A stretch of 64,000 bases of DNA from a virus, in IMG/VR virus record IMGVR_UViG_3300014059_000004; one strand, given 5' to 3'. The notes beneath the pieces are model-generated. The model made no database searches. It saw nothing but the letters and a program-made list of their open reading frames with translations, and was not told where the DNA came from. Positions within the stretch are counted from its first letter, which is position 1. Each line of letters starts with the position of its first letter. The position numbers and the translations under genes were made by a program. Shown piece by piece: positions 1 to 64,000 of this stretch.

Positions 1-2478
1 AACTTCTTGCCATCAACTGTGATATCGAGGTGTGTACCGTACCTAGAGCTTGAATTTGTGTTTGACAGAGGATTCAACAAAGACGTAAAGAAACTTCAGA
101 CAGCTGGACTTCTGAAGTTCTTGATGGGCGGCGTTGACGTCGATCCTGGCTCACCAAATGATATCATGAGAAAAGCTCGTGCCAAGAAGAATGACCAAAG
201 CGTTCAGACTTCAGCCGGCATGGAACTGTTCACTTCTCCGCAGACGTTGATCAACATGAATCCAGTTGAACCTGGTGCTCGATACGTTGATGTTCTTGAT
301 CCTACTCGGCCATTTGCATCTATCGAGAGCGTCAGCATCAACGTTGCACCGACTGTTGGCATCATGTCTTACAAGCATGCGACTGTTGTGATGAAGCTTC
401 ATGATCGTTCTAGGTTGGCAGAAGTTGCTGATCTGATCCAACCAACTACGTACACAAGAACAACTTGCTGGCTTACATACGGTTGGCGCCATCCTTATGA
501 GCCGTCTGGCGATTCAGCATCTGAAACGTACGCTGATTTCATAAACAGAAACATGCTAGTCAAAGAAGCATACGGCGTGAAGAACGCTTCGTATTCTTTT
601 GATCAGACCGGTCAAGTTTCTATCACGATTGAACTTTACACCAAAGCTGTGTCAGAGCTTCGTGACATCAAAGTTAACGAAGGTCCAAACTCGTTCAAGA
701 AGCTATCAGAGAGAATCAATGCGCTCGCAGAGCAGATTGCAGAACTTCGCAAAAGCTACAAGCTAGATCCTCCGACGGGATTGAACAAAGAGATCAGGGG
801 ATTCATGATCCTTGATGCTGCTGAGGGCGGGCAATTTCCTGATATGAAACCAGATGAGATCATCGATTCAATCAAGGGTCTCGAGAAGATGCTTCAAGAC
901 ACTGGAAGGATTGCTAAGGGTGCGTCTGACCCGTTGATAGCCAAGCTGAAAGAGCTGTACAAACCAACTGGAAAGAAGAACGAGAACTTTGAATTCAAAG
1001 AGCAAGTCAAGACAATTGCTTCTAATTACGTGAAGCAAAAGTTCGATGCTCTTGTAGCCGGCCCAGATCCATTTCTGATCTTCGATGAGAAGAACAAGAC
1101 GATGAAGGAAGAGACCGGGATCGAAGATGATCATCCGTTCTTGAAAGAATTGTCATCGTACAACAAGGAAGGCGACATCTCGAAAGAGCTAAAGGAAGGA
1201 ACCAACTTCCGCAAAGCCGTGGTGTCTTTTGGTAAGCTGTTCATGGTGTTCATGGCACCAGCTCTGTTTTCGATACAGACAGTAGATGAATTTCAAATCT
1301 TGTTCTACCAGCTCAACGACAGGGCTGGAAAGGCTTCATCAACAAACATAGCTGAGTTCCCAATCGATCTACCAGTCTTCCTGAGACAGTACAAAGAAGT
1401 GATAGAGAAGAACGGTACTGAAGCTATGACAGTTGAGCAATTTGTGAAGCTAGCTGTCGATGCGCAGATCAACGATTCAAGAGCTATCGGTTACGGCTTT
1501 CGCTCTGCTGGCGTCTTCAAGCCCTGGGATCCTAAGAACAGAGATCCGGATTACAAAGACAAGAAGAAAGGAGAACAATATGAATCGTTGCTCTCTTCTG
1601 TTAACGGTCGCCGCGGCACGTTTCAGATGCCGCAGATCGAAGTTTACGTTGAGATGACGCACGAAAGGTACGACAGCAAGTCAGGAAAATCAGTACCGGT
1701 TGATCTACTGCAGTACTTCAATGATCCAGCTAATTCTGTGTCAGCGAAACCTGACGAGTTGGGCAAGACTTTCAGAAAGATCTCGAAGATTCACGTTTAC
1801 GACAAGACAGTCAATCCGTACAAGACTGCTGCGTCAATACTCAGATCAGACACGCCGAACGGTACAACGTTCATGGAAGTCGATCCAGATCCATGGGTTA
1901 AACGTCACACTGAAGATCGCACGCAGATCGTGAAGAACATCTTCAAAGATCTGTACGAGATTGCAACGAACACCGGTGATACTGGCATCAAGCTGACCGT
2001 TGGAACGATGACGACCGATGCTAACAACCAGAAGGTGAAGCACATGGTGTCAAAGCTTGTTCCAAGCATCATCTACGGCATGAATTCGTCTGCTGTCATG
2101 GAAGCTAGCCTCTCGACGAAGCAAGATTCAAACTTGACAGCAGCGCAGCTATTGGGTCTAAACTCAGGTAAGAAAGTTTCAGCAACTCCTGCCGGCGGCG
2201 GTGGTGGTGGTTTGCCGCTAAAAGTCATTCCCGCTGCCTTGACCCTTCGAACGCTTGGCTGCCCGATATTGAACTATTCGCAGTTGTTCTTCATAGATTT
2301 TAACACTGGAACAACGATCGATAACATCTACGGAATCTGTGGATTGACCCACACGCTGACGCCTGGAAAGTTTGAATCTAGCTTGACAATGGCGTTCTAC
2401 GATGCATATGGCAAGTACGAAGGTGCTCCGCAGATCGTGCAGAAGATGAAAGACGGCATTAAGACTACAGAAAAGTAA
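1..2478 (+). CDS. large hypothetical protein, probably 5'-truncated by the window edge (frame open to nt 1); contains a Gly6 tract
   Basis: 823-aa ORF in the track. No recognisable catalytic motifs. Codon usage is consistent with its neighbours. Confidence 0.4.
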   Translation, partial: NFLPSTVISRCVPYLELEFVFDRGFNKDVKKLQTAGLLKFLMGGVDVDPGSPNDIMRKARAKKNDQSVQTSAGMELFTSPQTLINMNPVEPGARYVDVLDPTRPFASIESVSINVAPTVGIMSYKHATVVMKLHDRSRLAEVADLIQPTTYTRTTCWLTYGWRHPYEPSGDSASETYADFINRNMLVKEAYGVKNASYSFDQTGQVSITIELYTKAVSELRDIKVNEGPNSFKKLSERINALAEQIAELRKSYKLDPPTGLNKEIRGFMILDAAEGGQFPDMKPDEIIDSIKGLEKMLQDTGRIAKGASDPLIAKLKELYKPTGKKNENFEFKEQVKTIASNYVKQKFDALVAGPDPFLIFDEKNKTMKEETGIEDDHPFLKELSSYNKEGDISKELKEGTNFRKAVVSFGKLFMVFMAPALFSIQTVDEFQILFYQLNDRAGKASSTNIAEFPIDLPVFLRQYKEVIEKNGTEAMTVEQFVKLAVDAQINDSRAIGYGFRSAGVFKPWDPKNRDPDYKDKKKGEQYESLLSSVNGRRGTFQMPQIEVYVEMTHERYDSKSGKSVPVDLLQYFNDPANSVSAKPDELGKTFRKISKIHVYDKTVNPYKTAASILRSDTPNGTTFMEVDPDPWVKRHTEDRTQIVKNIFKDLYEIATNTGDTGIKLTVGTMTTDANNQKVKHMVSKLVPSIIYGMNSSAVMEASLSTKQDSNLTAAQLLGLNSGKKVSATPAGGGGGGLPLKVIPAALTLRTLGCPILNYSQLFFIDFNTGTTIDNIYGICGLTHTLTPGKFESSLTMAFYDAYGKYEGAPQIVQKMKDGIKTTEK

Positions 2479-2508
2479 GTTGCACATCTTACTGCCAGAG
2501 CCATAAGA

Positions 2509-3729
2509 TTGTTCAATCTTATGTCAGAGCCATTTTGTATCGATGCGAAGCTGATGGGCACTGAACGCCATCTGCACGTTGATGATGGTTACAAGTGGGT
2601 GGAAGAAATTCCGACAACTACTTGGCACTTGTCAGGCGAACTTAAATATTCGTCAAACAGGTGTCTAGACACCGTTATGAGGCTAAATTCAAAAGAAGCA
2701 GATCTTCTGCCTCATGAGAAGTACTTGAAGATGATGCAAGTCGTAGCGCCAGATCATGGACCTCGACAGCTTCCATGGGTTCACCTGATGACGAGCAAAG
2801 AACACAGGAGCTACGTCAGAAAACTGATTAATGAAGCGGTGGATACCATAGACAACTATTCGAAAGATTATTACGTGTCAACGTGGGTCAACGAGACAGC
2901 AGTATTGGATGCTTTGAAACCAGCCATGGTGTCTAGAAAAAAGTATGCCGAGCTCAAGGCAACTGTGAAGAATAACGTTCACACCATTGAAAGCTTCGAA
3001 CCAAATCTGTCTGGGTACGCAGCACCTGTGCTTTACGATCGACTTGCTACGCGAACCGGTCGCTTGACAGTGAAATCAGGTCCGCAAATCTTGACGTTGA
3101 AGAGAGAGCACAGGGACTTGGTAGTTCCTTCTACACCCAACGGTAAGATCATGTACGTTGATTTTGCCGCGCTGGAAGCTAGAGTTCTTCTCTACGAGGC
3201 TGGTGGCCAATGTTCAGACGTAGATCTTTACGGGATGATAGCAAGAGACTTGTTTGGCGGCACTGTGTCTAGAGACGCTGTGAAGCTAGCTGTCATCTCT
3301 GAGCTGTACGGTTCTGGGAAGCACACGCTTGGAGAGACGTTGCAGATATCTGGTGATCCCCTTGATAGATTCATAGCAAAGATCAAGGGATTCTTCAAGA
3401 CAAACGATCTAAAAGCAAGGGTGAAGGATCAGTACGTGAAGTTGGGTTACATACGAAACAGGCACGGTCGCATGGTGAAGATCGATGAGCCAATCGACAG
3501 GATCTTTGTAAATTCGTACGCACAATCAACTGGCGTTGATGTTAGCCTCCTTGGATTCAACGAGCTGCTGAAGAGTCTTAAGCACACGAAGTGCCGCCCG
3601 CTGTTCGTTCTTCACGATGCTCTCATCATAGATGTTCCGGAAGAATCAGTTGACGAAGTGATGCAGATCGAATCTGTAAAAGTTCCTGGTTACGTTCAAA
3701 ACTTTAAGCTAAAGGTTCAGATGATGTGA
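2509..3729 (+). CDS. family A DNA polymerase-like protein, polymerase (fingers/palm) domain only
   Basis: Motif A-like 'VDFAALEARVL', motif B-like 'RDAVKLAVISELYGSG', motif C-like 'VLHDALIIDV', with Pol I-like spacing (A to B about 50 aa, B to C about 100 aa). No 3'-5' exonuclease motifs. Confidence 0.55.
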   Translation: MFNLMSEPFCIDAKLMGTERHLHVDDGYKWVEEIPTTTWHLSGELKYSSNRCLDTVMRLNSKEADLLPHEKYLKMMQVVAPDHGPRQLPWVHLMTSKEHRSYVRKLINEAVDTIDNYSKDYYVSTWVNETAVLDALKPAMVSRKKYAELKATVKNNVHTIESFEPNLSGYAAPVLYDRLATRTGRLTVKSGPQILTLKREHRDLVVPSTPNGKIMYVDFAALEARVLLYEAGGQCSDVDLYGMIARDLFGGTVSRDAVKLAVISELYGSGKHTLGETLQISGDPLDRFIAKIKGFFKTNDLKARVKDQYVKLGYIRNRHGRMVKIDEPIDRIFVNSYAQSTGVDVSLLGFNELLKSLKHTKCRPLFVLHDALIIDVPEESVDEVMQIESVKVPGYVQNFKLKVQMM

Positions 3730-3768
3730 ATAAGTAATTGAACATTCAAACCAACGTAGAGTGTAATC

Positions 3769-4398
3769 TTGATCAAGATGAAAGCTCAACTACCTAATCT
3801 TACTGCTGAAGAAATTGAACAAAATTGGCTTAGATATGTTTCGCTATTGGGAAAGATTGGTGATCGATCGACTGCAGCGGTTAATATGGCAGAAGCGCTA
3901 GGTGAACGACTGGCACTATGTCCAGCTTCTGCTAAGAAAGACTTTCATAGAGCGTGTGCTGGAGGCTTGGTAGATCACTCGCTAAGAGTCTTGACAAACG
4001 CTCTTACGTACAGCAAAGCTTTCGGTTGGAAGCTTCCTAAAGATTCGTTGATCTTGTCGTGCTTGTGCCATGATCTTGGAAAAGTAGGTGACGTGGACAA
4101 CGAATATTACATCGCTGCAGAAGAATGGCGTGCTCAGAAGCTCGGTGAGCTGTACACGTACAACTACGACATGCAGCACATGAGTAACCCAGACAGAAGC
4201 ATCTTCTTGCTGCAGCACTACGGCGTGAAGCTGACTCAAGATGAGCACCTAGCTATCAGGCTCAACGATGGTTACGTCGTTGAAGAGAATAAGACGTACT
4301 GCTTGAAAGAACCGCTTCTTGCTCACGTGGTCATGACTGCAGATTACGTGTCTACGATGGTAGAAAAAGGTATGTTCCCAAGTGAATTACATCTCTGA
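3769..4398 (+). CDS. HD-domain phosphohydrolase-like protein
   Basis: 'HRACAGG...H' and 'CLCHDLGK' His/HD signature typical of HD metal-dependent phosphohydrolases. Confidence 0.4.
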   Translation: MIKMKAQLPNLTAEEIEQNWLRYVSLLGKIGDRSTAAVNMAEALGERLALCPASAKKDFHRACAGGLVDHSLRVLTNALTYSKAFGWKLPKDSLILSCLCHDLGKVGDVDNEYYIAAEEWRAQKLGELYTYNYDMQHMSNPDRSIFLLQHYGVKLTQDEHLAIRLNDGYVVEENKTYCLKEPLLAHVVMTADYVSTMVEKGMFPSELHL

Positions 4399-4780
4399 TC
4401 TTACGAAAGGATCGATCTGCGCTGATAATTTTCGAGTGCATGTTGTATCTGACGTTGAGTTGCACATGTACGCGGCGTTGGCTATGGCATTTTCTGGCGA
4501 CAAGAAAGCAGTGGCGTGGGCTGTGAAGAACGGAGAGCTGCACTTGTACAGCGCACCAGAGCATGTTGCTTTTCAGCTTCCTTTTCCTATGTCTTACGAT
4601 CTAAGCGCCAAGTTCGCTCTAGAATGGCTAAGTTCGTTGAAAGAAGATCAGCTTGGCAAGCAGCCTGACATAGACGGTAGCACCAGCAAAGGTTGGTGCA
4701 TTGATAACGAGCGCACTCACGTTGAAGATTGGAAGCTTCTAGCGAAGATCAAGCCTGTGTGGCTTACGTACCATAAGTGA
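4382..4780 (+). CDS. hypothetical protein
   Basis: ORF overlapping the upstream stop (translational coupling). Confidence 0.3.
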   Translation: MNYISDLTKGSICADNFRVHVVSDVELHMYAALAMAFSGDKKAVAWAVKNGELHLYSAPEHVAFQLPFPMSYDLSAKFALEWLSSLKEDQLGKQPDIDGSTSKGWCIDNERTHVEDWKLLAKIKPVWLTYHK

Positions 4781-5138
4781 AGTTTCATGTATACTTATAG
4801 TGATGAGTAGAGAACTGCTCGTGAGGTACTTGAGGCTAGCGATAGATGAGTCTAGGAATGCAAACGTTCCTACACAGCTCATCGAACCTGATTCTGTGGA
4901 TGATAACGATAAGAGGAACTTGGACCAAGTTGACGAATTTTCTGGTGTTGGAGCCGTAGCCGGTTACACAGCACCTCTAGGAATGTCACCAGACAAGCTG
5001 GGCAGGAAGAAGAACAAGAAGCGTTAACTGAAGTGATCTGAGGATTTTGAACTTCCCCAGCATGGGAGTGTACTGTAACATTAATCGCATTCTGCGGTTT
5101 GAGCAGTACACAATTGCTCATAAGGAAAGAGGACAAAC

Positions 5139-6029
5139 ATGGCGATAAATCTAGAGGCAATTCGTAAGCGTATGGCAGAACTCAACGGGCAGAAGAAGAC
5201 GTCTTCTGTTCAACTTTGGAAGCCAACGCCGGGCGAGTATAAAATTCGTGCAGTTCCTTGGAAGAACTCCACAGATGACCTGCCTTTTCTTGAGAGGTGG
5301 TTCTACTACATCGGAAACGCACAAGGAATCCTGTCGCCGAAGCAGTTCGGTAAGCCGGATCCGATCGATGATCTGATCAGGAAGCTGTATTCTTCTGGAA
5401 AGCCAGAAGATCGTGCAATGGCAAAGCAGCTTCATCCGAAGATGAGAGCGTACGTTGCTGTCGTTGTTAGGGGTCAGGAAGACAAGGGCGTCCAGGTTTG
5501 GAGCATCGGCAAGGGAATCTACAATCGCTTGCTTGGATTCTTCTCTGACGAGGAGGTTGGAGATTTTCTTGATCCTCTCGTTGGATTTGACCTGAAGGTC
5601 ACGATCACCCAAGTGCCTGGAAAACAATACCCAGACACGACTGTTGATGCTGCTCGTAGGCCATCAAAGCTGATGGAAGATCCTGCACAGATCGAGAAGT
5701 TGCTGGCATCGACGCCGAACCTAGACGACATGTATCGTCAGAAGTCGAAGGAAGAGATCGAGAAGGTCTTGAACGATTGGCTGAACAGCGACGTTGCTGC
5801 ATCAGAAGATGGCACCGAGAAGGGTGCACCTGCTAATGATGCGCTCGATGCACTTGTCAACGAAGTTGCAACCGCAGCGAAGGCACAACCTGCTTCTGCA
5901 CCTGCAGAAGAGCCAAAGAAGCAGAGCAAGAAAAAGTCGACGGCATCTGACGATGACGATGATGCACCTAAGAAGAAGCAAACACTTGACGATGCATTCA
6001 ACGAGCTGATGGAGACATTACGTGGCTAA
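5139..6029 (+). CDS. ssDNA-binding protein, T4 gp32-like
   Basis: N-terminus 'MAINLEAIRKRMAELNGQKKTSS...' resembles the gp32 N-terminal region. Acidic C-terminal tail 'ASDDDDDAPKKK...DDAFNELMETL'. Strong RBS 'aaggaaagagga' upstream. Confidence 0.55.
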   Translation: MAINLEAIRKRMAELNGQKKTSSVQLWKPTPGEYKIRAVPWKNSTDDLPFLERWFYYIGNAQGILSPKQFGKPDPIDDLIRKLYSSGKPEDRAMAKQLHPKMRAYVAVVVRGQEDKGVQVWSIGKGIYNRLLGFFSDEEVGDFLDPLVGFDLKVTITQVPGKQYPDTTVDAARRPSKLMEDPAQIEKLLASTPNLDDMYRQKSKEEIEKVLNDWLNSDVAASEDGTEKGAPANDALDALVNEVATAAKAQPASAPAEEPKKQSKKKSTASDDDDDAPKKKQTLDDAFNELMETLRG

Positions 6030-7254
6030 ACCTGCCAAGGTTGTTGCGGGTGAAGAACCTGCAAAGAAGAAAGCTGCAAACAGCGACGTTGACGATCTTA
6101 CGACTGAGATCATCAAGTCCATCAACAAAGAGTTCGGTCAACGTGTAGCGTACAACCTATCAGTAGACGAAGCGCCCACCAACGTGAAGCGTTGGTTGGA
6201 CACTGGTTCTATTCAGCTGAATTACGCTATCAGAAATGCTGCTGGAGGTGGTTATCCTGAAGGTCGAGTAATCGAGATTTCTGGACCACCGTCGATAGGT
6301 AAATCACACCTAGCGTACCACGCTGCTGCCATCGTCCAAGGGATGGGTGGGCTGGTCGTTTACATTGACACTGAGAATGCAACGCCAGTTGAGAAGCTTA
6401 AGAACGTTGGCATCAACGTTGCAAAGAGGTTCGTGTACTGCGATGCACATTGCACTGAAGAAGTATTTTCGATCATCGAATCTACTATCTTGAAGGCAAA
6501 GCAAGTCATGGACAAGAACGTTCCAATTCTTGTCATATGGGACTCAGTGGCAGCAACATCACCGAAGGCAGAACTAGACGGTGATTACGATCAAAACACA
6601 GTTGGTTTGCAAGCCAGAGTCATCAGCAAAGGCATGAGAAAGATCACTGGTGTGATCGGTCAGAATAACGTGACCCTGCTATGCCTCAACCAACTTCGAA
6701 CCGCTATCGGTGTAATGCACGGAGATCCAGACATCACGCCGGGCGGAAAATCGATTCCTTACCACGCAACGCTCAGAATCAGGCTTTCTTCTGGAACGCA
6801 AGTTAAAGATAGCAGCGGAAATGTCATTGGCATCCATGTCATCATGACGACGAAGAAGAACAAAGTCGCACCTCCTTTTAGGAAGTACGAATTTGACGTC
6901 ATCTTTGGCAGGGGAATTTCTGAGCACACTTACATCTTTGACGAACTTCGATCACACTGTGAAAAGAACGCTGTGACGATCGATCACAAGGATAGCAAGG
7001 GAAACGTTGAAAAGCTTCAGATCACCATTGAAGGTACACAAGCCTGGAAGACGCTGAAAGTTTTCAGCACCGTGACTGGAGAAGTTCTCATCGAGAAGAA
7101 GTTCCAAAAGAACAATTTTGATGAGATAATGGCAGATCCAGTGTATAAGCCATTCATTGACAAAGCCATAGAAGAGACGTACACTGTTCACGGTGGTGAT
7201 CCAGATTCGTCCGGTGAATCACCTTCGGAAGAAGAGGTCCTCGATGAAAGTTGA
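6022..7254 (+). CDS. uvsX: UvsX/RecA-family recombinase
   Basis: Walker A 'GPPSIGKSH'. RecA-fold core 'LVIWDSVAAT' and 'LLCLNQLR'. Overall length and architecture of UvsX. Confidence 0.75.
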   Translation: MAKPAKVVAGEEPAKKKAANSDVDDLTTEIIKSINKEFGQRVAYNLSVDEAPTNVKRWLDTGSIQLNYAIRNAAGGGYPEGRVIEISGPPSIGKSHLAYHAAAIVQGMGGLVVYIDTENATPVEKLKNVGINVAKRFVYCDAHCTEEVFSIIESTILKAKQVMDKNVPILVIWDSVAATSPKAELDGDYDQNTVGLQARVISKGMRKITGVIGQNNVTLLCLNQLRTAIGVMHGDPDITPGGKSIPYHATLRIRLSSGTQVKDSSGNVIGIHVIMTTKKNKVAPPFRKYEFDVIFGRGISEHTYIFDELRSHCEKNAVTIDHKDSKGNVEKLQITIEGTQAWKTLKVFSTVTGEVLIEKKFQKNNFDEIMADPVYKPFIDKAIEETYTVHGGDPDSSGESPSEEEVLDES

Positions 7255-7765
7255 AGTTCTCTACGATGGTCCGGCTGCTCCGGAGTACAAGACGCCTGGA
7301 GCAGCTGGGTGCGATCTGTACGCTGACGAGCACCAGATCGTCCTAGCAGGAAAGACAACGATCATCTCTACGGGACTTCGGCTTGCGATCCCAGAGGGAT
7401 ACGAAGGTCAAGTCAGGTCAAGATCAGGTCTTGCAACGAAAGGCGTGTTCGTTCTGAACTCTCCTGGTTGCATTGATTGTTTTTCGGGTGATTCGAAGAT
7501 TAGTACTCTTAATGGAAAAATGAGCATACATGATCTTCGAATCAATGATCATATTCATTCATTCAATGAATCAACGCATGAAATAGAAAGTGATATTGTC
7601 ACTGCCATTGTTGATGTGGGCGTAAGAGATGTTATCATTTTTCGCCTAGATGATAATACTACAATGTCTTTGACACCTGGAACGCTTGTATATACTAGCG
7701 CCGGCTTGAAGAGAGCTGATCAATTGACGTCATCTGATGAAATACTGGTTGACCATGATAGTTAG
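7244..7765 (+). CDS. dut: dUTPase N-terminal extein fused to a split-intein N-fragment (IntN, nt 7478-7762)
   Basis: dUTPase motifs 'AAGCDLYA' and 'IPEGYEGQVRSRSGLA'. Motif 3 'GCID' is then interrupted by intein block A 'CFSGDSKISTL'. The ORF ends at a TAG stop. The ATG overlaps the uvsX stop. Confidence 0.7.
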   Translation: MKVEVLYDGPAAPEYKTPGAAGCDLYADEHQIVLAGKTTIISTGLRLAIPEGYEGQVRSRSGLATKGVFVLNSPGCIDCFSGDSKISTLNGKMSIHDLRINDHIHSFNESTHEIESDIVTAIVDVGVRDVIIFRLDDNTTMSLTPGTLVYTSAGLKRADQLTSSDEILVDHDS

Positions 7766-8791
7766 TTATCATGGTCAAATGTTTGATATGCAACGTTGAA
7801 AAACCCTATTCTATCGTTGAACATCTACGTTGTAAGCACAAATTGTCAGTTGAAGCTTATCGTAAACAATTTGCCAACGCAGAAGTGAAATCTGCGTTGG
7901 CAATTGAAGCCATTTCTAAGCAACATAAGCTTGTTTGGCAAGATGAATCATACAAGCAAAAGATGCGTGCGTCTCGACAACGCACGCATCGTACAGATGA
8001 ATTTCGTAAAAAACAATCTGATATCATTAAAAGTACATACGCCCATGGGCATAGAACTTGGAATGATGGTCTGACAAAAGATTCGGATGAAAGACTGTCT
8101 TTGATTGGAAAAAAGAATTCAGAACATTTGACAGGCAGAACAAAAGATACACATGATTATCTTAAAGGAAAAAGTGTTTTCATGAAGAAATTTCATGAGG
8201 ATAATCCCGGTGTCTTTGTTCATAATAGAATTAATTGGTCAGAAGAACGAATAAAAGAATGGAAGGAAAAAATAAGTTCATCAGTTTGTGAAGCTTACCA
8301 TGATGGCAGATGTGGCAGTTCATATCGATATATCAAAGGTTGGTTCGAAACGAAAGATTCTAAAAGAGAACATTATGATTCATCATGGGAACTTTCTTTG
8401 ATGGAATTCTTGGAATCATTGAATGTTACGTGGACAAAAGCACATCGAATTACGATTGATTATCAATTTAATGGTAATAGAAGATACATTCCTGATTTTT
8501 TGATATCTTGGCGTGGTAAAAATTTGCTGCTTGAATTGAAGGGTTATGTTTCATCACAGATTGAACTTGATGAAAAAACTCAAGCAGCTAAAATTTGGTC
8601 AGAGAAACAAAACATGTGTTTTTCACTGTGTCATAGCGTAAACGAAGCAAAAGATGTCATTTGTAAATTTATGACGGAGGCAAATGAAACTAGCAAAAAT
8701 TGTTAATATTGAGCGTTCTACTGATCGTTGTTATGATTTGACCGTTGAAAACAATCATAATTTTTTCTGTAATGATGTTCTGATTCATAAC
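7478..8791 (+). mobile_element. fractured-gene element: split intein (IntN/IntC) with an interposed homing-endonuclease gene inserted in dut motif 3
   Basis: Intein block A sits after dut 'GCID'. IntC ends 'HN' followed by 'C-DYRG'. Joining the exteins restores canonical 'GxIDxDYRG'. Confidence 0.65.
7771..8706 (+). CDS. free-standing homing endonuclease between split-intein halves (Zn-finger N-terminus, PD-(D/E)xK Vsr-like C-terminus)
   Basis: 'CLICNV...HLRCKH' zinc finger. C-terminal '[18 protein letters not shown]' PD-(D/E)xK signature. Different reading frame from both dut halves. Confidence 0.5.
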
Positions 8792-9079
8792 TGTGATTAC
8801 AGAGGCGTTGTGAAAGTCATATTGCACAACGTAGGGTCATCGACATTTACTGTCAACAAAGGAGATAGGATAGCCCAGCTTGTAATTACGCCGATTATTC
8901 GAGCGTCATTCTCGCACTCTCGTGAGCTGCCAGAAACCGCTCGTGGAGCCGGTGGGTTTGGTTCAACTGGTACGTTAACTGATCTGTACTTGGGTCTTTG
9001 CGTTGATTACAGTTCAACATCTCTACACAAGGTGTTAAATGGACGAAAAATCAACGCAAAGACCCATTTTGATATATGA
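8684..9079 (+). CDS. dut: split-intein C-fragment (IntC, 36 aa) fused to dUTPase C-terminal extein
   Basis: '[36 protein letters not shown]' closely resembles DnaE-type IntC (cf. '...VYDIGVERDHNF...ASN'). It is followed by +1 Cys and dUTPase motif 3 'DYRGVVKV' and motif 4/5 'VITPI...[10 protein letters not shown]'. Confidence 0.7.
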
Positions 9080-10022
9080 CGCAATGAACAGCTTCGTGCG
9101 TGCATATGCAGCGTTTCCCGCAATGAACGTCAATGGTGAAGCTATGGGAGGCTGCGTTGGATTCTTGAAGACGCTTCGCAAGCTTGTTAACGAATACTCA
9201 CCATCTGCTGTGTACATCGCTTGGGAAGGTGGTGGATCGCAGAGAAGAAGAGCTCTGTTCTCAGAATACAAGATGAATCGACGACCAGAGAAGTTGAATC
9301 GATTCTATGAAGATGAAATACCAGATTCTGAAGAGAATCGTCAGCATCAACTGATAGTGCTGCTTAACTTGCTGAAGCACGTGCCAGTTTGTCAACTTTA
9401 TGTCTCTGATTGCGAAGGCGATGATCTTGTAGCTTACCTTGCACGGCAGAAATTTAAGAACGTTGACAAGATCATCGCTTCGTCTGACAAGGATATGTAC
9501 CAGCTCCTTGACGAGCAGACGAAGATCTACAATTTTCACAAGAAGATCATTGTGACAGGTGATGACATCTTGAATGAGTACAAGATCAAGCCGGGAAACT
9601 TTGGTCTAGCGAAAGCGTTGTGCGGTGATCCGTCTGACAACATCCCTGGTTTGAAGGGATTTGGGTTCAAGACAGCGTCTCGCGTTCTTCCGTTCTTGCA
9701 GCTTCAAGATGACATTCTTGTCAGCGATGTGATCGATTACTGCAATTCACACTATGACGAGTCAAAGTTGTACCAACGTGTTGTCGAAAATCAGGATCTT
9801 TTGAAGAGAAATTGGCGCCTCGTTCATCTAGACGGCAGCATGCTGTCCGCTGCTCAGGCTTCCAAAGTAGATCAATTGATCAGTACATACGTCCCACGTA
9901 GTGATAGGATCAGCTTTACTCGAGGGCTTATGAAGGAAGGCATCAATGATTTTGATGTTGCTGATTTCTTCATGACCTTCAACTGCATCGAGAACGTGGA
10001 AAATAGGACTAAAGAAAAATGA
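9039..10022 (+). CDS. 5'-3' exonuclease / RNase H (FEN family, T4 rnh-like)
   Basis: N-terminal '[14 protein letters not shown]' and '[10 protein letters not shown]...[14 protein letters not shown]', then '[11 protein letters not shown]'. The acidic clusters are typical of the FEN/PIN nuclease fold. A helix-hairpin-helix region '[18 protein letters not shown]' follows. Confidence 0.7.
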
Positions 10023-10807
10023 ACGATGACATCAAGCCGACAACGCAAGCTTCATTCGCACAGTATGGAAAGTCCTTCCAAGAAAAGCTGTGCCAAGCGC
10101 TGCTCGTTGACAAGCAGTTTGCAGAGCAGATGCTGGAGGTGTTTAACGTAACGTACCTAGAACCAAAGTACTTGGTGTTCCTTGCTGAACGTTATTTTTC
10201 GTACGCTCAGAAGTACAAGGTGTTTCCAACCATGCAGCTGCTCATCACCATCATCAGGGATGAGCTGAAGATTGGCACTGACGTTGTCATCAGAGATCAG
10301 ATAGTAGATTACTTGCAACGCATGCGTTCTAATCCTGACGTTGGAGATCTTCAGTACGTCAAGGAAAAGGCGCTCGATTTCTGCAGGAAGCAAGCTCTGC
10401 GCAGCGCGCTTGAAGAAGCAGTTGATCAGATCCAGGCTGAGAAGTACGAATCGATCGTTGAGGGTATCAAGAAGGCTGTGATGGTTGGAACTGCTCCGCA
10501 GTTGGGTCATGATTTCTTTGCTGATTATGAGAGTCGCTTCACTAAGTTGTCAAGGAATGCAATCGCCACAGGTCTTCCAGAGCTAGACAAGAAAGATATC
10601 TTGAATGGCGGCTTGGGGTCCGGCGAGCTAGGTTGCGTTGTTGGTGCGACTGGAACAGGAAAGTGTGTTCATCGTAATACTTACATTCAGGTAAAATATA
10701 CTGGGGTGAGAATCGATGGAAAACTATACAAGCCTTGGGATCGAATTGCAACAAAACGCGGAATCATCTTTGCTAGAGATGTCATCGAATCAGACGAGCT
10801 TGAGTGA
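10019..10807 (+). CDS. replicative helicase (DnaB/gp41-like) N-terminal part ending in Walker A, fused to a short intein N-fragment (nt 10664-10804)
   Basis: Walker A 'GATGTGK' is immediately followed by 'CVHRNTYIQV...' (intein block A). A stop follows after 47 intein residues. Confidence 0.55.
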   Translation: MNDDIKPTTQASFAQYGKSFQEKLCQALLVDKQFAEQMLEVFNVTYLEPKYLVFLAERYFSYAQKYKVFPTMQLLITIIRDELKIGTDVVIRDQIVDYLQRMRSNPDVGDLQYVKEKALDFCRKQALRSALEEAVDQIQAEKYESIVEGIKKAVMVGTAPQLGHDFFADYESRFTKLSRNAIATGLPELDKKDILNGGLGSGELGCVVGATGTGKCVHRNTYIQVKYTGVRIDGKLYKPWDRIATKRGIIFARDVIESDELE

Positions 10808-12318
10808 AAAATTCAAGTGTCAACATTGTTATCAACAATACAACAACCAGTCTGGTTTGATTACGCATATTCGACGCAAACATTCAACAACATTCACAGA
10901 TTACAAGTTGAAATTTGCGCATCTTTACAAAGTTGAAAAAAGAGAGAAAAAACTTAGTCTAAATGAACTAGCTAGACGTAAACGTGATGAAAAAGCTATT
11001 GATGATGGACTTAAAGTTTTGAAGTGCGAAATTTGCAATTATGAATCTTACTATTCTTTGATATCGCACATCGTAAGAAAACACGGTGTTGACATGAAGG
11101 AATATCGATCAAAGTATCCCTCAACTGTCGTGCAGCAAGTTACATCAGACATTAGGGAGAAAAATAAGAAGAATGCAACATTGCATCTTTCAGATCCGAT
11201 CAAGAAAGCAAACTTTCTAAAACGAAGATCTTTTCCCTCTGAGATGAAACATTGGATCAATAAGGGATTTTCATCAGATGAAGCAAAGAAAAAAGTTGCT
11301 GAATTTCAACAAAAGATTGCGCTTAAAGGCAATAATGAAAAAACGAAGGCAAAGCAGTCAATTAGAAATTCTGGTCAAAATAATCCAATGTCATTGACGT
11401 CAATTTCGAAACGCATGGGTGTTTCGAAGAATGAAGCAAGCAAATTGACGCCGTGTTATGGAAGATCAGGGTTTAAACACCCGATGTTTGGAAAAAAACA
11501 CAGCGTTGAAGCTTTGAACAAAATTGGTCGGCACATTAATCATACTGGTCGTTCGAAAATTGAACATGAAATGTCTGATTTGATCATTGCATTGTACGGT
11601 GGTCTAAAGAATGTTGGAGTCAACGGTTGGTGTTGTGATTACGTTAATCATAATCACCAAATCATAGTTGAATTTTTTGGTGATTATTGGCATCACAACC
11701 CAGAAAAATATGATAGAAATTTTGTCAACAACTTTACTAAACGTTCATCTGAAGAAGTTTGGTCACGTGATGCACGAAAATTGAATGAACTTAGAGAGAG
11801 TGGTTATAACGTTGTTGTGATCTGGGAATCTGATTGGCGAAACAAAAAAGAAGTCTGTTTGAACAGGATAAAAGATGCTTTCAATAGAACATTGTGAAGT
11901 TGTTGAAGTTGTTAAAATTGGTGATCTGTTTGATGATATTGGATTTGATGATAAATCTACTGTTGATGACTCTGGTGATTCATTCATTCCAAATGAATGG
12001 TCGATAGAAGTTAGATCACTTGACACTTTTTATCCTATAGATGGTTTTCGTTGGACAAAACCTGAACAGCAAGTGAAGTTGACATATGGCAAAGAATCTT
12101 CTTTGCAATGCTCACCAGAACACATTGTTTTGAAGTATTCTTCTACAGAAACTCAATGGACAAAAGTCAATGATCTATCGCCGGGTGATGACATTGTCAC
12201 TGTTAATGGCATTTGTACGATTGATTCGATTGATAATCTCGAGGAAATTGATCGTCTTTGCGATTTTCAAGTATCAATTGCGCACTCTTATTATGCTGAC
12301 GGTGTGTTGTCACATAAC
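10664..12318 (+). mobile_element. fractured-gene element: atypically split intein (47-aa N-fragment) plus homing-endonuclease gene inside the helicase P-loop
   Basis: The three pieces are in three different frames. The extein junction reconstitutes 'GTGK-S'. Confidence 0.5.
10716..11897 (+). CDS. free-standing homing endonuclease (C2H2 zinc fingers plus Vsr-like PD-(D/E)xK nuclease) between intein fragments
   Basis: 'CQHCYQQY...HIRRKH' and 'CEICNYES...HIVRKH' C2H2 fingers. C-terminal 'IIVEFFGDYWHHNP...VVVIWESDW' Vsr-like motif. Confidence 0.55.
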   Translation: MENYTSLGIELQQNAESSLLEMSSNQTSLSEKFKCQHCYQQYNNQSGLITHIRRKHSTTFTDYKLKFAHLYKVEKREKKLSLNELARRKRDEKAIDDGLKVLKCEICNYESYYSLISHIVRKHGVDMKEYRSKYPSTVVQQVTSDIREKNKKNATLHLSDPIKKANFLKRRSFPSEMKHWINKGFSSDEAKKKVAEFQQKIALKGNNEKTKAKQSIRNSGQNNPMSLTSISKRMGVSKNEASKLTPCYGRSGFKHPMFGKKHSVEALNKIGRHINHTGRSKIEHEMSDLIIALYGGLKNVGVNGWCCDYVNHNHQIIVEFFGDYWHHNPEKYDRNFVNNFTKRSSEEVWSRDARKLNELRESGYNVVVIWESDWRNKKEVCLNRIKDAFNRTL

Positions 12319-13116
12319 TCTCATTTCTTGACGTTCTTGGGTGCAATGGCGCTGAGGAACAACGTTGATGTTCTTCACTACACGTTCGAGCTATCAGAGA
12401 CTCAAGTTGGTATCAGGTACGATTCTAACTTGTGTGACATTGATTCGAATGCTGTCATTGACAGCAAGGATCGTATTCTTACTAAGTACGCAGAGCAAAA
12501 GCTGGGACGCTTGATCATCAAGTACTTTCCGACGAACACGGCTAGCATCTACACGCTTCGAAGTCACATCGAGCGCCTCGGAACGAAGGGTTTCAGGCCA
12601 GGATTGATCATCATCGACTATGCTGACATCATGAGATCAACTCGTCAGTTCGATTCTTTGAGACACGAGCTTAAGCTCGTTTACGAAGAACTAAGAGGAA
12701 TGGCTGGCGAGCTAGGAATCCCAGTGTGGACAGCGAGCCAGAGCAACAAAGAGGGAGCGACAAGCGAGATCATCGACATGGGAAACATGTCTGAAGCTTA
12801 CGGCAAGGCGATGATCGCTGACGTGATCGTCAGCATCTCTAGGCGCGCTCACGAGAAGTCAACGGGTCAAGGTCGATTGTACGTTGCAAAGAATCGTGCA
12901 GGGCGCGATGGTCTTGTTTACCCGTTGCACATTGACACCTCAAAGAGCAACTTTGAGATCTTGGGTGGACCGGGTTCTTTGGACGTCGCCATGAAGGAGA
13001 ACGAATCTGACATTAAGAAAGTTCTTCGTTCAAAGTGGAACGAGATGAGAAATGATCCAATCATCGGCGAAAATCTAAAAAGAGGAAGCGATTCTAGCGA
13101 TGACACGGGTTCTTGA
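11875..13116 (+). CDS. intein C-piece (148 aa, contains block B and terminal 'SHN') fused to helicase C-terminal RecA-like domain
   Basis: 'LTYGKESSLQCSPEHIVL' (block B-like)...'YYADGVLSHN|S', then helicase motifs 'LIIIDYADIM' and 'GIPVWTASQSNKEG'. Confidence 0.55.
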   Translation: MLSIEHCEVVEVVKIGDLFDDIGFDDKSTVDDSGDSFIPNEWSIEVRSLDTFYPIDGFRWTKPEQQVKLTYGKESSLQCSPEHIVLKYSSTETQWTKVNDLSPGDDIVTVNGICTIDSIDNLEEIDRLCDFQVSIAHSYYADGVLSHNSHFLTFLGAMALRNNVDVLHYTFELSETQVGIRYDSNLCDIDSNAVIDSKDRILTKYAEQKLGRLIIKYFPTNTASIYTLRSHIERLGTKGFRPGLIIIDYADIMRSTRQFDSLRHELKLVYEELRGMAGELGIPVWTASQSNKEGATSEIIDMGNMSEAYGKAMIADVIVSISRRAHEKSTGQGRLYVAKNRAGRDGLVYPLHIDTSKSNFEILGGPGSLDVAMKENESDIKKVLRSKWNEMRNDPIIGENLKRGSDSSDDTGS

Positions 13117-13176
13117 AGTGCGTATAGTTATGAAGCACCCCTTAGCGAACTGCTGTAGAGTGGAAAGAAAGCAAGA

Positions 13177-16100
13177 ATGAAGACATTTACGTACCAAGAA
13201 GCTCGTGATGCATCGGTTGACTATTTTTCTGGTGACACTCTAGCTGCTGATGTTTTTGTGTCCAAATATGCGTTGCGTGATTCAAATGATCAAGTTCTAG
13301 AGAGCACACCAGAAGCCATGCATCGTCGCCTGGCGAAGGAGTTCGCTAGGATAGAGTTGAACTACAAAAACTCTATTTCGTTCGAAGAAATCATGGAGTA
13401 TTTCAGCTCTTGGAAGATCGTGCCTCAAGGATCGCCGATGTCTGCGATTGGAAACACGAAGCAGATCCAGTCTCTGTCAAATTGCTTTGTCATTGAATCG
13501 CCGTACGATTCTTACGGCGGAATCATGAAGACCGACCAAGAGCAAGCTCAGATCATGAAGCGCCGCGGTGGTGTTGGATTCGACATCTCGTCAATCAGAC
13601 CAAAGGGATTGGTCACAACTAACGCTGCTCGTACGACCGATGGCATCGGTGTTTTCATGGAGCGCTTCAGCAACACTTGCAGGGAAGTCGCGCAAGGCGG
13701 TCGCCGTGGTGCTTTGATGATGACAATCTCTGTTCATCACCCAGAGATTCGCACGTTCATCAACATCAAGAAGAACGTTGAAAAAGTTACAGGCGCAAAC
13801 ATCTCGATCAGGTTGACTGATGAGTTCATGCGATCAGTGAAGGCTAGCGAGAAGTTCCAGCTAAGGTTCCCAGTTGAAGCAAATGCACAGCATACGATCA
13901 AAGAAGATGTCGACGCTGGTGAACTGTGGAATGAGATCATCGAGGCTGCTCATGCATCAGCTGAACCCGGTTTGCTATTTTGGGACAACGTTGTCAACAA
14001 CGGCCCAGCAGATGCATATCCCGGTTTCAAGTCTATCTCTACGAATCCTTGCTCTGAGATTGCTCTTTGCGCTTACGATTCGTGCAGATTGCTGCTTCTT
14101 AACGTTTCAAAGTTCGTAGAGAATCCTTTCACTGACAGAGCAAACTTCAACATCAAAGAGTTCAAGAGAGCTGCGTACGTTGCTCAACGCTTGATGGACG
14201 ACTTGGTTGATCTTGAGCTCGAAGCCGTCGATAGGATCATCGACAAGATCAACTCAGATCCAGAACCAGACGACGTAAAGAAGAACGAGCTAGATCTTTG
14301 GTTGAAGATCAGGGAAAAAGGTGCCTCGGGCCGTCGCACTGGTTTGGGAATCACTGGTCTTGGTGATGCCATTGCGTACGTTGGGTTGAAGTACGGATCA
14401 AGGGAATCTATCGATTTCACGGAAGATCTGTATAGAATGTTGGCTCTTTCTGCGTACCGTTCGTCAGTTGACATGGCGGCAGAACGTGGAGCATTTCCTG
14501 CGTTTTCTCACAACGTTGAAGCTGGTCATCCGTTCATTGAAAAGATCTTGGCACATGATGATGAGCTAAGGGCTGCATACAAGGTTCACGGTCGTCGTAA
14601 CATTGCCTTGACAACAACTGCACCCGCTGGATCAGTTTCAATCCTGACTCAAACAACGTCTGGTTGCGAACCTGTTTTTGCAGTTAGCTACAAGCGCAAG
14701 AAGAAGATCAATTCGAACGACGTCACGACCACAGCCAACTTTGTTGATGATCTTGGAGATCGTTGGCAAGAGTATACTGTCTACCATCATGGATTGAAGA
14801 TGTGGATGGATGTGACTGGAAAGACAGAGGCTGATATCGATGAATCGCCTTACAAGGGTTCTTCTAGTTCTGAGATCGATTGGCATGCTCGTGTTGACCT
14901 TCAAGCCGCAGCCCAAAGATGGATCTGCCATGCAATTTCCAGCACTGTCAACTTGCCATCAGATACGTCAGTTGAGACAGTTAAAAACATCTACATGCGA
15001 GGTTGGGAATCTGGGTGCAAGGGAATCACAGTGTATCGTGATGGTTGCAGAGCAGGCGTTCTATCGACAGAAGAGAAAAAGCCAAGTATTCAAGGAGCGT
15101 CAACCGATGGCTTGAAAGCCCTTCTTGACATTGTCACTAAGAACGTTAGCAGCATTCCATCAGCTGATTTGTACAAAAAATTGATTGAAGAAGAGCTCAC
15201 GAGGAGAGAGCCGACTCAACCAGAAAAGGTCGTCGAAGTTCATGCTCCGAAGCGTCCAAAAGAGCTAGAGTGTGACATCCATCGAGTCAACATCAAAGGC
15301 GAACAGTATCTTGTCTTCGTCGGATTGCTGAACGGCGTTCCATACGAAGTCTTTGCCGGTCTGTCAGAACACGTTGAAGTGCCAAAGAAAGTTAAGAAGG
15401 GAATCTTGATCAAGAATGGCAAGAAAGACGGCGTTGCAACGTACAATCTAAAGATTCCGGTGGGAGATGATGATTTTGTGACGTTCAAAGACGTTGTTAA
15501 CTTGTTTGACAACCCAACTTACGGTTCGTTCACCAGAACGTTGTCTCTAACGTTGAGGCATGGCATCCCGCTTCAGTACATCGTCGAGCAGCTTCGCAAA
15601 GACAAGCACAGCGACATGATGTCATTTTCAACTGTCATTGCTAGAGTCTTGAGCAAGGGTTACATCGTCGACGGAACGAAAGCAACGCAAGAAAAGCAGT
15701 GCTCAAGTTGCGGTTCTGATCAGCTAGCGTACATGGAAGGTTGCCAGACGTGCATGAACTGCGGAAGTAGCAAGTGTTCCTTATACTTAACTCCAAGACG
15801 AAAGGTTGATGACGTGAAAATCAAGATCACACCGCAGATGCTGAGGCAGCTTGTTAATGAAGAAGTTCTGAACGTGAAGCGCAAGGGAACTTTGAAGGAA
15901 GCCTTTGGACCATACGATGCTACTGGCGAGTATGATGACAAGGAATATGGCATGCAGCCGTGGAACTTTGAAGAGTCACACAGGGAATTGTTTGCGCAAG
16001 CGCTTGAACCGGTTATCAATGAATTCATGGAGTCTTTGGCTGAGATCGCTGAAAGAGCTTCACCACCAGATGCTAACATGTCTGCGCAAGATATTGGTAG

Positions 16101-16557
16101 CGATGAATACAACAGTTTCGGTGAAGACCTCAAAGAAGATCTTTTGAAGGTCATTGCTCAACACATGAAGAATGCGTCTGAAAATTTTGGTCTTTTAGAG
16201 GTTAACGTTATGAAGATAAAGCTAAGTGATCTGCGAAAGATCATCAGAGAAGTTGCAGTTTCACCTGCTGTCTTCAAGAGCAGCCAACCTGCAAAAGATC
16301 CGATGGAGAAGAAGAACATTGTCAAAGCGGTCTCTGATTTGAAGACAGCGTTCGAATCAGCGCTTCTAAGCAACCTTGTTCTTGCGAACCCAGAGAAGTA
16401 CGATGAATCCTCGAGAGAATTTGATGATCAGATGTACGAATCTCTTAAGACAACAGCGGCCTCAGCATCTGAACAAGTAGCATCAAAGATCAATGATGCA
16501 GTTCAGACTGCATGGGTTGCTGCACACAAAAACTCTAAGGTAAATCACTTAAAGTGA
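13177..16557 (+). CDS. nrdJ: ribonucleotide reductase, probably class II (NrdJ-like), with a roughly 250-aa non-RNR C-terminal extension
   Basis: Active-site 'NPCSEIAL'. C-terminal Zn-ribbon 'CSSCGSDQ...CQTCMNCGSSKC'. No nrdB partner. The extension carries two in-frame copies of the leader motif (see findings). Confidence 0.7.
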   Translation: MKTFTYQEARDASVDYFSGDTLAADVFVSKYALRDSNDQVLESTPEAMHRRLAKEFARIELNYKNSISFEEIMEYFSSWKIVPQGSPMSAIGNTKQIQSLSNCFVIESPYDSYGGIMKTDQEQAQIMKRRGGVGFDISSIRPKGLVTTNAARTTDGIGVFMERFSNTCREVAQGGRRGALMMTISVHHPEIRTFINIKKNVEKVTGANISIRLTDEFMRSVKASEKFQLRFPVEANAQHTIKEDVDAGELWNEIIEAAHASAEPGLLFWDNVVNNGPADAYPGFKSISTNPCSEIALCAYDSCRLLLLNVSKFVENPFTDRANFNIKEFKRAAYVAQRLMDDLVDLELEAVDRIIDKINSDPEPDDVKKNELDLWLKIREKGASGRRTGLGITGLGDAIAYVGLKYGSRESIDFTEDLYRMLALSAYRSSVDMAAERGAFPAFSHNVEAGHPFIEKILAHDDELRAAYKVHGRRNIALTTTAPAGSVSILTQTTSGCEPVFAVSYKRKKKINSNDVTTTANFVDDLGDRWQEYTVYHHGLKMWMDVTGKTEADIDESPYKGSSSSEIDWHARVDLQAAAQRWICHAISSTVNLPSDTSVETVKNIYMRGWESGCKGITVYRDGCRAGVLSTEEKKPSIQGASTDGLKALLDIVTKNVSSIPSADLYKKLIEEELTRREPTQPEKVVEVHAPKRPKELECDIHRVNIKGEQYLVFVGLLNGVPYEVFAGLSEHVEVPKKVKKGILIKNGKKDGVATYNLKIPVGDDDFVTFKDVVNLFDNPTYGSFTRTLSLTLRHGIPLQYIVEQLRKDKHSDMMSFSTVIARVLSKGYIVDGTKATQEKQCSSCGSDQLAYMEGCQTCMNCGSSKCSLYLTPRRKVDDVKIKITPQMLRQLVNEEVLNVKRKGTLKEAFGPYDATGEYDDKEYGMQPWNFEESHRELFAQALEPVINEFMESLAEIAERASPPDANMSAQDIGSDEYNSFGEDLKEDLLKVIAQHMKNASENFGLLEVNVMKIKLSDLRKIIREVAVSPAVFKSSQPAKDPMEKKNIVKAVSDLKTAFESALLSNLVLANPEKYDESSREFDDQMYESLKTTAASASEQVASKINDAVQTAWVAAHKNSKVNHLK

Positions 16558-16817
16558 AGATAACAGAAGCAGATCTCAGGAAGATCATCTCAGAAGAACT
16601 TTTGAGAGGTGTTCCTGAGTTTGTCATACGTCAGGCTTCAAGCGATTGCGTCGATCGTGTTCGACAGCACGTAACTCGGTTCATCCAGCAAAGAGCAGAG
16701 AATCAGACACACGCTCGCGAGCTAACAAAGCTAGCAAACCAGCTGCTTGAAGAGCTTGAGGACGAGATGTACGATCTGATCGAAGACAAGCTTCTAGCTT
16801 TCGTTCAAAGAACATAG
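16554..16817 (+). CDS. small protein of the shared N-terminal-leader family
   Basis: GTG start. 'VKITEADLRKIISEELL' leader. Confidence 0.4.
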   Translation: MKITEADLRKIISEELLRGVPEFVIRQASSDCVDRVRQHVTRFIQQRAENQTHARELTKLANQLLEELEDEMYDLIEDKLLAFVQRT

Positions 16818-16854
16818 CTTGAACAGCTAGCTTGGCATGCAGTAGAATGGCTGC

Positions 16855-17154
16855 ATGGATAACACGGAATACGTAGAATGCAAGTGTGGTTCATTTCCGC
16901 ACTTGCTTCGTTTTTACGTGGCAGAAGATGGATCAGTTGAAGTAGAGTACCTTCTGAAGGGTTACTTGCCGTGGTATAAGAGAATTTATCACGGCATTCG
17001 TTACATTTTGGGCTTTGACGTAGGACAAAATTTGTACGATTGTAGCATTCTTGATTGGGACGCTCAGAATAAGATCATAAAGTTGTTCAATGAAGTAGCA
17101 CATGAGCGCAGAAGAACGTATCTTCTAAATTACGACTATGGTGATGGTAAATGA
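16855..17154 (+). CDS. hypothetical protein
   Basis: 99-aa ORF, no motifs. Confidence 0.3.
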   Translation: MDNTEYVECKCGSFPHLLRFYVAEDGSVEVEYLLKGYLPWYKRIYHGIRYILGFDVGQNLYDCSILDWDAQNKIIKLFNEVAHERRRTYLLNYDYGDGK

Positions 17155-17187
17155 TACTACTACGCAGATCCACTATATCTATGATTC

Positions 17188-17943
17188 ATGTGGTATGTTT
17201 ATGTGTACAAAGATCCGATCGATTCTGTTGTGTTTTATGTAGGAAAAGGTCAAGGAAATCGTCATCGTTCACATCTGTTTAGAGCTAAAACTTGGATTGA
17301 TAAAGGAAAGCCAAACAAATATGGGTCGATCAATATTCACTTGATGAGAAAAATATCACAACTATGGGATAACAAGCTTGAGCCAATCGTTGAAATTCTC
17401 GAAAATTATTCTGTTGAAGAAGATGCATATTCAAGAGAGATTGTTGAAATTAACAATCATAGATCCGAACGATTGTGCAATATTGCAAATGGTGGTGAAG
17501 GTCTAAGAGCATGCGCAAAAGAAACAATAGAGAAAATTAAAGCTAGTCGAAAAATTTGGCTTGAATCTGAAAAAGGACAGTCTTGGAGAAAGACTATGTC
17601 AGAAAGTAGAAAAGGTGTAGGAAATCCTGCTTATGGTAAAAAAGAAGCAGAAGATCATAAAATAGCTAGAATGAAGAATCTGCTTTCAAAAACTCGTTGG
17701 AATAAAGGTCTACGAGGTGATCCACGTAGCGCAGGTCATCCAAAAGGTGTTTCTACGTGGAATGCTAAAGTATGTCGAATTACTAATCAGATTACTGGTC
17801 AGATCGTAGAAGCTGAATCAAAGACAAAATTGGCAAAGAAACTTAAAGAACAACATGTTGAATTGTCAATGTCATCTTTGTCTCGAGCTCTAGCAACTGG
17901 TAAGGCTGTTAAAAATTGGAAAGTTGAATATGTCACCAAATGA
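17188..17943 (+). CDS. free-standing GIY-YIG homing endonuclease
   Basis: 'YVYVYKDPIDSVVFYVGKGQGNRHRSH' GIY-YIG motif. Basic C-terminal DNA-binding region. Confidence 0.6.
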   Translation: MWYVYVYKDPIDSVVFYVGKGQGNRHRSHLFRAKTWIDKGKPNKYGSINIHLMRKISQLWDNKLEPIVEILENYSVEEDAYSREIVEINNHRSERLCNIANGGEGLRACAKETIEKIKASRKIWLESEKGQSWRKTMSESRKGVGNPAYGKKEAEDHKIARMKNLLSKTRWNKGLRGDPRSAGHPKGVSTWNAKVCRITNQITGQIVEAESKTKLAKKLKEQHVELSMSSLSRALATGKAVKNWKVEYVTK

Positions 17944-18592
17944 GAACAAAGTTGAATTGATTGGACTGTATGGTTCAGATGAAACACATGCACTTAGTGC
18001 ATGGACTTCAACGTCACGTAATTTGACTGATGAAAAAAGAGAACGTATACAACAGTTGCTTAAAATGCTAGCAGACAATGATCATGCTACGCCATTTGAA
18101 AAATCAAGCCTGCATTTTCTTGTGACAACGGACGTGGGATCACACATTCATCTTCTCAAGCATCGCATCGGTGTTTCTATCAACGCTGAATCTGCGCGGT
18201 ACAAAGAATTGAAAGATGACAAGTATTACGTTCCATTTGACTGGGATGTTGAAGAACGAGCTCAATACATTCAACACCTTGAATCTTCGTTGGCACAGTA
18301 CCATGAAGTTCTAGAACGTCTTGTGAAGAAAGGCATGTCAAGGAAGCGAGCAAAAGAATCTGCAAGATTTTACCTGCCGTACGGCAATCAGATCACCGCA
18401 GACGTGATGTTTAACTTCAGAAGCTTCGTTCACTTCTTGGAGCTCAGAAGGTCCAAGCATGCTCAAGCAGAGATCTACAACGTTGCTGATGCAATGCTTC
18501 GTTCAGTCGTCGCGGACGGCCGCTTCAACAAGAGCTTCTTGGCATTTGGATTCATCGACGAGATGGGTAACGTTCTAGAACCGGGAGAGTGA
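17924..18592 (+). CDS. thyX: flavin-dependent thymidylate synthase
   Basis: ThyX signature 'KHRIGVSINAESARY' (RHRxxSxxxxSxR). Confidence 0.8.
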   Translation: MNMSPNENKVELIGLYGSDETHALSAWTSTSRNLTDEKRERIQQLLKMLADNDHATPFEKSSLHFLVTTDVGSHIHLLKHRIGVSINAESARYKELKDDKYYVPFDWDVEERAQYIQHLESSLAQYHEVLERLVKKGMSRKRAKESARFYLPYGNQITADVMFNFRSFVHFLELRRSKHAQAEIYNVADAMLRSVVADGRFNKSFLAFGFIDEMGNVLEPGE

Positions 18593-19176
18593 AAATGGCA
18601 AAGATCATCGTCGTTGAAGGTGCAGATCAGCTTGGAAAAGAAACACAATCTAGGATGCTAGTAGCTTGGCTCATGAGCCAGGGTTACAGAGCTACACGAG
18701 TTGAAGTGCCAGTTCGAGATCACTTCACTTACCCGCTAATCTACAAGATGTTGAAGAATGGATGGGCAAATTCTTACCCAAACCTATTCCAGGCGATCCA
18801 ACATGCTAATCGACTAGCGTTCCAGACGTTCACGCTTCCGAAGCTAGAGCGTGAAAATGATTACGTAGTGTTCGATCGTTGGACGTTGTCGTCGATCATC
18901 TATGGTGATCTGACGTACGCAGATGCTGAGAAAACAAGAGAGAGGATATCTAAGCTGCGCCGAGCCGATCTGACAATCGTGATTCACGGTAAGTCATTTG
19001 GCAAGCGCGGTGATGATGCTTATGAAGCTGATGAAGTATTCCAGAGGATCGTCAACAATCGTTACGTTGATTGGGCCGATGCTCACCTTGCTTGCGCAAA
19101 GGTTTCAAATGCAGGATCTCGTCATGAGGTCCACGAGAAGGTCATCATTGCTGTTAGAGAATCTGGCCTAATTTGA
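18589..19176 (+). CDS. thymidylate/dNMP kinase-like P-loop kinase
   Basis: 'IIVVEGADQLGKETQSRML' Tmk-like P-loop. 'FDRW' substrate-binding region. Confidence 0.5.
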   Translation: MKMAKIIVVEGADQLGKETQSRMLVAWLMSQGYRATRVEVPVRDHFTYPLIYKMLKNGWANSYPNLFQAIQHANRLAFQTFTLPKLERENDYVVFDRWTLSSIIYGDLTYADAEKTRERISKLRRADLTIVIHGKSFGKRGDDAYEADEVFQRIVNNRYVDWADAHLACAKVSNAGSRHEVHEKVIIAVRESGLI

Positions 19177-19212
19177 GTTGAACAGAACACAAACCTGTAG
19201 TAGGATACTAAG

Positions 19213-19500
19213 ATGGATAAAACATACAAGCTATCAGATTCAGTTATCGCACGCATTGCACAAATTCTTCAAGAGGGAATCTTGATGGGCGTTGACATCG
19301 TTGACCTTCTTCGAATGGTTGAAGTTGAAACGTTTGGCGAAGAGCTCGTCTTGACGAAGGGTTACGTTGAACGAGTGAAGGCATCTCATGATGATGCACT
19401 TGCAAAGGTTGAACAGCTTAAGTCTGAGAGAAATAAGAACAGAGTAGTTATCGGTGATTTATGTCTGTGCTTGAAGGCGCCGTTGCAATTCTTCTGCTAA
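19213..19500 (+). CDS. hypothetical protein
   Basis: 95-aa ORF. Confidence 0.3.
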   Translation: MDKTYKLSDSVIARIAQILQEGILMGVDIVDLLRMVEVETFGEELVLTKGYVERVKASHDDALAKVEQLKSERNKNRVVIGDLCLCLKAPLQFFC

Positions 19501-19536
19501 CTCTCTGCTTTTTTATCGGTGAGCTAAAAAGGAAAC

Positions 19537-20421
19537 ATGAAAAAGAACGTTGATCGACTGTCAGAGATGTGGGAACAGCAACATGATTTCATGAAGCTGC
19601 TGTGCGAACGTCGTGGCTTTCCTCAATTTCCCGTTGACATGAAGACTAAGGTCGGACAACGATTCTTGAAGGGAATAACGTACGATTGCATGGATGAGCT
19701 GTTTGAAGCCAACCAAGAGCTGAAGAACAGCAAGGGTCATCGTGCAACAGAGATTTCCGAGCTAGATCGTGAAGCGTACGTTGAAGAGCTTGTCGATGCA
19801 CTTCACTACTTCTTTGAGATCGTCATTGCATCAGGTGTGACGCTTGATGAGATGCACGAAGCGTACATGAAAAAAGGTGAAGTCAACCGAAAAAGGATCG
19901 AATCAGGGTACTTAGCCCCTGTACATTGCTTAAGGAGTGTTTTATCATGTCTTCACGAGATTGGTTCTCGTGGAAAGGAAAACATTACTATGCTAACTCG
20001 TTACTATGATACGATGAGAAATCCAACCTACAAGTTCGGTGACTTTAACGCAATCTTTGATGACATGCTTTCAATTGATCCATTTAAGTCAGAATCTTCT
20101 ATCTGGACGAAGAAGATCATGAACAATCTACCAGAACCAACGTTTTGGCATGAGAAGACTGAAGAAGGTTCTGCTCTTCACGTTGAACTACCGGGATACA
20201 AGAAAGAAGACGTATCGATAACGCTGCAAGACAAGACTCTTGTTGTCAAGGCTGAACGTAAGATGCCCGGCGGTGCGAAGACTGTCTCGTGGAGCTGGCG
20301 CATTCAGGATACGTACGAGTCCAATCCAACGTTTGCGAAGCTAGCTGATGGCATCCTTACGATAGGATTGAAGAGTAAACAACCACCACCTGAAGAAGCA
20401 CTCAGCATAAAGATCGAGTAA
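19537..20421 (+). CDS. MazG-like all-alpha NTP pyrophosphohydrolase fused to a small heat-shock protein (alpha-crystallin/Hsp20) domain
   Basis: N-terminal 'DCMDELFEA...EAYVEELVDALHYFFE' EExxE-type MazG motifs. C-terminal 'ALHVELPGYKKEDVSITLQDKTLVVKAERK...ILTIGLK' alpha-crystallin domain. Confidence 0.5.
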   Translation: MKKNVDRLSEMWEQQHDFMKLLCERRGFPQFPVDMKTKVGQRFLKGITYDCMDELFEANQELKNSKGHRATEISELDREAYVEELVDALHYFFEIVIASGVTLDEMHEAYMKKGEVNRKRIESGYLAPVHCLRSVLSCLHEIGSRGKENITMLTRYYDTMRNPTYKFGDFNAIFDDMLSIDPFKSESSIWTKKIMNNLPEPTFWHEKTEEGSALHVELPGYKKEDVSITLQDKTLVVKAERKMPGGAKTVSWSWRIQDTYESNPTFAKLADGILTIGLKSKQPPPEEALSIKIE

Positions 20422-20447
20422 GCAAGTACGGCACCTACCTGGTACTC

Positions 20448-20470
20448 AACGCGCGGTAACCCCGCGCGTT
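20448..20470 (+). terminator. perfect 9-bp GC-rich hairpin (aacgcgcgg-taacc-ccgcgcgtt) in the 230-nt intergenic region
   Basis: Inverted repeat seen directly. No U-tract, so it may be a processing or regulatory hairpin rather than an intrinsic terminator. Confidence 0.3.
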
Positions 20471-20634
20471 GCACGTTTAGGGGTTAGTGATCACGTGAGG
20501 GCCCACGAATATATCTCGGTAATTTGATGTGGTTATCCACCCTTGCATTGTTGCAATATTGGTGTGCAAAGCTGCGACTATCGAGTGTGAGAATTATTCT
20601 ATATGAGTTACTAACTTGACGAGATAATTATGAC

Positions 20635-21312
20635 ATGGGAAATAGATCTGATCAAGTTAAAAAGTTGTGGCAAACACCAGAATTTCGTGAAAAAATTATC
20701 GCAGCATCTAAAGACGGAAAAGCGTCGATTGAATCAAAACTTAAGCGTTCTAAAAGCTCAAGTAAATTGTGGTCTGATCCGGATTATTGTGAAAAACAAC
20801 GAATAAAACACAATGAACGAAAGAAAAGATTTGAACAAAAGCGAGTGACTATAACGTGTCTGACGTGTGGAAAAGAATGTAAGGTTAATGCAACAGTTGC
20901 AAAAACTAAGAAGTATTGTTCTCGTCGTTGCGTTATTAACAATCCGGCTTTTAACGTAAATCGAAATTTTTCCAGCAGCACGTGTGCTGCTTGTCAGGCA
21001 GAATTTAAACCAACAGGTGCTAAGCAGTTGTGCTGCACTACATGCGTTCCAAATAATTCAGCAAAATCACGTTGGAATTCGTATAAATTGACTCAACCAA
21101 TGTATGAAATGTTGCTAAGTCAACAGGGAAATTGTTGCGCACTGTGCGAAATTTCATTCAGTAATTTGAATTCAAAAGAAATTCATGTAGATCATGATCA
21201 TACTACAAATAAAATTCGTGGCATATTGTGTATGCGGTGCAATCGTAGCTTGGGTGTGGTAGAGTATATTCCACACTTTTTGGAAAAAGTAGCAACTTAT
21301 GTCAACATTTGA
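20635..21312 (+). CDS. free-standing HNH homing endonuclease
   Basis: 'HVDHDHTTNKIRGILCMRCNRSLG' HNH motif. Multiple CxxC Zn-ribbons. Confidence 0.6.
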   Translation: MGNRSDQVKKLWQTPEFREKIIAASKDGKASIESKLKRSKSSSKLWSDPDYCEKQRIKHNERKKRFEQKRVTITCLTCGKECKVNATVAKTKKYCSRRCVINNPAFNVNRNFSSSTCAACQAEFKPTGAKQLCCTTCVPNNSAKSRWNSYKLTQPMYEMLLSQQGNCCALCEISFSNLNSKEIHVDHDHTTNKIRGILCMRCNRSLGVVEYIPHFLEKVATYVNI

Positions 21313-22252
21313 TATCGATACACGAACAATCATTCGTGTAATTCATGGTTCATATGCATATGGACTCAACATTGCAGGTTCAGATATCGATTACAAGGCT
21401 GTTTGTGTACCTACAAAAGAGCGGTATTTTGGATTTTTGAACAACTTTGAACAGGCTGAGATGATGGCATCAAAAACAGGTGGTGTTGACTCTGTGACCT
21501 TTGCACTTGATAAGTTCGTGCGGCTCGCTGCTGACTGCAACCCAAACATCATAGAGATCCTGTTCGTTGATGACAGCGACGTCCTCGACATCAATTCTTG
21601 GGGCGAAGAGCTCCGTGAGTTCAAAGACAATTTCATATCCAGGAAGGCGAAGCACACTTTCTCGGGCTACGCTCATGCTCAGCTTCATCGCATCAAGAAT
21701 CACCGTGCATGGTTGCTGAACCCTCCCGCGAGCGCTCCAGCACGATCCGATTTTGGGCTGTCCGACGTGTCTCGTGTCTCGAAGAGTGAGCTCGGCGCTT
21801 ACGATTCTGCGATCGAGAGCGGTATTGCTCTCGACGTGCCGAAGAGCGTCTTGACTCTGTTCACAAGGGAAAAGCAGTACGCCGCAGCAAAGACGCACTA
21901 CGACCAGTACGTTCACTGGAAGAAGTCTCGCAATCCTGCTCGAGCAGAGCTCGAAGCAAAGATTGGATATGATAGTAAACATGGCGCGCATCTCATAAGG
22001 TTGATGCGCATGTGCAAGGAGATCCTTGAGACTGGCAAGGTTAACGTGAAGCGTCGATTCGATAGAGAGGAACTTCTGGAGATTCGTAACGGTCATCGTC
22101 CCTACGATAGCCTCATCGAGGAAGCTGAGAGGCTTGAGAGCGATTGTGAAGAGCTGTACAAGACTTCTACAGTGCGCAAAGAGCCCGATCGGGAGAAGAT
22201 CGATGCATGGCTCGTGGATTTCACTGAGCGTTACCTTGCAATTCATGGCTGA
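21299..22252 (+). CDS. Pol-beta-superfamily nucleotidyltransferase
   Basis: 'IHGSYAYGLNIAGSDIDY' matches hG[GS]x9-13Dh[DE]h. GC-richer than the flanking genes. Confidence 0.5.
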   Translation: MSTFDIDTRTIIRVIHGSYAYGLNIAGSDIDYKAVCVPTKERYFGFLNNFEQAEMMASKTGGVDSVTFALDKFVRLAADCNPNIIEILFVDDSDVLDINSWGEELREFKDNFISRKAKHTFSGYAHAQLHRIKNHRAWLLNPPASAPARSDFGLSDVSRVSKSELGAYDSAIESGIALDVPKSVLTLFTREKQYAAAKTHYDQYVHWKKSRNPARAELEAKIGYDSKHGAHLIRLMRMCKEILETGKVNVKRRFDREELLEIRNGHRPYDSLIEEAERLESDCEELYKTSTVRKEPDREKIDAWLVDFTERYLAIHG

Positions 22253-22319
22253 AAATTAGTTTGAACATGGGGCGCACAGAAGGTAAAGTAAGCACATCTA
22301 ACGGAGACGGAGAAAGAAA

Positions 22320-23195
22320 ATGGGAAAGCTCAATCAAGTCATTGCAGTTGAAAAGTCGGTGAAGAACAAGGCTCATGCTGCGATCACTGAGATCTACCAG
22401 AAGATGCAGAAGGCTCCCCTCCTGCAGGGAATTTCGCGGACGTACCGTCCGAAGGACGAGCTTGGTGAGGTTCTTCCGTCTGAGTCGTCCCGTGTTCAGC
22501 TGAATGCTACGGATTTCCTCAAGGAGCTCTCGTCAACCTTGACGGATCTCTTTGACGTCACTGCGACGAAGGATTTCGCGAACTGCGAGGCTCGCACTGA
22601 TCTTACGGTCGGTGATGTGGTTCTTGCGAAGAACGTGCCGGTTACGTACCTTCTCTTCCTCGAGAAGAAGCTGGTTGATCTGCACACGTTCGTCAGCAAG
22701 CTTCCCGTCCTTGACTCTTCGGAGGAGTGGACTCTGGATCCGAATGTGAACTGCTACGCTACGAAGCCGTCCGAGACGACTCGTACGAAGAAGGTCTTTG
22801 TCCCGCTTGTCCTTGCTCCGGCGACTGACAAGCACGCAGCCCAAGTCAAGGAGGGCTACGAGGATCAGGTCGTGGGTTTCTGGAAGACTGTGAAGTTCTC
22901 CGGAGCTCTTCCGGCTCAGCGAGTTGCTGAGCTTCTGGCTCGAGTCGAGAAGCTGCAGCGTGCAGTGAAGTTCGCTCGTGAGGAATGCAACGCTCGTGAA
23001 GCACCACCAGTCCAGGTTGGAGCCCGCGTTTTCGATTACCTGTTCGGTTTATCCGTAACAGGTTTGCGCAAGCTGAAAATCAGCCTTACGCTAACAGAGA
23101 GAGCTAGCAAAATTGTAGGTTCAAATCCTACCCCCTCCACTGACTCACAGTCAAGGAGTGATTCACCTCAAGTTATGCTTGGAACGAATCAATGA
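22320..23195 (+). CDS. hypothetical protein; the 3' end probably runs spuriously into the tRNA-like locus
   Basis: 291-aa ORF in the GC-rich island. Its last 25 codons overlap a tRNA T-arm/acceptor sequence. Confidence 0.35.
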   Translation: MGKLNQVIAVEKSVKNKAHAAITEIYQKMQKAPLLQGISRTYRPKDELGEVLPSESSRVQLNATDFLKELSSTLTDLFDVTATKDFANCEARTDLTVGDVVLAKNVPVTYLLFLEKKLVDLHTFVSKLPVLDSSEEWTLDPNVNCYATKPSETTRTKKVFVPLVLAPATDKHAAQVKEGYEDQVVGFWKTVKFSGALPAQRVAELLARVEKLQRAVKFAREECNAREAPPVQVGARVFDYLFGLSVTGLRKLKISLTLTERASKIVGSNPTPSTDSQSRSDSPQVMLGTNQ

Positions 23196-23243
23196 GGAGG
23201 GGTGGCGGAACTGGCAGACGCACTGGTGATCTCAACTCAACCT
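23115..23243 (+). tRNA. tRNA-like pieces in permuted order: T-arm plus 3' acceptor strand (23115-23139), then 56 nt downstream a perfectly complementary 5' acceptor strand with a tRNA-Leu-like D-arm (23196-23221); the anticodon arm does not fold cleanly
   Basis: 'gtaggttcaaatcctac-cccctcc-a', then 'ggagggg-tg-gcg-gaactggcaga-cgc'. Confidence 0.3.
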
Positions 23244-23326
23244 GAAGCTATCGCAACAGGTTCACTTAGTCGATAAAGGATGCAAGGATCAATCAATCGT
23301 TCACCGGCTGAATATTGCGAACTAGT

Positions 23327-23434
23327 GTGAGTTCAAATCTCACCCGCGCCTCCATGTTCCAACAGGAACAGCTGAAGCAGTAAATAAGGCGCGGTAGCTT
23401 AATGGCAGAGCGAGGTCGTCTAAGGACTGACTGG
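23327..23434 (+). tRNA. circularly permuted tRNA-like gene: 3' half (T-arm, acceptor, CCA; 23327-23354) lies 33 nt upstream of the 5' half (acceptor, D-arm, anticodon arm, variable loop; 23388-23434); joined at 48/49 it gives a 75-nt cloverleaf with anticodon CUA
   Basis: 'gtgag-ttcaaat-ctcac-ccgcgcc-t-cca' and 'ggcgcgg-ta-gctt-aatggca-gagc-g-aggtc-gtCTAag-gactg-actgg'. The acceptor stem is 7/7 complementary. Canonical U8, A14, G18G19, A21 and T54-Psi55-C56 are present. Confidence 0.4.
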
Positions 23435-23503
23435 TGAACTTAAACGTGTGATCCCTTTCTGTAAAAAATCGACGTCAACACGATAAGTTGACTAACTCTA
23501 GAT

Positions 23504-23535
23504 GGCCCGGGTAGGATACACCCGGGCCGTCGCTA
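23504..23535 (+). terminator. GC-rich hairpin (ggcccggg...cccgggcc) followed by 'taatttt'
   Basis: 8-bp perfect stem, 9-nt loop, T-rich tail. Just upstream of pnk. Confidence 0.4.
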
Positions 23536-23582
23536 ATTTTGGGACAGTGCACTTATTGCACTAACAGTGTTAGGATAAAAGA

Positions 23583-24563
23583 ATGAGAACTGTTTTCATC
23601 TTGCGTGGGTTGCCGGGGTGTGGAAAGTCGACTTTCGCAGCGAGCCTCGTTGCAAAGGAGCCAAAGCGCTGGGTTCGCATCAACCGTGATGACCTGAGGT
23701 CTATGTCAGTGGGACCAGCAAACAACCCGCACACCGGTGACAAGACTCGTGAAGAGTTTGTTCGTGAGGCGAAGAACAACCTGCTGTCTGCTGCGTTGAA
23801 GTCCGGTTACGATGTCATCTTGGACGACACGCACCTTGTGCCGCAGACCGTGAAGAAGCTGCACACGTTCGTGGAATCGATCGGCAACGTGAAGGTCATC
23901 GAGAAGTCTTTCAACGTTGACGTAGAAGAGGCAATCGCCCGTGATGCGAAGCGCTCAGGCTTTGCTCACGTGGGTGAGAAGGTCATCCGTGACATGGCTC
24001 GTGGAGCCGGATTGGAAGGTCGACGAAAGCTGCCTGATCGTGAAGTTTACTACCCACCGATCGGTTGCGGCGATCCCCTGACGATCAATCCAGATCTTCC
24101 AACAGCTATCATGGTCGACTTGGACGGTACGCTTGCTCTCATCGGCGATCGTTCGCCTTACGATGCGACCGACTGCGACGAAAAAGATTTGCCGAACTGG
24201 CCTGTCATCAAAACGGTCCTGGCGATGCATGCTCAAGGCGTGAAGATCATCTTCATGAGCGGCCGCGACGTGAAGTATCGTCCAGAAACTGTGCGGTTCA
24301 TCGAGAAGTACTGCCGTGAGATCGATCTGAAGCTCTGGGGCCCGGGCGGTCAGCCAATTCCCTATGAGCTGCACATGCGCGGTGAACTGGATCTGACTAA
24401 AGTTGATCAGCGAAAGGACAGCATCATCAAGGAAGAACTCTTTGATGCTCATGTTCGTGGGAAGTACAACGTTCTGTTCGTTCTTGACGATCGGAATCAG
24501 GTTTGTAGAAAATGGCGTGAATTGGGTCTAACCGTTTTTCAAGTAGCAGAAGGTGATTTTTAG
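23583..24563 (+). CDS. pnk: polynucleotide 5'-kinase/3'-phosphatase (T4 Pnk-like)
   Basis: N-terminal P-loop 'ILRGLPGCGKSTFA...INRDDLR'. C-terminal HAD phosphatase 'IMVDLDGTLA'. Ends '...LDDRNQVCRKWRELGLTVFQVAEGDF', nearly identical in pattern to the T4 Pnk C-terminus. Confidence 0.8.
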   Translation: MRTVFILRGLPGCGKSTFAASLVAKEPKRWVRINRDDLRSMSVGPANNPHTGDKTREEFVREAKNNLLSAALKSGYDVILDDTHLVPQTVKKLHTFVESIGNVKVIEKSFNVDVEEAIARDAKRSGFAHVGEKVIRDMARGAGLEGRRKLPDREVYYPPIGCGDPLTINPDLPTAIMVDLDGTLALIGDRSPYDATDCDEKDLPNWPVIKTVLAMHAQGVKIIFMSGRDVKYRPETVRFIEKYCREIDLKLWGPGGQPIPYELHMRGELDLTKVDQRKDSIIKEELFDAHVRGKYNVLFVLDDRNQVCRKWRELGLTVFQVAEGDF

Positions 24564-24599
24564 CATGTTGCTGTCTGACACGAAAAGGTTTCAGCAACG

Positions 24600-24857
24600 A
24601 TGAGTGCTGTGAAGCACATCATGTTCGGCCTCGTTGCGGTGGAAGACTTTCAAAAAGTCGCTGATCGATTGTACGAACTGGGTGCTGAGGGTGTAGATCA
24701 GCTCTACAGGGACACTAACTCTGTAGAGCTGGCATCTCGGTGCTACGTTCAAGTTAACGAAAGCTGCCATGATTCCATCTTGGATGAACTGAAGAGTTCA
24801 TCCAACGTTTGTGACATCATGATTCCAGCGCAGAGAGTGGTAAGAAAGAGAGCGTAA
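24600..24857 (+). CDS. hypothetical protein
   Basis: 85-aa ORF. Confidence 0.3.
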   Translation: MSAVKHIMFGLVAVEDFQKVADRLYELGAEGVDQLYRDTNSVELASRCYVQVNESCHDSILDELKSSSNVCDIMIPAQRVVRKRA

Positions 24858-24858
24858 C

Positions 24859-25644
24859 GTGAAAAAATACGATCGTACCCGACACATTCGAGGAAGTCGT
24901 TTCCAACACGGAGACGATGATCTTGAAGCTGTTCCGTGGGAAGATCTTGCTGGCAAGAATCTTGTCGTAGAAGAAAAAATTGATGGCGCAAATGTTGGTA
25001 TCAGCTTTGAAGATCAACGCTTGATGCTGCAATCACGAGGGCACTACCTTAGAGGTGGTCCTCGTGAGACTCAATTCAACCTTTTGAAGCAATGGGCAAC
25101 TTCAAAGACAGAAGATCTGTACTGCGTTCTCGAAGATCGTTACGTTATGTTCGGTGAGTGGATGTATGCATGTCACACCATGTTTTACGATGCATTGCCT
25201 CACTACTTCATGGAGTTTGACGTATACGATCGAGACACAAATCTCTACCTTGATACGCCGTCCAGAATGCAGCTTTTGGCACCGCTAAACTTGCAGTCTG
25301 TGTTGGTCTTGAAGAGCGGAAAGTTCTTGAAGTTGAAAGAGCTTCAGTCTCTCATCCTTAGATCAAACTTCGTGACTGATCAACGTAATGAAAATTACGT
25401 GAAGTCTGCCAGAGCAGCGTACCCAGAAAAGACAGATGAAGAGATCCTAGCGAAACTTGACAAGAACGACACGATGGAAGGCCTCTACGTGAAATGGGAA
25501 GAAGGAGGTTATGTCCGTGGACGTTACAAGTTTGTTCGTGAATCATTCATTTCGTCTATTACGGGTCAAGAAGAACATTGGCGTGACAGACCAATTGTTC
25601 CGAATTGCCTGACGCCGCTAGCGTTGGAAAAAATGTTCGAATAA
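24859..25644 (+). CDS. ATP-dependent RNA ligase-like nucleotidyltransferase
   Basis: Motif I 'EEKIDGANVGI' (KxDGxN). Motif IV 'EGLYVKWEEGG' (EGxVxK). Confidence 0.55.
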   Translation: MKKYDRTRHIRGSRFQHGDDDLEAVPWEDLAGKNLVVEEKIDGANVGISFEDQRLMLQSRGHYLRGGPRETQFNLLKQWATSKTEDLYCVLEDRYVMFGEWMYACHTMFYDALPHYFMEFDVYDRDTNLYLDTPSRMQLLAPLNLQSVLVLKSGKFLKLKELQSLILRSNFVTDQRNENYVKSARAAYPEKTDEEILAKLDKNDTMEGLYVKWEEGGYVRGRYKFVRESFISSITGQEEHWRDRPIVPNCLTPLALEKMFE

Positions 25645-26513
25645 CGGAGTATTATTCACGCATGCCAAAAATTGCATGGGCCACAGATATCCACCTTGAC
25701 ACTCTGGAGAAAACGCCAGAGAAGATCGTTCAGTTCGCAGAATCGTTGATCGTCGATCAACCAGATGCAATCGTTTTGACGGGTGATCTTTCAACGTACG
25801 CTGATCTAACGTACCACCTGTCTATCATCGAACGTGTTGTCCAGCGACCTGTTTACTTCGTCCTTGGAAATCATGATTTCTGGGGCGGCGGCGTCTCTGA
25901 CGTTCGTCTTGAGATGAAGAACCTCAGCAACATGTCGCAGTTCTTGCGATACTTGCCGAACACTCCGTACGTGACGTTGTCACCAACAACAGCTCTTGTT
26001 GGTCATGACTGTTGGTACGATGCGGGCTACGGGTCACCGATGACAAGCACGATGATCATGAATGACTGGATCAGGGTGAAAGATTTTGCCGTAGAGCACT
26101 GCGTCACGTACGGAGATACGTACGGATCATACAAGACTAACAAACCTAAGGTCATCGAGATCTCGAAGAAGCTAGCGTCTGAAGGTACAGCGCACATCAT
26201 CAATGGCATAAAAACAGCGGCAAAGTATCACAAAGTGATCATGATTGCCACGCACTTTCCACCATTCCAAGAGACTCATCTCTACAATGGTAAAGTTGGC
26301 GATGCAGCTGCACAGCCATGGTACACGAACAAGATGCTCGGTGACGTTCTTCGTCAAGCAGCATCACAGCTTCCAAAGGTCAGGTTTGAGGTCTTTGCTG
26401 GTCACACTCATGGGAAGTGTGACATGCAGATCAGCGACAACTTGTTTGTTCACGTTGGCGAAGCCGAGTACAAGCAACCACGCTTGCAGAATGTCATCAC
26501 GGTGCCTTTATGA
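25605..26513 (+). CDS. calcineurin-like metallophosphoesterase (alternative start 25662 'MPKIAW')
   Basis: 'DIHLD', 'LTGDLSTY' and 'VLGNHDFW' metallophosphatase motifs. Confidence 0.6.
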   Translation: MPDAASVGKNVRITEYYSRMPKIAWATDIHLDTLEKTPEKIVQFAESLIVDQPDAIVLTGDLSTYADLTYHLSIIERVVQRPVYFVLGNHDFWGGGVSDVRLEMKNLSNMSQFLRYLPNTPYVTLSPTTALVGHDCWYDAGYGSPMTSTMIMNDWIRVKDFAVEHCVTYGDTYGSYKTNKPKVIEISKKLASEGTAHIINGIKTAAKYHKVIMIATHFPPFQETHLYNGKVGDAAAQPWYTNKMLGDVLRQAASQLPKVRFEVFAGHTHGKCDMQISDNLFVHVGEAEYKQPRLQNVITVPL

Positions 26514-27337
26514 GCTCGCCATGGTACGTTGAAACATTCAACGACGGCGTTGCAATAAGAGCAGATTCAACGCAGCCGGCTTTGATGGATTACGTCAAAG
26601 AGCTAGCTGGACCAGTCCCATTGATCATCGCTGATCCACCGTACGGAAATGTCGTGAAAGACAAGTGGGATCGAGTTGATGATACAGCTGATGCTTTTGC
26701 AGGCTGGATGACTTCTTGGACGCATGCATGGAAAGATGCATGCCTCGCTCCAGGAGCAGCTTTCTACGTGTGGGGCGGAATTGGATCACCAGGCTTCAGG
26801 CCTTTCTTTGCTTACGTCATGAAAGCAGAGGTTGAGGGCAAATTTGAGCTAGCTAACTTGATAACTTGGAAGAAGCGTCGTGCGTATGGGTTGAAGTACA
26901 ACTACCTCTTCACACGAGAAGAGTGCGCGTACTTTGTTAACGGCACGTCGAAAGCACCTCGAAAGTTCAACATTCCGTTGCTCGATGAGAAGCGTGGTTA
27001 CAGCGGGTACAACAAGAAGTACCCAGCAAAGAGCGAGTTCTACCGCAGGTCAAACGTGTGGACTGACATCAATGAGATCATGCATGGAAAGTTTCATCCC
27101 ACAGAGAAGAAGCAACGATTGCACGAGATCATGATAGAAGTTCACACAGATCCGGGTGAGTGGGTCGTCGATCCGTTCGCTGGATCTGGTGTCACGGCTT
27201 TTGCAGCCAGAAAATTGGGAAGAAAATTTGTGATCATTGAATCAGACCCGGCGTACTTTGATTCCACGGTCCGCCGCCTCCGCGGCAACAACGTAAAGGA
27301 AGAAAACACAGATGAACGATCAACAGACGAACCTTGA
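26510..27337 (+). CDS. DNA N6-adenine/N4-cytosine methyltransferase (beta class)
   Basis: Catalytic 'IIADPPYG'. AdoMet motif 'VVDPFAGSGVTAFAA' at the C-terminus. Confidence 0.7.
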   Translation: MSSPWYVETFNDGVAIRADSTQPALMDYVKELAGPVPLIIADPPYGNVVKDKWDRVDDTADAFAGWMTSWTHAWKDACLAPGAAFYVWGGIGSPGFRPFFAYVMKAEVEGKFELANLITWKKRRAYGLKYNYLFTREECAYFVNGTSKAPRKFNIPLLDEKRGYSGYNKKYPAKSEFYRRSNVWTDINEIMHGKFHPTEKKQRLHEIMIEVHTDPGEWVVDPFAGSGVTAFAARKLGRKFVIIESDPAYFDSTVRRLRGNNVKEENTDERSTDEP

Positions 27338-27608
27338 GGGTGTAGAGATCAGTGAAGAGAATCTTCGAGCAGATCGACACGCAGTGTCACGAAGCATCTC
27401 GTTCGCTGAAGACAGGCGAAAGAGGTTGCAGAATCTCGTTTCACGGAAGTCTTCAGCTAAGTGGAAGGCAGAAAAAGCTACGAAGATGATCAGGCGCCTC
27501 GTTGCAACTGATCGGATCATCGATGCTGGAAACCAAGCGTTGATCATGATCGATGCAAAGCTTCTTGAGATGAAGAGCGAAAAGAAGTTACGTAACAATC
27601 ATTGCTAA
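27312..27608 (+). CDS. hypothetical protein
   Basis: 98-aa ORF. Confidence 0.3.
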   Translation: MNDQQTNLEGVEISEENLRADRHAVSRSISFAEDRRKRLQNLVSRKSSAKWKAEKATKMIRRLVATDRIIDAGNQALIMIDAKLLEMKSEKKLRNNHC

Positions 27609-27616
27609 AAGTTAAC

Positions 27617-27650
27617 GTGGGCCTGGGAAACCGGGCCCACAGTGCTTTCT
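27617..27650 (+). terminator. 10-bp hairpin with GAAA tetraloop (gtgggcctgg-gaaa-ccgggcccac)
   Basis: Inverted repeat immediately after the 27312-27608 stop. 160-nt intergenic spacer follows. Confidence 0.4.
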
Positions 27651-27769
27651 AGAGAATGAATGTATTAGTACTGTGTATCTAGCAAACGATTTTTTAAGAT
27701 TATTCTGTGCAGTTACCGTGCAAACTATGGGCCTTGTAGATGGTCACCAACCTGGGATACAGTGATTAG

Positions 27770-28726
27770 ATGAAGCTTCATCCTCTTGTCGCAAAAGATC
27801 GTTTCATGCCGAAAGATGATTTCATTCGTTGGTTTGAGATGAATGGTTTCCTCACAAATGCAGCGTGGAATCTGATTGACATGGCGTTCAAACACGGTGC
27901 TTACATTGCTGGCGGGTTTGCTAACAAGGTTGCCACAGTTAAGAACTGCGGCAAGTATCGCGGTGATCTTGAAGAAGATACGATGAGAGAGTTTTTGATG
28001 TATACGAACTACGAACTGAGACATCCGTATGCTTACAAAGTTCATGGTGGAGACATTGACGTTTGGTTCCGGACGAAAGAAGGTCTAGACGCGTTTCTTC
28101 TTGAGCTGAACGGGAATTTTGAAAATTCGATGAAAGATCGGACGCCCATGACGTCTGGGTTTGGTATTGAAGTGAAGTGTTGGCAGCACCCAGATCCTGC
28201 ACCCGAACCTCGTAGGGATTATCACGGGCAGGTCGTTCAGATCATGACTGCTGTGTGGGGTGAACCAGAAGAAATCATGGAGAAGTTTGACATCTACAAT
28301 GCAGCTGTTTGCATCACAAAAGACTGCCAAGTCTTGGTTCCGGAAGGTTGGGAAGATCTCAACGCCAAGGGAATCTTGCACCTTCAACATTTCAATGAGA
28401 AGTATACGTTCCAACGAATTACTAAATGGGCGCAGAAACACGGTTACGTCGGTGGTTTCACGCCGGGTGCAATTGAGATCTTGAAAGAGGCACAACCTAA
28501 ACTCATTGAAGATATCTTGAACTCAAAGATCCCGCGCTACAAGCCCGGAGTTACATGGAACATGCCAGAATTTCTGAAGAGATGGACGCTTCCAATGAGG
28601 AAGCTTCTTCCGATCGAAATCATCCTCAATTTTGTTCCAGTCGGTGGTCAAAAAGACAACTACAAAGAGTATTTCAACCCTTTCATCATTGAGTTGATCC
28701 ATCGTGGGGCAAAAGGAGTGCAATAA
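27770..28726 (+). CDS. hypothetical protein
   Basis: 318-aa ORF. Confidence 0.35.
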   Translation: MKLHPLVAKDRFMPKDDFIRWFEMNGFLTNAAWNLIDMAFKHGAYIAGGFANKVATVKNCGKYRGDLEEDTMREFLMYTNYELRHPYAYKVHGGDIDVWFRTKEGLDAFLLELNGNFENSMKDRTPMTSGFGIEVKCWQHPDPAPEPRRDYHGQVVQIMTAVWGEPEEIMEKFDIYNAAVCITKDCQVLVPEGWEDLNAKGILHLQHFNEKYTFQRITKWAQKHGYVGGFTPGAIEILKEAQPKLIEDILNSKIPRYKPGVTWNMPEFLKRWTLPMRKLLPIEIILNFVPVGGQKDNYKEYFNPFIIELIHRGAKGVQ

Positions 28727-28765
28727 GCAATAGCTATGTAGTACAATTGTCTTAGGAAGGACTCC

Positions 28766-29293
28766 ATGAACCGCGCTCTGTTGCTCAACGCAGACTATTC
28801 ACCGTTGCATTTCATTAGCGATGAACGTGCAATCGTTCTCGTGTACATCGGTCACGCCGAGGTTGTCGAGATGAACGGTGCGCCATCTGTGTGGTCGGGC
28901 GAGTACTTTGTTTCGCCTTCCACGAAGATTGCGGTGCCAGCAACCATCAGGCTGACTTCAAGAATCACCAAGAAGTGGAAGCAGCCTCGATTCAGGCGAA
29001 AGGTCTTGTTCAACCGCGACGGGTGGAAGTGTCAGTACTGCTCTGAAGAGCTTAATTGGTCTTCCGTCACGATGGACCACGTTCATCCAAGTTCACGAGG
29101 TGGAGACACTTCGTGGAAGAACTGCGTCGCGGCATGCAAGCCTTGCAATCGCAAGAAGGCGAACAGGACTCCTGATGAAGCGAACATGCGCCTCCTGAAG
29201 GTACCAGTGAACCCAACGCCGCTGCACTTTTGGGACATCTCTAAAACCTCCGCAGTCCACCCTGACTGGGAGGCATTTATCCCAAAGATGTAA
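28766..29293 (+). CDS. free-standing HNH endonuclease
   Basis: 'CQYCSEELNWSSVTMDHVHPSSRGGDTSWKNCVAACKPCNRKK' HNH/Zn motif. Confidence 0.6.
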   Translation: MNRALLLNADYSPLHFISDERAIVLVYIGHAEVVEMNGAPSVWSGEYFVSPSTKIAVPATIRLTSRITKKWKQPRFRRKVLFNRDGWKCQYCSEELNWSSVTMDHVHPSSRGGDTSWKNCVAACKPCNRKKANRTPDEANMRLLKVPVNPTPLHFWDISKTSAVHPDWEAFIPKM

Positions 29294-29305
29294 TACTTAC
29301 GCTAT

Positions 29306-29533
29306 GTGAGCGGTAAGAAAAAAGCAGAAACGCTGCGGACCACGGTCGGAGAGATTCGATCTGTGGTCCGCAGCCAATTTAGGCTCTTGAATGAAGCCTA
29401 CGATCATGATTTGCTAGATGATCCAGCATTCAATGAAGAATCTATGCTTGTTCCAGATTCGACGAAGGTTCTGATAAAAAAGTACCTAGAGCTGATGGGC
29501 CTAAGTAATAGCAGATCTCACGGTTCAAGTTGA
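29306..29533 (+). CDS. hypothetical small protein
   Basis: 75-aa ORF. Confidence 0.25.
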   Translation: MSGKKKAETLRTTVGEIRSVVRSQFRLLNEAYDHDLLDDPAFNEESMLVPDSTKVLIKKYLELMGLSNSRSHGSS

Positions 29534-29563
29534 GTACAATACTTAGAACGTAGGAGAAGCTTT

Positions 29564-30694
29564 ATGCACGTTAGGTTGAAAGATCTGCAGAACCTCGTAA
29601 GCAAGGTTCTTAATGAGGAAACTGTTCTTAGGGAACTGCGAGAAGAAGTTGCATCGAAGCTGGGTCCATCAGTCAACACTGCTGGTTCGCTCCAGCAAGT
29701 TGCTGAAGAAGCCATCTACAGGTTGGATGTGCTTGCTAGAACCGGTCGCAAGCATGAAATCTTTGATGAGCAGCTTAGCGCAAAGCTATCGACGATGAAA
29801 TCATCTGCTGCACGTGATCTTGCAGCTCGAATGTTGCCAGAACGCAAGCTTTTGAAGCTTGCTACTGATCCATCGCCAGCAGTTCGTCACAGCGTGGCAC
29901 GTCGAGTTCCTTTCAAGGTTCTCGTTGAGATGAAGAAGAAGTACAGGAATGACGACGAGCTAAACGTCATCTTTGAGAGCAGGAAGCTAAACGAAGCTGG
30001 TTTGCCGAAGCCAAAGGTTGATGACGAACAGTTTGACATGTACGGCGAAGAAGCTCTTGGCGATGCTGTGAAGCAACGTGATGATATTGAACTGTCTGAT
30101 CAATGGTACGAATCTCTTGCAGGGAAGTTCATCCAAGATTACGGAACGAACCTTGAGGGGCAGTGGGAAGAGCTTCTTGTGAAGAGATATTGTTCTTCTG
30201 TTAAAGCAACGTCTGGTGTTGAAGTTGACACAGAAAAACTTCTGAAGTGTGTTAAAGACTTGCTTGAAGAAAGAGAAGAGCTTCACCTAAAGAGGAACGA
30301 GCTTAAGGAATCTGCTTCCAGGCGTGCTTCACACATGCTGCCTGAGTACGTTGAATCCAAAGATCCAGTGAAAGAACTGTTGCATACAAACTGCTCTGCA
30401 TCGCAGTACGTGGCTCTAGCAAAAAGCGTGTTTAAGATCTCTGAGACAATTGCGTCGCACAGCGTTCGTAACGGCAGGCTCAACGAAGGTCTAGACATCA
30501 GCAACGTTGTTCCTTTCTCTGGGCGCTTGCCTTCAAAGGGTGAATTCCGCAACGTTGATGAACGTGCAGTTCAGCGTTACGTTGATTCTTGGAACATGAT
30601 CCAAGAGAGCAAGGGTGACATTGTGAAACTCACGTGGTCGCCGTCTCCGGCACAGCGTGGAAGATTTACGCTAAAGATCATGGAAAAGTTATGA
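29564..30694 (+). CDS. leader-family protein (376 aa)
   Basis: 'MHVRLKDLQNLVSKVLNEE' leader. Confidence 0.4.
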   Translation: MHVRLKDLQNLVSKVLNEETVLRELREEVASKLGPSVNTAGSLQQVAEEAIYRLDVLARTGRKHEIFDEQLSAKLSTMKSSAARDLAARMLPERKLLKLATDPSPAVRHSVARRVPFKVLVEMKKKYRNDDELNVIFESRKLNEAGLPKPKVDDEQFDMYGEEALGDAVKQRDDIELSDQWYESLAGKFIQDYGTNLEGQWEELLVKRYCSSVKATSGVEVDTEKLLKCVKDLLEEREELHLKRNELKESASRRASHMLPEYVESKDPVKELLHTNCSASQYVALAKSVFKISETIASHSVRNGRLNEGLDISNVVPFSGRLPSKGEFRNVDERAVQRYVDSWNMIQESKGDIVKLTWSPSPAQRGRFTLKIMEKL

Positions 30695-31245
30695 AGCGAC
30701 GCCTAGTAGAAACTCTAGAAGTTCAGATTGTCCTTGCTGATAACAACGCAGGGTTTGTCACAGAGAACATGTGTGCTGAGTGGGGATCTGTAACGTACCC
30801 TGAACTTTCAGTCATGCTAGTTCATTTGAGGCATCTTGCTCTGCTACACCAGACGCATCACTGGACTGCGAAGGGTGATCCATTCTACGGTGATCACTTG
30901 CTGTTTGAGCGTCTCTACAACTCAGTAACACCAGAGATTGATTCAGTAGCTGAGAAAGCTATTGGCCTAGGCACGACTGCAAATGTCGACGTTGCGCTTC
31001 AGACGATGCAGTTGAACAAGCTAGTTCAGAATTACGGCATGTCACAGATGATTCCAACTGAATCTGACCTAGCACGTAGGTCGCTGATGGCAGAGTATAA
31101 TTTTCTTGCCGTTGTCGCAAAACTTGTCGAGCTCATGAAAGAATCTGGAACGTTGACTCGAGGCCTAGACAACTTGATCGCTGGCATAGAAGATCAACAT
31201 GAAGGAAATTGCTACTTGCTGAAGCAAAGGTGCTCTTTAGGTTGA
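30691..31245 (+). CDS. Dps/ferritin-like protein
   Basis: 'HLALLHQTHHWTAKGDPFYGDHLLFERLY...DSVAEKAIGLG' Dps ferroxidase-site pattern. ATGA overlap with the upstream stop. Confidence 0.55.
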   Translation: MKRRLVETLEVQIVLADNNAGFVTENMCAEWGSVTYPELSVMLVHLRHLALLHQTHHWTAKGDPFYGDHLLFERLYNSVTPEIDSVAEKAIGLGTTANVDVALQTMQLNKLVQNYGMSQMIPTESDLARRSLMAEYNFLAVVAKLVELMKESGTLTRGLDNLIAGIEDQHEGNCYLLKQRCSLG

Positions 31246-31778
31246 AAAAAGTTCAACGAAGCCTGTCTCCGCTTGAATTTGCAGCTGCTAAGTCTTTCCA
31301 TCTAAAAGTAGTCTGTCATTCTCGACGACCGTACTTGATCACTAAGTGGAGGCGCATGCCAAAGAGCTCGGAAGCATTGACATGTTGGTGCGCTAAAGAT
31401 CCTCACTTCGGTAAAGTGTATATCACGCTAAAGTATACGGTGGACGTTCCACCACAATCTATAAAGAAAGGTCGTCCTATCACGAGAAAAACATGGCTCG
31501 TGACGTTGGGTTCTGAACCGTTCGAGTACAAACCAGATTGTGATTCTGTGGTCTTCAAACGCTACGTGATCAGCAATGAAGAAACAAGGGTTGAGCTCAT
31601 CCAGCATGCATTGTCCAACCAGATGTTTGCTATGTTTGGCATCAACGTCTATAAGACAGACGGTTTTAAGATAACAGAAACAAAGAAGAGGATCGAAGAA
31701 ACGAAGCTTGTTGCATCAGTTCCTTCGAAGAATTTGAATCGTGGTAGAGATACTTACACTTGGAAGTTAAACCAATGA
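31209..31778 (+). CDS. hypothetical protein
   Basis: 189-aa ORF. Confidence 0.3.
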   Translation: MLLAEAKVLFRLKKVQRSLSPLEFAAAKSFHLKVVCHSRRPYLITKWRRMPKSSEALTCWCAKDPHFGKVYITLKYTVDVPPQSIKKGRPITRKTWLVTLGSEPFEYKPDCDSVVFKRYVISNEETRVELIQHALSNQMFAMFGINVYKTDGFKITETKKRIEETKLVASVPSKNLNRGRDTYTWKLNQ

Positions 31779-32470
31779 AGATGAAAATTTCGACTCTCCG
31801 GAACGTGATCAAGGAAGTTCTTGAGACTGTTGCTGGTCAGGATGACGCCGCTGAGTTTGACGCAGCTCTCGCTGCTTACGCAAACGACTGGAAGAACTTT
31901 ACTCGTGAGACGCCAGAAGTTGATCCAGTCGAGGCTGCTGAAGCTGCTGCTGATGGTTTCTTTTACGACAATCCAGGTTGGCAGAAGTGGTCGATTGGAA
32001 CTGGAATGTCACGTGAAGACATGGCTCAAGCAGTTGTCGATGCCGTGTACAGCGCTATGATGAATGGTCCAGTGACTGAAGCTACAGAAAAAGAAAGTGA
32101 GTACGGTCGCACGGGCGCTGATCCTGGTCCATACCCAACGCCAGAAAATTTTTGGGTTAACCGTCGTGACGGCAACGGTTCCTACGATGCGAAACACCGT
32201 TGGGGTCCTAACCCACCTCCGGGTGCCAAATACGAAGAGTCGTTTGATGACGGTCATCTTAAGCCAGGACCAGTAGTCATCAACAATCGCTTCTGGTACG
32301 ATAACATCGAAGTCATGGATGACGACGAGGCCGAGCAGAAGCAAATCATAAATCTAAAGCCTGGTGAGTCGTGGCACACCGGCGGCGGATTCCACGGTAA
32401 CGGATACACGGTAACGAGGGTTTCTTTACCACTTAAGGGCCCACCAAGGCCCACAGAATTAATCTTCTAA
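31760..32470 (+). CDS. leader-family protein, Gly/Pro-rich
   Basis: 'MKMKISTLRNVIKEVLE' leader. Confidence 0.4.
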   Translation: MEVKPMKMKISTLRNVIKEVLETVAGQDDAAEFDAALAAYANDWKNFTRETPEVDPVEAAEAAADGFFYDNPGWQKWSIGTGMSREDMAQAVVDAVYSAMMNGPVTEATEKESEYGRTGADPGPYPTPENFWVNRRDGNGSYDAKHRWGPNPPPGAKYEESFDDGHLKPGPVVINNRFWYDNIEVMDDDEAEQKQIINLKPGESWHTGGGFHGNGYTVTRVSLPLKGPPRPTELIF

Positions 32471-32471
32471 T

Positions 32472-32500
32472 AAAAGAGGTAGTTTTATGCTGCCTCTTTT
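32472..32500. terminator. bidirectional hairpin terminator between convergent genes (aaaagagg...cctctttt)
   Basis: 8-bp stem flanked by A-run and T-run on opposite sides, between a + gene and the lone - gene. Confidence 0.45.
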
Positions 32501-32502
32501 AT

Positions 32503-32997
32503 TCATTTAGCGCTCGGCCAGGCACCCGTTGCTTTATGAGTCATCCAAGCTGCGAATCCTTCAGGATTTTCCATGCCAGCACTCTTTGCTTTCTTCACCT
32601 TGTCTTTGAACTTCTTGGTGCCCTTGACCCACGATTTTGCAGCGGCTTTCGAAGGCCCGCGCTTCTTTGCTTCTGCAACGTTGTTTTCGACAACGTCACC
32701 CTCATCATTGACAATCAAGTAGCTCGGCAGCGCTGCAACGACAGCTTCTTCGGTTGTTGCCAGCCAGCTCGCAAGTGCCTCGAGTGATACGATTCCTTCT
32801 TCTCTGTACAAGTCTTCCCACGTTGTGATGACTTCTTGAGGAGAGATTCGAACCCGCGTTTCTTCCATGCTCAACGGTTCACCGAAGCGCTCTGTCAAGA
32901 TCTTGTTCGCTGATTCAAAGATGTTGGTCTTAAGCATGTTACTAAGTATGTGAAAATCTGAAGCAACAAGTGATATAGTATGCACCTCATGAGCCAA
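32503..32997 (-). CDS. hypothetical protein with Lys/Ala-rich histone-H1-like C-terminal tail
   Basis: Minus-strand ORF. Tail 'KKRGPSKAAAKSWVKGTKKFKDKVKKAKSAG'. Confidence 0.4.
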   Translation of the reverse strand: MAHEVHTISLVASDFHILSNMLKTNIFESANKILTERFGEPLSMEETRVRISPQEVITTWEDLYREEGIVSLEALASWLATTEEAVVAALPSYLIVNDEGDVVENNVAEAKKRGPSKAAAKSWVKGTKKFKDKVKKAKSAGMENPEGFAAWMTHKATGAWPSAK

Positions 32998-33327
32998 CAG
33001 CAGAATTTCTTGAGGGTAAAGCTTCTAGAAGAGTTCAACCAGATATTGTGCGAGCATAATCCGATGTGTCTGAACGAAGTTAGCGCAGACGAATACCAGT
33101 CTGAGGCTCTGTCTATCCTTGCAAGATTTTCAGAAGCTGGGTTTCACCTGGCTGAAAAAGACTCGATCGGCGAGCTGGCTAGCAGCATCGTGCTCAGCGT
33201 TCTGAACTTTTGGTTCACAGACACTGCACACCAGCACAGAGACAAAATCAACAAGTGTTCAGCAGCGCTCGTAGAAGCGTACTATAACTCTTGGATCAGA
33301 ACAAGTGTAGATGAGGGCTTAGTGTAG
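32980..33327 (+). CDS. hypothetical protein
   Basis: 115-aa ORF. Confidence 0.3.
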   Translation: MHLMSQQQNFLRVKLLEEFNQILCEHNPMCLNEVSADEYQSEALSILARFSEAGFHLAEKDSIGELASSIVLSVLNFWFTDTAHQHRDKINKCSAALVEAYYNSWIRTSVDEGLV

Positions 33328-33340
33328 TACGATAGCGGCA

Positions 33341-34351
33341 ATGTCGAAGAAAGTTCTGATCACGGGTATCGCTGGTTTTCTTGGTTCGCATCTTGCGTTG
33401 CATCACATCGCAGCCGGTGATGAGGTGATCGGTCTGGATGATTTCTCTTCGTCGAAGAGAGATTCTCTTCATCTTGCTACGATCAAGCGCCTCATGGCAG
33501 AGAAGAAGTTGGGGGAAGTCTATGAGTGCGACATTGCAGAGCAGAAGCAGGTTCATTACTGCTTGCAGAAGCACGCAATGAAAAAGTCACCAGCGGGAAT
33601 TGATCTGATCTATAACTTCGCTTGCCCTGCTTCACCGCCTCGATACCAACAGATTCCAACGAAGACGATGATGACATGCGTGGCCGGAACTAACAACATC
33701 ATCGACGTTGCTATGTGTAACAATTCTGTAGTTGTGCACGCCTCAACGTCTGAAGTGTACGGCGATCCGGATATCACTCCTCAAGTTGAATCTTATAGGG
33801 GTTGCGTGAACCCTTACGGTCCCCGAGCATGCTACGATGAAGGCAAGCGCGCAGCAGAAGCGTTGTGCTACGATTCTCTTTTCAAGTACGGCGTAGACGT
33901 ACGTCTCGTTAGAATATTCAACACGTATGGCCCTCATCTTGATGTAACAGACGGACGTGTAGTTTCAAACTTTATAACTCAAGCCTTGTACAACAAAGAT
34001 ATCACAATCTATGGTGATGGTTCTCAAACAAGGTCATTTTGTTACGTAGATGATCTGATACGTGGAATTGTTTCTTTGGGAGCCTTGAGCTACAATCCAA
34101 AAACGCCCATTAATTTGGGAAATCCAAATGAGTTTACCATTAAAGAACTTGCAGATGTTGTTATGTCTTTGATTCCAAGTAGCAAATCAAAATTTGTATG
34201 GCAGTCCATACCTATTGATGATCCACTTCAGAGAAAACCAGATATTACTATAGCGAAAGAAATTCTTAAATGGCAACCGAGTGTGCAATTGCTGGAAGGT
34301 CTTCAGAAGACGATACACTACATTCAGAACGTGAATGTGCAATTTACGTGA
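33341..34351 (+). CDS. NAD-dependent sugar-nucleotide epimerase/dehydratase (UDP-glucuronate decarboxylase-like SDR)
   Basis: 'VLITGIAGFLGSHL' Rossmann motif. 'TSEVYGDP'. Catalytic 'YDEGK' (YxxxK). Confidence 0.65.
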   Translation: MSKKVLITGIAGFLGSHLALHHIAAGDEVIGLDDFSSSKRDSLHLATIKRLMAEKKLGEVYECDIAEQKQVHYCLQKHAMKKSPAGIDLIYNFACPASPPRYQQIPTKTMMTCVAGTNNIIDVAMCNNSVVVHASTSEVYGDPDITPQVESYRGCVNPYGPRACYDEGKRAAEALCYDSLFKYGVDVRLVRIFNTYGPHLDVTDGRVVSNFITQALYNKDITIYGDGSQTRSFCYVDDLIRGIVSLGALSYNPKTPINLGNPNEFTIKELADVVMSLIPSSKSKFVWQSIPIDDPLQRKPDITIAKEILKWQPSVQLLEGLQKTIHYIQNVNVQFT

Positions 34352-34998
34352 TCACTAACAATGTTAATAACAAACGATATGTTGGGAAATCTGTTCAGCC
34401 AACTAGACGTTGGCTTGGGCACAAATCTTATGCCCGACGTGGTGATCTAAGAAGATTGTATTGTTCGATGCGAAAACATGGCGTTGAACAGTTCAAATTT
34501 GAAATATTGACGTGGTGTGATAGTGAAGACGCTGCTTTTCTTGAAGAAAAAAGAATAGTAACTGAGTGGAATCTATGTGATCCACGTGTAGGTTATAACT
34601 TGACTAGTGGTGGTCGTGGTGGATGTAGAGTGTCAGATCAAGTACGTCATAGAATGAAATTGCGTGAACCTTCAATGAAGGGTCGTAAACACACTGAAGA
34701 AACAAAGCGTCTATTGTCAATAGCTAGCTCTGGTGCTAATAATGCAAATTTTGGTAAACATAAAAGTGATGAAACTAAGCAAAAAATGAGTGATTCACAA
34801 AAAGGTCGTAAATTTACTGATGATCATCGTGAAAAGCTACGCCAGGCGAAGCTTGGAAAAAAGACAGGACGTAGTATACCACCAGAAATGGCTATAGCAA
34901 GAAGAAATATGAAAGGAACTATCGAGGCAAAAGAAGCTGCTAAATTGGGTTGGATAACACGTCGTGCCAAAATTAATGATGATACTGTAAATCAGTAA
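34270..34998 (+). CDS. free-standing GIY-YIG homing endonuclease
   Basis: 'IYVITNNVNNKRYVGKS...RRWLGHKS' GIY-YIG. Repeated basic NUMOD-like modules. Confidence 0.55.
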   Translation: MATECAIAGRSSEDDTLHSERECAIYVITNNVNNKRYVGKSVQPTRRWLGHKSYARRGDLRRLYCSMRKHGVEQFKFEILTWCDSEDAAFLEEKRIVTEWNLCDPRVGYNLTSGGRGGCRVSDQVRHRMKLREPSMKGRKHTEETKRLLSIASSGANNANFGKHKSDETKQKMSDSQKGRKFTDDHREKLRQAKLGKKTGRSIPPEMAIARRNMKGTIEAKEAAKLGWITRRAKINDDTVNQ

Positions 34999-35085
34999 AT
35001 TTATCGACATTTAACGAAAACTTAGTGTGAACTTGCGCTGTCACGAGCCTTACAATGTAAGGTAAGACGAATTACATGACACCGA

Positions 35086-35136
35086 AACGATTTGTTGGTC
35101 TTCATAATCACACGTGCTTTTCTTAGTGGCTCCTAT
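35086..35136 (+). CDS. 16-codon ORF 'MTPKRFVGLHNHTCFS' matching the DnaE PHP-domain N-terminus (displaced original dnaE start?)
   Basis: ATG with upstream 'taaggtaag'. 85% nt identity to 35972-36024, with differences at wobble positions. Ends TAG immediately after the Ser codon. Confidence 0.35.
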
Positions 35137-35164
35137 GGATTATTAGGTGGTCATCTAAATTAAA

Positions 35165-35926
35165 GTGAAGTATATTCATGGTGTTGAAGCCATGAAATCA
35201 AGAGAAAAAGTTTGTGACTGGTGCCATAATCCTTTTATTGATAAATCAAAAGGTAATTGGTGCCGCACATGTTCAAAAAACTGTCGTAATCAACTTCGAA
35301 CGCAAAATATGAGAAAAGGTGGCGCATTTGAATGGGATGAAGAACGACGTAAGAAAATTGGTGAAATAACCAAACAGAATCTACTTTCAGGAAAAGTAGA
35401 AAATCCGTGGTCTCGTAATGAGGTCAAAGAAAAAATTCGTCAGACGAACCTTAAAAAGTTTGGTGTTTCGAACTGGAGACAGACGAAAGAGGGTCGTGAA
35501 AGAACTATTACGTTCAATAAGAAACGAATTCGTTCGCGAGAAGAACGTCGAAAACATAGTGATAATGCTCGAAAACAAATGAAAGGTGGTCTCAAATCAC
35601 GAGGAAAGGCCGGGAAGCGAGATGATCTTCCTGGATTTTATCGCAGTCCATGGGAGGCAAATTACGCACGAATTCTTATCCACCAGGGAAAATCTTGGCT
35701 ATATGAACCGAAAACGTTCGAGCTCGCAAGTGGGATTTCTTACACGCCAGATTTCTATGTTGATGGTTGTTTCATTGAAATCAAAGGCTGGATGGATGAT
35801 CGGTCGAAACGTCAACTCGACGAATTTACAATTGAGTATCCAAACGAGAGGTTGCAAATTGTTGGTCCGAAGGAATATTATAGCCTTCGACAACAATACG
35901 CGTCATTGATTAAGGAATGGGAATGA
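35165..35926 (+). CDS. free-standing homing endonuclease (Zn-finger N-terminus, PD-(D/E)xK C-terminus) inserted at the dnaE 5' end
   Basis: 'CDWCHNPF...CRTCSKNC'. Repeated basic modules. 'PDFYVDGCFIEIKG'. Confidence 0.5.
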   Translation: MKYIHGVEAMKSREKVCDWCHNPFIDKSKGNWCRTCSKNCRNQLRTQNMRKGGAFEWDEERRKKIGEITKQNLLSGKVENPWSRNEVKEKIRQTNLKKFGVSNWRQTKEGRERTITFNKKRIRSREERRKHSDNARKQMKGGLKSRGKAGKRDDLPGFYRSPWEANYARILIHQGKSWLYEPKTFELASGISYTPDFYVDGCFIEIKGWMDDRSKRQLDEFTIEYPNERLQIVGPKEYYSLRQQYASLIKEWE

Positions 35927-36924
35927 AAATTAACGATTCAAACAACAGAAAGGAGGTATCCCTAGAAAACTCTGTGCGCACTCCGAAGCGATTTGTTGGT
36001 TTGCATAATCACACAGGGTTTTCGTAGGGGATTTAATCACCCTTTGACGGCCTCGGATACCCGAACGAACATTTCGATTTTTGTCGTGAGAATGGTCTTG
36101 ATGCTCACGCAATTACTGAGCACGGTAACATGAACAGTTACGCTCATGCTCAACTCGCAGTTGAAGATTGGAATAAAGCAAACCCAAAACTTCCTTTCAA
36201 GTACATTCCGGGTTGTGAAATGTACTTTCACCCAAGCTTGAAGCAGTGGGAAGTTGACAAGCTTCGTGCTGAAGAAGCCCTGGTCGATAAGAAAGCAGCA
36301 GCGAAGCTCCTGAAGGAGCAGGAAAAGCTGCAGACAAAGATCATTGCTGTCGTCGATGAAGCGGATGAAACCGAAGACATCGAGATGACCAATGCTCTGA
36401 CAGTTGAAAATGAAGACGAGTCAAAGTCAACGAAGCACTTCAATCCCGTCAACCGTCGTCATCACCTTGTTGTTCTGCCAAAGAACCAGCAGGGCTTGCT
36501 GTCCATTTTCTCTGCGTGCTCGAAAGCGTACATGCAGGGTTTTTACAGATTCCCTCGCATCGACTTGGAGATGCTGAAGGAAGCAGGAAAAGATCGTAAC
36601 ATCGTTGTCACTTCTGCATGCATTCATCCAGATTCAATTGTGATCACCAATTGTGGTTCAATGAAGATTGTTAATCTAGTTGAACATGTAAAAAATGGCA
36701 CTGAAATTTCGGTGTTGTCATATGATCATGACACAAACCAACTTGTTTTTAAGAAAGTTACTTGGGCTGATAAAACAAGAGAACAAGCAAAAATTGTTCG
36801 AATTAAGCTTAAAAATGGTGCAACATTGCGGGTAACGCCTGATCACAAAGTCTATACTAAACGTGGTTGGGTAGAAGCACAAGAACTTCTGAAAACAGAT
36901 CATATACTGTCAATCCACCAATAG
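35923..36924 (+). CDS. dnaE: DnaE (Pol III alpha) N-terminal PHP-domain segment plus split-intein IntN (36619-36921); reading frame interrupted by in-frame TAG (36025-27) and TAA (36034-36) 15 nt apart; conventional ORF resumes at 36130
   Basis: 'RFVGLHNHTGFS'-[tag ggg att taa tca]-'PFDGLGYPNEHFDFCRENGLDAHAITEHGNM...HLVVLPKNQQGLLSIF...IVVTSA|CIHPDSIV' aligns with the DnaE PHP N-terminus. All parts are in one frame. Confidence 0.45.
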
Positions 36925-38009
36925 TTATTGGTGGACAACTATGAGAAAATTTGATTCTAAAAAGAAAGCACTAGCTCGTCAAGAATTTCTTGACTCTCTA
37001 ACTCATGTAGGTCTGACGACGGTTGAATTGAAGCGCCTGGCATCAGACCTACATTATAGTTTGTCTATGATTTATGATCTAATTGTGAGAGATCACAATG
37101 ATATTGTTACACGTTTTCGTTTTTCAAAACGATCAATTGTAAATCTGTTTCATAAACTAGGCATAGTTCATAACAATAAACTTTACTTGAGATTGCCTCA
37201 AGAAGTTAAGTTGCAGTTCAAATATCCTAAGGGAACTTCTCTTGAAGAGATAAAAAAGATCTGTTCACAACAATCTTCAAAAGGTGCTAAGACTACTCAT
37301 CGTATTAGAAAGGCATGGGATGCATACACGCCCAAAAATAATACTGAATATTATCTCAATAAAGGATATTCTCTTGACGAAGCAAATGTTAAATCGTCAG
37401 CCTTTCGAAAAAGTAAGTCTCCATTCTCAAGATCATTTTCGAACTATCAACAGCTTGCTGCTGATGACGTTCTAGAACTAATTCGTGAACTCTCAAGAAA
37501 TAGAGGGCTTAAAGGGCTTGTTAGTATGCGTGCTCGCAATTCGAAACTCGAATTGCGAGTTGTATCTGAATTGCTAAACAAAGATATTCATTGTGAAACA
37601 CAGAAAATTTTGGGCAAATTTGCATATGATGTTTTTGTACCAAGATTCAATCTGATCATTGAAGTAAATGGAACGTACTGGCACGCAGATCCACGCGTTT
37701 ATAACGCTGATGATCTAATTCAATTTCCGTACGGGCAAGTTAAGGCAAGTGAAAAATGGTCAAAAGATGAGATAAAGTTGGCTTATGCCAGATCAATTGG
37801 CTATAATGTTTGTGTGTTGTGGGAAGCGGACTTGAAAAAAGAAGGTTACCTTGACGAATTCATCAAATCAATCAATGACAGCTATGCAGATGACAACTGA
37901 ATTCGTTGAAATTGACAGCATTTCCATTGACGAAGAAACACCTGACGTATATGACATAACAGTTGAAGATACACATTGTTTTTTTGCTGATGGTTCGCTA
38001 GTCCATAAT
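36619..38009 (+). mobile_element. fractured-gene element in dnaE: split intein plus interposed homing-endonuclease gene
   Basis: The extein junction restores DnaE 'TSA-C-IGG' ('S[AG]C' motif). The three ORFs are in three frames. Confidence 0.6.
36941..37900 (+). CDS. free-standing homing endonuclease (Vsr-like PD-(D/E)xK) between dnaE split-intein halves
   Basis: 'IIEVNGTYWHADP...VCVLWEADL' Vsr-like motif. Confidence 0.5.
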   Translation: MRKFDSKKKALARQEFLDSLTHVGLTTVELKRLASDLHYSLSMIYDLIVRDHNDIVTRFRFSKRSIVNLFHKLGIVHNNKLYLRLPQEVKLQFKYPKGTSLEEIKKICSQQSSKGAKTTHRIRKAWDAYTPKNNTEYYLNKGYSLDEANVKSSAFRKSKSPFSRSFSNYQQLAADDVLELIRELSRNRGLKGLVSMRARNSKLELRVVSELLNKDIHCETQKILGKFAYDVFVPRFNLIIEVNGTYWHADPRVYNADDLIQFPYGQVKASEKWSKDEIKLAYARSIGYNVCVLWEADLKKEGYLDEFIKSINDSYADDN

Positions 38010-41000
38010 TGCATCGGCGGGTTTCCCTCTTGGAGCGTATTCCAAGTGCTTCAGGGAATTTCGTTCGATAATCTCAACCAGTCGCTCCTTGACGACAAGG
38101 CTCTTCTTGATAAGTGCGTTGATGCTGTCGGAAATACGTACGACATGATGGTGTCTGCGGTTGGTGAAGGAAATTACTTCCTCGAGCTGCAGTTCAACCG
38201 TCTGCCGGCGCAGAACCTTGTCAACCGTGCAATCATTGAGTTTGCAACCAGAAATGGTTTGCAAAAACAACTTGTTGTCACTGGGGATGCGCACTACTAC
38301 AATCCAGACGTTTGGAAGGAGCGCGAGCTCTACAAAAAGCTGGGTTGGATGAACTACCAGACGATCGATCCCAATTCACTTCCAAAGTCTCGAGATGAGC
38401 TGAAGTGCGAACTTTACCCAAAGAACGCGCCTCAGATGTGGGATGAGTACTTGAAGTCGAAGGTCGATACGTCTTTTTACGATGATCAGATCATCTGTGA
38501 TGCAATTGAGCGAACCCACGACATCGCGCATCACCTCATTGGTGAGGTTAAACCAGATCGATCGCAAAAGTTTCCAACTGAGCGCCTCATCCCACCGGGT
38601 GAGAAGTCATTCAACCATCTCGTGAAGTTGTGCAAGGATGGGATGGTGAAGCGGGGGCTCGATGGCAAGGATGAATACCTTGATCGTTTGAAAGAAGAGC
38701 TCGGCGTCATCAAGCAGATGAAGAATGCTGACTACTTCATCTCGTACCAAAAGATCATCGAGCTAGCTCGAAAAGTTGTCCTACTTGGTCCTGCGCGAGG
38801 TAGTGGTGGAGGTTCTCTGGTGAATTATGTGCTTTACATCACTGATCTCGATCCAGTCAAGTGGGATCTACCATTTTCGAGATTTCTTTCTGTGCACCGC
38901 GTCGGTGCACCAGACATTGATAGCGACGTTGCTGATCGTGACAAGGTTCTTGACCAGCTACGTAATTTCTTTGGTTATGAGAACGTTGTTCCAATCTCGA
39001 ACTACAACGCCTTCAAGGTGAAGAGTCTCTTGAAGGACATCAGCAAGTTCTATGGGATTCCGTTCGATGAAGTCAACGCAGCGACTAGAACTGTCGAAGA
39101 CTCTGTTCGCCGCGCAACGATGAAGGAAGGTGATGACAAGAACCTATTCGTGCTCACGTACGATGAGGGTTTGAAGTACGACAAAGCATTTTCAGACTTC
39201 ATTGCGCGGCACCCTGAGGTTGGCGAATCTATGAACGTTCTGTTCAAGCAGAATCGTTCTCTTGGTCGCCATGCAGGTGGCGTTCTAATTGCTGATGACC
39301 TTCCAAACAAGATGCCGCTGATCACCAGCAAGGGTGAACCGCAGAGTCCTTGGGTCGAAGGCGTCAACTTCAAGCACCTTGAGAAGATCGGAAATTTCAT
39401 CAAGTACGACATCCTTGGTCTTGAAACGTTGAGGTTGATCGAAAGAACGATCGAGCTAATCCTCATCAAAGAGGGAAATGCAGCCCCGACGTTCGATGAC
39501 ATTAAGACGTGGTATGAAAATAACATGTCGCCCGACGTCATCGATCTTGACGATCAAGAAGTCTTCAAGGTATATAGCGAAGGAAGACATGCTGGTATAT
39601 TTCAGCTAACGTCGAAGGGTGCTCAGCAACTTTTCAAGAAAGCTCGACCAAAGAGCATCATCGATATCGCGGCTTTGACGTCTATTTATCGACCAGGTCC
39701 GCTAGCAGCTCACGTTGACAAGCTGTGGTTGAAGCATGAAGTTGAACCGTACGATTGGGGTCATCCACTTATTAACGCCACACTAGAAAAAACACGTGGT
39801 CTGCTAGTGTTCCAAGAGGGCGTCATGGCCCTTGTCAACAAAGTTTCAGGTTTTCCGTTGTCTGAAACTGATGAAGTTCGTAGAGCTATCATGAAGCGCA
39901 GCATCTCAGGTGGTGAGGCTGCGAAGAAGAAGATGAAGGAGCTTGAAGACAGCATTGTTGCTGGTGCTGTGAAGAACGGTGTTCCGGAAGCAACTGCTCG
40001 CAAGATGTATGAAACTATATGTTTTATGAGTGGCTATGGCTTCAATGCGTCTCATGCTGTTGCTTATGCCATTGATTCGTACTGGTGTGCCTGGTTGCTA
40101 ACGCACTACGAAGAGCAATGGTTGTGTGCTTATCTCGAGTCGATGTCAAACACCCCAGAACAACGAGCAAAAGCTTTCAGCGAAGTGAAGGCTTTGGGCT
40201 ACCAGATCGTCCCAATCGATATCAACCAAGCTGCGTTGGGCTGGACTGTGCTGCCTGGCAAGAAATTGATGCCATCGATGACAAGCTGCAAGGGTGTTGG
40301 TGATTCAGCAGTTGAAGAAATCATGGAAAACAGACCTTACGAGACAATTGAAGATCTGTTGTGGGATGATGAATTCAACTGGAAACACAGCAAGTTCAAC
40401 AAGAGGGCTCTAGAAGCTCTCATCAAGATCGGTGCATTTGGTTCAATGAACATCGTTGGCGAAGGTAAGCTCTTCAGCAGCTACAAGCACATGCACGATG
40501 TCATCGTTGGATCTCACGTTGAGACAGTGACAAAGAAGAGGAAGGGAGAAGTTTCAACGTTCGAAGCTGAGATAGATCATAACGCTCTGATAAAGCGACA
40601 TCCCAAGAGCGATCCAACTGAAGGTTTGAAGAACTTCTTTGAGCTTGTTCGAAAGTACGCCGGGCAACCTGATTGGTCTTCTATCGAGAAGACTCAAAAC
40701 ATGGTTGAAGTGTTCGGCACCTTGGATGTGACAGCGATGATCGATCCTCGGTTGCTCGATGCCCTAGATGGGAAGGGTGTAGTTCCAGTCGAAGATGTTG
40801 AGCTCGGCGAGATAAAAGTTTGCTGGTTTGTCGTCACTCCTACTTCACCCAAGAAGGGTGCAAAGCCCGTGACTGGCGTGAAGCGCAAGACAAAGAACGG
40901 AAAAGAGTACGTTCAGCTCTTTGCAACCGGTCCGACAGGCAAGCCAAATCGCATCAGCGTGTGGGGTTGCAAAGAGCTGCTTCAACCGTTCACGTTGTAC

Positions 41001-41183
41001 TGCGCTGAAGTTGAGAGGAACGAGTTTGGAATGTCGACTGCGGTGTTCAAGATGAGAAAATTGGGATTAGCGCTTGCTGCCCATCTTCAGATTCTTGGAA
41101 TCATTAGCGCTCCAGTTGTATCCACCGCCGACAGCGCCGGGTCCACCACCATGAGAGAATCCAGTTGGATTTCCCCATGCTGA
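37851..41183 (+). CDS. dnaE: split-intein IntC (about 37890-38009) fused to DnaE (Pol III alpha) C-terminal extein (palm, fingers, beta-binding, OB)
   Basis: 'VYDITVEDTHCFFADGSLVHN|CIGG'. Then 'LGPARGSGGGSLVNYVLYITDLDPVKW', 'GAPDIDSDV' and 'GIFQL' DnaE signatures. Confidence 0.75.
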   Translation: MTNSSNQSMTAMQMTTEFVEIDSISIDEETPDVYDITVEDTHCFFADGSLVHNCIGGFPSWSVFQVLQGISFDNLNQSLLDDKALLDKCVDAVGNTYDMMVSAVGEGNYFLELQFNRLPAQNLVNRAIIEFATRNGLQKQLVVTGDAHYYNPDVWKERELYKKLGWMNYQTIDPNSLPKSRDELKCELYPKNAPQMWDEYLKSKVDTSFYDDQIICDAIERTHDIAHHLIGEVKPDRSQKFPTERLIPPGEKSFNHLVKLCKDGMVKRGLDGKDEYLDRLKEELGVIKQMKNADYFISYQKIIELARKVVLLGPARGSGGGSLVNYVLYITDLDPVKWDLPFSRFLSVHRVGAPDIDSDVADRDKVLDQLRNFFGYENVVPISNYNAFKVKSLLKDISKFYGIPFDEVNAATRTVEDSVRRATMKEGDDKNLFVLTYDEGLKYDKAFSDFIARHPEVGESMNVLFKQNRSLGRHAGGVLIADDLPNKMPLITSKGEPQSPWVEGVNFKHLEKIGNFIKYDILGLETLRLIERTIELILIKEGNAAPTFDDIKTWYENNMSPDVIDLDDQEVFKVYSEGRHAGIFQLTSKGAQQLFKKARPKSIIDIAALTSIYRPGPLAAHVDKLWLKHEVEPYDWGHPLINATLEKTRGLLVFQEGVMALVNKVSGFPLSETDEVRRAIMKRSISGGEAAKKKMKELEDSIVAGAVKNGVPEATARKMYETICFMSGYGFNASHAVAYAIDSYWCAWLLTHYEEQWLCAYLESMSNTPEQRAKAFSEVKALGYQIVPIDINQAALGWTVLPGKKLMPSMTSCKGVGDSAVEEIMENRPYETIEDLLWDDEFNWKHSKFNKRALEALIKIGAFGSMNIVGEGKLFSSYKHMHDVIVGSHVETVTKKRKGEVSTFEAEIDHNALIKRHPKSDPTEGLKNFFELVRKYAGQPDWSSIEKTQNMVEVFGTLDVTAMIDPRLLDALDGKGVVPVEDVELGEIKVCWFVVTPTSPKKGAKPVTGVKRKTKNGKEYVQLFATGPTGKPNRISVWGCKELLQPFTLYCAEVERNEFGMSTAVFKMRKLGLALAAHLQILGIISAPVVSTADSAGSTTMRESSWISPC

Positions 41184-41570
41184 TCCCATGCCAGTTCCAC
41201 CACCGCCCGAGCCTGCGAAAGGATTCCTGCCGTGTGCTCCAGCTCTAAATCCTCTGACGCTCTTTGTCACGTTTCTGCCAACAAACTTGAACCCAAGATC
41301 GCCAAGTTCTTTCTTGATGTGCGCAAGATCGCTAGCACCAGCTTCAGAGACTTCCATCTTTGAACCATACTTTGCTTGCGTCATGTTGCGTCCAAGAGCA
41401 TGCAAATCGATGAAGTTGTATTCATAGTTGTCATCATCTAGCTTGCTCTCTATGAAAGCCTCCAATGACATGTATTCAGGATTTTCTCGCAATTCGTTGA
41501 TTTCTTCGTCAAGATCATCCTCAAGCACTTCTGATATCAAACGTCTCAAGGCACCTAGTTGCAGCTTCAT
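41067..41570 (-). CDS. leader-family protein with Gly-rich C-terminus (minus strand)
   Basis: 'MKLQLGALRRLISEVLEDD' leader. C-terminal 'GSGGGGTGMGSAWGNPTGFSHGGGPGAVGGG'. Confidence 0.4.
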   Translation of the reverse strand: MKLQLGALRRLISEVLEDDLDEEINELRENPEYMSLEAFIESKLDDDNYEYNFIDLHALGRNMTQAKYGSKMEVSEAGASDLAHIKKELGDLGFKFVGRNVTKSVRGFRAGAHGRNPFAGSGGGGTGMGSAWGNPTGFSHGGGPGAVGGGYNWSANDSKNLKMGSKR

Positions 41571-41609
41571 GCTGTGTAAATATCGCGTTAATGTGTTAAA
41601 CTGGTAAAT

Positions 41610-42173
41610 ATGAACAATCGTCCATCCTATTGGTCTAAGTCAGTTGCGGAAAAAGTGGTTGAATCTCTCATGCCCGACATCTTCAAGCTGGTCGGAGAAG
41701 ATGCAAAAGAAGATCAGCAGTACGTAGATGACATGAAAGAAGATTTGCTCAGAGCTATTGATCTCGAAGATGATGAGTATCGCATCTGCAGGAACCTAGA
41801 ACGTTCAACGTGGGAAGTTGATTCAGCATTGTATGATATCATGAGCAAGGTTGCGTACTTGCGCACAAAGCACCATTATACTGAAGAAAAGGAATGGGTG
41901 AAACAGCATTCGATTAATCTCGAATATTCTGTGGGCCAACGAGTGACCTTCAAGAAGCCTAATGGGACCCAGGTTGAGGGTGAGGTGATCAAGCTGCATG
42001 AGGATCGTGCTTCATACACTGTCTACTGCGAAAGTGAAGGTCACGTGAGGTCTGGTGTCGGAACACACGGCCTTGTTATCGCTGCCGAAGATTTGGCTCT
42101 CGTCCAAGAAGAGCGCCGGTCGAATTTTAGCGTCGTTTCTCCGGGCGTTGGGTCTAGAGAGAATGACGTCTGA
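41610..42173 (+). CDS. hypothetical protein
   Basis: 187-aa ORF. Confidence 0.3.
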   Translation: MNNRPSYWSKSVAEKVVESLMPDIFKLVGEDAKEDQQYVDDMKEDLLRAIDLEDDEYRICRNLERSTWEVDSALYDIMSKVAYLRTKHHYTEEKEWVKQHSINLEYSVGQRVTFKKPNGTQVEGEVIKLHEDRASYTVYCESEGHVRSGVGTHGLVIAAEDLALVQEERRSNFSVVSPGVGSRENDV

Positions 42174-42378
42174 GGATCTTGTTCAGATCGATTGTCCAAT
42201 TTGCGGGTGTCTATTCTGGTCGTTCAACCCAGAAAAATGGACTGTTAACAGGAAGGTTTGTTCACGGTGCTGGAAGCTAGCGAAACCAGCGTTCATTGAA
42301 TCAATGCTTGAAAGCTTGAGTCATTTTTCTGTGAACAGGAATGATGCTACGTAGTAGTATGATCCGAAAGAAGGAAAC

Positions 42379-42924
42379 GTGACGTCAGAGCAAAAAATAG
42401 TGATGATATGTGGTCCTGATATGACGGGAAAAACTCAAATTGCGCAAGAGTTGTCGCGTCGAACAGGGCTTCCGTACTTCAAAGCAACATCAGAGCACAC
42501 TTCATTCTTGTCTTCAAGAGTTTCAAAGAACGATCAGTTTTTGAGCCAGCTACGATTTGCAGATCCACGAGTCCTTGACTTGCTGCGGCAAACGGGACAC
42601 AGCGTCATATTTGATCGCGCGTATCCTTGCGAGTATTCGTACTCCAAGGTGTTGGGCCGTGAAACTGACATGAAGATGCTCTACCACGTTGACGAAGCAT
42701 GGGCTAACATTGGCGCCCGCGTCGTTCTGTGTCATCGATCATCGTACGTTGGCATTGAAGATGACTTGGATCCAACTATCAACGCTGAGGTTCTTCAAAA
42801 GCTTCACGATGAGTACTTCACTTTTGCATCATGGACGAAGACGAAGCTTCTGAAGCTTAACGTTGATGATGAAGATCTAGAGCGTGAGATGCGAGAGGTT
42901 CTTGCATTCATCAAGGGATTATAA
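42379..42924 (+). CDS. P-loop kinase (dNMP kinase-like; candidate modified-nucleotide kinase)
   Basis: 'IVMICGPDMTGKTQIAQEL' Walker A. 'FDRAYP' substrate loop. Confidence 0.45.
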   Translation: MTSEQKIVMICGPDMTGKTQIAQELSRRTGLPYFKATSEHTSFLSSRVSKNDQFLSQLRFADPRVLDLLRQTGHSVIFDRAYPCEYSYSKVLGRETDMKMLYHVDEAWANIGARVVLCHRSSYVGIEDDLDPTINAEVLQKLHDEYFTFASWTKTKLLKLNVDDEDLEREMREVLAFIKGL

Positions 42925-43607
42925 TGGCAAAGATCATAAACTACGATTCTGAATTTTTTGACGACGGCAGGAAGTACTTCGCTCGCGGCCTTCCGGCATG
43001 GAAGGACTTCGTCTTGAAGGATTTGAAAGCCACGTCGATTGCCGATTTTGGCTGCGGTCAAGGTGATTGGCTCGAACCTCTTGAAGGCATCATCCCGATC
43101 TGGTGCTGCGACGGTTATGCTGACATGACAGCATTGAGAGTCAACCAATCAAACTTCAGAAAGATAGACATCGGAACTGTGAAGCCTAGCACGCTTGATG
43201 TTGGCCCACGTGACGTTGTCATGTCGCTTGAAGCGATGGAGCACGTTTGCAACGTTCATGAAGGCAATTTCTTGGACTGCATGCTGCTGCCAAATCCTCG
43301 CATCGTTGTTTTTGGTGTTGCATCTGGTCGTGGCACTTACGATCCCAACCAAGGAAAGATCAATCGTTTGGGCGAATTCGTCCCGGGTGGTCCTGATTGG
43401 CTGCCGCAGTTCGGACGTCACCACGTGAACTGTCAACCGGTCTCTGTCGTTGAGGGAAAGATGCTGAAGAGAGGCTACGTTGTAGATCCCGTTCTTACAT
43501 CAAAGTTTTCCAACTTGAGAGTTCCAGGGCGCAACAAGAAGGGTCGCTTTGCGTTCGCTTCTTTCTACAGGAAGAACACTCGAGTTTACGTAAAGGCTTC
43601 CCAATGA
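42924..43607 (+). CDS. class I SAM-dependent methyltransferase
   Basis: Motif I 'IADFGCGQGDW'. ATGA-coupled to the upstream kinase. Confidence 0.55.
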   Translation: MAKIINYDSEFFDDGRKYFARGLPAWKDFVLKDLKATSIADFGCGQGDWLEPLEGIIPIWCCDGYADMTALRVNQSNFRKIDIGTVKPSTLDVGPRDVVMSLEAMEHVCNVHEGNFLDCMLLPNPRIVVFGVASGRGTYDPNQGKINRLGEFVPGGPDWLPQFGRHHVNCQPVSVVEGKMLKRGYVVDPVLTSKFSNLRVPGRNKKGRFAFASFYRKNTRVYVKASQ

Positions 43608-43906
43608 GCATTGTCATAGCTGTTCTAACGTACATTATAGCTGTCGTACCCGTCTTCGTGATTGGTTTCATCATCGGAGACATACGACGAGACATTGCTG
43701 CGATCAGGGTGATGAGCTCTGAAAGGATGACAACGGCTACTGATCTGATGAACATTCATGGGCTGATATCTTCTGGCAACGTTCAAGCTGCCGATGAATA
43801 CGTCAACAGCACATTTTACTCAATTGCTGCTCATGATCTAACAACGCCACGTCGCATACCAAACTTGATCACAGCTTCACCGGATTGCAATGACGACGAA
43901 CACTAA
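43604..43906 (+). CDS. small membrane protein
   Basis: N-terminal TM 'IVIAVLTYIIAVVPVFVIGFIIG'. Confidence 0.3.
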   Translation: MSIVIAVLTYIIAVVPVFVIGFIIGDIRRDIAAIRVMSSERMTTATDLMNIHGLISSGNVQAADEYVNSTFYSIAAHDLTTPRRIPNLITASPDCNDDEH

Positions 43907-44408
43907 ACCATGCCCAGGGTGTTCGATCGAAATTCCAACGTGCGTGAATAGATGCTGGGATTGCGGCATAGCCAACGCAATAGAAGCTGGAGGCAAGTTT
44001 TACTGCCCAAACGAGCTGCCTGTTGGTTGCATCAAAGCTGACGGCAACATGTTTGAACACGAGCATGGTGATCATCCAGATTACAAGTTCCCTGTTAACG
44101 TTGAGTACGTTGGACCTCTGAAGATAGGTCACGTGTCAGACTATGCTACCATGATATCATCTGACGTTGAAGAGCAAAATCTAACGCTCGAAACTTTTGA
44201 CGAGGCAGAAGTTAGAGCCACGATGGGTGAGGTACATGCGCTAGTTTACACTGACGGCATCGTTGCATTGACGCTCTACGAGTACACGTACGCTCTGTGG
44301 CTCCTTGAAGATGGCGGCAAACCAATCTGCGATCAACGTTACTGGAAGAAACCTGAGTGGAGGCTTTCAGAGGCTTCGATTGAAAAGATAAAGGTGTTGA
44401 AAAGATGA
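43890..44408 (+). CDS. hypothetical Cys-rich protein
   Basis: 'CPGCSIEIPTCVNRCWDCG' Zn-ribbon-like N-terminus. Confidence 0.3.
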   Translation: MTTNTKPCPGCSIEIPTCVNRCWDCGIANAIEAGGKFYCPNELPVGCIKADGNMFEHEHGDHPDYKFPVNVEYVGPLKIGHVSDYATMISSDVEEQNLTLETFDEAEVRATMGEVHALVYTDGIVALTLYEYTYALWLLEDGGKPICDQRYWKKPEWRLSEASIEKIKVLKR

Positions 44409-44761
44409 GCAGAAGCAAAATTTGGATCGAGCTGCATTATGCTATGCTCGATGGCCGCGAAGAGTGCGTTCCCGAGTCGATAGGATGGACAAATGGGCAC
44501 ATATTCTTCAAGACCGGTCGTGCTTCAACAAGGATTAAAGCTCCGGCGTCATGGACTTTTGATGAACTAGATGGTTCGTACGATCGTGAAGCATGCGTTC
44601 AACATACTGTTGATCAAATCAGAGAAGAGATTGCTTCTGATTATGGTGAGAATCTGTTGAAGTCAATGGTTGGTCGGATGTTCGATCAAGCCAAGGCTCA
44701 CTGCGACGCAGAACACCAAGAGTACAGGAAGCAGAGCAATCCGGGCAGAAAAGGACATTGA
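44405..44761 (+). CDS. hypothetical protein
   Basis: 118-aa ORF. Confidence 0.3.
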   Translation: MSRSKIWIELHYAMLDGREECVPESIGWTNGHIFFKTGRASTRIKAPASWTFDELDGSYDREACVQHTVDQIREEIASDYGENLLKSMVGRMFDQAKAHCDAEHQEYRKQSNPGRKGH

Positions 44762-45679
44762 TTATAATGGGACAAAAACGACTTTTGATTCAAACTTGAT
44801 AGTGAGCAACGACACAAGTGCTGCTGATGTCATCGTTAGTGACTCTTTGTCTGTGATTCGCAGCAACTTCATGTTATGCTTTGCAAACCAGTGTTCCTGA
44901 GCACGATCGACATGCCATTTTCCAACGATGCTCTCAGATCGAGGCGAACCAGATTTGATATGTTCTTCGAGAGGTCGATCTAGTCCATGCCAATAGACGC
45001 CATCAACTTGAATCCAGACATCAATTGATTTAACGTAGAAGTCAATAGGCCAGTTTGTTCCTATGGGTTTGTGTTGACGTTCGATGTCATTGACACCAAA
45101 TAGTTCAACAAGAAGTTCGTGCATGCGATCTTCTGCTTTTGATTTTCGATACGAATTATTACGCTTCATAGATTCATGGTTCTTACGGACAGCTTCTTGC
45201 CAGTTAACACGAGCATATACTTCTGGTATTGCCAAAGCACTCTTAACGCCATAACGTTTCATGAATGTTTCTATTCGCTTTGTTTTTACTGCTGCAATTT
45301 GAATCACATTTTCAACGCCATATTTTTCAACATTATTTTTACGTCGTAGTTTTTTATGTTCTTCTACTTGCATAGGACTAACAGAACCGAATTTCTTAAG
45401 AGACGTAGCACGTCGTTTTGCTTCGACATCTGGATGTTGTGAGGGGCGCACAGTTCCCCAACGTGATACCCACGTCTGTTCAGCTAGCACCCTGATCAAT
45501 CCACCTGATTGCATGCCAACACCGAAGCAGCTTCTAGAGCACCAATGAGTTGTTCTATTGATATCACGTGATCTTCTTTTACTTTCATATTCTGCGCTGC
45601 ATGCATCGCAACGTAGTTTTATAGACACGATCTTTACGCTTCCGTTTTTCGCTTGTTTAGATGTCACTGTAAGAATCAT
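44762..45679 (-). CDS. free-standing homing endonuclease (Vsr-like), minus strand
   Basis: 'CDACSAEY' Zn-finger. Repeated basic modules. 'IDFYVKSIDVWIQVDGVYWHG' Vsr-like motif. Confidence 0.5.
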   Translation of the reverse strand: MILTVTSKQAKNGSVKIVSIKLRCDACSAEYESKRRSRDINRTTHWCSRSCFGVGMQSGGLIRVLAEQTWVSRWGTVRPSQHPDVEAKRRATSLKKFGSVSPMQVEEHKKLRRKNNVEKYGVENVIQIAAVKTKRIETFMKRYGVKSALAIPEVYARVNWQEAVRKNHESMKRNNSYRKSKAEDRMHELLVELFGVNDIERQHKPIGTNWPIDFYVKSIDVWIQVDGVYWHGLDRPLEEHIKSGSPRSESIVGKWHVDRAQEHWFAKHNMKLLRITDKESLTMTSAALVSLLTIKFESKVVFVPL

Positions 45680-45717
45680 TATATGTACCTATGTCGTTTA
45701 CAATATAGAGTATATGC

Positions 45718-47073
45718 ATGAAAAGACTCCTGATAGAGACGCAGTTGTCAAATTATGATGTGAATGGGAAATTTATCCTAGAATGTGATTCAGGGTGGAA
45801 TATGGTCATGGGTCGCGTAAGGGTGATGCTTCAGCTGAACCCAGAGCTGCACATCACAGTGATGATCCCGCAGCTTGGTGATGACGGCAGAAAGAGACAA
45901 GTTGTAACTGATCCCTGGGATGTGTACCCAGATCTTTGGGATCGTTACGGTGCAGATGGTGATAATCGTCTAGCGTTCTTTGAGCACAACATCATCGGAA
46001 ATGCTCTTGTGACTCGTTATGATTTTGACTGGACGGGTCTAGCTGTCGGTCTAAATCTCGGGATGCAGAAGTTGAGCCGCGCTCCCAAGTGGGACGCAGT
46101 TTACATCAACGATCCAATGCATCTAAGAGCTTTCAAGGCGATGTTCCACGTTGTTGGTGGATACCAACCCAAGTTTTTCGTGCATTCCCACTTCGTGGAT
46201 GTGCCATCATGTCCAAAGTTTCCAGCCGAAGCGTCGCTGTGGCTCGGTCAATGCGAAGCAGCGATGAAAGCCGATTGGAACTTCTGGCAGTGCGAATCTG
46301 CGTTGGCAGAGTTTGAAGTTGAAGCCAGGAAGCTTTACAGAGATGAAGTTGTTCAAAAGATCCTCGAAAAGTCTTCACCGTGGGATGACGGATACTCTCG
46401 AGAAGAGATCACATCACTAGTCAACTTCGACAATCTTAGGTTTGATGTCAACCTGGTCGAGAAGCTGCAATCAGCCGGCAAGAAGATCATCTTTGTCCCG
46501 AACCGTATCGGTGAAGCAGGGGTGTCTAGCGACTACACGAACTGCGGCAAGTTCATGTTTGACATCTTGCCAAAGCTTCACAATCGTCGCCAAGACTTCG
46601 TTGTCATTGCTGGAAATCCCAGCCAGAAGATCTCTAACTCTAGCTTGCAAGATCGCTGCGGCCGTCACGGCTACGTGTCTCTTGTCTCTGGCCCGCTTAA
46701 CAGAGATGAATTCAAGTACATAGCCTCCAGAGCTGAGATATCTGTTGGGTTGTACGATCAGGACACGTACGGTGGAACGGCTGCTAGAGAATGCACAGAA
46801 TTGGGATGTATACCTTTTTGGATTTCTTGTAATGAATATTCTAAGCTGGCTCGAGATGCAGGAGGGCACCCTTTCATGGGCTCGCCAGACTTTTCTGATG
46901 CACCAGACGTGCTGAGCAAGTTGCTCGATGAGTTCAGCGAGCTGAGAGCTCACACCGTCGACATGAATGATCTTCGTGAACGTCTCCGTGATGCTGTTAG
47001 AGCTCGGTGCTCTTACGAGGTGACGACGCTTTCAGCAATGCGGAAGATGAACTTGCTCTGCAACGTCGACTAA
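45718..47073 (+). CDS. putative GT-B-fold glycosyltransferase
   Basis: 'KIIFVPNRIGEAG...VVIAGNP' and 'GGTAARECTELGCIPF' resemble the GT-B C-terminal nucleotide-sugar-binding motif. Weak. Confidence 0.35.
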   Translation: MKRLLIETQLSNYDVNGKFILECDSGWNMVMGRVRVMLQLNPELHITVMIPQLGDDGRKRQVVTDPWDVYPDLWDRYGADGDNRLAFFEHNIIGNALVTRYDFDWTGLAVGLNLGMQKLSRAPKWDAVYINDPMHLRAFKAMFHVVGGYQPKFFVHSHFVDVPSCPKFPAEASLWLGQCEAAMKADWNFWQCESALAEFEVEARKLYRDEVVQKILEKSSPWDDGYSREEITSLVNFDNLRFDVNLVEKLQSAGKKIIFVPNRIGEAGVSSDYTNCGKFMFDILPKLHNRRQDFVVIAGNPSQKISNSSLQDRCGRHGYVSLVSGPLNRDEFKYIASRAEISVGLYDQDTYGGTAARECTELGCIPFWISCNEYSKLARDAGGHPFMGSPDFSDAPDVLSKLLDEFSELRAHTVDMNDLRERLRDAVRARCSYEVTTLSAMRKMNLLCNVD

Positions 47074-47118
47074 CACGCTGTACATTAGCCCTGTAGGTGG
47101 GTATAGTCTTACCTAGAC

Positions 47119-48087
47119 ATGAAAGTCCTCATAACTGGCTACGCAGGGTTCATTGGTTCAAATTTGACAGCAGCATGCGTAGCTGCTGGTTGGACAGTTA
47201 CTGGTGCTGATGATTTTTCTAATGGGCACGCAGAATTTTTGAGCGATTCAACTCTTCGAGAAATTCGTGAATTTAAGTGTGATTTTTCTGATGAAGCAGT
47301 TCTTCAGAAGATCAGGGACAAAGAGTTTGACGTTGTCATCCATCTTGCTGCTGTTCCAAGAGTTTCGTACTCTGTGGAGCATCCGTTTGAAACGAACGAT
47401 GCAAACGTCACGAAGACGCTGAAGTTGCTGGAAGCATGCAGAGGAAACATCACACGGTTCGTCTTTGCTTCATCTTCTTCAGTGTACGGCGGCGCTCTTA
47501 AGCTACCCACGCATGAGAGCGAAGAGAAGAATCCCAAGTCGCCGTACGCGCTTCAGAAATCTATCATCGAAGATTACTTGACGTTGTACAAGACGTTCTA
47601 CGGTCTAGATTCTGTCTCCTTGAGGTTCTTCAACGTCTTTGGACCCAACGCGCTGGGTGGTTCTCCGTACGCAACTGCGCTCGCCGCGTGGTTGACGGCC
47701 ATCAAGAAGGGTGAACCGCTTCGCTTCGATGGTGACGGCTCTCAATCAAGAGACTTGTGTTACGTTGACAACGTTGTTGATGCATGCATGAAGGCCGCAA
47801 CAGCGCAGCTTCCATCTGCTGAAGCGCATCGATTCAACGTAGCATGTGGAACTGAAGTATCCAACAACGACATCATTCTTTACCTTCTGAAGCGTTACGG
47901 CGGGTTCAAGCTCAACGTCGCGCCTACACGGCCAGGTGATGTGAAGCGAACGCTAGCAAACATCAGCGGTGCATCAGTTTACCTTGCGTACAGCGTAAAA
48001 GTTCCTGTTTGGGAAGGTATTGCTCGCACATGCGATTGGTACGACAACAATTGGGACTGGGCAAAGAACCTAAAGCTTAACGTCTGA
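47119..48087 (+). CDS. NAD-dependent UDP-sugar 4-epimerase-like SDR
   Basis: 'VLITGYAGFIGSNL', 'FASSSSVYGG' and 'YALQKS' (YxxxK). Confidence 0.65.
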   Translation: MKVLITGYAGFIGSNLTAACVAAGWTVTGADDFSNGHAEFLSDSTLREIREFKCDFSDEAVLQKIRDKEFDVVIHLAAVPRVSYSVEHPFETNDANVTKTLKLLEACRGNITRFVFASSSSVYGGALKLPTHESEEKNPKSPYALQKSIIEDYLTLYKTFYGLDSVSLRFFNVFGPNALGGSPYATALAAWLTAIKKGEPLRFDGDGSQSRDLCYVDNVVDACMKAATAQLPSAEAHRFNVACGTEVSNNDIILYLLKRYGGFKLNVAPTRPGDVKRTLANISGASVYLAYSVKVPVWEGIARTCDWYDNNWDWAKNLKLNV

Positions 48088-48237
48088 TGAAATCAGATCA
48101 TCATGTCCACTTTATGCTATGGGTGCTGTTGCTGTTCACAATCGTTCTGTCGATCGTTGACATTAGGGCACACAATGAGATGAAGGTGAGAATTCAAACG
48201 CTAGAAGACAAGGTGCTGGACCTGGAGATGAAGACGA

Positions 48238-48897
48238 ATGATACGAATTGAGCATAGAGTCAGCGATGTTCGGAGTTGGTTCCGTGAGCTAAAAGCATCT
48301 GGCGAGCACGTGACCGACAAAACAGGTTGCAAGATGATTGAGGTCATAGGTGCAACGTTCATTGCGGATGAAGAAGCTATCTTTGGGACCGTGAACAGGG
48401 ACTACGCAGCTAGGGAGATCGAGTGGTACAAGTCTATGTCTCTTAACGTTCATGATATCCCTGGCGGTGCACCTGCTGCTTGGGTTGCATGCGCTACACC
48501 TAACGGTGAGATCAACTCGAACTATGGTTATCTTATCTGGAGCCCTGAGAATCACGATCAGTACAGCAACGTTCTAGCTGAACTTCGTCGAGCTCCAGAA
48601 AGCCGACGCGCAGAGATGGTGTACACGCGTCCTTCGATCTGGAAAGATTACAACCGTAGCGGGATGAGCGACTTCATCTGTACTGATTCAGTCCAGTACT
48701 TCGTCAGAAATGGAGAGCTGGTTGCTGACGTTCGCATGAGGTCGAACGATGTCTTGTATGGATATCGCAACGACCGCGTCTGGCAAGATTTTGTTCACAA
48801 GCAGCTTGCTAACGATTTGGGCGTCAAAGTTGGTCCCATGATTTGGCATGCGGGTTCTTTGCACGTATACGAAAAGCATTGGCACTTGGTTGAATAG
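48238..48897 (+). CDS. thymidylate synthase (ThyA)-family enzyme, probably a dUMP/dCMP hydroxymethylase-type paralog
   Basis: 'DKTGCKMIEVIGATF' (compare ThyA 'DRTGTGTLSVFG'). Catalytic-Cys region 'DFICTDSVQYFV'. 'RMRSNDVLYG' (compare 'QRSCDVFLG'). '...GSLHVYEKH' (compare 'GDTHLYSNH'). Confidence 0.55.
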   Translation: MIRIEHRVSDVRSWFRELKASGEHVTDKTGCKMIEVIGATFIADEEAIFGTVNRDYAAREIEWYKSMSLNVHDIPGGAPAAWVACATPNGEINSNYGYLIWSPENHDQYSNVLAELRRAPESRRAEMVYTRPSIWKDYNRSGMSDFICTDSVQYFVRNGELVADVRMRSNDVLYGYRNDRVWQDFVHKQLANDLGVKVGPMIWHAGSLHVYEKHWHLVE

Positions 48898-49074
48898 CAT
48901 GGCAAAGCAAAAAGGAGATCAGCTACCATCGATTGAGAAGATGTTCGAGGTAGCAGTAAGAAGCGTCGTTGAGCTCGGTGAGATGCTCGGGTTGAGCATT
49001 GATCAAGTGGTTGAGCTCATAAAAGTAGCCTGGCAGACTGAAGTGAACTACAAAGAAGAAAAGGAGAATGGAAA

Positions 49075-49632
49075 ATGACTGTTATTGTTGGCGTCGTTGA
49101 GGGAAAGAACGTTTGGCTCGGTGGTGATCGTGCAGCAACTGGTGGCGGTCTAGACAGGGTTCTCTTGAAGCATCCGAAGATCTTCTTGAAGAACGGCATC
49201 GGCGTTGGTGTTTGCGGGTTGCCAAAGGTCATGGATGCTATCAAGCATGGCATCGAATTCCCGCCGCACGAGAGCGGTTCTGCGAAGGACTATCTTGTCA
49301 GCAAGTGGGTACCTGCGATCCGCGAAGGTTTGAAGAAGTTTGATTGCACTGAGGAGCATCGTGGTCAGCACTACTTCCACGGTGCGCTACTCATTGCATA
49401 CAGGGGTGAGCTGCACGAGCTCGAGGGAAACTTCCAGCTCGTTGAGAGTGCTCGTGGTTACGCTTCTGTTGGCTCTGGATCCCCTGCAGCGTTGGGTGCA
49501 TTGAAGGCTTCGAAGGGCGTGGGGCCGGCGAAGAAGAGAGTTCTGGATTCTCTCAAGGCTGCCGCAGAAGAGAATGCCGGGTGCGCTCCTCCGTTCGACA
49601 CGCTTGTCGTTGTCGGATTACTAGTGTTCTAG
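49075..49632 (+). CDS. HslV/ClpQ-like Ntn-hydrolase (proteasome beta-type peptidase)
   Basis: 'MTVIVGVVEGKNVWLGGDRAATGGG' (compare HslV '[23 protein letters not shown]'). 'VGSGSPAALGALKA' (compare 'IGSGGPYAQAAARAL'). Confidence 0.5.
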   Translation: MTVIVGVVEGKNVWLGGDRAATGGGLDRVLLKHPKIFLKNGIGVGVCGLPKVMDAIKHGIEFPPHESGSAKDYLVSKWVPAIREGLKKFDCTEEHRGQHYFHGALLIAYRGELHELEGNFQLVESARGYASVGSGSPAALGALKASKGVGPAKKRVLDSLKAAAEENAGCAPPFDTLVVVGLLVF

Positions 49633-49651
49633 ACCGGTTAGAGTAGCGATC

Positions 49652-50221
49652 ATGAGCAAGCAAGCTAATCCAACATTCGTGATGTACGTCGGACCCATGT
49701 GGTCATCAAAATCATCTCGATTGTTGATGGAGCTTGAGCGTTGCAAGTACCAGAAGAGAAACGCTCTAGTTTTCAAGCCTGCGATAGATGATCGCTACTC
49801 TACGTCTCAGATCGTGACGCACGGTGGTTGGCGTCACGATGCAGTCACTGTCAATAACGCAGAAGGTATTCTTGCGAAAGTTCTTGAAGAGCAGAACAAC
49901 GACATTAGCATCATCGCAGTAGATGAAGCTTTCATGATTAACGGCGTTGCTGATGCTTTGACGTTCTTGTACAGGAACGGCTACAACATCATAGTGTCAA
50001 CGCTTGACACTGCATTCAATGGTAAGCCGTTCGATGAAGTGACAAAGATGCTGCCTTGGGCAACGTCAATAGAGAAGTGCTCAGCAGTGTGCACGATCTG
50101 CTCGCAAGATGCTCATTTTACGTACAAGAAGAGCGAAGATGAAACGTTGCTTGAAGTTGGCGGGCACGAGCTATACGAGCCGCGTTGCTTGCGATGTCAT
50201 CCTTTCATAGTGCTAACATGA
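49652..50221 (+). CDS. tdk: thymidine kinase
   Basis: 'MYVGPMWSSKSS' P-loop. C-terminal Zn ribbon 'CAVCTICS...CLRCH'. Confidence 0.75.
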   Translation: MSKQANPTFVMYVGPMWSSKSSRLLMELERCKYQKRNALVFKPAIDDRYSTSQIVTHGGWRHDAVTVNNAEGILAKVLEEQNNDISIIAVDEAFMINGVADALTFLYRNGYNIIVSTLDTAFNGKPFDEVTKMLPWATSIEKCSAVCTICSQDAHFTYKKSEDETLLEVGGHELYEPRCLRCHPFIVLT

Positions 50222-51504
50222 TTCAATCTGAAATAGATTTGTGTCCTATTTGTCATGGCAAAAAAAAGTCAAAAAATGATTACTGTTCAAAAACATGCTT
50301 CCAGAAAAGCAAACGAGTCACCATTAAATGCGTTCAATGTAATTCTGCATTCAATGTTTTGAAGTGTTATGCTGACAATGGAAGAAAGTTTTGTTCAAGA
50401 AAATGTAGCGCTTTGCACAACAAAGCTGAACAAAAATCTATAACGCATGTTCAAGTAAATTGCTCTTGGTGTAACAAAACAAATTTTCGTTATCGTTCAA
50501 CAATTGTTGCGCATGCAAATTGTTTTTGTGGTAGAGAATGTTATCTAGCATTTCATTCACAAAATAAAATTGTAGTGCAATGCAGTGGAAAAGATTGTTC
50601 AAACTTTGTGAAAAGCAATCTGAAACATCATTATGATCGTTATTGTTCTCGTGATTGTTACAAAAGATCTTACGAACCAGAAAATTTTAACAAGAACTTT
50701 CTTAAAGGAAGATACAAGTCAACAAAGGCTGGAACAGTTCATTACGATTCTAGCTATGAGCTACGAAGATTCAAAGAACTGGATTTTGACAATACAGTTC
50801 TAGCATGGGGTAGATGTAAAGATAAAATTCTTTGGTCTGATGAAGAAGGTAATGCACACTATTACAATCCTGATCTCTTCATCAATTATGACTCTAATAT
50901 CGTGGTCGTTGAAGAGATTAAGGGCTACGTTAATGAACATACGAATAAAAAGATCGAAGCCGCTAGATCTTTTTATTCCAACAAGAACATTGAATTTCGC
51001 GTGATTTATGAACGCGATCTTGAACCTATTGAAAAAATTCATGAATACTATGAAAATGACATAGGCACATTCAGTAGATCGTCATATGATTCTATTTGGA
51101 TGCATGTTGCAGTTGCATTTGCAAAAAGATCAACATGTTGCAGATTGCGAGTTGGCGCAGTTTTTGTTGATCAACATAATGAACGCGTTCTATGCCTGGG
51201 CTACAATGGATCAAATTCTGGAGGGCTTAATGGCTGTGATTCCCTAACACCAGGTTCTTGTGGTTGCATTCATGCAGAAATTAATGCCATTTCTCACGCA
51301 TCTGAATCTCTTGAAAATTCCACAGTTTACGTAACTACATCTCCATGCATAATGTGTGCAAAAAGTCTAATTAACAGTCGAGTTGGAAGAATCGTGTACT
51401 TGCAAAAGTACAGAAATTCAACTGGTGTAAAATTGCTTCGTGAAGCTGGAATTCAAGTTGATTCTTATCAGGATCTAGTAGATTTCTCAAATGAATCAAG
51501 ATGA
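50185..51504 (+). CDS. in-frame fusion: Zn-finger/PD-(D/E)xK homing-endonuclease-like N-terminal region plus dCMP deaminase (deaminase could start independently at M 51100)
   Basis: N-terminal multiple CxxC motifs and 'YNPDLFINYDSNIVVVEEIKG'. C-terminal 'MHVAVAFAKRSTCC...VGAVFV' and 'CIHAEINAI...SPCIMCAKSLIN' deaminase motifs. Confidence 0.55.
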   Translation: MLAMSSFHSANMIQSEIDLCPICHGKKKSKNDYCSKTCFQKSKRVTIKCVQCNSAFNVLKCYADNGRKFCSRKCSALHNKAEQKSITHVQVNCSWCNKTNFRYRSTIVAHANCFCGRECYLAFHSQNKIVVQCSGKDCSNFVKSNLKHHYDRYCSRDCYKRSYEPENFNKNFLKGRYKSTKAGTVHYDSSYELRRFKELDFDNTVLAWGRCKDKILWSDEEGNAHYYNPDLFINYDSNIVVVEEIKGYVNEHTNKKIEAARSFYSNKNIEFRVIYERDLEPIEKIHEYYENDIGTFSRSSYDSIWMHVAVAFAKRSTCCRLRVGAVFVDQHNERVLCLGYNGSNSGGLNGCDSLTPGSCGCIHAEINAISHASESLENSTVYVTTSPCIMCAKSLINSRVGRIVYLQKYRNSTGVKLLREAGIQVDSYQDLVDFSNESR

Positions 51505-51631
51505 TCATCAACGCTGGAATCTCTAGGGTCGTGTATGACATCCAGTACAGGGATTCGTCAGGTCTTGTCTTGCTGCAATCAGTTGGTATTGAAGTCATGA
51601 GAACATCGGACGCAATACTTACATCGAGAAC

Positions 51632-51967
51632 ATGAGAGCACTTACTGATAAGGACATCATAGAAGTCTTCCGTGAAGAGTGGGACTCACGTGTTGCGTCT
51701 CTAACGGAGACCGTCGACGTTGCGATGACTGCAAAGATCGGCAAAGGAGAAGAGAAGATGATCATCGCTCCAGAGCTGAAAGTTCTTCACAAGAACAGTG
51801 GAATTCGCTACACAGTGGATTCAGTCGGTCCTAACGATTGCATACTCAGGACGCCAGAGGGTGAAAAATTCCTGATTGATGCAGAAGAACTTGAAAAGAA
51901 TTACGAGCTGAGCTTACAAGGAAAAGATCATGAGCAAAAAGAACATACTGGAAGGTCTAGACCTTGA
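51632..51967 (+). CDS. hypothetical protein
   Basis: 111-aa ORF. Confidence 0.3.
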   Translation: MRALTDKDIIEVFREEWDSRVASLTETVDVAMTAKIGKGEEKMIIAPELKVLHKNSGIRYTVDSVGPNDCILRTPEGEKFLIDAEELEKNYELSLQGKDHEQKEHTGRSRP

Positions 51968-52646
51968 TAAGACGATCAGAGATGCGCTATCGCGTTCCGC
52001 TGCAGTGAAAGAAGTTGGAAAGATCAACGAGTCCTACGTTGCAGAACCGAAGCCGTTCAAGCAAGTCTCTGAGATGGTTTCGCAGAAGACCAAAGAAGCG
52101 CACACAACTCTTTACCGTGAGTACGTTGACACGTTGAACAATGTTTCTGCGCAGCTTGACACTGCTGACAGGGGCGCTTCAAATTCAAAGCACAGTGACT
52201 TCAGGTCATTGAAGCTTGATGAAGCGTACAACCTCAATGCTGTGTGGCTTCATGAGCTGTACTTTGCGAACTGCTACGATCCTCATTCTGAGATCGTGAT
52301 GGATTCAATCGCTTACATCAAGCTGCAGAGAGACTTCGGAACGTTCGAAGATTGGCAACGTGACTTCATCGCATGTGCCATGGCTGCTGGAAATGGATGG
52401 GCTGTTTGCGGGTACCACACTTTCTTGAAGAAGTACATCAACGTTCCAATCAGCCACCACAGTGGAGATATCCCACTAGGCTTCTACCCAGTGATCGTTG
52501 TCGACATGTGGGAGCATGCATACGCTAGAGACTACTTGACCGATAAGAAGAGCTACTTGATCGCTCAGATGAGAGAGATCAATTGGGAAGTTTGCGAAGA
52601 TCGTTTTAAGAGAGCTGAAGCAATCGGCGTGGCGGTGAAGTCATGA
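51930..52646 (+). CDS. Fe/Mn superoxide dismutase-like protein (divergent)
   Basis: 'HTTLYREYVDTLNNV', 'NGWAVCGYH' and C-terminal 'VVDMWEHAYARDY' (SOD 'DxWEHAYY' motif). Confidence 0.4.
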   Translation: MSKKNILEGLDLDKTIRDALSRSAAVKEVGKINESYVAEPKPFKQVSEMVSQKTKEAHTTLYREYVDTLNNVSAQLDTADRGASNSKHSDFRSLKLDEAYNLNAVWLHELYFANCYDPHSEIVMDSIAYIKLQRDFGTFEDWQRDFIACAMAAGNGWAVCGYHTFLKKYINVPISHHSGDIPLGFYPVIVVDMWEHAYARDYLTDKKSYLIAQMREINWEVCEDRFKRAEAIGVAVKS

Positions 52647-53212
52647 AGACTTTTAAGGTTCGCTTGGGTGATCTTCGGCGTGTTCTAAGAGAAGAGATTC
52701 TCAGAGAAGAAGGCGAAGCGCCAACGCCACCAACAGAAGAGCCGGGAGAAGATTCACTAGACTCTCAGGTCGATCGTTACTTGAATGACTATGAAAAAGA
52801 AGCAAAGTCCGCAAAGACCGAGGGTCGCGATTGGCGAATGACTGTGCGTCGAATCGTTGAAGCTGGTGAAGATGACGACAAGGGTGATGATTCTAGCGAT
52901 GAACCAAAGAAGCTTACTGTTGAAGACATTGACGTGGGCTCTTTTGTCAACGGCGTTGTCAGGTTGATAGACAACTACGACTCCTTGCTAGAAGTTAGAA
53001 ATACGATCTTGCGTAGGGCGTCAAACTTCTTGTCGAAGAATTACGATGAGTCAGTTGCTGATTCATTCAAAGAGCAGCTTCGCAACGAGCATGGTATGGA
53101 GATCGGTAAGTCAAGGGATGAAATGGAAGATGAATTCACTGCACCTCCAGCTGATCGAGCAGGTGATGGAGGCGTCGGCGGAGGAGGAGCAGTCTTAGTT
53201 CATGAAATCTGA
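52643..53212 (+). CDS. leader-family acidic protein
   Basis: 'MKTFKVRLGDLRRVLREEIL' leader. Gly-rich tail. Confidence 0.4.
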   Translation: MKTFKVRLGDLRRVLREEILREEGEAPTPPTEEPGEDSLDSQVDRYLNDYEKEAKSAKTEGRDWRMTVRRIVEAGEDDDKGDDSSDEPKKLTVEDIDVGSFVNGVVRLIDNYDSLLEVRNTILRRASNFLSKNYDESVADSFKEQLRNEHGMEIGKSRDEMEDEFTAPPADRAGDGGVGGGGAVLVHEI

Positions 53213-53555
53213 CGCGCTTGTCACAAAGAAAAGCTTGCACATCAACCTTGACAAAGAGGTGCATGCTGAACTACGCGTTAAATCTTTCCATCATGGTGTT
53301 TCTCTTCAAGAACTATTTGATGAGTTCGCTAGGCAAGTTATTGATGACGCTGGGCCGGGTTACAACGTCTTGAAAGGCCTAGTGACGAAGAAAATACGTG
53401 CAGCTCTCGATGATGCTCCAAAGCCAAAGAGAGATTACGGCAAAAAATTGCATGAACTTGACGCTGAAGCGATGTATACTCTAATAGAGGAAAATGAAAG
53501 ACGTGAAAAACTTGAAGAAATCGCTCGAAGAGAAGCTGCTGGCGAAAGCGATTGA
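53202..53555 (+). CDS. hypothetical protein
   Basis: 117-aa ORF. Confidence 0.3.
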   Translation: MKSDALVTKKSLHINLDKEVHAELRVKSFHHGVSLQELFDEFARQVIDDAGPGYNVLKGLVTKKIRAALDDAPKPKRDYGKKLHELDAEAMYTLIEENERREKLEEIARREAAGESD

Positions 53556-53807
53556 TGCATTTGAGTACTTGATGTCAGCGTCTGGGATGTTGACTGAGAC
53601 CAAGTCTGACATCCTAGCTCTGTCTATCAACGTTAGTTCAGTCGCTAAGTCGATTGTCTCTCTTGCTAAAGCCTACAAGGTTCACAATGAGCGCATTGCT
53701 GAGATTGAAGCAACGCAGAAGAAGATCATCGAACTGTTGAAGGGAAAACCAGCTGAATATGCTCCCGCAACAAAGACAAAAGAAGTCCCGAACAAGCCGA
53801 ACTTACG

Positions 53808-54200
53808 ATGGCAAAATTTTGGGCATTCGTCAAAGCTTACTGGCAACTTGCCGTTGGATTTCTCATTGCTGTCGCTGGTTTCTTCATCTTTACGAGGCAA
53901 AAATCTTCTTTTTCTGACCAGCTGTCAGATATCAAGAAGGCGCACGAGGAAGAGATTAAGAAGATCAATGAGGCACGTGAAGAAGAGCGAAAAGCTCACA
54001 TCGAGAACGAGCGTAAGCTCAATGAAACGTTGATGTCAATCCAGCAGCAGTACGAAGCTGCTAAGAGAGACCTTGACGAGAAGAAGCGTAAGGAGATTGA
54101 GAACATCGTGAAAAAGTGGAGCGATGATCCGACCGAGCTTTCAAAGCAACTGTCGGAAGCGGCAGGTTTCACAGTTGTCATCCCCACGGGTGGTAAGTGA
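53808..54200 (+). CDS. type-II membrane protein with coiled coil (i-spanin-like)
   Basis: N-terminal TM 'WQLAVGFLIAVAGFFIF', then charged coiled-coil region. Confidence 0.4.
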   Translation: MAKFWAFVKAYWQLAVGFLIAVAGFFIFTRQKSSFSDQLSDIKKAHEEEIKKINEAREEERKAHIENERKLNETLMSIQQQYEAAKRDLDEKKRKEIENIVKKWSDDPTELSKQLSEAAGFTVVIPTGGK

Positions 54201-54691
54201 AAAAGTTCATCACGCTAGTAACGTTTCTGACGTTCTTCTTTTCAGCAATCCCTGGTCGATGCGAAGGGTTGACTGTGCCAGCAGTTCCAGCTGCTGAACC
54301 AGATCCTGGTGCTGTGACGACTCCTATGAAAAAGGGTGAGCCAGCACCTTACACTGGTGTTTTGCTATCGCCAAAAGCTGTTGCAAGCATCATCGTGCAG
54401 CTAAATTCTTCCAAAGATCAAGTGAAGATCGAAGTTGACAAGGCGAAAGCTGAAGCTGCCGCACAGTCGCAGTTCAAGCTCGCAGAACTTCAAGCAACGA
54501 CTGACGCTGAGAAGAAGATCCTAAGTGCATCAATCGTTGCAAAAGAAAAAGAGATTGCTGCGCTAAACGAAGAGATTCGAAAGCAATCATCTAGCTCTAG
54601 CAATCCCATGCTGTGGGTTGCTGGTGGTTTTGCTGGCGGCGCTGTTTTCACCGTGCTCACCGTTTTTGCTCTATCGCATGCGACCAAATGA
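54197..54691 (+). CDS. secreted/lipoprotein-like protein with C-terminal TM (u-spanin-like topology)
   Basis: Signal 'MKKFITLVTFLTFFFSAIPGRC'. Coiled-coil middle. C-terminal TM 'WVAGGFAGGAVFTVLTVFAL'. Confidence 0.4.
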   Translation: MKKFITLVTFLTFFFSAIPGRCEGLTVPAVPAAEPDPGAVTTPMKKGEPAPYTGVLLSPKAVASIIVQLNSSKDQVKIEVDKAKAEAAAQSQFKLAELQATTDAEKKILSASIVAKEKEIAALNEEIRKQSSSSSNPMLWVAGGFAGGAVFTVLTVFALSHATK

Positions 54692-54726
54692 TCTGTACGG
54701 CCTATTTAGGACCAGAGGTTGTCGAC

Positions 54727-55053
54727 ATGGAAGAAGAGAAGAAAGCCGCTGATCCAACTGAGGTTCAGTCTAAGTGGTATTGGGTGAAAGACGCAGCTGG
54801 ACATGGAAGCGTCACAGTCACTCTTGTCTTCGTATCATTTTGGGTTACAACGTTGGCTTACGTGCTCTCCATGTTTGAGACGCTTGGTCCTATTCATGTC
54901 CGTCCATTCGATGTTGCTGCATGTGCCAGCTATTTTGCTCCTATCCTTGCGTTGTATTTTGGACGACGCTATACTGATGCGAAGCTTGGCAATCCTAACA
55001 TCCCGCAAGCAGAAGCTCCCAAGGGCGAATTATGGCACAAAAGATCACTGTAA
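54727..55053 (+). CDS. two-TM small membrane protein (holin-like)
   Basis: Start moved to the ATG with 'gagg' RBS. TMs 'VTVTLVFVSFWVTTLAYVL' and 'AACASYFAPILALYFG'. Confidence 0.35.
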   Translation: MEEEKKAADPTEVQSKWYWVKDAAGHGSVTVTLVFVSFWVTTLAYVLSMFETLGPIHVRPFDVAACASYFAPILALYFGRRYTDAKLGNPNIPQAEAPKGELWHKRSL

Positions 55054-56783
55054 CCAGGACAGCGTTGCGTGAGCTTGTATCAGAGCTTCTTGATAACAAG
55101 AAGTTCGGGCAAGTTTGCCTTGAAGAGGCGGATGATCCGGTTGATGTCAACCCAGTTGTTGATCAGTCAGCAATACTTACTGATCCTAGCAATCCGAACT
55201 ACAAGCCAAACAACAAAGCTGAATTTCAAGTTGCTGTGAAGGCCCTAAGCGACGATCTGCCAGACGAAAAAGTTTCTGACGTGTATGAAAAGCTAGTGGG
55301 GGCCCTTGACGTGCCCGACGAAAAGGAAGATACGATGAAAAACAAGAAGACGACGGGCACAAAGAGCGCTAAAAAAGACACGGCAGCTGAATCACTCATC
55401 AGGCTAGCTGTTCGCAAGCAGCTGCAAGAACTTAACATTGTTTCTGAAGCGCCATTTGACAAGAAGCCAAAGAATTTCGGACCAGTCGTTGGACCGCTTC
55501 CGCCTGTCACAAAGATCCCAGCCGGTGTTCATGGCGGTGAGTACATGGCAAAGTTTGACAAGTCGAAGAGAGACCTGAAGAAGGTCATGAAGAACCCAGT
55601 TGAAGACCCCCTTGACGACGTACAATCAGACGTGCCAGAGAGGGCAAAGTTCAACACTGTGTCAGACGTCTCCGGAGCATCGTTCCAAGATATCGCCAAG
55701 GATCTTGGTTTTTCAGTCGCTGGCGCGAAGCAAGCTGTCGATAAGGCAATGCTGAAGGCACAGTGGGTTGCTGACATGCAAGATAAGTCGCCAGAGGATC
55801 TTGAGATCATCGTCTTGTCGAGCATGAACGACTACATCAAGATGCTGAGCCGTTCGGGTGAGCTATCGGCTTCTGATGTTGCTCTCATGAAAGCACATCC
55901 AGACATCGTCAGAGATCTAGATGGTTTCCGCGAATTTCTTGACAAATCGATCAGGCGTGCACGTGGTGGTGAGAAGCTGTACAATCCAACTGCACCAACG
56001 AGTGCTGCACCAGAAGAGTCGGGCGCAGAGTCAACAAGTGAGCCAGCAGCTCCAAAGGCACCAAGAGAGCCAAAAGCCAGCAAGGATTCGTACAAGGTTT
56101 ACAAGGGCGGCCAGAAGTACAACGGTGCTTCTGTTGTCACTCGCTACAAGGGCAAAGTCTTTGGCAAGATGGGTGCATCAGAGTTCAAGCCAGGAGAGTC
56201 TGGCATTGTCTCGCCTGAAGATGGCAAGCTGAAGGTTAAGAAGCCAACTGGCGATCACACCCAAGTTTGGGAACCAGTTGGTGAATCTCGCTCCCGGACT
56301 CGCACAATCAAGAAGGGTCCGCTGACGATCGTTCTCGAGACGATGGGCTCACCCGTTGATGAAGATCTAGTCTCTAGGAGCGAAGTTGAACAGCTCGTTT
56401 CTTCCGGTGCATCATCTATCACAGACCCAGTTTCGTTGGAGTCTGCGCTTAACGATGCTTTTGGTGATCGTGAATTCAGCCCAGAAGCCCTAGAGTACAT
56501 GTACGATGTTTTCCCTGACATCATGCAGAGCCTTGAGGGTCTTGAGCCATCTGCAGAAGAGCAAGAGTATCATCACACGGGTGATGCACCTTGCCCAACT
56601 TGCGGCGGCGCGAACACCCACCAAGCAGAAGCTGACGAAATTTACTGCGCAGATTGCGACTCTACGTTTCCGCTAGTGTTAACCACAAGAAAGAGAATCA
56701 ATGAACGACGTAGCAATAGTTGCCGCGGCGCAGTTCAACCCAGAGCTGCTCAACGTCCAGAAGAATCTGGCTGTTGCTACTGA
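55032..56783 (+). CDS. leader-family large protein (583 aa)
   Basis: 'MAQKITVTRTALRELVSELL' leader. Confidence 0.45.
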   Translation: MAQKITVTRTALRELVSELLDNKKFGQVCLEEADDPVDVNPVVDQSAILTDPSNPNYKPNNKAEFQVAVKALSDDLPDEKVSDVYEKLVGALDVPDEKEDTMKNKKTTGTKSAKKDTAAESLIRLAVRKQLQELNIVSEAPFDKKPKNFGPVVGPLPPVTKIPAGVHGGEYMAKFDKSKRDLKKVMKNPVEDPLDDVQSDVPERAKFNTVSDVSGASFQDIAKDLGFSVAGAKQAVDKAMLKAQWVADMQDKSPEDLEIIVLSSMNDYIKMLSRSGELSASDVALMKAHPDIVRDLDGFREFLDKSIRRARGGEKLYNPTAPTSAAPEESGAESTSEPAAPKAPREPKASKDSYKVYKGGQKYNGASVVTRYKGKVFGKMGASEFKPGESGIVSPEDGKLKVKKPTGDHTQVWEPVGESRSRTRTIKKGPLTIVLETMGSPVDEDLVSRSEVEQLVSSGASSITDPVSLESALNDAFGDREFSPEALEYMYDVFPDIMQSLEGLEPSAEEQEYHHTGDAPCPTCGGANTHQAEADEIYCADCDSTFPLVLTTRKRINERRSNSCRGAVQPRAAQRPEESGCCY

Positions 56784-57456
56784 ACTAGCTTTTGAAGCCG
56801 CGGCGAAAGGTGCACGCGTCATCGTTCTACCCGAGCTTTGCACTTCTGGGTTTGCGTTGCGATCTCCTCGTGAAGCAATGGAGTGTGCTCAGGAACGTGA
56901 TGGGTATCAGACAGAAGCGTTCATCCCAATTGCCAATCGCTACAACTGCTACATTGTCTTTGGCTACCCGGAGCTCTATGAAGGTAAGCTGTACAACTCA
57001 GCGGCCATCGTGGGTCCCTCGGGCCTCGCAGGGAATTCGCAGAAAAGCAACCTATGGGGCAATGACAACATTTGGGCGCAGCCCTCAGAAGCCCTTCATG
57101 CACTAGTCGTGACGCCAGTCGGTCGGCTGGGAGCGCTAGTCTGCAGGGATGCAATGAATCACTACAGAGAATCGTACGCTTTTTACAAGCCTGGGCAGAA
57201 ATTTTACAGCAAAGGCTCTGTTGACATGATTGCTCTTCTGACGAACTGGGGCGGCGCCTATGGGTACCCAGATTCAGCTTGGGTTGAGCTTGTTGAAGAC
57301 ACAAGGGCAAATGTCATTGTGTCAAACAGAGTTGGCACCGAGCGCGATCTGAAGTACAAAGGTGGCAGTTGTTGTATCGATAGAAATAGACGTATTTATA
57401 CACACGGATCGAGCTTCACAGAAGCAGCGATCGTCGGTGGGATGATCATCATATGA
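56701..57456 (+). CDS. carbon-nitrogen hydrolase (nitrilase superfamily)
   Basis: 'ARVIVLPELCTSGF' (catalytic Glu), Lys region and 'ALVCRD' (catalytic Cys). Confidence 0.6.
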   Translation: MNDVAIVAAAQFNPELLNVQKNLAVATELAFEAAAKGARVIVLPELCTSGFALRSPREAMECAQERDGYQTEAFIPIANRYNCYIVFGYPELYEGKLYNSAAIVGPSGLAGNSQKSNLWGNDNIWAQPSEALHALVVTPVGRLGALVCRDAMNHYRESYAFYKPGQKFYSKGSVDMIALLTNWGGAYGYPDSAWVELVEDTRANVIVSNRVGTERDLKYKGGSCCIDRNRRIYTHGSSFTEAAIVGGMIII

Positions 57457-57827
57457 AACAGCTACAAAAGCTTCACGAGCAGTTCATGAAAATGGCTGAT
57501 CGTCCCATGACGTTCGGCAAGCTTCCTATCTCTGCTCGTGAACCTGATGCACCTCTCGTTGCGATGAATCGCTGGGAGAAGTGCGATGATGGATCGATCA
57601 CGAAGACATACACGTTCAAGAGGAAAGAAGATCGCAACCCGTTCCTCTACGCGTTGCTTGAGTACGAAGAAGAAGTGGGTCACAATGCTAACATCACCGT
57701 AGTAGGTGATTCTGTCAATGTTCGTCTCATAACGCACGACATAGATCAAGTGACAGAGCTTGACAAAGAGTACGCATCCTACGCCGATACTGCGTACAAA
57801 GATATCGTTACTACGCCCATCTCGTGA
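57453..57827 (+). CDS. hypothetical protein
   Basis: 124-aa ORF, ATGA-coupled. Confidence 0.3.
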   Translation: MKQLQKLHEQFMKMADRPMTFGKLPISAREPDAPLVAMNRWEKCDDGSITKTYTFKRKEDRNPFLYALLEYEEEVGHNANITVVGDSVNVRLITHDIDQVTELDKEYASYADTAYKDIVTTPIS

Positions 57828-57842
57828 TGTAAATTTGTCTCC

Positions 57843-58262
57843 ATGAGAGACAAAGAGATGACAATTCGAGCAGACACGTCGCGTGTTCTGATGTCTGACG
57901 TGCTCAATGATGCAGTCATTGAAGGTGTCACAGTAGAACCTCCAGCGTACATCATATGTCGCATCAACGTGAAAGATGACGAAGAGAAATCTATCGTTGG
58001 AACGTTGAGCAGCATCCTTCTGGATGAACACATTGAAGTTGAAGTTTCAACTTTGCTAGAAGACGGTTTCACAACGCTAAAGAACTTCACGTTGTACAAG
58101 ATCGCAAGCCTAGAGATCTCCGGTGATGAGAACGGCGGGATGAGCATCGAAGGTCCGCTGACGATATCGGCTGTCAGGATAGAAGCGATAGATTACACGC
58201 GCCGAATGTGCACCTTGCTCGTTAAGTTGCAAGGAGAGTTACCTATTTACATGCGAGGATGA
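57843..58262 (+). CDS. hypothetical protein
   Basis: 139-aa ORF. Confidence 0.3.
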   Translation: MRDKEMTIRADTSRVLMSDVLNDAVIEGVTVEPPAYIICRINVKDDEEKSIVGTLSSILLDEHIEVEVSTLLEDGFTTLKNFTLYKIASLEISGDENGGMSIEGPLTISAVRIEAIDYTRRMCTLLVKLQGELPIYMRG

Positions 58263-58265
58263 GCT

Positions 58266-58526
58266 ATGGAGAAGATCGAAGAAGATTGCACTGATTGCGA
58301 TGGTGCTGGCGGCGACTGCGAGAAGTGCGATGGAACTGGAAAGCTCCTGCACGATGATGTCAACGAAGGTTACACGTTTGACAAGTTCATGGACTCTATC
58401 GTTCTGAAAGAATCGCGAGTTAGTCCAAGGAAAAAAGTCGTCGATTCCCCTCAGAGAGAAAGAGCTCGTCGTCACCAAGAGCGTCCGTTGAACAGAACCA
58501 GGTTCGGTGGTTTACATGAAAAATAA
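58266..58526 (+). CDS. small Zn-ribbon protein
   Basis: 'CTDCDGAGGDCEKCDGTGK'. Confidence 0.3.
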   Translation: MEKIEEDCTDCDGAGGDCEKCDGTGKLLHDDVNEGYTFDKFMDSIVLKESRVSPRKKVVDSPQRERARRHQERPLNRTRFGGLHEK

Positions 58527-59109
58527 CGTCAAGATAACTACGGGACGTAGCCTTGGTAAACTCTTGGACGCTGTCATCAGCGAGAGCGTCAAGGCGGGGC
58601 TGTACCAGAAGTCACTTCAGGAGAAAGAGAAGCAAGACGCTATGGCTTCAAACGCTCCAGATCCAGCGCCGTCCCCACCGGCAGATTCACAAGATGAAAA
58701 GAGTCACGGTTCAAAGACGGCTGAAGACGAGAAGAGCGAGATGGAGAGTGGTGACATCGATCACACCGACGTCATTGAGAAGCTCAACACCATAAGATCG
58801 GGTCACTCATTTAGAGATGAGAAAGTTGCGTCTGCGATGGAACAGTACATCAACTCGTTGTCATCTGCGGAGAAAACAGCACTTCTAGCGTTCTTGAAAG
58901 GAATCGCGCAGATCGTAACTGGCGAGGTCGCAGCACAAGATGCAGCAGATCCAGGCGACAAGCCGTCAGACGTGAAGATGGAGAAGGGTCCGAAGACGAA
59001 GCACATCAAGCCTAACGTCATCGTGTCACAGACACCCAAAGTCAATAAAGACTCTGGCGCTGAAAATACGTCAGGTCCTACGCCCATCACGCCGAAGAAG
59101 AAGTTATAA
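58507..59109 (+). CDS. hypothetical acidic protein
   Basis: 200-aa ORF. Confidence 0.3.
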   Translation: MVYMKNNVKITTGRSLGKLLDAVISESVKAGLYQKSLQEKEKQDAMASNAPDPAPSPPADSQDEKSHGSKTAEDEKSEMESGDIDHTDVIEKLNTIRSGHSFRDEKVASAMEQYINSLSSAEKTALLAFLKGIAQIVTGEVAAQDAADPGDKPSDVKMEKGPKTKHIKPNVIVSQTPKVNKDSGAENTSGPTPITPKKKL

Positions 59110-59609
59110 ATTACAGCGATCGCGTTGTAGTATGAGGGTGTCATGGAAAACAACGAAAACTTTATCGAAACGCGATCGATCACGCTTCCCAAAGGCGGCA
59201 CGCTTGAGATCAAGATCACCCAAGAGCTACTTGACAGAATTCGTTACCAGTTTCAGATCGAAAAGTCAGAAACTGTCACTGACGATCACATGAGGATGTT
59301 CATCTGGGGTGCGGTATCGACAGCGCTTGACAAAGCTGAGAAAGAGATGAAGGATGGATGACGATCTTAAAGAATACATCAAGCTCGTTGTTGAGAGCAA
59401 AGTCAGAGAGGCTGATGTCTCTGACGGCTCAAAAGTGCCGCACGGGTCAAAGAAGCACATCAGAGATCTTGAAGCCAGGATCGAAGACCTCATCAAGTGG
59501 CGCGATCGTCAGAAGAAAGGTTCAGAAGCTCGAGCCAACTACGCTCGACTTGTGCAACGTCTTCGTGGAGAGCTAGCGTCTGCAAAGAGAAAGGCTGAGA
59601 AGCTTCAAA

Positions 59610-60953
59610 ATGCTAAGAGCGTCGAAAAAGAATTACGTCAATGAAGGTGGTGCCGTCGGTCATCTGCAGCACATAGTTGACAACAGAGAGCTTACTTTCG
59701 CAGAGATTAAAAACATTCTTTCGATTGCGTCAAAAGGCAAGCTTCAGAAGGTTTCTGAGAAGTTCGATGGCATGAACCTTGTCTTCAGCTGGGATAGCTC
59801 AACTAACGCGCTGCGAGCGGCAAGGAACACAACGGACATAAAGAACGGTGGTCTAGACGCTGATGGAATCGCTGCAAAATTTCGCGACAGAGGAAATGTA
59901 GGCGATGCATTCAATTCAGCATTCAAAGTTCTGAACGACGCTCTTGGTGCAATACCAGAGAGCACGTTGATCAATATTTTTGGTGAGAATTGCGAAAAGT
60001 GGTACTCGATGGAAGTCATCTACACGCAAAATCCTAACGTCATCAACTACGATGAAAATAGCATCATCTTTCATGGATGGCCAGTGTTTCAAGTTGTCAA
60101 CGGAAAAGTTCAAAAATCTGACGATGAATCTGGTGTTGATATTATTTCTGCAAACGTTGAGAAGATGCAGAAAGCTGTAACGATGCGCTCTTGGCGCGTC
60201 CGTGGTCCTTCGCTTCTTAAGATGAAGGAAATATCAGATGGTACTGTTTTGCGCAAAGCTATTAACAAGATTGAAGCTGCGCAGGGCGAAGCGGGAGTGT
60301 CAGATTCTCAAACTATCGAAGATTATTTGAGAAGCCTAGTCACAGATGTTGTGATTCAGAAATTTGGGCTTCCAAAAGAGATCACATCTGCGATCGTTGA
60401 GCGCGTGATTGAATCATCGTCAGCGCCCAAGCTAACTGCGATCAAGATGTTGCTGAAGAATTCGCAGTTGTACGAAGAAATTGCTGCGTTTGTTAAAGAA
60501 TCACCAAAGCTTCTGAAAGATCTGATCTTTCCGATTGAAGATGCTATCTACGATCTTTCGATTGAAGTGTTGCACGGCCTTGAGTCATCTCTCATCAATG
60601 ATTCTAGCGCTGAAGTTCAACGCCTTAGAGCTGAAGTTAAAAGAGCGATAAACGCGATTGAATCTTCTGGTCAAGAAGATGCGATTGCAATATTGCAAGC
60701 CCAGATGCAAAAGTTGAAGAGCATCGAAGGAATCAACACTCCGATGGAAGGCATTGTTTTCATGTACAAGGGAAACGCTTACAAATTCACTGGCAGTTTT
60801 GCAGCTGCAAATCAAATTCTTGGCTTGTTCAAATATGGTCGTGGCAGCATTAAACCCATGGCAACAACTGAATCTGTGAGAATCAAACCCTGGTATGCAT
60901 ACTTACAACATGATTCAGCTAAAGAAGCGAATAGTCGACAAGCTCGTGGTTGA
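59610..60953 (+). CDS. second nucleotidyltransferase-family ligase (Rnl1-like RNA ligase or ATP-dependent ligase)
   Basis: Motif I 'SEKFDGMNLVFS' (compare T4 Rnl1 'TKEDGSLVS'). Motif IV/V 'MEGIVFMYKGNAYKF'. Confidence 0.4.
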   Translation: MLRASKKNYVNEGGAVGHLQHIVDNRELTFAEIKNILSIASKGKLQKVSEKFDGMNLVFSWDSSTNALRAARNTTDIKNGGLDADGIAAKFRDRGNVGDAFNSAFKVLNDALGAIPESTLINIFGENCEKWYSMEVIYTQNPNVINYDENSIIFHGWPVFQVVNGKVQKSDDESGVDIISANVEKMQKAVTMRSWRVRGPSLLKMKEISDGTVLRKAINKIEAAQGEAGVSDSQTIEDYLRSLVTDVVIQKFGLPKEITSAIVERVIESSSAPKLTAIKMLLKNSQLYEEIAAFVKESPKLLKDLIFPIEDAIYDLSIEVLHGLESSLINDSSAEVQRLRAEVKRAINAIESSGQEDAIAILQAQMQKLKSIEGINTPMEGIVFMYKGNAYKFTGSFAAANQILGLFKYGRGSIKPMATTESVRIKPWYAYLQHDSAKEANSRQARG

Positions 60954-62436
60954 AAATCAACTACGATCACTTATCAAGAGATTGATAGTTGAATCTGATT
61001 TCAAAGTTGGTTCTGAGTACGATGCTCAGGAAGTCGCAGCAAAAGAACGTTACGAGGCTGCACAAGCTGATCTTGTTGCGTGGGATGATAACCAAAAGAA
61101 GAAAGAAGCTCTGTTCGCCAAAGCTAAAGAGATGGGCGTAACGCCAGACACGGCGAAGAAAAGGTTGAAGGACAACCCACAGTACACCTACGATCCAAAG
61201 CTAGCTGCGAAGCAACGAAAGACGCTCGAAGATGCTCTTAAGAAAGCCGAGCAAGAGTACTCAGAGTACAACGCTGAGCTTCGTGGTTACGTTCGTTCAA
61301 AAGCACCAAAGGCAGAGAAATCTTTCGACAAGCAGCTCCCGCCGCCGAAGAAGAAGGTTTACATGTCGATCGACGACGTGAAGCCATTGAAGTGGTACAC
61401 GTGGCCGAAAGAAGTGAAGAAGTCTGGTAAGTCGTTTGGTTCAGCGAAAGCCGCCGGCGGATCCTCTGGTGACGAGGTCGGTCGCACGATGGGTCCAGGC
61501 GAAGAATGGCTCGAGTTCATCCTTGGCGGTCAGATGCAAGGTGGAAAAGTTCCTTACGATATCGTCACTGTTGACGGACGCTCGTGGGAAGTGAAAGCCT
61601 TGGACGGCGCCGGGTCAATGATTCGTCCAGGCACAGAGGGAAGAGCTGCTTTCGCCAAACCACGAAAGCGCCTCATCTCGATCATGACGCAGATCAAGAA
61701 CTTTGTTGCTCTTGCTCGCAGGCCAGGCTTCTTTGAGAAGGGCGACTTGTCAGAATCAGAAGCTAACATGATCTCTTTCGTGAAAGTCTTCGTTGAAGAT
61801 GATTACGAGATGATCGTTGAGAAAGGTGAGATCGGCCGCGACAGGTTCATTGCGTTCAGAGGAATCCTGAAGTCGATACAGAAGTTCAAGCACGATCACA
61901 GTGGCATCGATCACGATCATGGCACAGCGCCAGTCGACACAAGGATATCTTTGAACGACAAAGAAGTCAAGGTTGACAAGCCAACGTTCATCGACGTTGC
62001 AAAGCGCGTTGAGCGCGCTACGGGGGACAAGAGCGTCCTCACTGGCTTCGAGAAGTTTGAGCTTCTGTTCTCAACGTTGAAAGATGCTGCGTTCGATGAT
62101 CCAAGCGAGTTCTTCAACGAGTGGTTCAACTCCATCAACATTGACAACGTCTTCGAGCACGTTGACGGCGTCTTCATCGTGAACCGAAACGGGTTCCTCA
62201 TGGTACCGCGGTCCATGTTCAGGAAAGCGTTCAAGTTTGAGATCGTGTCTCAAGGCTTGCCACGCTTCTCGCTTGCGCTGCCTTGGGGACCCTTACGTAA
62301 GCCGATAAGCAAGCTTATCCAGCTCTTCAGCAGCGCTTCGGTGGTCTGCTTGCTGAGGATGTTCCAGATGGCTTCACCATCGACGCCAGGAGGCAAGTTC
62401 TTGACGAAAGAAGCCTTGTCGCCTGCGGCCAAGTAG
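60895..62436 (+). CDS. hypothetical protein
   Basis: 513-aa ORF. Confidence 0.3.
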   Translation: MHTYNMIQLKKRIVDKLVVENQLRSLIKRLIVESDFKVGSEYDAQEVAAKERYEAAQADLVAWDDNQKKKEALFAKAKEMGVTPDTAKKRLKDNPQYTYDPKLAAKQRKTLEDALKKAEQEYSEYNAELRGYVRSKAPKAEKSFDKQLPPPKKKVYMSIDDVKPLKWYTWPKEVKKSGKSFGSAKAAGGSSGDEVGRTMGPGEEWLEFILGGQMQGGKVPYDIVTVDGRSWEVKALDGAGSMIRPGTEGRAAFAKPRKRLISIMTQIKNFVALARRPGFFEKGDLSESEANMISFVKVFVEDDYEMIVEKGEIGRDRFIAFRGILKSIQKFKHDHSGIDHDHGTAPVDTRISLNDKEVKVDKPTFIDVAKRVERATGDKSVLTGFEKFELLFSTLKDAAFDDPSEFFNEWFNSINIDNVFEHVDGVFIVNRNGFLMVPRSMFRKAFKFEIVSQGLPRFSLALPWGPLRKPISKLIQLFSSASVVCLLRMFQMASPSTPGGKFLTKEALSPAAK

Positions 62437-62882
62437 CTACGCATCTTGGTACCGCTTACATCCACCGTCTGTGTCCTCTGGATGGGCTTTAGAATAATCT
62501 TCTTATTGTTCCAAAGGTTTCCAGCGTACTTATTAAGTGATTTTTCTGGGAAGTTCGTGGCAAGGTCGTCAGGGTCTGCATACACTGTGAAAGTGTCGTC
62601 CATGTTACCAGACTCGTTAGCTTCGCCCAAGACTTTCCAGATGTTTGCGATGGGTGATCCGCCGTACGTTATCTCAACGTTCTCTGGCATGATTGCTTCG
62701 AGGTGCTCTTTCCAGATGCGCAGCATGTCGCTGCCAAGTATGGGAAGCTCGCCTGGTCGCTTCCGGTCGCTGGTTGAAACGAAAAGCTTCACGATGTCGT
62801 TTTCACTAGCAGCGATCTGTATCAGACCCACGTGTCCTGCGTGGGTTGGTTTTCCCGACATGCCGATGAGACCAATTTGCAT
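62250..62882 (-). CDS. nicotinamide/nicotinate mononucleotide adenylyltransferase-like (HxGH nucleotidyltransferase), trimmed to M127 of the ORF
   Basis: 'MQIGLIGMSGKPTHAGH' (HxGH) and 'VSGTKMRSYL' (ISSTxxR-like). Confidence 0.5.
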   Translation of the reverse strand: MQIGLIGMSGKPTHAGHVGLIQIAASENDIVKLFVSTSDRKRPGELPILGSDMLRIWKEHLEAIMPENVEITYGGSPIANIWKVLGEANESGNMDDTFTVYADPDDLATNFPEKSLNKYAGNLWNNKKIILKPIQRTQTVDVSGTKMRSYLAAGDKASFVKNLPPGVDGEAIWNILSKQTTEALLKSWISLLIGLRKGPQGSASEKRGKP

Positions 62883-62915
62883 GCTTCTTAAGTATCGTAG
62901 CTCGCGGAGCATGCA

Positions 62916-63407
62916 GTGTTCAATTACCCATGCTTGGTGTATGATGGGAGCATGAGCGGCAAGAAGAAGTCTATTGTTAAGACGACGTCCTGCGGAACGT
63001 TGACGTACCGGTTGGCGCCGCAGTGGATTGACACCGAGATCCTCTTGGTGAAGCAATTTTCCAAGAAGGGAAATTGGGGCGTACCCAAGGGTCACATCAA
63101 TCCTGGTGAAACCATCGAGAAGTGCGCAATCCGCGAGACCAAAGAGGAAACTGGCATCGACGTTGAGCTCGGGATGCGATTGACTGACACGCTGGCTTCT
63201 TACAAGAAGGAAGAGAAGACAGTTGTGACTTACTTGGCCGTGCAGACGTGCGACAACCACCCAGACGCCAGCGATCCAGATTCGGAAGTAGCAGACGTTC
63301 GGTGGTTCAAGGTTTCAGAGCTGCCGGGTCTCGTTCGGTACCAGGAGTCAGTCATCCACGAAGGTATCGAGGCGATCAAGGCAATCTGGAGCTCTCAGCA
63401 TGGATGA
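62916..63407 (+). CDS. Nudix hydrolase
   Basis: Nudix box 'GHINPGETIEKCAIRETKEETGI' (Gx5Ex7REUxEExGU). Confidence 0.7.
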   Translation: MFNYPCLVYDGSMSGKKKSIVKTTSCGTLTYRLAPQWIDTEILLVKQFSKKGNWGVPKGHINPGETIEKCAIRETKEETGIDVELGMRLTDTLASYKKEEKTVVTYLAVQTCDNHPDASDPDSEVADVRWFKVSELPGLVRYQESVIHEGIEAIKAIWSSQHG

Positions 63408-63687
63408 TGAAGGCAGCGATGAGCTTGATCCTGAGTACGATCAAGTTGTCGTTGATGTCTTCCGCTACGCTGGTTTTCTTGACGAATGGTCGGCGATAAA
63501 GAAGCAGCTGCTGCTCAACATGCGCGTTGAGATGAGGCCTGCGTTGAATTCTTACGATCCCGTGCTTAAAAAGCGCGTCATCACGAGAGTAGATAGAGCG
63601 CTGGCTGCACGTTGGTCGGAATTGTCTGGCCGCAAGGTCATATTTAAGGGTGATGAAAAGCCAACGCAGCAAAAGGATCCTACGTGA
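63400..63687 (+). CDS. hypothetical protein
   Basis: 95-aa ORF. Confidence 0.25.
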   Translation: MDDEGSDELDPEYDQVVVDVFRYAGFLDEWSAIKKQLLLNMRVEMRPALNSYDPVLKKRVITRVDRALAARWSELSGRKVIFKGDEKPTQQKDPT

Positions 63688-64000
63688 GTACATAAGAGAG
63701 ATCCTGAAAGAGGATGATGGGTACGGTGGCATGATGGGTGCTGCGTACGACATGATGCCTTACGGTGCCCATTTTGCCTCACAAGATGCTCTTTATTCAA
63801 CGTTTGTCAAGCCGTTCGTTGACGTTGTGCAAGTTGCTGCTGGCAAGACGAAAGAAGTCAGCAAGCGAGCTCAAACTCTGTTCAAGGTCTCATTTGAGGC
63901 TTTCATGGTGTCGATCATCCCGTGGTTGACAACCGAGTTCAAAGAGATCTTTGATGAAGAGAAAGATGCTCTTGCGAAGATCAAGTCAGAGTACAACGAT

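What the first reader, a model, noticed from the sequence alone, without database searches (positions are those of the whole stretch)
21299..26513. GC-rich island: nucleotidyltransferase, unknown ORF, tRNA-like locus, Pnk, RNA ligase, metallophosphoesterase (tRNA repair/anti-anticodon-nuclease module)
Genes 21299-24563 are visibly GC-richer than the flanks. They produce long antisense shadow ORFs, which suggests a horizontally acquired block. Pnk (23583-24563) has both the T4-type kinase P-loop and the DxDGT phosphatase, and ends almost exactly like T4 Pnk. It is followed by a KxDG/EGxVxK ligase and a calcineurin-like phosphoesterase. In T4 the Pnk plus Rnl1 pair repairs host-cleaved tRNA anticodon loops. 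Here the module is physically linked to the tRNA-like locus and to a Pol-beta-family nucleotidyltransferase (21299-22252) that could be a CCA-adding or tailing enzyme. A second Rnl1-like ligase (59610-60953) is encoded elsewhere.
Basis: partly seen in the sequence, partly recalled or inferred. Interest (0 to 1): 0.6.

Follow-up and report, generated by a model that had tools for sequence, protein, structure and literature searches.

The report
tRNA-mimic RNA in phage repair cassette
The flagged block is a real phage RNA-repair gene set, and its "unknown ORF plus tRNA-like locus" is a separate module (a DUF7873 protein gene followed by a roughly 480-base RNA with two tRNA-shaped domains) that recurs in thousands of bacteria and many phages and that I could not find described in Rfam 15 or the searchable literature.

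Summary
The enzyme calls hold. 21299-22252 is an RlaP nucleotidyltransferase. 23583-24563 is a T4-type Pnkp. 24859-25644 is a PF09414 RNA ligase. About 25662-26513 is a metallophosphoesterase. The stretch 21299-24563 is the GC-richest part of the window (0.51 against 0.46). The same gene order occurs in related jumbo-phage contigs, so it is not a recent island.

The "tRNA-like locus" holds no tRNA gene. It is one structured RNA (about 23066-23541) with two domains. Each has a T arm, a 7-bp acceptor-like stem closed by a loop, and a D arm, set on a long stem. This is the architecture of bacterial Y RNA (YrlA). Rfam YrlA scores it at 26.8 bits, below the cut-off of 69. Covariation is strong: 27 of 30 pairs show compensatory changes.

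The RNA belongs to the upstream "unknown ORF", a DUF7873 protein with no known fold relative. DUF7873 genes in Streptomyces, Deinococcus, Myxococcota and many phages are followed by the same RNA. In phages the pair sits in tRNA arrays or, as here, among tRNA-repair genes. No Ro60 gene was found nearby.

Its function is inferred only: probably a tRNA-mimicking RNP. The "second Rnl1 ligase" (59610-60953) is not supported by any profile search.

The parts
21299..22252 (+). RlaP-family Pol-beta nucleotidyltransferase (RNA 3'-end repair NTase)
   Evidence: Pfam PF10127 69.9 bits, E 3.5e-19. PHROG 388 nucleotidyltransferase 7e-65. The motif HGSYAYG...SDIDY is visible in the translation. An RlaP gene sits upstream of DUF7873 in L002, L003, L092 and L093.
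22320..23195 (+). DUF7873 protein gene. The homologous core is 22320-23048; the ORF tail 23049-23195 overlaps the RNA gene.
   Evidence: Pfam PF25283 343 bits, profile positions 1-242 of 244. 5254 homologs, most of 243-245 aa. 2577 clusters at 50% identity; all but one of the 150 listed are about 190-260 aa, the size of the domain itself. The AF2 model has pLDDT 89 and no PDB or BFVD fold relative.
23066..23262 (+). ncRNA domain 1. Conserved 5' GCGCAAGCUGAA motif and hairpin at 23066-23084. Inner stem 23103-23107 / 23223-23227. T arm 23115-23131. Acceptor-like stem 23132-23138 / 23196-23202, closed by a 57-nt loop. D arm 23205-23221 (3-bp stem, Leu-type). 3' hairpin 23239-23262.
   Evidence: Coordinates. 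The acceptor strands are exact 7-bp complements. On 21 diverse sequences, RNAalifold finds 11 of 16 T/acceptor/D pairs with compensatory changes. The inner stem covaries between loci. The outer closing helices are not resolved.
23289..23459 (+). ncRNA domain 2 (YrlA-like). Closing stem 23299-23307 / 23431-23439. Inner stem 23318-23323 / 23413-23418. T arm 23327-23343. Acceptor-like stem 23344-23350 / 23388-23394, with UCCA at 23351-23354 and a 37-nt loop. D arm 23397-23411. Conserved GACUGA at 23425-23430 and UUAAACGUG at 23440-23448.
   Evidence: Rfam YrlA RF02553 26.8 bits, E 0.002, full-length match. My model R1 gives 108.9 bits, E 8e-27, the only strong hit in the 64 kb. Covariation: 96.3% of cells paired against 71.3% in shuffles, 27 of 30 pairs with double changes.
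23474..23541 (+). 3' end of the ncRNA: hairpin 23474-23492, then a conserved terminator-like hairpin 23501-23531 (loop GGAUAC) followed by a T run
   Evidence: The terminator scan finds a 12-bp stem with 9 G-C pairs and tail GCTAATTTTG. The stem covaries and the GGAYAC-like loop is conserved across phyla.
23583..24563 (+). T4-type polynucleotide kinase / 3'-phosphatase (Pnkp)
   Evidence: AAA_33 3e-18 and HAD_PNKP 3e-46. PHROG 505 1e-82. PDB 4xrp Pnkp1 9e-41 and T4 Pnk 1ltq 1.6e-31, both full length. P-loop GLPGCGKS and DLDGT are in the translation.
24600..24857 (+). 85-aa ORF of unknown function between Pnkp and the ligase
   Evidence: No Pfam or PHROG hit. Small ORFs occupy the same position in L092 and L093.
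24859..25644 (+). ATP-dependent RNA ligase, PF09414 family, nucleotidyltransferase domain only (261 aa)
   Evidence: Pfam RNA_ligase 115.8 bits, E 3e-33. PHROG 24030 and 548, RNA ligase. 5500 homologs; all 120 listed carry PF09414. Invariant K40-x-D42-G43, E207-G208...K212 and K224. There is no Rnl1 (PF09511) hit.
25605..26513 (+). Calcineurin-like metallophosphoesterase (probable start ATG at 25662)
   Evidence: Metallophos 46.4 bits. PHROG 1649. NCBIfam TIGR03729 putative phosphoesterase 1e-14. Motifs DIHLD, GDLS, GNHD and GHTH are in the translation. Start position.

Best explanation
Two things lie side by side.

(1) A phage RNA healing-and-sealing cassette. Pnkp converts 2',3'-cyclic-phosphate/3'-phosphate and 5'-OH ends into 3'-OH and 5'-phosphate. 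The metallophosphoesterase probably helps clear 3' or cyclic phosphates. RlaP restores one or two lost 3' nucleotides. The PF09414 ligase seals the break. The likely purpose is to reverse host nuclease cuts in tRNA or other RNA.

(2) A self-contained module embedded in the cassette. It is the DUF7873 protein gene plus, transcribed in the same direction immediately downstream, a roughly 480-nt non-coding RNA ending in a terminator-like hairpin. The RNA has two domains. Each presents a tRNA elbow (T arm, D arm) and a 7-bp acceptor-like stem closed by a loop. Each sits on a long stem that takes the place of the anticodon arm. This is the architecture of bacterial YrlA Y RNAs.

I infer that DUF7873 and this RNA work together as an RNP, and that it works by tRNA mimicry. 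It would be recognised by enzymes that read the tRNA elbow and acceptor end. By analogy with M. smegmatis YrlA, it is probably cut by RNase P in the acceptor loop and ends in NCCA. It would then act as a platform, tether or decoy in tRNA surveillance and repair. That would explain why phages keep it in tRNA arrays or among tRNA-repair genes.

Shown: enzyme family assignments; the RNA structure and its covariation; the genomic coupling of the RNA to DUF7873; absence of a nearby Ro60 gene.
Inferred: protein-RNA binding; RNase P/CCA processing; any role in repair or counter-defence.
For: Enzymes. RlaP biochemistry: PMC12776372. The RlaP/ligase/kinase logic in jumbo phages: PMC7824862.

RNA structure:
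- By-eye permuted halves with exact 7-bp complements at 23132-23138/23196-23202 and 23344-23350/23388-23394.
- Full-length sub-threshold YrlA hits in the window, L005, L006 and L009.
- RNAalifold: 43 of 47 pairs compensatory.
- The count of structure pairs: 96.3% paired against 71.3% shuffled (0 of 500 shuffles reach it) and 37-46% in slid controls.
- MFE z-score -6.0.

Coupling:
- R1 hits of 78-141 bits lie downstream of DUF7873 on the same strand in 89 of 93 loci and in L094, L095, L096 and L099.
- Searches that start from the RNA: 2 of 2 viral hits, and 15 of 18 metagenome hits with upstream room, have DUF7873 243-667 nt upstream.
- Bacterial copies are solitary in unrelated contexts, each followed by a gap of about 470-780 nt.

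Link to tRNA biology: in six annotated phage genomes the gene lies in or beside tRNA arrays. In this phage group it lies between RlaP and Pnkp.

Acceptor-end selection: module 1 has A73 in 53 of 55 loci, with CCA next in 22 of 55. Module 2 switches between G1:C72+U73 and U1:A72+G73.

Precedent: M. smegmatis YrlA, with a 7-bp acceptor stem, is cut by RNase P and gains CCA (PMC4201824).
Against: - There is no direct evidence that DUF7873 binds the RNA. The protein is near neutral (pI 5.9-8.3). It has no recognisable RNA-binding domain and no fold relative.
- Three of 18 RNA-first hits lack DUF7873. About four DUF7873 loci lack a clear R1 hit: L012 and L028 have none, and L007 and L008 have only divergent modules.
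- In actinophages and in bacteria the module occurs without Pnkp, ligase or RlaP. The link to repair is therefore contextual, not obligate.
- The closing helices of domain 1 are unresolved.
- A Ro60 gene elsewhere in the 314-kb phage genome, or in the host, is not excluded.
- Expression and processing are untested.
Confidence: 0.6

Rival explanations
1. The RNAs are ordinary Y RNAs that serve a Ro60/Rsr protein encoded elsewhere, in the phage beyond this window or in the host. DUF7873 would be an unrelated or accessory neighbour.
For: The architecture matches YrlA, and Rfam YrlA is the best sub-threshold hit. Two tandem Y RNAs processed from one precursor are known next to rsr in M. smegmatis (PMC4201824). 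Deinococcus and many actinobacteria are known to carry Rsr (my own knowledge). The window covers only 64 kb of a contig of about 314 kb.
Against: - No TROVE hit in any window ORF of 300 aa or more.
- None within 8-10 kb in five bacterial loci.
- None annotated in the complete 67-kb genome of Gordonia phage Fryberger, and none among the five of its unannotated or large ORFs that I scanned; that genome has both the gene and the RNA.
- The RNA tracks DUF7873 at a fixed distance and orientation across phyla.
- Scores are far below the YrlA gathering score (27-37 against 69).
Confidence: 0.15
2. The tRNA-like elements are only cis-acting 3' processing or stabilising signals for the DUF7873 mRNA. 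RNase P would cut at a tRNA-like structure, as for MALAT1/mascRNA or tRNA punctuation. They would have no function in trans.
For: The RNA is always on the same strand and directly downstream. In the window the ORF even runs into the RNA. The 7-bp acceptor stems suit RNase P.
Against: About 400 nt are conserved across phyla. There are two distinct paralogous domains, conserved single-stranded motifs (GACUGA, UUAAACGUG, the CUGAA repeats) and a conserved terminal hairpin loop. This is far more than a cleavage signal needs. In many Streptomyces loci a GC-rich hairpin separates the stop codon from the RNA.
Confidence: 0.1
3. The locus encodes real tRNAs, either circularly permuted or split, including a possible suppressor. 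These would be matured by the neighbouring Pnkp and ligase.
For: The 3' halves precede the 5' halves with perfect acceptor complementarity. A CUA-containing 7-nt loop can be drawn after D arm 2. Aragorn called a "tRNA-Stop(tta)" at the equivalent place in Klebsiella phage Centimanus. Healing and sealing enzymes lie next door.
Against: - No anticodon arm is conserved. The position of the anticodon loop is taken by a long covarying stem with internal loops.
- The putative CUA hairpin in the window is not conserved in homologs; there the same nucleotides pair with the 5' strand.
- ARAGORN finds nothing in the window.
- The same RNA is present in hundreds of bacteria that have no adjacent Pnkp or ligase.
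- The Centimanus call is an artefact: it borrows the T arm of module 2.
Confidence: 0.03
4. The module is an anti-defence decoy. A tRNA look-alike with exposed acceptor/CCA and elbow would soak up or mislead host or competitor toxins that attack tRNA acceptor ends or elbows. DUF7873 would protect or present it.
For: In phages the module sits with tRNA arrays and tRNA-repair genes. Discriminator and first-pair identities are under selection. tRNA supply and repair are established phage counter-measures (PMC7824862).
Against: Most copies are chromosomal, solitary and vertically conserved in Streptomyces, Deinococcus and others. That argues for a housekeeping or stress role rather than a phage-specific weapon. 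No toxin partner is known. Nothing has been tested.
Confidence: 0.12

Closest known systems
Bacterial Ro60 (Rsr)-Y RNA RNPs, especially YrlA/YrlB (Rfam RF02553; Chen et al. 2014, PMC4201824)
   Same: The RNA is built from a long stem capped by a tRNA-like module: T arm, closed acceptor-like stem, D arm. Two such RNAs lie in tandem next to a protein gene. A 7-bp acceptor stem is followed by NCCA-like sequence, as in M. smegmatis YrlA, which is cut by RNase P and CCA-tailed. The RNA is found in bacteria and phages and sometimes near RNA-repair genes.
   Different: The partner gene is DUF7873 (243 aa, no TROVE domain, no known fold), not Ro60. The RNA scores 27-37 bits against a YrlA cut-off of 69. 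Both domains carry full tRNA-like modules and appear joined in one transcript of about 400-480 nt. That transcript has extra conserved motifs and a conserved terminal hairpin. The YrlA GNCGAAN0-1G motif is not clearly present.
Phage T4 Pnk + Rnl1 tRNA repair (counter to PrrC anticodon nuclease)
   Same: A bifunctional T4-type Pnkp aligns full-length to 1ltq. It is encoded next to an ATP-dependent RNA ligase in a large phage.
   Different: The ligase is PF09414 (Rnl2-type superfamily, 261 aa, no extra C-terminal domain), not Rnl1. The cassette also has RlaP and a metallophosphoesterase. No cognate host nuclease is known.
RlaP-containing RNA repair systems (Burroughs and Aravind 2016, as cited in PMC7824862; Carruthers et al. 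2025, PMC12776372)
   Same: An RlaP NTase is linked to an RNA ligase, a kinase/phosphatase and a phosphoesterase. The association is reported as common in jumbo phages.
   Different: Those descriptions, as far as I could read them, do not mention DUF7873 or an RNA component other than Ro60/TROVE with its tRNA-like partner.
tmRNA-SmpB and other tRNA mimics (mascRNA, viral TLS)
   Same: A partial tRNA (T arm, acceptor, D-loop features) is embedded in a larger RNA and works with a dedicated small protein or with tRNA-processing enzymes.
   Different: The acceptor stem here is closed by a loop in the primary transcript. There is no mRNA-like reading frame. There are two mimics per RNA. The Rfam tmRNA models do not match.

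Membership tests
T4-type polynucleotide kinase/phosphatase (Pnkp) | N-terminal P-loop kinase plus C-terminal HAD (DxDxT) 3'-phosphatase in one chain, homologous to T4 Pnk | tested here: met
   AAA_33 3e-18 and HAD_PNKP 3e-46. 1ltq 1.6e-31 over residues 1-326 against 1-301. GLPGCGKS and DLDGT motifs.
ATP-dependent RNA ligase, PF09414 (Rnl2-type superfamily) | Profile match above the Pfam cut-off, and covalent nucleotidyltransferase motifs I (KxDG), IV (EGxxxK) and V | tested here: met
   115.8 bits against a cut-off of 27. Invariant K40/D42/G43, E207/G208/K212 and K224 in 23 homologs.
T4 Rnl1 family (PF09511) for 24859-25644 or 59610-60953 | Profile match to RNA_lig_T4_1 | tested here: not met
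   No PF09511 hit for either protein at E 0.01 or 0.001. 59610-60953 also has no PHROG, NCBIfam or PDB hit. hhalign against the PF09414 family gives probability 19% over motif I only.
RlaP (PF10127) RNA-repair nucleotidyltransferase | Profile match above cut-off, the Pol-beta GS...DxD motif, and linkage to an RNA ligase | tested here: met
   69.9 bits against a cut-off of 23. HGS...DID motif. Ligase 2.6 kb downstream. The same linkage occurs in L092 and L093.
   Only RlaP is hit in Pfam. The PHROG hits say "nucleotidyltransferase".
Calcineurin-like metallophosphoesterase | Profile match and the metal-binding motifs DxH, GD, GNH[DE], GH | tested here: met
   Metallophos 46.4 bits against a cut-off of 21.5. 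DIHLD, GDLS, GNHD and GHTH motifs.
tRNA genes | Complete cloverleaf, including the anticodon arm, detectable by ARAGORN or the Rfam tRNA model | tested here: not met
   ARAGORN finds 0 genes. The Rfam tRNA model matches only a T arm, 14.8 bits against a cut-off of 29.
Circularly permuted / split tRNA genes | 3' half upstream of 5' half, together giving all tRNA elements including an anticodon loop | tested here: not met
   The permuted order and the acceptor complementarity are met. However, the anticodon loop is replaced by a long covarying stem.
Rfam YrlA (RF02553) | Score at or above the curated gathering threshold (69 bits) | tested here: not met
   26.8 bits in the window and 33-37 bits in L005, L006 and L009. 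All are full-length alignments with E 0.0002-0.003.
Ro60-Y RNA RNP | tRNA-like module (T arm, closed acceptor-like stem, D arm) closed by a stem formed from the RNA's flanks | tested here: met
   (domain 2). (domain 1, module and inner stem only).
Ro60-Y RNA RNP | A Ro60/TROVE gene within about 4 kb of the RNA (the criterion of Chen et al. 2014) | tested here: not met
   No TROVE among window ORFs of 300 aa or more. None in five bacterial neighbourhoods of 8-10 kb either side. None annotated in the complete Fryberger genome, nor among the five ORFs scanned there.
Ro60-Y RNA RNP | Ro60-binding helix or motif (GNCGAAN0-1G in YrlA) and physical binding to Ro60 | tested here: inconclusive
   The corresponding 5' strand reads AUCGA(A/C)CG in most loci and AUCAAUCG in the window. 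This is only a partial resemblance. Binding cannot be tested with these tools.
DUF7873 (PF25283) | Full-length profile match above cut-off | tested here: met
   343 bits against a cut-off of 27, profile positions 1-242 of 244.

The most novel reading that the evidence does not exclude
DUF7873 and its downstream bipartite tRNA-mimic RNA form a previously unrecognised RNP family that does not depend on Ro60. It is found in thousands of bacteria (most sampled Streptomyces, plus Deinococcus, Myxococcota, Chloroflexota and Armatimonadota) and in unrelated phages. RNase P would open both acceptor-like loops, giving NCCA-ended, possibly aminoacylatable, tRNA look-alikes with conserved identity-like positions: A73 with a Leu-type D arm in module 1, and U73 or U1:A72/G73 in module 2. 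The particle would act on tRNA-handling machinery. Phages would recruit it alongside tRNA arrays and healing-and-sealing enzymes.
Probability: 0.4. Interest if true: 0.85.

Novelty: new variant of a known kind. Interest (0 to 1): 0.72.

Why it matters
Bacterial Y RNAs have so far been defined by their Ro60 partner. Why they mimic tRNA is an open question. Here the same tRNA-mimic design, doubled, is tied to a different, very conserved protein of unknown fold. The protein is 61% identical between this phage and Deinococcus. The module occurs in model organisms such as Streptomyces and Deinococcus and in SEA-PHAGES actinophages, where it can be tested directly. It offers a second, independent system for asking what tRNA mimicry by non-coding RNPs is for. 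It also gives a function-linked handle on a large DUF family. It explains 400-800-nt unannotated gaps, and at least one spurious suppressor-tRNA call, in published phage genomes. Finally, it adds an RNA component to the phage tRNA-repair and tRNA-supply neighbourhoods that are read as counter-defence loci. The enzyme cassette alone is an ordinary new member of a known kind.

Tried and rejected
- tRNA genes. ARAGORN finds none in the window and Rfam gathering thresholds give nothing. Rejected.
- Permuted tRNA with a CUA anticodon. I drew this by eye. The hairpin is not conserved, and a covarying stem occupies the place of the anticodon loop. Rejected.
- Nucleotide similarity to known phages. 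Megablast of the 5.2-kb block against 50,697 phage records gave no match.
- DUF7873 has no PHROG or NCBIfam hit. I did not scan PADLOC.
- Domain 1 closing helices. RNAalifold on MAFFT and on anchor-trimmed alignments recovered only the T/acceptor/D elements and one ambiguous outer helix. Single-sequence folds suggest either a long interrupted rod (actinobacteria) or a 5' hairpin plus an outer helix (this phage group). Left unresolved.
- Second ligase at 59610-60953. Pfam, PHROG, NCBIfam, PDB phmmer, PDB profile search and hhalign against the PF09414 family all failed or were marginal.
- Recent horizontal island. Rejected because synteny is kept in relatives. An older acquisition of the GC-rich DUF7873 and Pnkp genes remains possible.
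- Literature. No paper mentions DUF7873 or PF25283, and none links Y-like RNAs to a protein other than Ro60. One review (PMC10870794) is not held.

Full report
**What is at the coordinates.** All genes in 19-29 kb are on the + strand.
- Pfam assigns 21299-22252 to RlaP (PF10127, 3.5e-19).
- 22320-23195 is DUF7873 (1.3e-102, profile positions 1-242 of 244).
- 23583-24563 has an AAA_33 kinase domain plus HAD_PNKP (3e-46).
- 24859-25644 is RNA_ligase PF09414 (3e-33).
- 25605-26513 is Metallophos.
- 26510-27337 is an N6_N4 DNA methylase.
- PHROGs agree: nucleotidyltransferase 7e-65, polynucleotide kinase 1e-82, RNA ligase, metallophosphoesterase.
- Pnkp aligns end to end with T4 Pnk (1ltq, 1.6e-31). 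It aligns even better with Pnkp1 of the Pnkp1/Rnl/Hen1 repair complex (4xrp, 9e-41).
- The ligase family has invariant KxDG, EGxxxK and K motifs. It has no Rnl1 profile hit.
- The phosphoesterase most likely starts at the ATG at 25662.

**GC content.** The window is 0.460 GC and 21299-24563 is 0.511. Only 0.8% of equal-length windows reach that value, and the maximum lies here. The DUF7873 gene is the GC-richest of 74 genes (0.55; GC3 0.645) and Pnkp ranks fifth. They are the usual by-product of GC3-rich coding sequence.

The block is not a recent insertion. Related phage contigs of 112 kb and 300 kb keep the order RNR, ThyX, Tmk, MT-A70, dUTPase_2/HSP20, RlaP, DUF7873, gap, Pnkp, RNA ligase, Metallophos, with the N6_N4 MTase next in the 300-kb contig. 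The window's own contig is 313,755 bp, so this is a jumbo phage. The low-GC patches elsewhere in the window coincide with ORFs that carry homing-endonuclease-type domains.

**The tRNA-like locus.** ARAGORN finds no tRNA in the 64 kb. Rfam finds nothing at gathering thresholds. Reading 22950-23650 shows tRNA pieces in permuted order, twice. Each time a T arm is followed by seven bases, a loop, the exact complement of those seven bases, and then U-R and a D arm. The coordinates are 23115-23131, 23132-23138, 23196-23202 and 23205-23221 for the first module. They are 23327-23343, 23344-23350, 23388-23394 and 23397-23411 for the second.

A permissive Rfam scan gives YrlA, the bacterial Y RNA-like family, as best hit for 23301-23440. 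The match is full-length at 26.8 bits, E 0.002, against a gathering score of 69. YrlA RNAs are long stems capped by exactly this kind of tRNA-like module (PMC4201824).

**The RNA belongs to the "unknown ORF".** DUF7873 has 5254 homologs at E<1e-5. These include chromosomal copies in Deinococcus and Myxococcales at 61-62% identity to this phage protein. There are 2577 clusters at 50% identity; all but one of the 150 listed are about 190-260 aa, the size of the domain itself.

A scan of one genome per GTDB species found at least 595 species. Most are Streptomyces. Others include Micromonospora, Nocardia, Actinomadura, Ktedonobacteria, Chloroflexia, Armatimonadetes, Blastocatellia, Polyangiales, Sorangium and Deinococcus. 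Seventy-five phage records carry the gene, from Vibrio, Gordonia, Rhizobium, Klebsiella, Serratia, Arthrobacter, Pseudanabaena, Ralstonia, Rhodococcus and Microcoleus phages.

In five bacterial neighbourhoods the gene is solitary, the flanking genes are unrelated, and a 470-780-nt gap follows it. A simple pattern script found at least one permuted tRNA-like module within 700 nt downstream in 84 of 92 loci, and two modules in 56 of them. Spacing between the modules is nearly constant.

**Structure and covariation.** I aligned 21 diverse sequences: this phage, two related viral contigs, two actinophages, two Deinococcus, and a range of Actinobacteria, Ktedonobacteria, Armatimonadetes and Sorangium. 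For domain 2, RNAalifold gives 47 pairs, 43 with compensatory changes. The helices are the T arm, the 7-bp acceptor-like stem, the D arm, a 9-bp closing stem, further outer helices and a terminal hairpin.

On the sequence-only MAFFT alignment of the core, 96.3% of cells are paired against 71.3% in shuffles (0 of 500 shuffles reach it). Slid controls give 37-46%. Twenty-seven of 30 pairs show double changes.

A covariance model built from that core (R1) scores 78-141 bits downstream of DUF7873, on the same strand, in 89 of 93 loci. It scores 108.9 bits at window 23289-23459, the only strong hit in the 64 kb. It also finds loci fetched later. In Klebsiella and Rhizobium jumbo phages, whose DUF7873 is only about 30% identical, it finds more weakly scoring divergent versions.

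For domain 1, the T, acceptor and D helices covary (11 of 16 pairs). So does a 4-6-bp inner stem directly beneath the module: GCUAG/CUGGU here, CGCGG/CCGCG, CCACC/GGUGG and ACCGU/ACGGU elsewhere. The outer helices of domain 1 involve repeated CUGAA/UCAG motifs, and I could not settle them.

The 3' end of domain 1 abuts the outer helix of domain 2. The whole region ends in a covarying hairpin with a conserved GGAYAC-type loop. In the window that hairpin is followed by a T run; it is the best terminator-like site in 21-27 kb. The 482-nt window sequence folds with a z-score of -6.0.

The simplest reading is one transcript of about 480 nt with two tRNA-like heads. In the window its 5' part overlaps the 49-codon tail of the DUF7873 ORF. 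That tail lies beyond the end of homology at 23048.

**Tests that start from the RNA.** A domain-2 sequence pattern found two viral contigs. Both have DUF7873 just upstream. A looser pattern found 20 metagenome contigs. Fifteen have DUF7873 ending 243-667 nt upstream, two have no room upstream, and three lack it. Those three also have no TROVE protein. The coupling is strong but not absolute.

**No Ro60 nearby.** No window ORF of 300 aa or more hits TROVE. None of the five bacterial neighbourhoods has one. The complete 67-kb genome of Gordonia phage Fryberger has the gene and an 81-bit R1 hit. It has no annotated Ro protein, and none of the five unannotated or large ORFs I scanned hits TROVE. 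A Ro60 gene elsewhere in this 314-kb phage, or in the hosts, cannot be excluded.

The protein is not basic (pI 5.9-8.3). It has many invariant acidic and basic residues. An enzymatic role is as plausible as a purely structural one.

**Context in phages.** In six annotated phage genomes the DUF7873 gene lies inside or beside a tRNA gene array. These are Gordonia Phendrix and Fryberger, Arthrobacter Mimi, Vibrio D505, Klebsiella Centimanus and Rhizobium RHph_Y65. In each, the RNA occupies an unannotated gap. In Centimanus the gap carries an Aragorn "tRNA-Stop(tta)" call that is built on the T arm of module 2.

In this phage group the module lies between RlaP and Pnkp. Across unrelated phages, then, the module travels with tRNA supply or tRNA repair genes. 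In bacteria it stands alone.

**Acceptor ends.** Across 55 distinct loci, the base after the acceptor 3' strand of module 1 is A in 53, and CCA follows in 22. In module 2 it is U when the first pair is G:C (36 of the 56 loci with both modules, before removing duplicates) and G when the first pair is U:A (18). CCA follows in 7 of the 55 distinct loci. The window's module 2 reads CCGCGCC-U-CCA.

The loop that closes the acceptor stem varies from 6 to 76 nt (57 and 37 nt here). These features suggest that the loop is dispensable and that the acceptor end is read by tRNA enzymes. M. smegmatis YrlA has a 7-bp acceptor stem, is cut by RNase P in vitro and in vivo, and gains CCA (PMC4201824). The same processing here is an inference.

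**Mechanism.** The enzyme cassette is a standard heal-and-seal set. Pnkp and probably the phosphoesterase prepare the ends. RlaP adds back one or two nucleotides (PMC12776372). The ligase seals the break. Iyer and colleagues describe this combination as common in jumbo phages (PMC7824862).

For the embedded module, I commit to a tRNA-mimicking RNP of DUF7873 with its bipartite RNA, processed by RNase P, that engages tRNA-handling machinery as a tether, platform or decoy. Its placement here suggests that it cooperates with repair. Confidence differs by step:
- The structured RNA and its genetic coupling to DUF7873: about 0.95.
- The cassette assignment: about 0.85.
- The RNP and tRNA-mimicry function: about 0.45.
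- A specific role in repair or counter-defence: lower.

**The second ligase.** ORF 59610-60953 belongs to a family of at least 839 proteins, and none of the 120 listed has a Pfam domain. Invariant EKxDGxN and EGVVF...YKFTG motifs look like nucleotidyltransferase motifs I, IV and V. Profile searches against the PDB find nothing. hhalign against the PF09414 family gives 19% probability over motif I alone. The claim is unproven, not excluded.

**Novelty.** The repair cassette is a new member of a known kind. The DUF7873-RNA module is a new variant of the Y-RNA/tRNA-mimic kind. It has a different protein partner, a doubled tRNA-like design and wide distribution. It has no Rfam family, and I found no mention of it in the searchable literature. 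That literature excludes most subscription journals.

Noticed in passing
window 23049-23195: The DUF7873 ORF has lost the usual stop after ...YLFG. It reads 49 more codons through the 5' half of RNA domain 1 and stops (TGA 23193-23195) just before the acceptor 5' strand. A 100%-identical 291-aa protein is in the public collection (P0001). A few other listed homologs also run past the usual 243-245 aa (for example P0002 at 259 aa, P0032 at 265 aa).
   Followed up: partly
L097 6013-6096 (Klebsiella phage vB_KpM_Centimanus, OZ240615.1 121400-121483): The annotated "tRNA-Stop(tta)" from Aragorn lies in the gap after the DUF7873 gene. It uses the T arm and acceptor 3' strand of tRNA-like module 2. 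It looks like a mis-call, not a suppressor tRNA.
   Followed up: partly
L005 3072-3600 (Gordonia phage Phendrix, MN096369.1, between tRNA-Asn and tRNA-Arg): Rfam tmRNA hit of 89 bits (E 3e-33) in an unannotated gap of the tRNA array. This appears to be a phage-encoded tmRNA that the record does not annotate.
   Followed up: no
L017 4758-4906 and 5323-5463 (Ktedonobacterales MAG): Two full-length copies of RNA domain 2 (89 and 94 bits) lie about 1.0 and 1.6 kb downstream of DUF7873, each preceded by a module-1-like hit. This looks like a tandem duplication of the whole RNA, displaced from the gene.
   Followed up: no
L092 10758-11468: In a related 112-kb phage contig, a gene with a faint NUMOD3 (homing-endonuclease-type) Pfam hit sits between DUF7873 and its RNA (R1 hit at 11705-11865). 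The gene and the RNA can therefore be separated by about 1 kb.
   Followed up: no
window 7771-8706, 10716-11897, 50185-51504; also 11875-13116, 13177-16557, 37851-41183: Low-GC patches (0.36) coincide with ORFs carrying homing-endonuclease-type domains (TnsA-like N, NUMOD3/zinc finger). One such domain is fused upstream of a dCMP deaminase domain. The DnaB-like helicase and the Pol III alpha ORFs show sub-threshold intein-splicing matches. The RNR large subunit is 1126 aa, and the RNR ORF in related contig L092 carries weak Intein_splicing and HNH_3 hits.
   Followed up: no
window 59610-60953: A conserved phage protein family (at least 839 members, no Pfam domain). It has invariant EKxDGxN and EGVVF..YKFTG motifs that resemble covalent nucleotidyltransferase motifs I, IV and V. 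It may be a divergent ligase or capping-like enzyme.
   Followed up: partly
window 19537-20421: A single ORF combines a MazG/dUTPase_2-like N-terminal part with an HSP20 (alpha-crystallin) C-terminal domain. In relatives L092 and L093 these are two separate genes.
   Followed up: no
L102, L106, L119 (metagenome contigs): Exact matches to the domain-2 pattern with at least 1.4 kb of upstream sequence but no DUF7873 and no TROVE. These could be orphan copies of the RNA, or copies whose partner gene lies elsewhere.
   Followed up: partly
RNA module 2 across loci: The first acceptor pair and the "discriminator" change together: G1:C72 with U73, or U1:A72 with G73. This echoes tRNA identity sets (Cys/Gly-like against Gln-like). 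Module 1 keeps A73 and a 3-bp Leu-type D stem.
   Followed up: partly

What the first reader, a model, noticed from the sequence alone, without database searches (positions are those of the whole stretch)
23115..23434. tRNA halves in permuted order: T-arm and 3'-acceptor upstream of the matching 5' half, twice in a row
Two canonical T-arm/acceptor 3' halves are present (gtaggttcaaatcctac-cccctcc-a at 23115-23139; gtgagttcaaatctcac-ccgcgcc-t-CCA at 23327-23354). Each is followed 56 nt and 33 nt downstream by a 7/7 perfectly complementary 5' acceptor strand (ggagggg at 23196; ggcgcgg at 23388). The 5' strand then continues with U8 and a canonical D-arm. I could not find a conventional 5' half upstream of either T-arm, nor a T-arm downstream of either 5' half. 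The second pair, joined at 48/49, gives a textbook 75-nt cloverleaf (G18G19, T54Psi55C56, 5-nt variable loop) whose anticodon loop gtCTAag reads UAG, i.e. an amber suppressor. The 33-nt linker contains a 6-bp hairpin (tgttcc-aaca-ggaaca). Circularly permuted tRNA genes are known only from a few algae and archaea, not phages. Here they sit directly upstream of a Pnk/RNA-ligase/phosphoesterase cassette, the only obvious machinery that could cut, heal and seal such a precursor. The first pair has a tRNA-Leu-like D-arm (TGGCGGAACTGGCAGACGC, compare E. coli TGGCGAAATCGGTAGACGC) but a poorly folding anticodon arm, so it may be degenerate.
Basis: seen in the sequence. Interest (0 to 1): 0.85.

Follow-up and report, generated by a model that had tools for sequence, protein, structure and literature searches.

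The report
Two tRNA-mimic RNAs beside DUF7873
The "back-to-front tRNA halves" are real, but they are the heads of a conserved structured non-coding RNA that mimics tRNA, like bacterial Y RNAs, and always follows one uncharacterised protein gene; they are not split tRNA genes awaiting ligation.

Summary
Two T-arm/3'-acceptor segments each precede a perfectly complementary 5' acceptor strand, U8 and a D-arm. ARAGORN and Rfam find no collinear tRNA.

The same pair lies just downstream of a DUF7873 gene in most of 172 phage and bacterial loci, 52-fold enriched over background, and all helices covary.

- The proposed anticodon hairpin pairs at shuffle level (43%).
- Its 5' strand instead pairs with the sequence just upstream of the variable loop and T-arm (97.6% paired; 6 of 7 pairs covary). 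That stem continues into three more covarying helices formed by the flanks.
- Each head is therefore closed without cutting or ligation.
- The "CUA anticodon" lies in a conserved internal-loop motif.
- Re-permuted homologues give no consistent anticodon.
- Pnk/ligase neighbours occur only in this clade.

This is the known architecture of YrlA, the tRNA-mimic Y RNA bound by Ro60. Unit 2 scores like the Ro60-linked RNA of phage Bxz1. However, it lacks the Ro60-binding motif and has no Ro60 gene nearby.

In two sister Rhodococcus phages, DUF7873 plus these RNAs occupies the place of Ro60 plus its RNAs.

Verdict: a probably undescribed, widespread YrlA-like variant with a different likely partner protein.

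The parts
22320..23195 (+). DUF7873 gene, the likely protein partner. The conserved protein ends near 23048; this copy lacks the usual stop codon and reads 49 codons further, into unit X.
   Evidence: Pfam PF25283, E 1.3e-102, covering residues 1-242. Homologues stop after '..DYLFG'. The gene lies upstream of the RNAs in all 172 loci.
23039..23062 (+). Hairpin CCTGTT...AACAGG at the position where homologues have their stop codon and a post-stop hairpin. It may mark a 5' boundary or processing site of the RNA.
   Evidence: Read from the sequence. Equivalent hairpins are visible in L001, L014, L015 and L002 in alignment A3. Not tested statistically.
23071..23085 (+). Leader hairpin H1 (AGCTGA / TCAGCC).
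   Evidence: Predicted by RNAalifold. Two of 6 pairs change on both sides and 78% of cells are paired. Similar CTGAA/TTCAG hairpins appear in distant X leaders.
23092..23114 (+). Unit X: the 3' strand of the anticodon-stem-like helix (TAACAG, 23092-97), followed by a long variable region (23098-23114).
   Evidence: It pairs with CTGGTG at 23223-28 in 5 of 6 positions (one G.A). The six relatives carry six different complementary stems at the same place (sequences). Across the family, 40 of 85 X units have a 5/5 long-range stem in the register N26 + 5 bp + 5-nt variable loop. This helix is tentative for the window copy.
23115..23139 (+). Unit X: T-arm (23115-31), 3' acceptor strand (23132-38) and discriminator A (23139).
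   Evidence: T-arm 3 of 5 pairs and acceptor 5 of 7 pairs change on both sides, with 100% pairing.
23140..23195 (+). Unit X linker: the non-conserved loop that closes the acceptor stem.
   Evidence: Linker length ranges from 5 to 62 nt in homologues, median 9 nt. It does not align among relatives.
23196..23228 (+). Unit X: 5' acceptor strand (23196-202), U8, Leu-like D-arm (stem 23205-07 / 23219-21) and the 5' strand of the anticodon-stem-like helix (23223-28).
   Evidence: N8 is U in 85 of 85 X units.
23239..23262 (+). Hairpin H2 (AACCTG / CAGGTT) with the conserved loop AAGCTATCGCAA.
   Evidence: Predicted by RNAalifold. It is nearly invariant in the six relatives, so covariation is uninformative. 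A TATCGC-type loop motif recurs in distant X units.
23269..23326 (+). Unit Y, 5' strands of the stalk: P-2 (23269-74), P0 (23286-91), motif ATCAATCG, P1 (23300-07), motif CTGAA (23308-12), anticodon-stem-like strand GCGAACT (23317-23) and a 3-nt variable loop (23324-26).
   Evidence: Pairs changing on both sides in six relatives: P-2 5/6, P0 6/6, P1 8/8, anticodon-stem-like helix 6/7. In 78 family members every pair of P0, P1 and the anticodon-stem-like helix covaries. ATCRA is present in 64 of 78.
23327..23354 (+). Unit Y: T-arm (23327-43), 3' acceptor strand (23344-50), discriminator U and encoded CCA (23351-54).
   Evidence: CCA follows the discriminator in 22 of 83 Y units.
23355..23387 (+). 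Unit Y linker, holding a 6-bp hairpin (23355-70).
   Evidence: Linkers of relatives hold different hairpins, often with GAAA loops. Length ranges from 6 to 76 nt.
23388..23473 (+).
   Evidence: Covariance model R1 scores 139.6 bits over 23285-23455. TTAAA is present in 67 of 78 family members.
23501..23541 (+). Intrinsic terminator (stem 23504-12 / 23520-28, conserved loop TAGGATAC, then a T-run) that ends the RNA before the PNKP gene.
   Evidence: Terminator scan. Seven of 9 stem pairs change on both sides in six relatives.
21299..22252 (+). RlaP nucleotidyltransferase, part of the clade-specific RNA-repair context.
   Evidence: Pfam PF10127, E 3.5e-19. It is linked to the module in only 5 of 92 viral loci.
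23583..26513 (+). PNKP (23583-24563), small ORF (24600-24857), RNA ligase (24859-25644) and metallophosphoesterase (25605-26513): context genes, not a defining part of the module.
   Evidence: Pfam and PHROGs hits. Adjacency holds only in the window's clade.

Best explanation
Window positions ~23063-23541 (+) encode one structured non-coding transcript, or two adjacent ones. It lies downstream of, and is probably co-transcribed with, the DUF7873 gene, and it ends at an intrinsic terminator.

The RNA carries two tRNA-mimic 'heads', X and Y. Each head has a T-arm, a 7-bp acceptor stem capped by a variable linker, U8 and a D-arm. Its 'anticodon stem' is formed by the sequences flanking the head rather than by a local hairpin. 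In Y this stem continues into a long stalk (P1, P0, P-2) with conserved internal-loop motifs (ATCRA, CUGA, UUAAACG). The gene order looks permuted only because the chain enters and leaves where a tRNA has its anticodon loop, and the acceptor stem is closed by a loop. No cutting and rejoining is needed to make the fold, and no anticodon exists.

This is the architecture of YrlA-type bacterial and phage Y RNAs.

Inferred steps:
- The RNA binds the DUF7873 protein through its stalk motifs.
- RNase P may nick 5' of G+1 (at 23195/23196 and 23387/23388), and trimming may expose the encoded CCA of Y, giving two-piece molecules as shown for Mycobacterium smegmatis YrlA.
- The ribonucleoprotein presents a tRNA-shaped surface to tRNA-handling enzymes, acting as a cofactor, scaffold or decoy in tRNA repair or surveillance. 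That would be analogous to Ro60-YrlA in rsr-rtcB operons.
- In this phage clade the module has been placed inside an RlaP-PNKP-ligase-phosphoesterase repair cassette.
For: Shown by tool results:
- No collinear tRNA exists.
- The best Rfam match is YrlA over its full model: 26.8 bits for the window, and 31-37 bits for Y units of Gordonia and Arthrobacter phages. The YrlA-model match next to Ro60 in mycobacteriophage Bxz1 scores only 32.5 bits, so these scores lie in the range of a Ro60-linked phage RNA.
- The 13-helix structure on six relatives is 94.0% paired, against 77.0% in shuffles (0/500) and 33-46% when partners are slid. Fifty-one of 79 pairs change on both sides.
- Model R1 finds 78 full-length Y RNAs (E <= 1e-8) in 91 sources, all on the + strand downstream of DUF7873. 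On them the structure is 94.7% paired, against 57.7% shuffled and about 40% slid, and 37 of 37 pairs covary.
- The long-range anticodon-like stem is 5/5 paired in 58 of 82 Y and 40 of 85 X units. A canonical local arm is 5/5 in 0 of 82 and 2 of 85.
- Cognate flanks pair much better than non-cognate flanks: for the Y outer helices, mean -32.4 against -21.9 kcal/mol.
- Linkage to DUF7873: 150 of 172 loci hold at least one unit under a strict scan, a 52-fold enrichment.
- In bacteria the module stands alone among unrelated genes.
- Synteny swap: Rhodococcus phage NiceHouse has DUF7873 + X/Y, then a tRNA-Lys gene, then Band-7. Sister phage Trina has permuted tRNA-like units + Ro60 + Band-7 at the same place.
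- CCA follows the discriminator in 29 of 85 X and 22 of 83 Y units, where about 1.3 would be expected by chance (my estimate, 1/64 per unit). N8 is U in 100%.

From the literature:
- YrlA has a tRNA-like domain. M. smegmatis YrlA, with a 7-bp acceptor stem, is cleaved by RNase P and receives CCA in vivo (PMC4201824).
- Rsr/YrlA are occasionally encoded next to other RNA ligase families (bioRxiv 10.1101/312249).
Against: - Binding to DUF7873 is inferred from gene linkage alone. The predicted DUF7873 fold (pLDDT 87.9) matches nothing solved, so no RNA-binding precedent exists.
- The function (repair cofactor or decoy) is inferred from context that holds only for this clade.
- No expression or end-mapping data are available.
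- Unit X of the window is not detected by the Y-derived model R1. Its anticodon-like stem has a G.A mismatch and its stalk is unresolved.
- The Ro60-binding motif GNCGAAN0-1G is absent (0 of 78), so homology to YrlA beyond the tRNA-like core is unproven. Against the Bxz1 YrlA, R1 matches only that core, at 17.6 bits.
- Alignment A7 was fitted to the model and so leans towards its structure.
Confidence: 0.78

Rival explanations
1. These are circularly permuted tRNA genes. The precursor is cut and its ends are healed and sealed by the adjacent Pnk, RNA ligase and phosphoesterase, giving a mature 75-nt amber-suppressor tRNA(CUA) from unit Y and a Leu-like tRNA from unit X.
For: - The 3' half lies upstream of the 5' half with 7/7 acceptor complementarity.
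- ARAGORN calls the re-permuted window 75-mer tRNA(cta).
- Unit Y encodes CCA.
- Repair enzymes lie next door.
Against: - The local anticodon hairpin is not conserved: 43.3% paired, the same as shuffles, and 0 of 82 canonical arms.
- The competing long-range stem and the stalk covary strongly.
- Re-permuted homologues give no call or scattered anticodons.
- The flanks form 7-, 8- and 6-bp helices separated by 9- to 11-nt loops, not a bulge-helix-bulge motif.
- The repair genes are absent from 164 of 172 loci that carry the RNAs.
- Bacteria and phages are not known to have the splicing endonuclease used for permuted tRNAs (established knowledge; not tested here).
Confidence: 0.03
2. A two-piece, aminoacylatable tRNA-like RNA that works on the ribosome. 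After RNase P cleavage the CCA end is charged, and the RNA acts in translation or ribosome rescue, like the two-piece tmRNA made from permuted ssrA genes.
For: - Unit X gives a weak match to tmRNA_permuted through its T-arm and acceptor (13.6 bits).
- CCA is enriched after the discriminator, and the discriminator is conserved (A in 73 of 85 X units).
- There is a precedent for cleavage and CCA addition in M. smegmatis YrlA.
Against: - No tag reading frame or pseudoknots: ARAGORN finds no tmRNA, and the Rfam score is far below the threshold of 47.
- No anticodon loop, so decoding is impossible.
- No G3:U70 pair; the window stems have A3:U70 and C3:G70.
- Most members lack an encoded CCA.
Confidence: 0.05
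3. A self-contained protein-RNA conflict module, resembling a type III toxin-antitoxin or a defence/counter-defence pair. DUF7873 is the effector, and the tRNA-mimic RNA is its inhibitor, sensor or bait.
For: - A two-part module with its own terminator, patchily spread through phages and distant bacteria, sitting in unrelated neighbourhoods.
- More than 5,000 homologues.
- Repeated CUGA/UCAG-type motifs flank unit X.
Against: - No match in PADLOC.
- The gene order (protein, then RNA) and the lack of tandem identical repeats differ from known type III systems.
- The in-situ replacement of Ro60 + Y RNAs in Trinavirus points to a Ro60-like role.
- Nothing marks DUF7873 as a nuclease or toxin.
Confidence: 0.1
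4. Non-functional debris: degenerate tRNA pseudogenes, integration-site remnants, or chance hairpins in a 3' untranslated region.
For: - Annotation pipelines leave the region blank, call tiny ORFs over it, or label it a 'tRNA-OTHER' pseudogene.
- The window's DUF7873 ORF reads through unit X.
Against: - The arrangement is conserved across phages of Actinobacteria, Cyanobacteria, Vibrio and Ralstonia, and across many bacterial phyla, with compensatory changes in every helix.
- It is 52-fold enriched at this position.
Confidence: 0.02

Closest known systems
YrlA (Rfam RF02553), the tRNA-mimicking bacterial and phage Y RNA that binds Ro60/Rsr
   Same: - A tRNA-like domain made of a T-arm, an acceptor-like stem closed by a loop, and a D-arm.
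- The chain enters and leaves through the 'anticodon' stem, which continues into a stem formed by the 5' and 3' ends.
- It is encoded next to its protein partner, on the same strand, often as two RNAs.
- It can sit in RNA-repair operons.
- Unit Y matches the full Rfam model at 26.8 bits, comparable with the YrlA-model match next to Ro60 in Bxz1 (32.5 bits).
- The motif CUUAAACG is shared with the Bxz1 RNA.
   Different: - No Ro60 gene in the window or in 172 related loci.
- The Ro60-binding motif GNCGAAN0-1G is absent (0 of 78).
- The score is below the Rfam threshold.
- The stalk has its own motifs (ATCRA, UUAAACG).
- The invariable neighbour is DUF7873, whose predicted fold matches no solved structure, Ro60 and SPFH/Band-7 structures included, if the searched sets hold them.
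- Model R1 matches the Bxz1 and Trina Ro60-linked RNAs only weakly.
Mycobacterium smegmatis YrlA (Chen et al. 2014, PMC4201824)
   Same: A 7-bp acceptor stem. That RNA is cleaved by RNase P and receives CCA in vivo, giving two base-paired pieces. This is the processing I infer here, where Y encodes UCCA and many homologues encode ACCA plus a linker of 3-6 nt.
   Different: Processing is not demonstrated here. The partner protein differs.
Circularly permuted tRNA genes (Cyanidioschyzon merolae, some green algae, Thermofilum pendens)
   Same: The 3' half (T-arm and acceptor strand) is encoded upstream of the 5' half, with a linker between the acceptor strands.
   Different: Those genes give real decoding tRNAs through a circular intermediate, made at a bulge-helix-bulge motif by the splicing endonuclease and a ligase. 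Here there is no conserved anticodon arm and no such motif, and the termini are held by long covarying helices.
Two-piece tmRNA from permuted ssrA genes
   Same: A permuted order of the acceptor/T-arm piece and the 5' acceptor strand, an encoded CCA, and processing into two paired pieces.
   Different: No tag reading frame or pseudoknots. Rfam tmRNA_permuted scores 13.6 bits against a threshold of 47, and ARAGORN finds none.
[quoted passage not shown]
   Same: A predicted tRNA-like non-coding RNA tied to a non-Ro60 protein in RNA-repair contexts. In phage NiceHouse a Band-7-like gene follows the DUF7873-RNA module, separated from it by one tRNA-Lys gene.
   Different: b7a-tRNA is described as strongly resembling an authentic, collinear tRNA. 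I could not read the original paper, and there is no Band-7 gene next to the window's RNAs.

Membership tests
Canonical tRNA (RF00005 / ARAGORN) | Collinear cloverleaf detectable by tRNA finders | tested here: not met
   ARAGORN finds 0 genes in the window. Rfam finds nothing at gathering score. In E-value mode only a T-arm fragment matches, at 14.8 bits.
Canonical tRNA (RF00005 / ARAGORN) | T-arm with a TTCRA loop, 7-bp acceptor stem, U8, and a D-arm with GG | tested here: met
Canonical tRNA (RF00005 / ARAGORN) | Local anticodon stem-loop with a conserved anticodon | tested here: not met
   43.3% paired, equal to shuffle level. Zero of 82 Y and 2 of 85 X units have a canonical arm. Anticodons are scattered after re-permutation.
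Circularly permuted tRNA gene | The 3' half is encoded upstream of the matching 5' half | tested here: met
Circularly permuted tRNA gene | Precursor termini form a bulge-helix-bulge motif that allows circularisation | tested here: not met
   The termini form helices of 7, 8, 6 and 6 bp separated by loops of 9-11 nt. There is no 3-4-3 bulge-helix-bulge.
Circularly permuted tRNA gene | A joined, mature tRNA exists in vivo | not testable with these tools
   This needs small-RNA sequencing or circular RT-PCR.
YrlA (RF02553) | tRNA-like domain (T-arm, loop-closed acceptor-like stem, D-arm) on a stem formed by the 5' and 3' ends | tested here: met
YrlA (RF02553) | Reaches the Rfam gathering score of 69 bits | tested here: not met
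   The window scores 26.8 bits and homologues 31-37 bits. However, the YrlA-model match next to Ro60 in Bxz1 also scores only 32.5 bits.
YrlA (RF02553) | Ro60-binding motif GNCGAAN0-1G near the 5' end | tested here: not met
   Zero of 78 Y RNAs carry it in their first 35 nt. ATCRA is present there instead, in 64 of 78.
YrlA (RF02553) | Encoded within ~4 kb of a Ro60/Rsr (TROVE) gene on the same strand | tested here: not met
   tblastn with Bxz1 Ro60 against the window and 172 loci gives nothing better than E = 0.097. No TROVE domain appears among 20 window ORFs scanned with Pfam. The rest of the phage genome was not seen.
Permuted (two-piece) tmRNA | tRNA-like domain plus a tag reading frame and pseudoknots | tested here: not met
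   ARAGORN finds no tmRNA. RF04321 scores 13.6 bits against a threshold of 47.
DUF7873-linked tRNA-mimic RNA pair (defined here) | Located directly downstream of a DUF7873 gene on the same strand, with two permuted tRNA-like heads about 150-210 nt apart | tested here: met
   Window. Family: 95 of 172 loci hold exactly two units and 49 hold one under a strict scan. There are 78 hits to the covariance model.
DUF7873-linked tRNA-mimic RNA pair (defined here) | The RNA physically binds DUF7873 | not testable with these tools
   Inferred from gene linkage only.

The most novel reading that the evidence does not exclude
DUF7873 and its dual tRNA-mimic RNA form a previously undescribed, very widespread ribonucleoprotein. 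The family has more than 5,000 protein homologues in phages of at least five bacterial lineages and in Streptomyces, myxobacteria, Deinococcus and Chloroflexi. It would be a Ro60-independent counterpart of the Ro60-Y RNA system. Its heads would be nicked by RNase P to expose CCA ends, and it would act on or protect tRNAs during phage-host conflict. That would explain why this phage clade has wired it into an RlaP-PNKP-ligase repair cassette, and why actinophages embed it in their tRNA arrays.
Probability: 0.4. Interest if true: 0.75.

Novelty: new variant of a known kind. Interest (0 to 1): 0.6.

Why it matters
- It removes a false lead. Permuted tRNA genes and a phage-encoded amber suppressor would have been remarkable, but they are not what is here.
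- It exposes something useful instead: a large, strongly covarying family of tRNA-mimic RNAs that reached no Rfam family's threshold in the loci scanned. In the phage records inspected here it is left blank, overwritten with tiny ORFs, or (for the Ro60-linked counterpart in Trina) labelled a tRNA pseudogene.
- The family is strictly tied to a domain of unknown function, which gives DUF7873 a testable role as an RNA partner.
- It extends the Y-RNA and tRNA-mimicry theme beyond Ro60.
- The Ro60/DUF7873 swap in Trinavirus offers a natural experiment.
- It identifies a candidate accessory factor of phage tRNA-repair cassettes.

Tried and rejected
- blastn (distant mode) of 23000-23580 against GenBank phages found no match, so homologues had to be reached through the DUF7873 protein.
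- Burroughs and Aravind 2016 (PMC5062991) is not held. b7a-tRNA could therefore be judged only second-hand.
- A full-text search for 'DUF7873' found 0 papers. Searches for permuted tRNA in phages, and for Y RNA in Streptomyces, turned up nothing relevant.
I rebuilt it with trimmed linkers.
- MAFFT plus RNAalifold on 50 to 54 diverse units recovers the T, acceptor and D helices, and for Y also P1 and P0. It misses the anticodon-like stems, and the whole X stalk, because of misalignment. I therefore relied on register counts, a cognate versus non-cognate pairing test and the covariance-model alignment.
- I did not build an X-specific model, and the stalk of X remains unresolved.
- RNAalifold also proposed a helix between the 5' leader UGCGC (23066-70) and CGUGUG (23445-50). 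It overlaps P0 and shows only one-sided changes, so I treat it as unproven.
- I first thought Ro60 and DUF7873 might be mutually exclusive among phages. I could only show this for the Trinavirus pair. A repeat of the Ro60 search added nothing.
Full report
**1. Checking the observation**

- Unit X has a T-arm at 23115-23131, CCCCTCC at 23132-38, a 56-nt linker, and GGAGGGG at 23196-202, followed by U8 and a Leu-like D-arm.
- Unit Y has a T-arm at 23327-43, CCGCGCC at 23344-50, UCCA at 23351-54, a 33-nt linker with a 6-bp hairpin, and GGCGCGG at 23388-94, followed by U8 and a canonical D-arm.

ARAGORN finds no tRNA or tmRNA in the 64-kb window. Rfam finds nothing at gathering thresholds. The "halves in the wrong order" are therefore real, and they are not parts of ordinary tRNA genes.

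**2. First clue to what they are**

In permissive mode, the best Rfam match in 22950-23650 is YrlA (RF02553). The match covers the whole 114-position model over 23301-23440, at 26.8 bits and E = 0.0017. It pairs TCACCGG (23301) with CTGGTGA (23431) as a closing stem.

YrlA is the bacterial and phage Y RNA whose effector domain mimics tRNA. It has a T-arm, an acceptor-like stem closed by a loop and a D-arm, and the chain enters and leaves through the "anticodon" stem (PMC4201824). This is the same "permuted" gene order.

**3. Genomic context**

Pfam identifies the following genes in order (PHROGs agrees):

| Coordinates | Gene |
|---|---|
| 21299-22252 | RlaP nucleotidyltransferase |
| 22320-23195 | DUF7873 (E 1e-102) |
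| ~23063-23541 | the two RNA units |
| 23583-24563 | PNKP |
| 24859-25644 | RNA ligase |
| 25605-26513 | metallophosphoesterase |

None of the 20 ORFs scanned with Pfam carries a TROVE (Ro60) domain. tblastn with the Ro60 protein of phage Bxz1 finds nothing in the window.

**4. Related loci**

There is no nucleotide match to the region among GenBank phages. The DUF7873 protein, however, has relatives in several collections:
- 75 GenBank phages of Gordonia, Arthrobacter, Rhodococcus, Vibrio, Rhizobium, Klebsiella, Serratia, Ralstonia and cyanobacteria.
- Several hundred IMG/VR viral contigs.
- At least 584 stretches in bacterial genomes, mainly Streptomyces and other actinomycetes, plus myxobacteria, Deinococcus and Chloroflexi.
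- More than 5,000 proteins in the large protein collection.

In every annotated phage I inspected, the DUF7873 gene is followed by about 350-550 bp that is either unannotated or covered only by tiny dubious ORFs.

A strict scan asked for a T-arm, then a 7/7 complementary strand within 160 nt, then U or A. In the 172 loci it found exactly two such permuted units in 95 loci and one unit in 49. The density is 1.96 units/kb in that zone, against 0.038/kb elsewhere on both strands. Acceptor stems differ widely between loci yet stay complementary.

**5. Structure**

I aligned the whole RNA region of the window with its five closest relatives (alignment A3). RNAalifold predicts 82 pairs, of which 44 have compensatory double changes.

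I then defined a 13-helix model in window coordinates. It contains:
- leader hairpin H1;
- the T, acceptor and D helices of X, plus hairpin H2;
- P-2, P0, P1, the anticodon-like stem and the T, acceptor and D helices of Y;
- the terminator.

This model is 94.0% paired, against 77.0% in shuffles (0/500) and 33-46% when partners are slid. Fifty-one of 79 pairs change on both sides.

Four helices are formed by the sequences flanking the Y head:

| Helix | 5' strand | 3' strand | Pairs changing on both sides |
|---|---|---|---|
| Anticodon-like stem | GCGAACT 23317-23 | AGGTCGT 23413-19 | 6 of 7 |
| P1 | 23300-07 | 23431-38 | 8 of 8 |
| P0 | 23286-91 | 23449-54 | 6 of 6 |
| P-2 | 23269-74 | 23468-73 | 5 of 6 |

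I built a covariance model (R1) from the six linker-trimmed Y units. It finds 78 full-length Y RNAs at E <= 1e-8 in 91 sources. All are on the + strand, just downstream of DUF7873. On that alignment the structure is 94.7% paired, against 57.7% shuffled and about 40% slid, and all 37 pairs covary. The alignment is fitted to the model, so it leans towards the structure.

An alignment-free test agrees. Cognate flanks pair far better than non-cognate flanks. For the Y outer helices the means are -32.4 and -21.9 kcal/mol, and 28 of 51 cognates beat at least 95% of non-cognates.

Conserved unpaired motifs mark the Y stalk: ATCRA (64 of 78), UGA before the 3' strand of P1, and CUUAAACG (TTAAA in 67 of 78).

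**6.

- The proposed anticodon hairpin (AGGTC 23413-17 with GACTG 23425-29) is 43.3% paired in the six relatives. That is indistinguishable from shuffles (348/500).
- Across the family, a canonical arm (N26, 5 bp, 7-nt loop) is fully paired in 0 of 82 Y and 2 of 85 X units. The long-range stem is fully paired in 58 of 82 and 40 of 85.
- The "CUA" lies in the motif CUAAGGACUGA, an internal loop of the stalk.
Re-permuted homologues give no call in 32 of 83 Y units, or a scatter of odd or unrelated anticodons.
- The flanks do not form a bulge-helix-bulge motif.
- RlaP, PNKP or phosphoesterase genes are adjacent only in the window's own clade: 8 of 92 viral loci, several of them duplicates of the same contigs, and 0 of 80 bacterial loci. 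In Deinococcus and Streptomyces the module sits among unrelated genes. The repair enzymes cannot therefore be the general maturation machinery.

The permuted-tRNA-gene and amber-suppressor reading is not supported.

**7. Relation to YrlA and Ro60**

- Y units of Gordonia and Arthrobacter phages also match YrlA over its full model, at 31-37 bits.
- As a calibration, the best YrlA-model match in mycobacteriophage Bxz1 scores only 32.5 bits. It lies 189 nt upstream of the phage's Ro60 gene; mycobacteriophages that encode Ro60 were among those in which YrlA was described. The Rfam threshold of 69 therefore excludes this Ro60-linked phage RNA too.
- The Bxz1 RNA shares the CUUAAACG motif.
- Several defining YrlA features fail here. 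The Ro60-binding motif GNCGAAN0-1G is absent (0 of 78). No Ro60 gene lies in the window or in any of the 172 loci. Model R1 recognises only the tRNA-like core of the Bxz1 RNA (17.6 bits).
- The predicted DUF7873 structure is confident (pLDDT 87.9) but matches no solved fold.

The most telling comparison comes from two sister Rhodococcus phages of the genus Trinavirus.
- NiceHouse has, after tRNA-Tyr and tRNA-Lys: DUF7873, the X/Y RNAs, another tRNA-Lys, and then a Band-7-like gene.
- Trina has, at the same place: permuted tRNA-like units (L175:4696-4757 and 5563-5703; one overlaps a feature annotated as a 209-nt "tRNA-OTHER" pseudogene), a Ro60 protein, and then the Band-7-like gene.

The DUF7873 search found no match in Trina. 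No Ro60 gene is annotated in the stretches of NiceHouse I inspected. DUF7873 plus its RNAs thus occupies the niche of Ro60 plus its Y RNAs.

**8. Unit X**

X has a well-supported T-arm, acceptor stem and D-arm.
- In most of the family, its anticodon-like stem sits in exactly the tRNA register: N26, 5 bp, then a 5-nt variable loop.
- In the window's clade, X has a Leu-like D-arm and a long variable region, like a class II tRNA. The six relatives have six different complementary stems at the expected place (sequences).
- The window's own stem (CTGGTG 23223-28 with TAACAG 23092-97) has one G.A mismatch.
- X is followed by a conserved hairpin, H2. Its stalk remains unresolved.
- R1 matches X units of some loci over its full length (for example L005:4832-4967, 43 bits). 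This suggests that X and Y are paralogous designs. R1 does not detect the window's X.

**9. Likely mechanism**

Shown:
- a conserved + strand RNA (G.U pairs and the model hits are strand-specific);
- two tRNA-shaped heads on stalks formed by their flanks;
- an intrinsic terminator at 23501-23531 whose stem covaries;
- strict linkage to DUF7873.

Inferred:
- *DUF7873 binds the stalk motifs.*
- *RNase P nicks 5' of G+1 and exonucleases trim to CCA.* Three observations fit this. The acceptor stems are 7 bp with U8. CCA follows the discriminator in 29 of 85 X and 22 of 83 Y units, where about 1.3 would be expected by chance (my estimate). Many actinophage linkers are just ACCA plus 3-6 nt. M. smegmatis YrlA provides the precedent.
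- *The complex serves tRNA repair or surveillance, or acts as a decoy for factors that recognise the tRNA body or its CCA end.* The supporting context is the repair cassette here, the tRNA arrays in actinophages, and the Ro60 swap. Because there is no anticodon loop, it cannot be a decoy for anticodon nucleases.

**10. Novelty and limits**

- The general design, a tRNA-mimic Y-like RNA, is known.
- The DUF7873 linkage, the two-headed arrangement and the distinct stalk motifs appear undescribed in what I could search: 0 papers mention DUF7873, and no Rfam family reached its threshold in the loci scanned.
- I could not read Burroughs and Aravind 2016, which may touch on related RNAs.
- There are no expression data, and the function is inferred.
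- Only 64 kb of the phage genome was seen, so a Ro60 gene elsewhere in it cannot be excluded.

Noticed in passing
window 23046-23195: The window's DUF7873 ORF lacks the stop codon that homologues have after '..DYLFG'. It runs 49 codons further, through the leader, T-arm and linker of unit X, and stops at the TGA immediately before G+1 of X. An identical 291-aa protein (P0001) represents 10 member sequences seen on 2 contigs, so this is unlikely to be a sequencing error.
   Followed up: partly
window 23488-23531: The loop of the terminator hairpin, TAGGATAC, is conserved in the six relatives while the stem covaries. It coincides with a promoter-like match (TTGACT, 18 nt, TAGGAT), which could be a promoter for the downstream PNKP gene embedded in the terminator.
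   Followed up: no
L097:5770-5812, L104:5825-5868 and other bacterial loci: The 5' leader of unit X in bacteria consists of near-hexamer repeats (AAGCTG AAGCTG AAGCTT; AAACTG AAACTG ...). The 3' trailer carries related CTCAGACT / CAGACTCAG motifs around a conserved CTCGC or TATCGC core. These may be repeated protein-binding sites or alternative pairings. Unresolved.
   Followed up: partly
L008 (Rhodococcus phage NiceHouse) versus L175 (Rhodococcus phage Trina): The two sister phages carry alternative modules at the same syntenic position: DUF7873 plus X/Y RNAs in one, permuted tRNA-like units plus Ro60 in the other. A Band-7-like gene follows in both: directly after Ro60 in Trina, and after an intervening tRNA-Lys gene in NiceHouse.
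   Followed up: yes
L005:2072-2600 (Gordonia phage Phendrix, MN096369.1 about 83523-84051): Rfam finds a full-length tmRNA (89 bits, E 3e-33) in a gap between annotated tRNA-Asn and tRNA-Arg genes. The record has no tmRNA feature there.
   Followed up: no
L102:6337-6485 and 6902-7042 (Ktedonobacterales MAG): There are two full-length Y-type RNAs about 560 nt apart in one locus, and a further weaker core match to the Y model at 6780-6844, which suggests a duplicated module or extra copies.
   Followed up: no
window 23355-23370; the corresponding linkers in L014, L004 and L002: The acceptor-closing linkers are not conserved in sequence. Yet they often hold a small stable hairpin directly after the CCA, frequently with a GAAA loop.
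   Followed up: no
L056:6187-6807: This is the only weak Ro60-like tblastn hit among the 172 loci (23% identity over 271 aa, E 0.097), about 2.4 kb downstream of that locus's DUF7873 gene. I did not check whether it is a real TROVE domain.
   Followed up: no
window 19537-20421, 50185-51504 and 11875-13116: Unusual domain combinations appear elsewhere in the window: a dUTPase_2 fragment fused to HSP20; a TnsA-like endonuclease N-terminal domain fused to a dCMP deaminase; and a DnaB-like helicase with a weak intein-splicing match.
   Followed up: no
window 23066-23070 with 23445-23450: RNAalifold proposes a pairing between the 5' leader UGCGC and the CGUGUG of the conserved UUAAACGUGUG motif. 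It would tie the start of X to the end of Y. It shows only one-sided changes and overlaps P0, so it remains unproven.
   Followed up: partly

Follow-up and report, generated by a model that had tools for sequence, protein, structure and literature searches.

A conserved N-terminal leader on otherwise unrelated phage proteins as a candidate analogue of the T4 capsid-targeting sequence

A short terminal peptide can be enough to bring varied proteins into a shell of the HK97 fold, as with the encapsulin cargo-loading peptides and the N-terminal signals of the phage P1 Dar proteins, which involve other shells and other peptides than those considered here; encapsulin tags, moreover, are usually C-terminal and are not proteolytically removed. 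In phage T4, removal of the capsid-targeting sequence (CTS) and of related propeptides by gp21 was reportedly described by Mullaney and Black in 1996. Asp at P1 prevents processing in T4 but leaves targeting intact. The T4 internal proteins have just a 10-residue CTS in common, within which the residues for targeting can be separated from those for processing, and the prohead protease gp21 removes both the CTS of IPI, IPII and IPIII and the propeptides of Alt, gp67 and gp68 (PMC9026906, PMC3012670), cleaving after L/I-x-E (PMC9026906). The T4 proteins injected into the host include an anti-restriction protein and a modifier of host RNA polymerase (PMC3012670, PMC9026906). The CTS principle has so far been demonstrated in T4 alone (PMC9026906). 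The giant phages phiKZ, 201phi2-1 and SPN3US load many proteins into their heads and trim them C-terminal to Glu at a three-residue motif, with redundant cleavage sites (PMC9026906).

The window analysed here (the whole 64,000-nucleotide stretch of viral DNA), a fragment of an uncultured giant phage, encodes several proteins that begin with a similar short peptide. A profile search located eight copies of this leader, six at ORF N-termini and two in frame in the tail of nrdJ. All eight had been listed in the initial annotation. The start coordinates given there mostly hold, with the corrections that the first nrdJ copy starts at a GTG at 15814 and not at 15808, and that the ORF placed at 31760/31778 starts at an ATG at 31775. 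The relevant features of the window are:

15814..16209, plus strand: leader module 1, VKIKITPQMLRQLVNEE; GTG start, in frame with nrdJ with no stop between
16210..16557, plus strand: leader module 2, MKIKLSDLRKIIREV, 115 aa; here in frame with the nrdJ ORF; detected by HMM
16554..16817, plus strand: leader protein, VKITEADLRKIISEELL, 87 aa; detected by HMM
29306..29533, plus strand: degenerate ninth member, LRTTVGEIRSVVRSQ, 75 aa; Ser in place of Glu14, followed by LLNE; identified through orthologs
29539..29545, plus strand: ATACTTA, candidate promoter element, 25 nt upstream of ORF29564
29564..30694, plus strand: ORF29564, the ORF originally flagged, 376 aa, variant leader MHVRLKDLQNLVSKVLNEE; detected by HMM
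31775..32470, plus strand: leader protein, MKMKISTLRNVIKEVLE, 231 aa, acidic cargo; detected by HMM, start confirmed by an independent gene caller
41067..41570, minus strand: leader protein, MKLQLGALRRLISEVLED, 167 aa, Gly-rich C-terminus; detected by HMM
52643..53212, plus strand: leader protein, MKTFKVRLGDLRRVLREEILREE, 189 aa, three extra N-terminal residues, acidic cargo; detected by HMM
55032..56783, plus strand: leader protein, MAQKITVTRTALRELVSELL, 583 aa, four extra N-terminal residues; weakest member (domain E=6e-4)
63653..64000, plus strand: weak tenth candidate, MKSQRSKRILREYIREILKED, 358 aa, extending beyond the window; not significant by HMM

Searched against the six-frame translation of the window, the leader HMM recovered exactly these eight copies, with the worst member at E=6e-4 and the next match at E=0.5. 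Because the same eight copies had been used to train the HMM, together with nine from loci L001 and L002, this recovery is partly circular, and the real evidence for the leader is the gap in E-values and its presence at independent loci. The regular expression L[RQ].[ILV][ILV].[EK], required to lie at most 35 residues after an upstream stop and to be followed by at least 60 more codons, matched the window seven times; in 200 second-order Markov shuffles it matched 0.35 times on average and never more than 3 times. An [ILV]-x-E end falls at residues 14 to 18 in all eight copies, in agreement with the terminal motif first described, and BLASTP among the eight leader-stripped cargos found no mutual similarity, bearing out the claim that the downstream parts are unrelated; their sizes (87-583 aa) and Gly-rich or acidic character are also as reported. 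The degenerate member at 29306 falls below HMM significance on its own; its orthologs in L152, L153, L002 and L001 are small leader ORFs that begin MRLTLGELRRLLRE / MQITIGQLRKMIRE and lie immediately upstream of the ORF29564 homolog. Just 8-9 of the ~100 window genes carry the leader, and these are surrounded by replication and nucleotide-metabolism genes, without head genes.

The two copies in the nrdJ tail had been reported as internal to that gene, and both are indeed present in frame. The fusion of module 1 to nrdJ occurs in six of six independent assemblies, and module 1 is preceded by an AAAGG RBS-like site and by ATACTTA at 15783; in the relative L002, NrdJ terminates directly after its Zn-finger. 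Since the sister strains L137 and L140 encode module 2 on its own, as a 115-aa gene in a frame that differs from that of the upstream ORF, the internal-domain interpretation was set aside, and this arrangement suggests that the two copies are better read as cistron starts. The cargo of the 16554 protein has leader-bearing orthologs in L001 (1143) and L034 (980), and the 55032 protein ends in a Cys4 zinc-ribbon-like motif. ATACTTA also precedes the leader start at 31775 by 25 nt, and a variant, ATATTTA, lies 13 nt upstream of the start at 41570. Of 11 ATACTTA sites in total, six fall 7-45 nt ahead of gene starts that were called independently, where 0.35 would be expected.

A degenerate DNA scan of IMG/VR matched at least 120 stretches, and the fetched loci yielded at least 249 leader ORFs from 124 sources. 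Their consensus is M-K-I-T-K-R-Q-L-R-R-I-I-K-E-E-[LIV], or in degenerate form M-K-[IL]-[TS]-x-x-x-L-[RK]-x-[ILV]-[IV]-[KR]-E-E-[LIV], a basic amphipathic helix in which charged and hydrophobic residues alternate, with a net charge of +4 across residues 1-13 followed by E-E. Conservation is lost past about residue 16, and information content is close to zero after residues 16-22. Met occupies profile position 1 in 94% of the leader ORFs listed, Glu14 is present in 97% of copies, and 98% of 222 leaders have an [ILV]-x-E motif that ends there. Residue 12 (P3 of the putative cleavage site) is I in 92% of copies and V in a further 6%. The [ILV]-x-E motif peaks again at residues 21-22 (43% against a 1.8% background), and [ILV]-x-D is not enriched in the leaders. 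Helix propensity, rather than protease specificity, could produce such a preference of Glu over Asp. The leader does not have the make-up of a Sec, Tat or lipoprotein signal peptide, in which a basic n-region precedes a hydrophobic h-region of some 10 or more residues; it has no hydrophobic run.

The cargos carried by this leader are highly diverse, forming 192 BLAST clusters from 230 proteins, mostly singletons among the matches listed. Pfam, PHROG and NCBIfam give no match for more than 95% of them, and the few enzymes comprise AAA_33 kinase-like, PAP2 and CPD proteins. Searches of the window leader proteins and 106 further leader proteins against Pfam, PHROGs and NCBIfam found no family that covers the leader; sub-threshold matches (Tad5, Lar, HEAT and others) were disregarded. 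Acidic proteins predominate among the cargos (median pI 5.1), and 20% are basic; members of 81 aa have acidic tails and resemble gp67 in size and composition. Leader genes form hypervariable tandem arrays of up to 10 genes, some of them far from the head module, and L002 encodes an ORF with two leaders. No record of the motif was found in the literature, and none of the cultured phages in INPHARED carries it. Three 22-aa consensus queries against 50,697 phage records matched only LR756508.1, a complete uncultured phage of 484 kb, and, by chance, one Streptomyces phage.

ORF29564 carries a variant of the leader. Its cargo comprises HEAT/LRV-like helical repeats and an alpha/beta C-terminal part, and 64 homologs of ~385 aa each were found on contigs of up to 346 kb. 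The family N-terminus is MRLKLxELQ[RK]VVKxx[IVL]xEE; in ORF29564 and 43 aligned homologs Glu14 is unconserved and the [ILV]-x-E motif is shifted four residues on, to 16-18. Ortholog loci on a 110-kb contig (L152) and a 226-kb contig (L153) share synteny, the protein of the former being also present on a 346-kb contig; no S77 protease, portal or major capsid protein (MCP) gene was found within 10 kb of these orthologs. Against the 50,697 phage records, tblastn with ORF29564 gave no match, and neither did megablast with 20 kb of sequence. An AF2 model of the protein (pLDDT 85) gave only weak HEAT/LRV-like repeat matches in fold searches of PDB and BFVD (E>=0.06). The predicted N-terminal helix of this model spans residues 5-32 and extends beyond the proposed cleavage point.

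The genomic surroundings of the leader in other phages point to head assembly. Recurrent neighbours are TerL (at least 28 loci), Portal_T4 (at least 30 loci, E=8e-77), Peptidase_S77 (at least 22 loci, E=1.6e-30) and Gp23 (at least 9 loci, E=7e-76). The gene order portal-c2-c7-LEADER-protease-(LEADER)-scaffold-MCP recurs in at least 12 loci, and leader genes often lie between portal and protease or right after the protease, which is the slot of gp67, gp68 and gp22 in T4. The adjacent S77 proteases align with T4 gp21, keeping the His of GELDHP, the Ser of GISSRG and the invariant Asp, and many retain an N-terminal LL-x-E comparable to T4 LIE-9 (PMC9026906). As a test of prediction, two loci were chosen through S77 homologs alone (on 248-kb and 313-kb contigs), and both hold leader ORFs in the head module. 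Leader, S77 protease and T4-type head co-occur in at least 22 loci, in LR756508.1 and in L142 and L143. LR756508.1 has 12 leader ORFs, 11 of which map to the interval 152-220 kb, around its genes for portal, S77 protease (at 156.5 kb), scaffold, MCP and sheath. Among cultured phages, the head modules nearest to these are those of Flavobacterium phage immuto, cyanomyophages and Melnitz. The leader HMM did not match portal, protease, scaffold or MCP, indicating that the core head proteins do not themselves use the leader.

An S77-family protease, which the initial annotation had proposed to look for in the rest of the genome, is present in the related contigs and in LR756508.1. The search of the 64-kb window and of 13 kb of adjoining contig (Logan SRR1145916_2123, 101 kb; 8.4 kb past the window end and 4.9 kb before its start) found no S77 protease, portal or MCP gene, and these flanks showed neither head genes nor further clear leaders. 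The window and LR756508.1 have a collinear six-gene replication block in common, and it is solely from this relatedness that we infer an S77 protease in the window's own genome.

The leader thus resembles the T4 CTS in several respects: a short N-terminal peptide is common to otherwise unrelated proteins and ends in [L/I/V]-x-E, its genes adjoin or co-occur with Peptidase_S77, a T4-type portal and Gp23, and many members occupy the gp67/gp68/gp22 slot. The diverse, fast-evolving cargos arranged in arrays also recall the T-even internal proteins, which have the CTS alone in common (PMC3012670). It differs in being longer (14-16 residues against 10), strongly basic, and far better conserved over many more phages. 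The leader consensus is unlike the CTS of T4 IPIII, MKTYQEFIAE, and the leader HMM scored below 3 bits against T4 gp67, gp68, Alt, gp21, gp22, gp23 and gp24; without sequence similarity to the T4 gp67, gp68 or Alt propeptides, the relationship is one of analogy and not of homology. The T4 internal proteins are basic, whereas the leader cargos are mostly acidic, and many of the latter may therefore be core proteins that are degraded rather than injected. The head and inner-body (ejection) proteins of phiKZ, 201phi2-1 and SPN3US, processed by gp175/gp245-type proteases, likewise have a three-residue motif ending in Glu. Their motif is S/A/G-x-E, in contrast to the I/V/L at P3 of the leader, which does not fit the phiKZ class. 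As a further difference, Pfam assigns the protease beside the leaders clearly to S77. To our knowledge, phiKZ-type propeptides are long and have no conserved leader in common.

Our favoured interpretation is that the leader is a functional analogue of the T4 CTS, a portable capsid-loading tag and propeptide cut after Glu14, and that it serves a large uncultured lineage of T4-headed phages, huge phages of 250-480 kb among them; we regard this as probable. A basic, hydrophobic-faced helix (residues 1-13) would dock the cargo on the acidic scaffolding core of the prohead. Once the shell has closed, a gp21-family Peptidase_S77 would cut after Glu14 at [IV]-x-E, with a back-up [ILV]-x-E site often available ~7-8 residues downstream, and would set the cargo free within the head. 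Some cargos may remain there and be carried into the host along with the DNA; others, the very acidic ones above all, are probably accessory proteins of the core that are broken down and expelled, as T4 gp67 and gp68 are. The initial suggestion of a T4-like targeting and protease signal is thus upheld as to a family-wide N-terminal tag, the [IV]-x-E motif and the S77-adjacent head modules of relatives; on the other side stand the failure to find S77 in the window or its flanks, the lack of similarity to the T4 gp67, gp68 and Alt propeptides and the unconserved Glu14 of the ORF29564 family.

That all leader proteins are accessory parts of the prohead core or scaffold, which help to build the head or set its size and afterwards are broken down and expelled with no delivery to the host, seems to us rather unlikely. 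The predominance of acidic cargos, as in T4 gp22, gp67 and gp68, the gp67/gp68 slot beside the protease as the commonest leader position, and the gp67-like 81-aa members all fit such a role, but the extreme diversity of the cargos (192 clusters, mainly singletons among the matches listed), the hypervariable arrays distant from the head module and the 20% of basic cargos do not, and enzymes such as AAA_33 and PAP2 proteins suit an assembly-only function poorly. We consider it improbable that the leader is a docking helix for a partner other than the capsid (for instance a regulator or chaperone of the phage, some factor of the host, or the surface of a membrane or of DNA) or a shared oligomerisation element, with the proximity to head genes incidental. 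A generic basic amphipathic helix could serve such a purpose, and the location of the window leader genes among replication genes, with S77 not found in the window and its 13-kb flanks, would agree with it. The repeated synteny with portal, S77 and scaffold, seen also in the protease-selected loci and in the complete genome, is nonetheless hard to explain on these terms, as are the near-invariant Glu14, the I/V at position 12 and the second [ILV]-x-E peak, and Sec, Tat or membrane insertion would need a hydrophobic stretch that the leader lacks.

That the likeness arose by chance, or at the nucleic-acid or translational level through a DNA repeat, an mRNA element or codon bias near the RBS, could be imagined from the position of the motif at the extreme 5' end of genes and from the conserved ATACTTA before several of them. 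Codons at the conserved Leu and Arg, however, are drawn from both six-fold families (CTN/TTR and CGN/AGR), indicating that conservation acts on the protein and not on a DNA repeat or on RBS-proximal codon bias, which the initial annotation had itself raised and which this free synonymous variation dismisses. The shuffle test (0.35 against 7 observed), the restriction of the leader to 8-9 of ~100 genes and a peptide kept across hundreds of divergent contigs also speak against repeat, bias and chance, and we regard this explanation as extremely unlikely.

If the leader, probably a CTS analogue, does direct proteins to the capsid, it would permit packaged proteins to be listed from sequence in phages that cannot be cultured, and, by analogy with T4 IPI* and Alt, some of those listed may be delivered to the host. 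Such proteins act first in infection, and the cargos described here, nearly all without known function, would form a large and coherent pool of candidate effectors. A broader possibility, which we put forward tentatively, is that the leader is a universal portable tag of a vast T4-head lineage, so that N-termini reveal the sets of packaged and co-injected proteins and in-frame fusions are resolved by the protease like a polyprotein. The packaged sets would then comprise hundreds of rapidly diversifying families, likely rich in effectors of counter-defence and take-over and including enzymes, and the tag would tolerate fusions such as NrdJ-cargo-cargo in the window and the double-leader ORF in L002. 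Capsid loading by the leader would in itself carry the CTS principle over to a much larger share of the T4-head superfamily, through a peptide that differs from the T4 one and is far better conserved, and would make the leader a candidate for tagging foreign proteins destined for such capsids.

Translating the window reproduced the leader, a basic helix of about 16 N-terminal residues ending in [ILV]-x-E, at the ORFs proposed in the initial annotation. Most of the proposed starts were right, the exceptions being the first nrdJ-tail copy, which begins at GTG 15814, and the 31760 ORF, which begins at ATG 31775. Nearly all matches to the core regular expression in the window lie just 3' of stop codons, and [ILV]-x-E ends at residues 14-18 in 8/8 window copies. 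A leader HMM of 22 positions, seeded with the eight window copies and nine copies from two relatives, recovered exactly these eight from all six-frame window segments; because the seeds match by construction, the weight rests on the E-value gap between the weakest copy (ORF 55032, domain E=6e-4) and the next match (E ~0.5), and on later independent loci. Seven N-terminal leader matches were observed, against 0.35 per second-order Markov shuffle (maximum 3 in 200). Codons vary at the conserved Leu (CTG, CTC, CTT, TTG) and Arg (AGG, CGA, CGG, AGA, CGT), so selection acts on the peptide; this variation rules out a DNA repeat as the source of the likeness, as well as the RBS-proximal codon bias envisaged in the initial annotation. 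With the leader removed, BLASTP found no mutual matches among the eight window cargos (the protein remainders), in agreement with the claim that the downstream sequences are unrelated.

The two copies placed in frame within the nrdJ extension are indeed there: the 1126-aa nrdJ ORF (13177-16557) runs without a stop through both leader modules and was reproduced in four independent assemblies. Two sister strains carry a 1008-aa nrdJ ORF and module 2 (MKIKL[SK]DLRKIIREV, 115 aa) as a separate gene in another frame, so that module 2 is best read as an independently started cistron. In 6/6 assemblies module 1 is joined to nrdJ. It begins with a GTG start codon of its own, and an RBS-like AAAGG and ATACTTA lie upstream of it. 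The nrdJ product of the related locus L002 terminates directly after its C-terminal Zn-finger. In-frame leader-leader fusions are found elsewhere too, L002 for instance holding one at 11700/11937 whose inner copy has lost its Met; such fusions may be cleaved as polyproteins or translated separately.

For the flagged ORF29564, 64 homologs were retrieved; they are about 385 aa long, and the largest contig carrying one measures 346 kb. The family N-terminus reads MRLKLxELQ[RK]VVKxx[IVL]xEE, with Met1, Leu3 and Leu8 conserved; Glu14 is not conserved, and [ILV]-x-E follows one helical turn later, making this a variant of the leader. An AF2 model places one helix over residues 5-32 and predicts a cargo (pLDDT 85) of HEAT/LRV-like repeats and an alpha/beta C-terminal part, for which no informative structural neighbours were found. 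Directly upstream, the 75-aa ORF at 29306 has orthologs in four relatives that are canonical small leader proteins, and its own leader has decayed in the window strain.

Crisper leader copies, e.g. MKITTTQLRRIIKEE, occur at two ortholog loci, L001 on a 104-kb contig and L002 on a 298-kb contig. Among the deposited phage genomes searched, the uncultured 484-kb phage LR756508.1 was the sole motif carrier. A scan of IMG/VR with a degenerate DNA pattern for M-K-[ILF]-[ST]-x3-L-R-x-I-[IV]-x-E-E matched at least 120 stretches on contigs of 4-293 kb, and the leader HMM identified at least 249 leader ORFs in 124 sources (median length 115 aa), in tandem arrays of up to 10 genes; Met occupies profile position 1 in 94% of the leader ORFs listed. 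The logo, shaped in part by the search pattern, reads M-K-I-T-K-R-Q-L-R-R-I-I-K-E-E-[LIV], with information close to zero beyond residues 16-22; the pattern-free positions Q7, K/R13 and hydrophobic 16, and the copies found by HMM alone, agree with it. Mean net charge over residues 1-13 is +4. The motif is absent from Pfam, PHROGs and NCBIfam and from the literature searched. Two canonical leader ORFs (12874 and 14019; MKISKRQLRRIIKEEKR...) also occur on L021 (IMGVR_UViG_GVMAG-S-1030632-100_000001), a contig of 17 kb that carries a giant-virus MAG label but is probably a mis-binned phage fragment.

Leader-free cargos are highly diverse: 230 of them fell into 192 BLASTP clusters, 167 of which were singletons. 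Almost no Pfam, PHROGs or NCBIfam match was obtained for the 106 leader proteins with 120 aa or more, the exceptions being AAA_33 kinase-like (two proteins), PAP2, FliG_C, tRNA-ligase CPD and EF-hand domains. Two leader proteins with a P-loop AAA_33/polynucleotide-kinase-like domain (L080 4786-5502 and L113 794-1510) exemplify enzyme cargo, and their genes lie directly upstream of a Peptidase_S77 (S77) protease gene.

To characterize the neighbourhood of leader loci, the larger neighbouring ORFs were clustered and the recurrent families annotated.

Recurrent gene families neighbouring leader loci
28 loci: TerL (PHROG terminase large subunit)
30 loci: Portal_T4 (PF07230), E=8e-77
22 loci: Peptidase_S77 (PF03420, T4 gp21 family), E=1.6e-30
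9 loci: Gp23 (PF07068), E=7e-76
8 loci: acidic scaffold-like protein, without match
8 loci: tail sheath (PHROG tail sheath)

At least 12 loci show the order TerL-portal-c2-c7-LEADER(s)-protease-(LEADER)-...-scaffold-MCP, c2 and c7 being neighbour-gene clusters. The T4 order is 20-67-68-21-22-23, and by this shared arrangement many leader genes fill the gp67/gp68 or the gp22 slot. The leader-locus proteases are 30% identical to T4 gp21, share with it the His of GELDHP, the Ser of GISSRG and an invariant Asp, and in many cases retain an N-terminal LL-x-E (compare T4 LIE-9; PMC9026906); the nearest cultured proteases reach at most 45% identity over 89% of the query. None of the core head proteins (portal, protease, scaffold, MCP) carries the leader. 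As an independent check, two S77 homologs were picked purely by protease similarity, and both loci (on 248- and 313-kb contigs) contain leader ORFs within the head module, one between TerL and portal and two between protease and scaffold; one of the encoded proteins (81 aa, acidic tail) recalls T4 gp67 in size and composition. Several head genes are interrupted, in LR756508.1, L071 and L143: an intein splits the S77 protease in L071 (13181), the L143 portal (4760) has two intein/HNH insertions, and the S77 reading frame of LR756508.1 (156474, L132) spans 576 aa. In the cultured Flavobacterium phage immuto (L134), a 73-aa ORF (5654-5875) lies between the S77 protease and a c2 homolog; its start, MKKSQIVKAVQEVLEE, resembles a strongly diverged leader, although the leader HMM gives it no significant score.

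The whole LR756508.1 genome was assembled and scanned for leader ORFs (E<0.01).

Head-module layout of LR756508.1
141.9 kb: TerL
145.8 kb: portal
150.1 kb: c2
152.4, 155.1 and 155.8 kb: leader ORFs
156.5 kb: S77 protease
161.6 kb: leader ORF
170.1 kb: scaffold
171.9 kb: Gp23

A further leader ORF at 154.8 kb passes in a smaller search only, and more arrays occur at 189-195 kb and 219 kb; 11/12 leader ORFs fall in 152-220 kb. At 244.4-251.6 kb, a block is collinear with six window ORFs at 29-36% identity: 5139, 6022 (RecA-like), 9039 (exonuclease), 10019, 11875 (DnaB) and 13177 (NrdJ).

The window belongs to a 101-kb metagenomic contig (Logan SRR1145916_2123), and a search of 50,697 deposited phage genomes found nothing closely related to it. 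Its replication and nucleotide genes encode PolA, a RecA/UvsX-like protein, a 5'-3' exonuclease, intein-bearing DnaB and DnaE, NrdJ and ThyX, alongside an RNA-repair set and many homing endonucleases. Intein signatures lie in DnaE, DnaB and near a split dUTPase; for DnaE, the PHP/Hint part was assigned an ORF of its own, 5' of the main DnaE ORF.

Further features of the window
36130-41183, 11875-13116, 8684-9079: intein signatures (DnaE, DnaB, near split dUTPase)
17188-17943, 10716-11897, 34270-34998, 36941-37900, 28766-29293: homing-endonuclease-type genes (GIY-YIG/LEM-3, zf+NUMOD3, HNH)
50185-51504: TnsA-like endonuclease domain within or beside dCMP deaminase
21299-26513: apparent RNA-repair cluster (RlaP-like nucleotidyltransferase, Pnkp-like kinase/phosphatase with AAA_33 + HAD_PNKP, RNA ligase, metallophosphoesterase)
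27770-28726: 318-aa protein, precomputed Pfam match PF26128 (Gad2)
51930-52646, 57453-57827, 33341-34351, 47119-48087, 19537-20421: auxiliary genes (Sod_Fe_C match, pterin-4a-carbinolamine dehydratase, two nucleotide-sugar epimerases, HSP20-like protein)
4791, 10677, 15783, 29293, 29539, 31750, 51615, 60899, plus strand: ATACTTA
32949, 62895, minus strand: ATACTTA
41583, minus strand, and 63640, plus strand: ATATTTA variant

The GIY-YIG gene at 17188 is missing from four sister assemblies, indicating active presence/absence polymorphism. An N6/N4 DNA methyltransferase follows the RNA-repair cluster, an arrangement shared with relatives L152 and L153. Gad2 is probably the family of a counter-defence protein acting against Gabija; the gene with this match is separated from the 29306/29564 leader pair by one gene's distance upstream (two genes before it), and the Sod_Fe_C (Fe/Mn superoxide dismutase C-terminal domain) gene lies directly upstream of leader gene 52643. 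ATACTTA, which precedes three to four leader genes, is a promoter candidate in this phage: independently called gene starts follow 6/11 sites at a distance of 7-45 nt, where random placement expects 0.35, and several others precede plausible starts. By count, the element is not over-represented in the window.

T4 gp21 cleaves after the Glu of L/I-x-E, the 10-residue capsid targeting sequence (CTS) of IPIII is enough to bring about encapsidation, targeting residues of the CTS (4, 7) are separable from processing residues (8, 10), and the diverse T-even internal proteins have the CTS alone in common (PMC9026906, PMC3012670). In 98% of leaders across the family, residue 14 is the last of an [ILV]-x-E, and a second peak occurs at residues 21-22 (43% vs 1.8% per position downstream); a second site falls within residues 16-27 in 68% of leader proteins, compared with 16% of control windows. 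No enrichment is seen for [ILV]-x-D. Two caveats apply to this fit: helices also favour Glu over Asp, and the AF2 model of ORF29564 continues a single helix through residues 5-32, past the proposed cut site. The best-supported reading, which we consider somewhat probable, casts the leader as functionally analogous to the T4 CTS: its basic amphipathic helix would dock cargo onto an acidic prohead core, and the S77 protease would then remove it. The leader is not a homologue of the CTS: its profile has no match in the propeptides of T4 gp67, gp68 and Alt. Injection is the weakest part of the initial proposal that these proteins are packaged and injected.

A substantial share of leader proteins may instead be accessory core proteins, since the cargos are mainly acidic (median pI 5.1), like the degraded core proteins of T4; T4 internal proteins, unlike most leader cargos, are basic. 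In the window's own genome, where the leader genes sit amid replication genes, the leader may, less probably, be a docking helix unrelated to the capsid. The search for an S77 protease proposed in the initial annotation found no S77, portal or MCP gene in the window and the 13 kb of flanking contig read, nor any in the 10 kb around the orthologs that ORF29564 has in relatives. The collinear six-gene block of LR756508.1 ties the window lineage to a phage with a T4-type head and protease, and is the sole such bridge.

The capsid-targeting principle is already known from T4; the leader peptide, the strength of its conservation, its presence in huge phages and its breadth, with hundreds of cargos across a deep uncultured branch, appear undescribed so far. 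For an experimental test of the leader idea, phage immuto may be the closest phage that can be cultivated.
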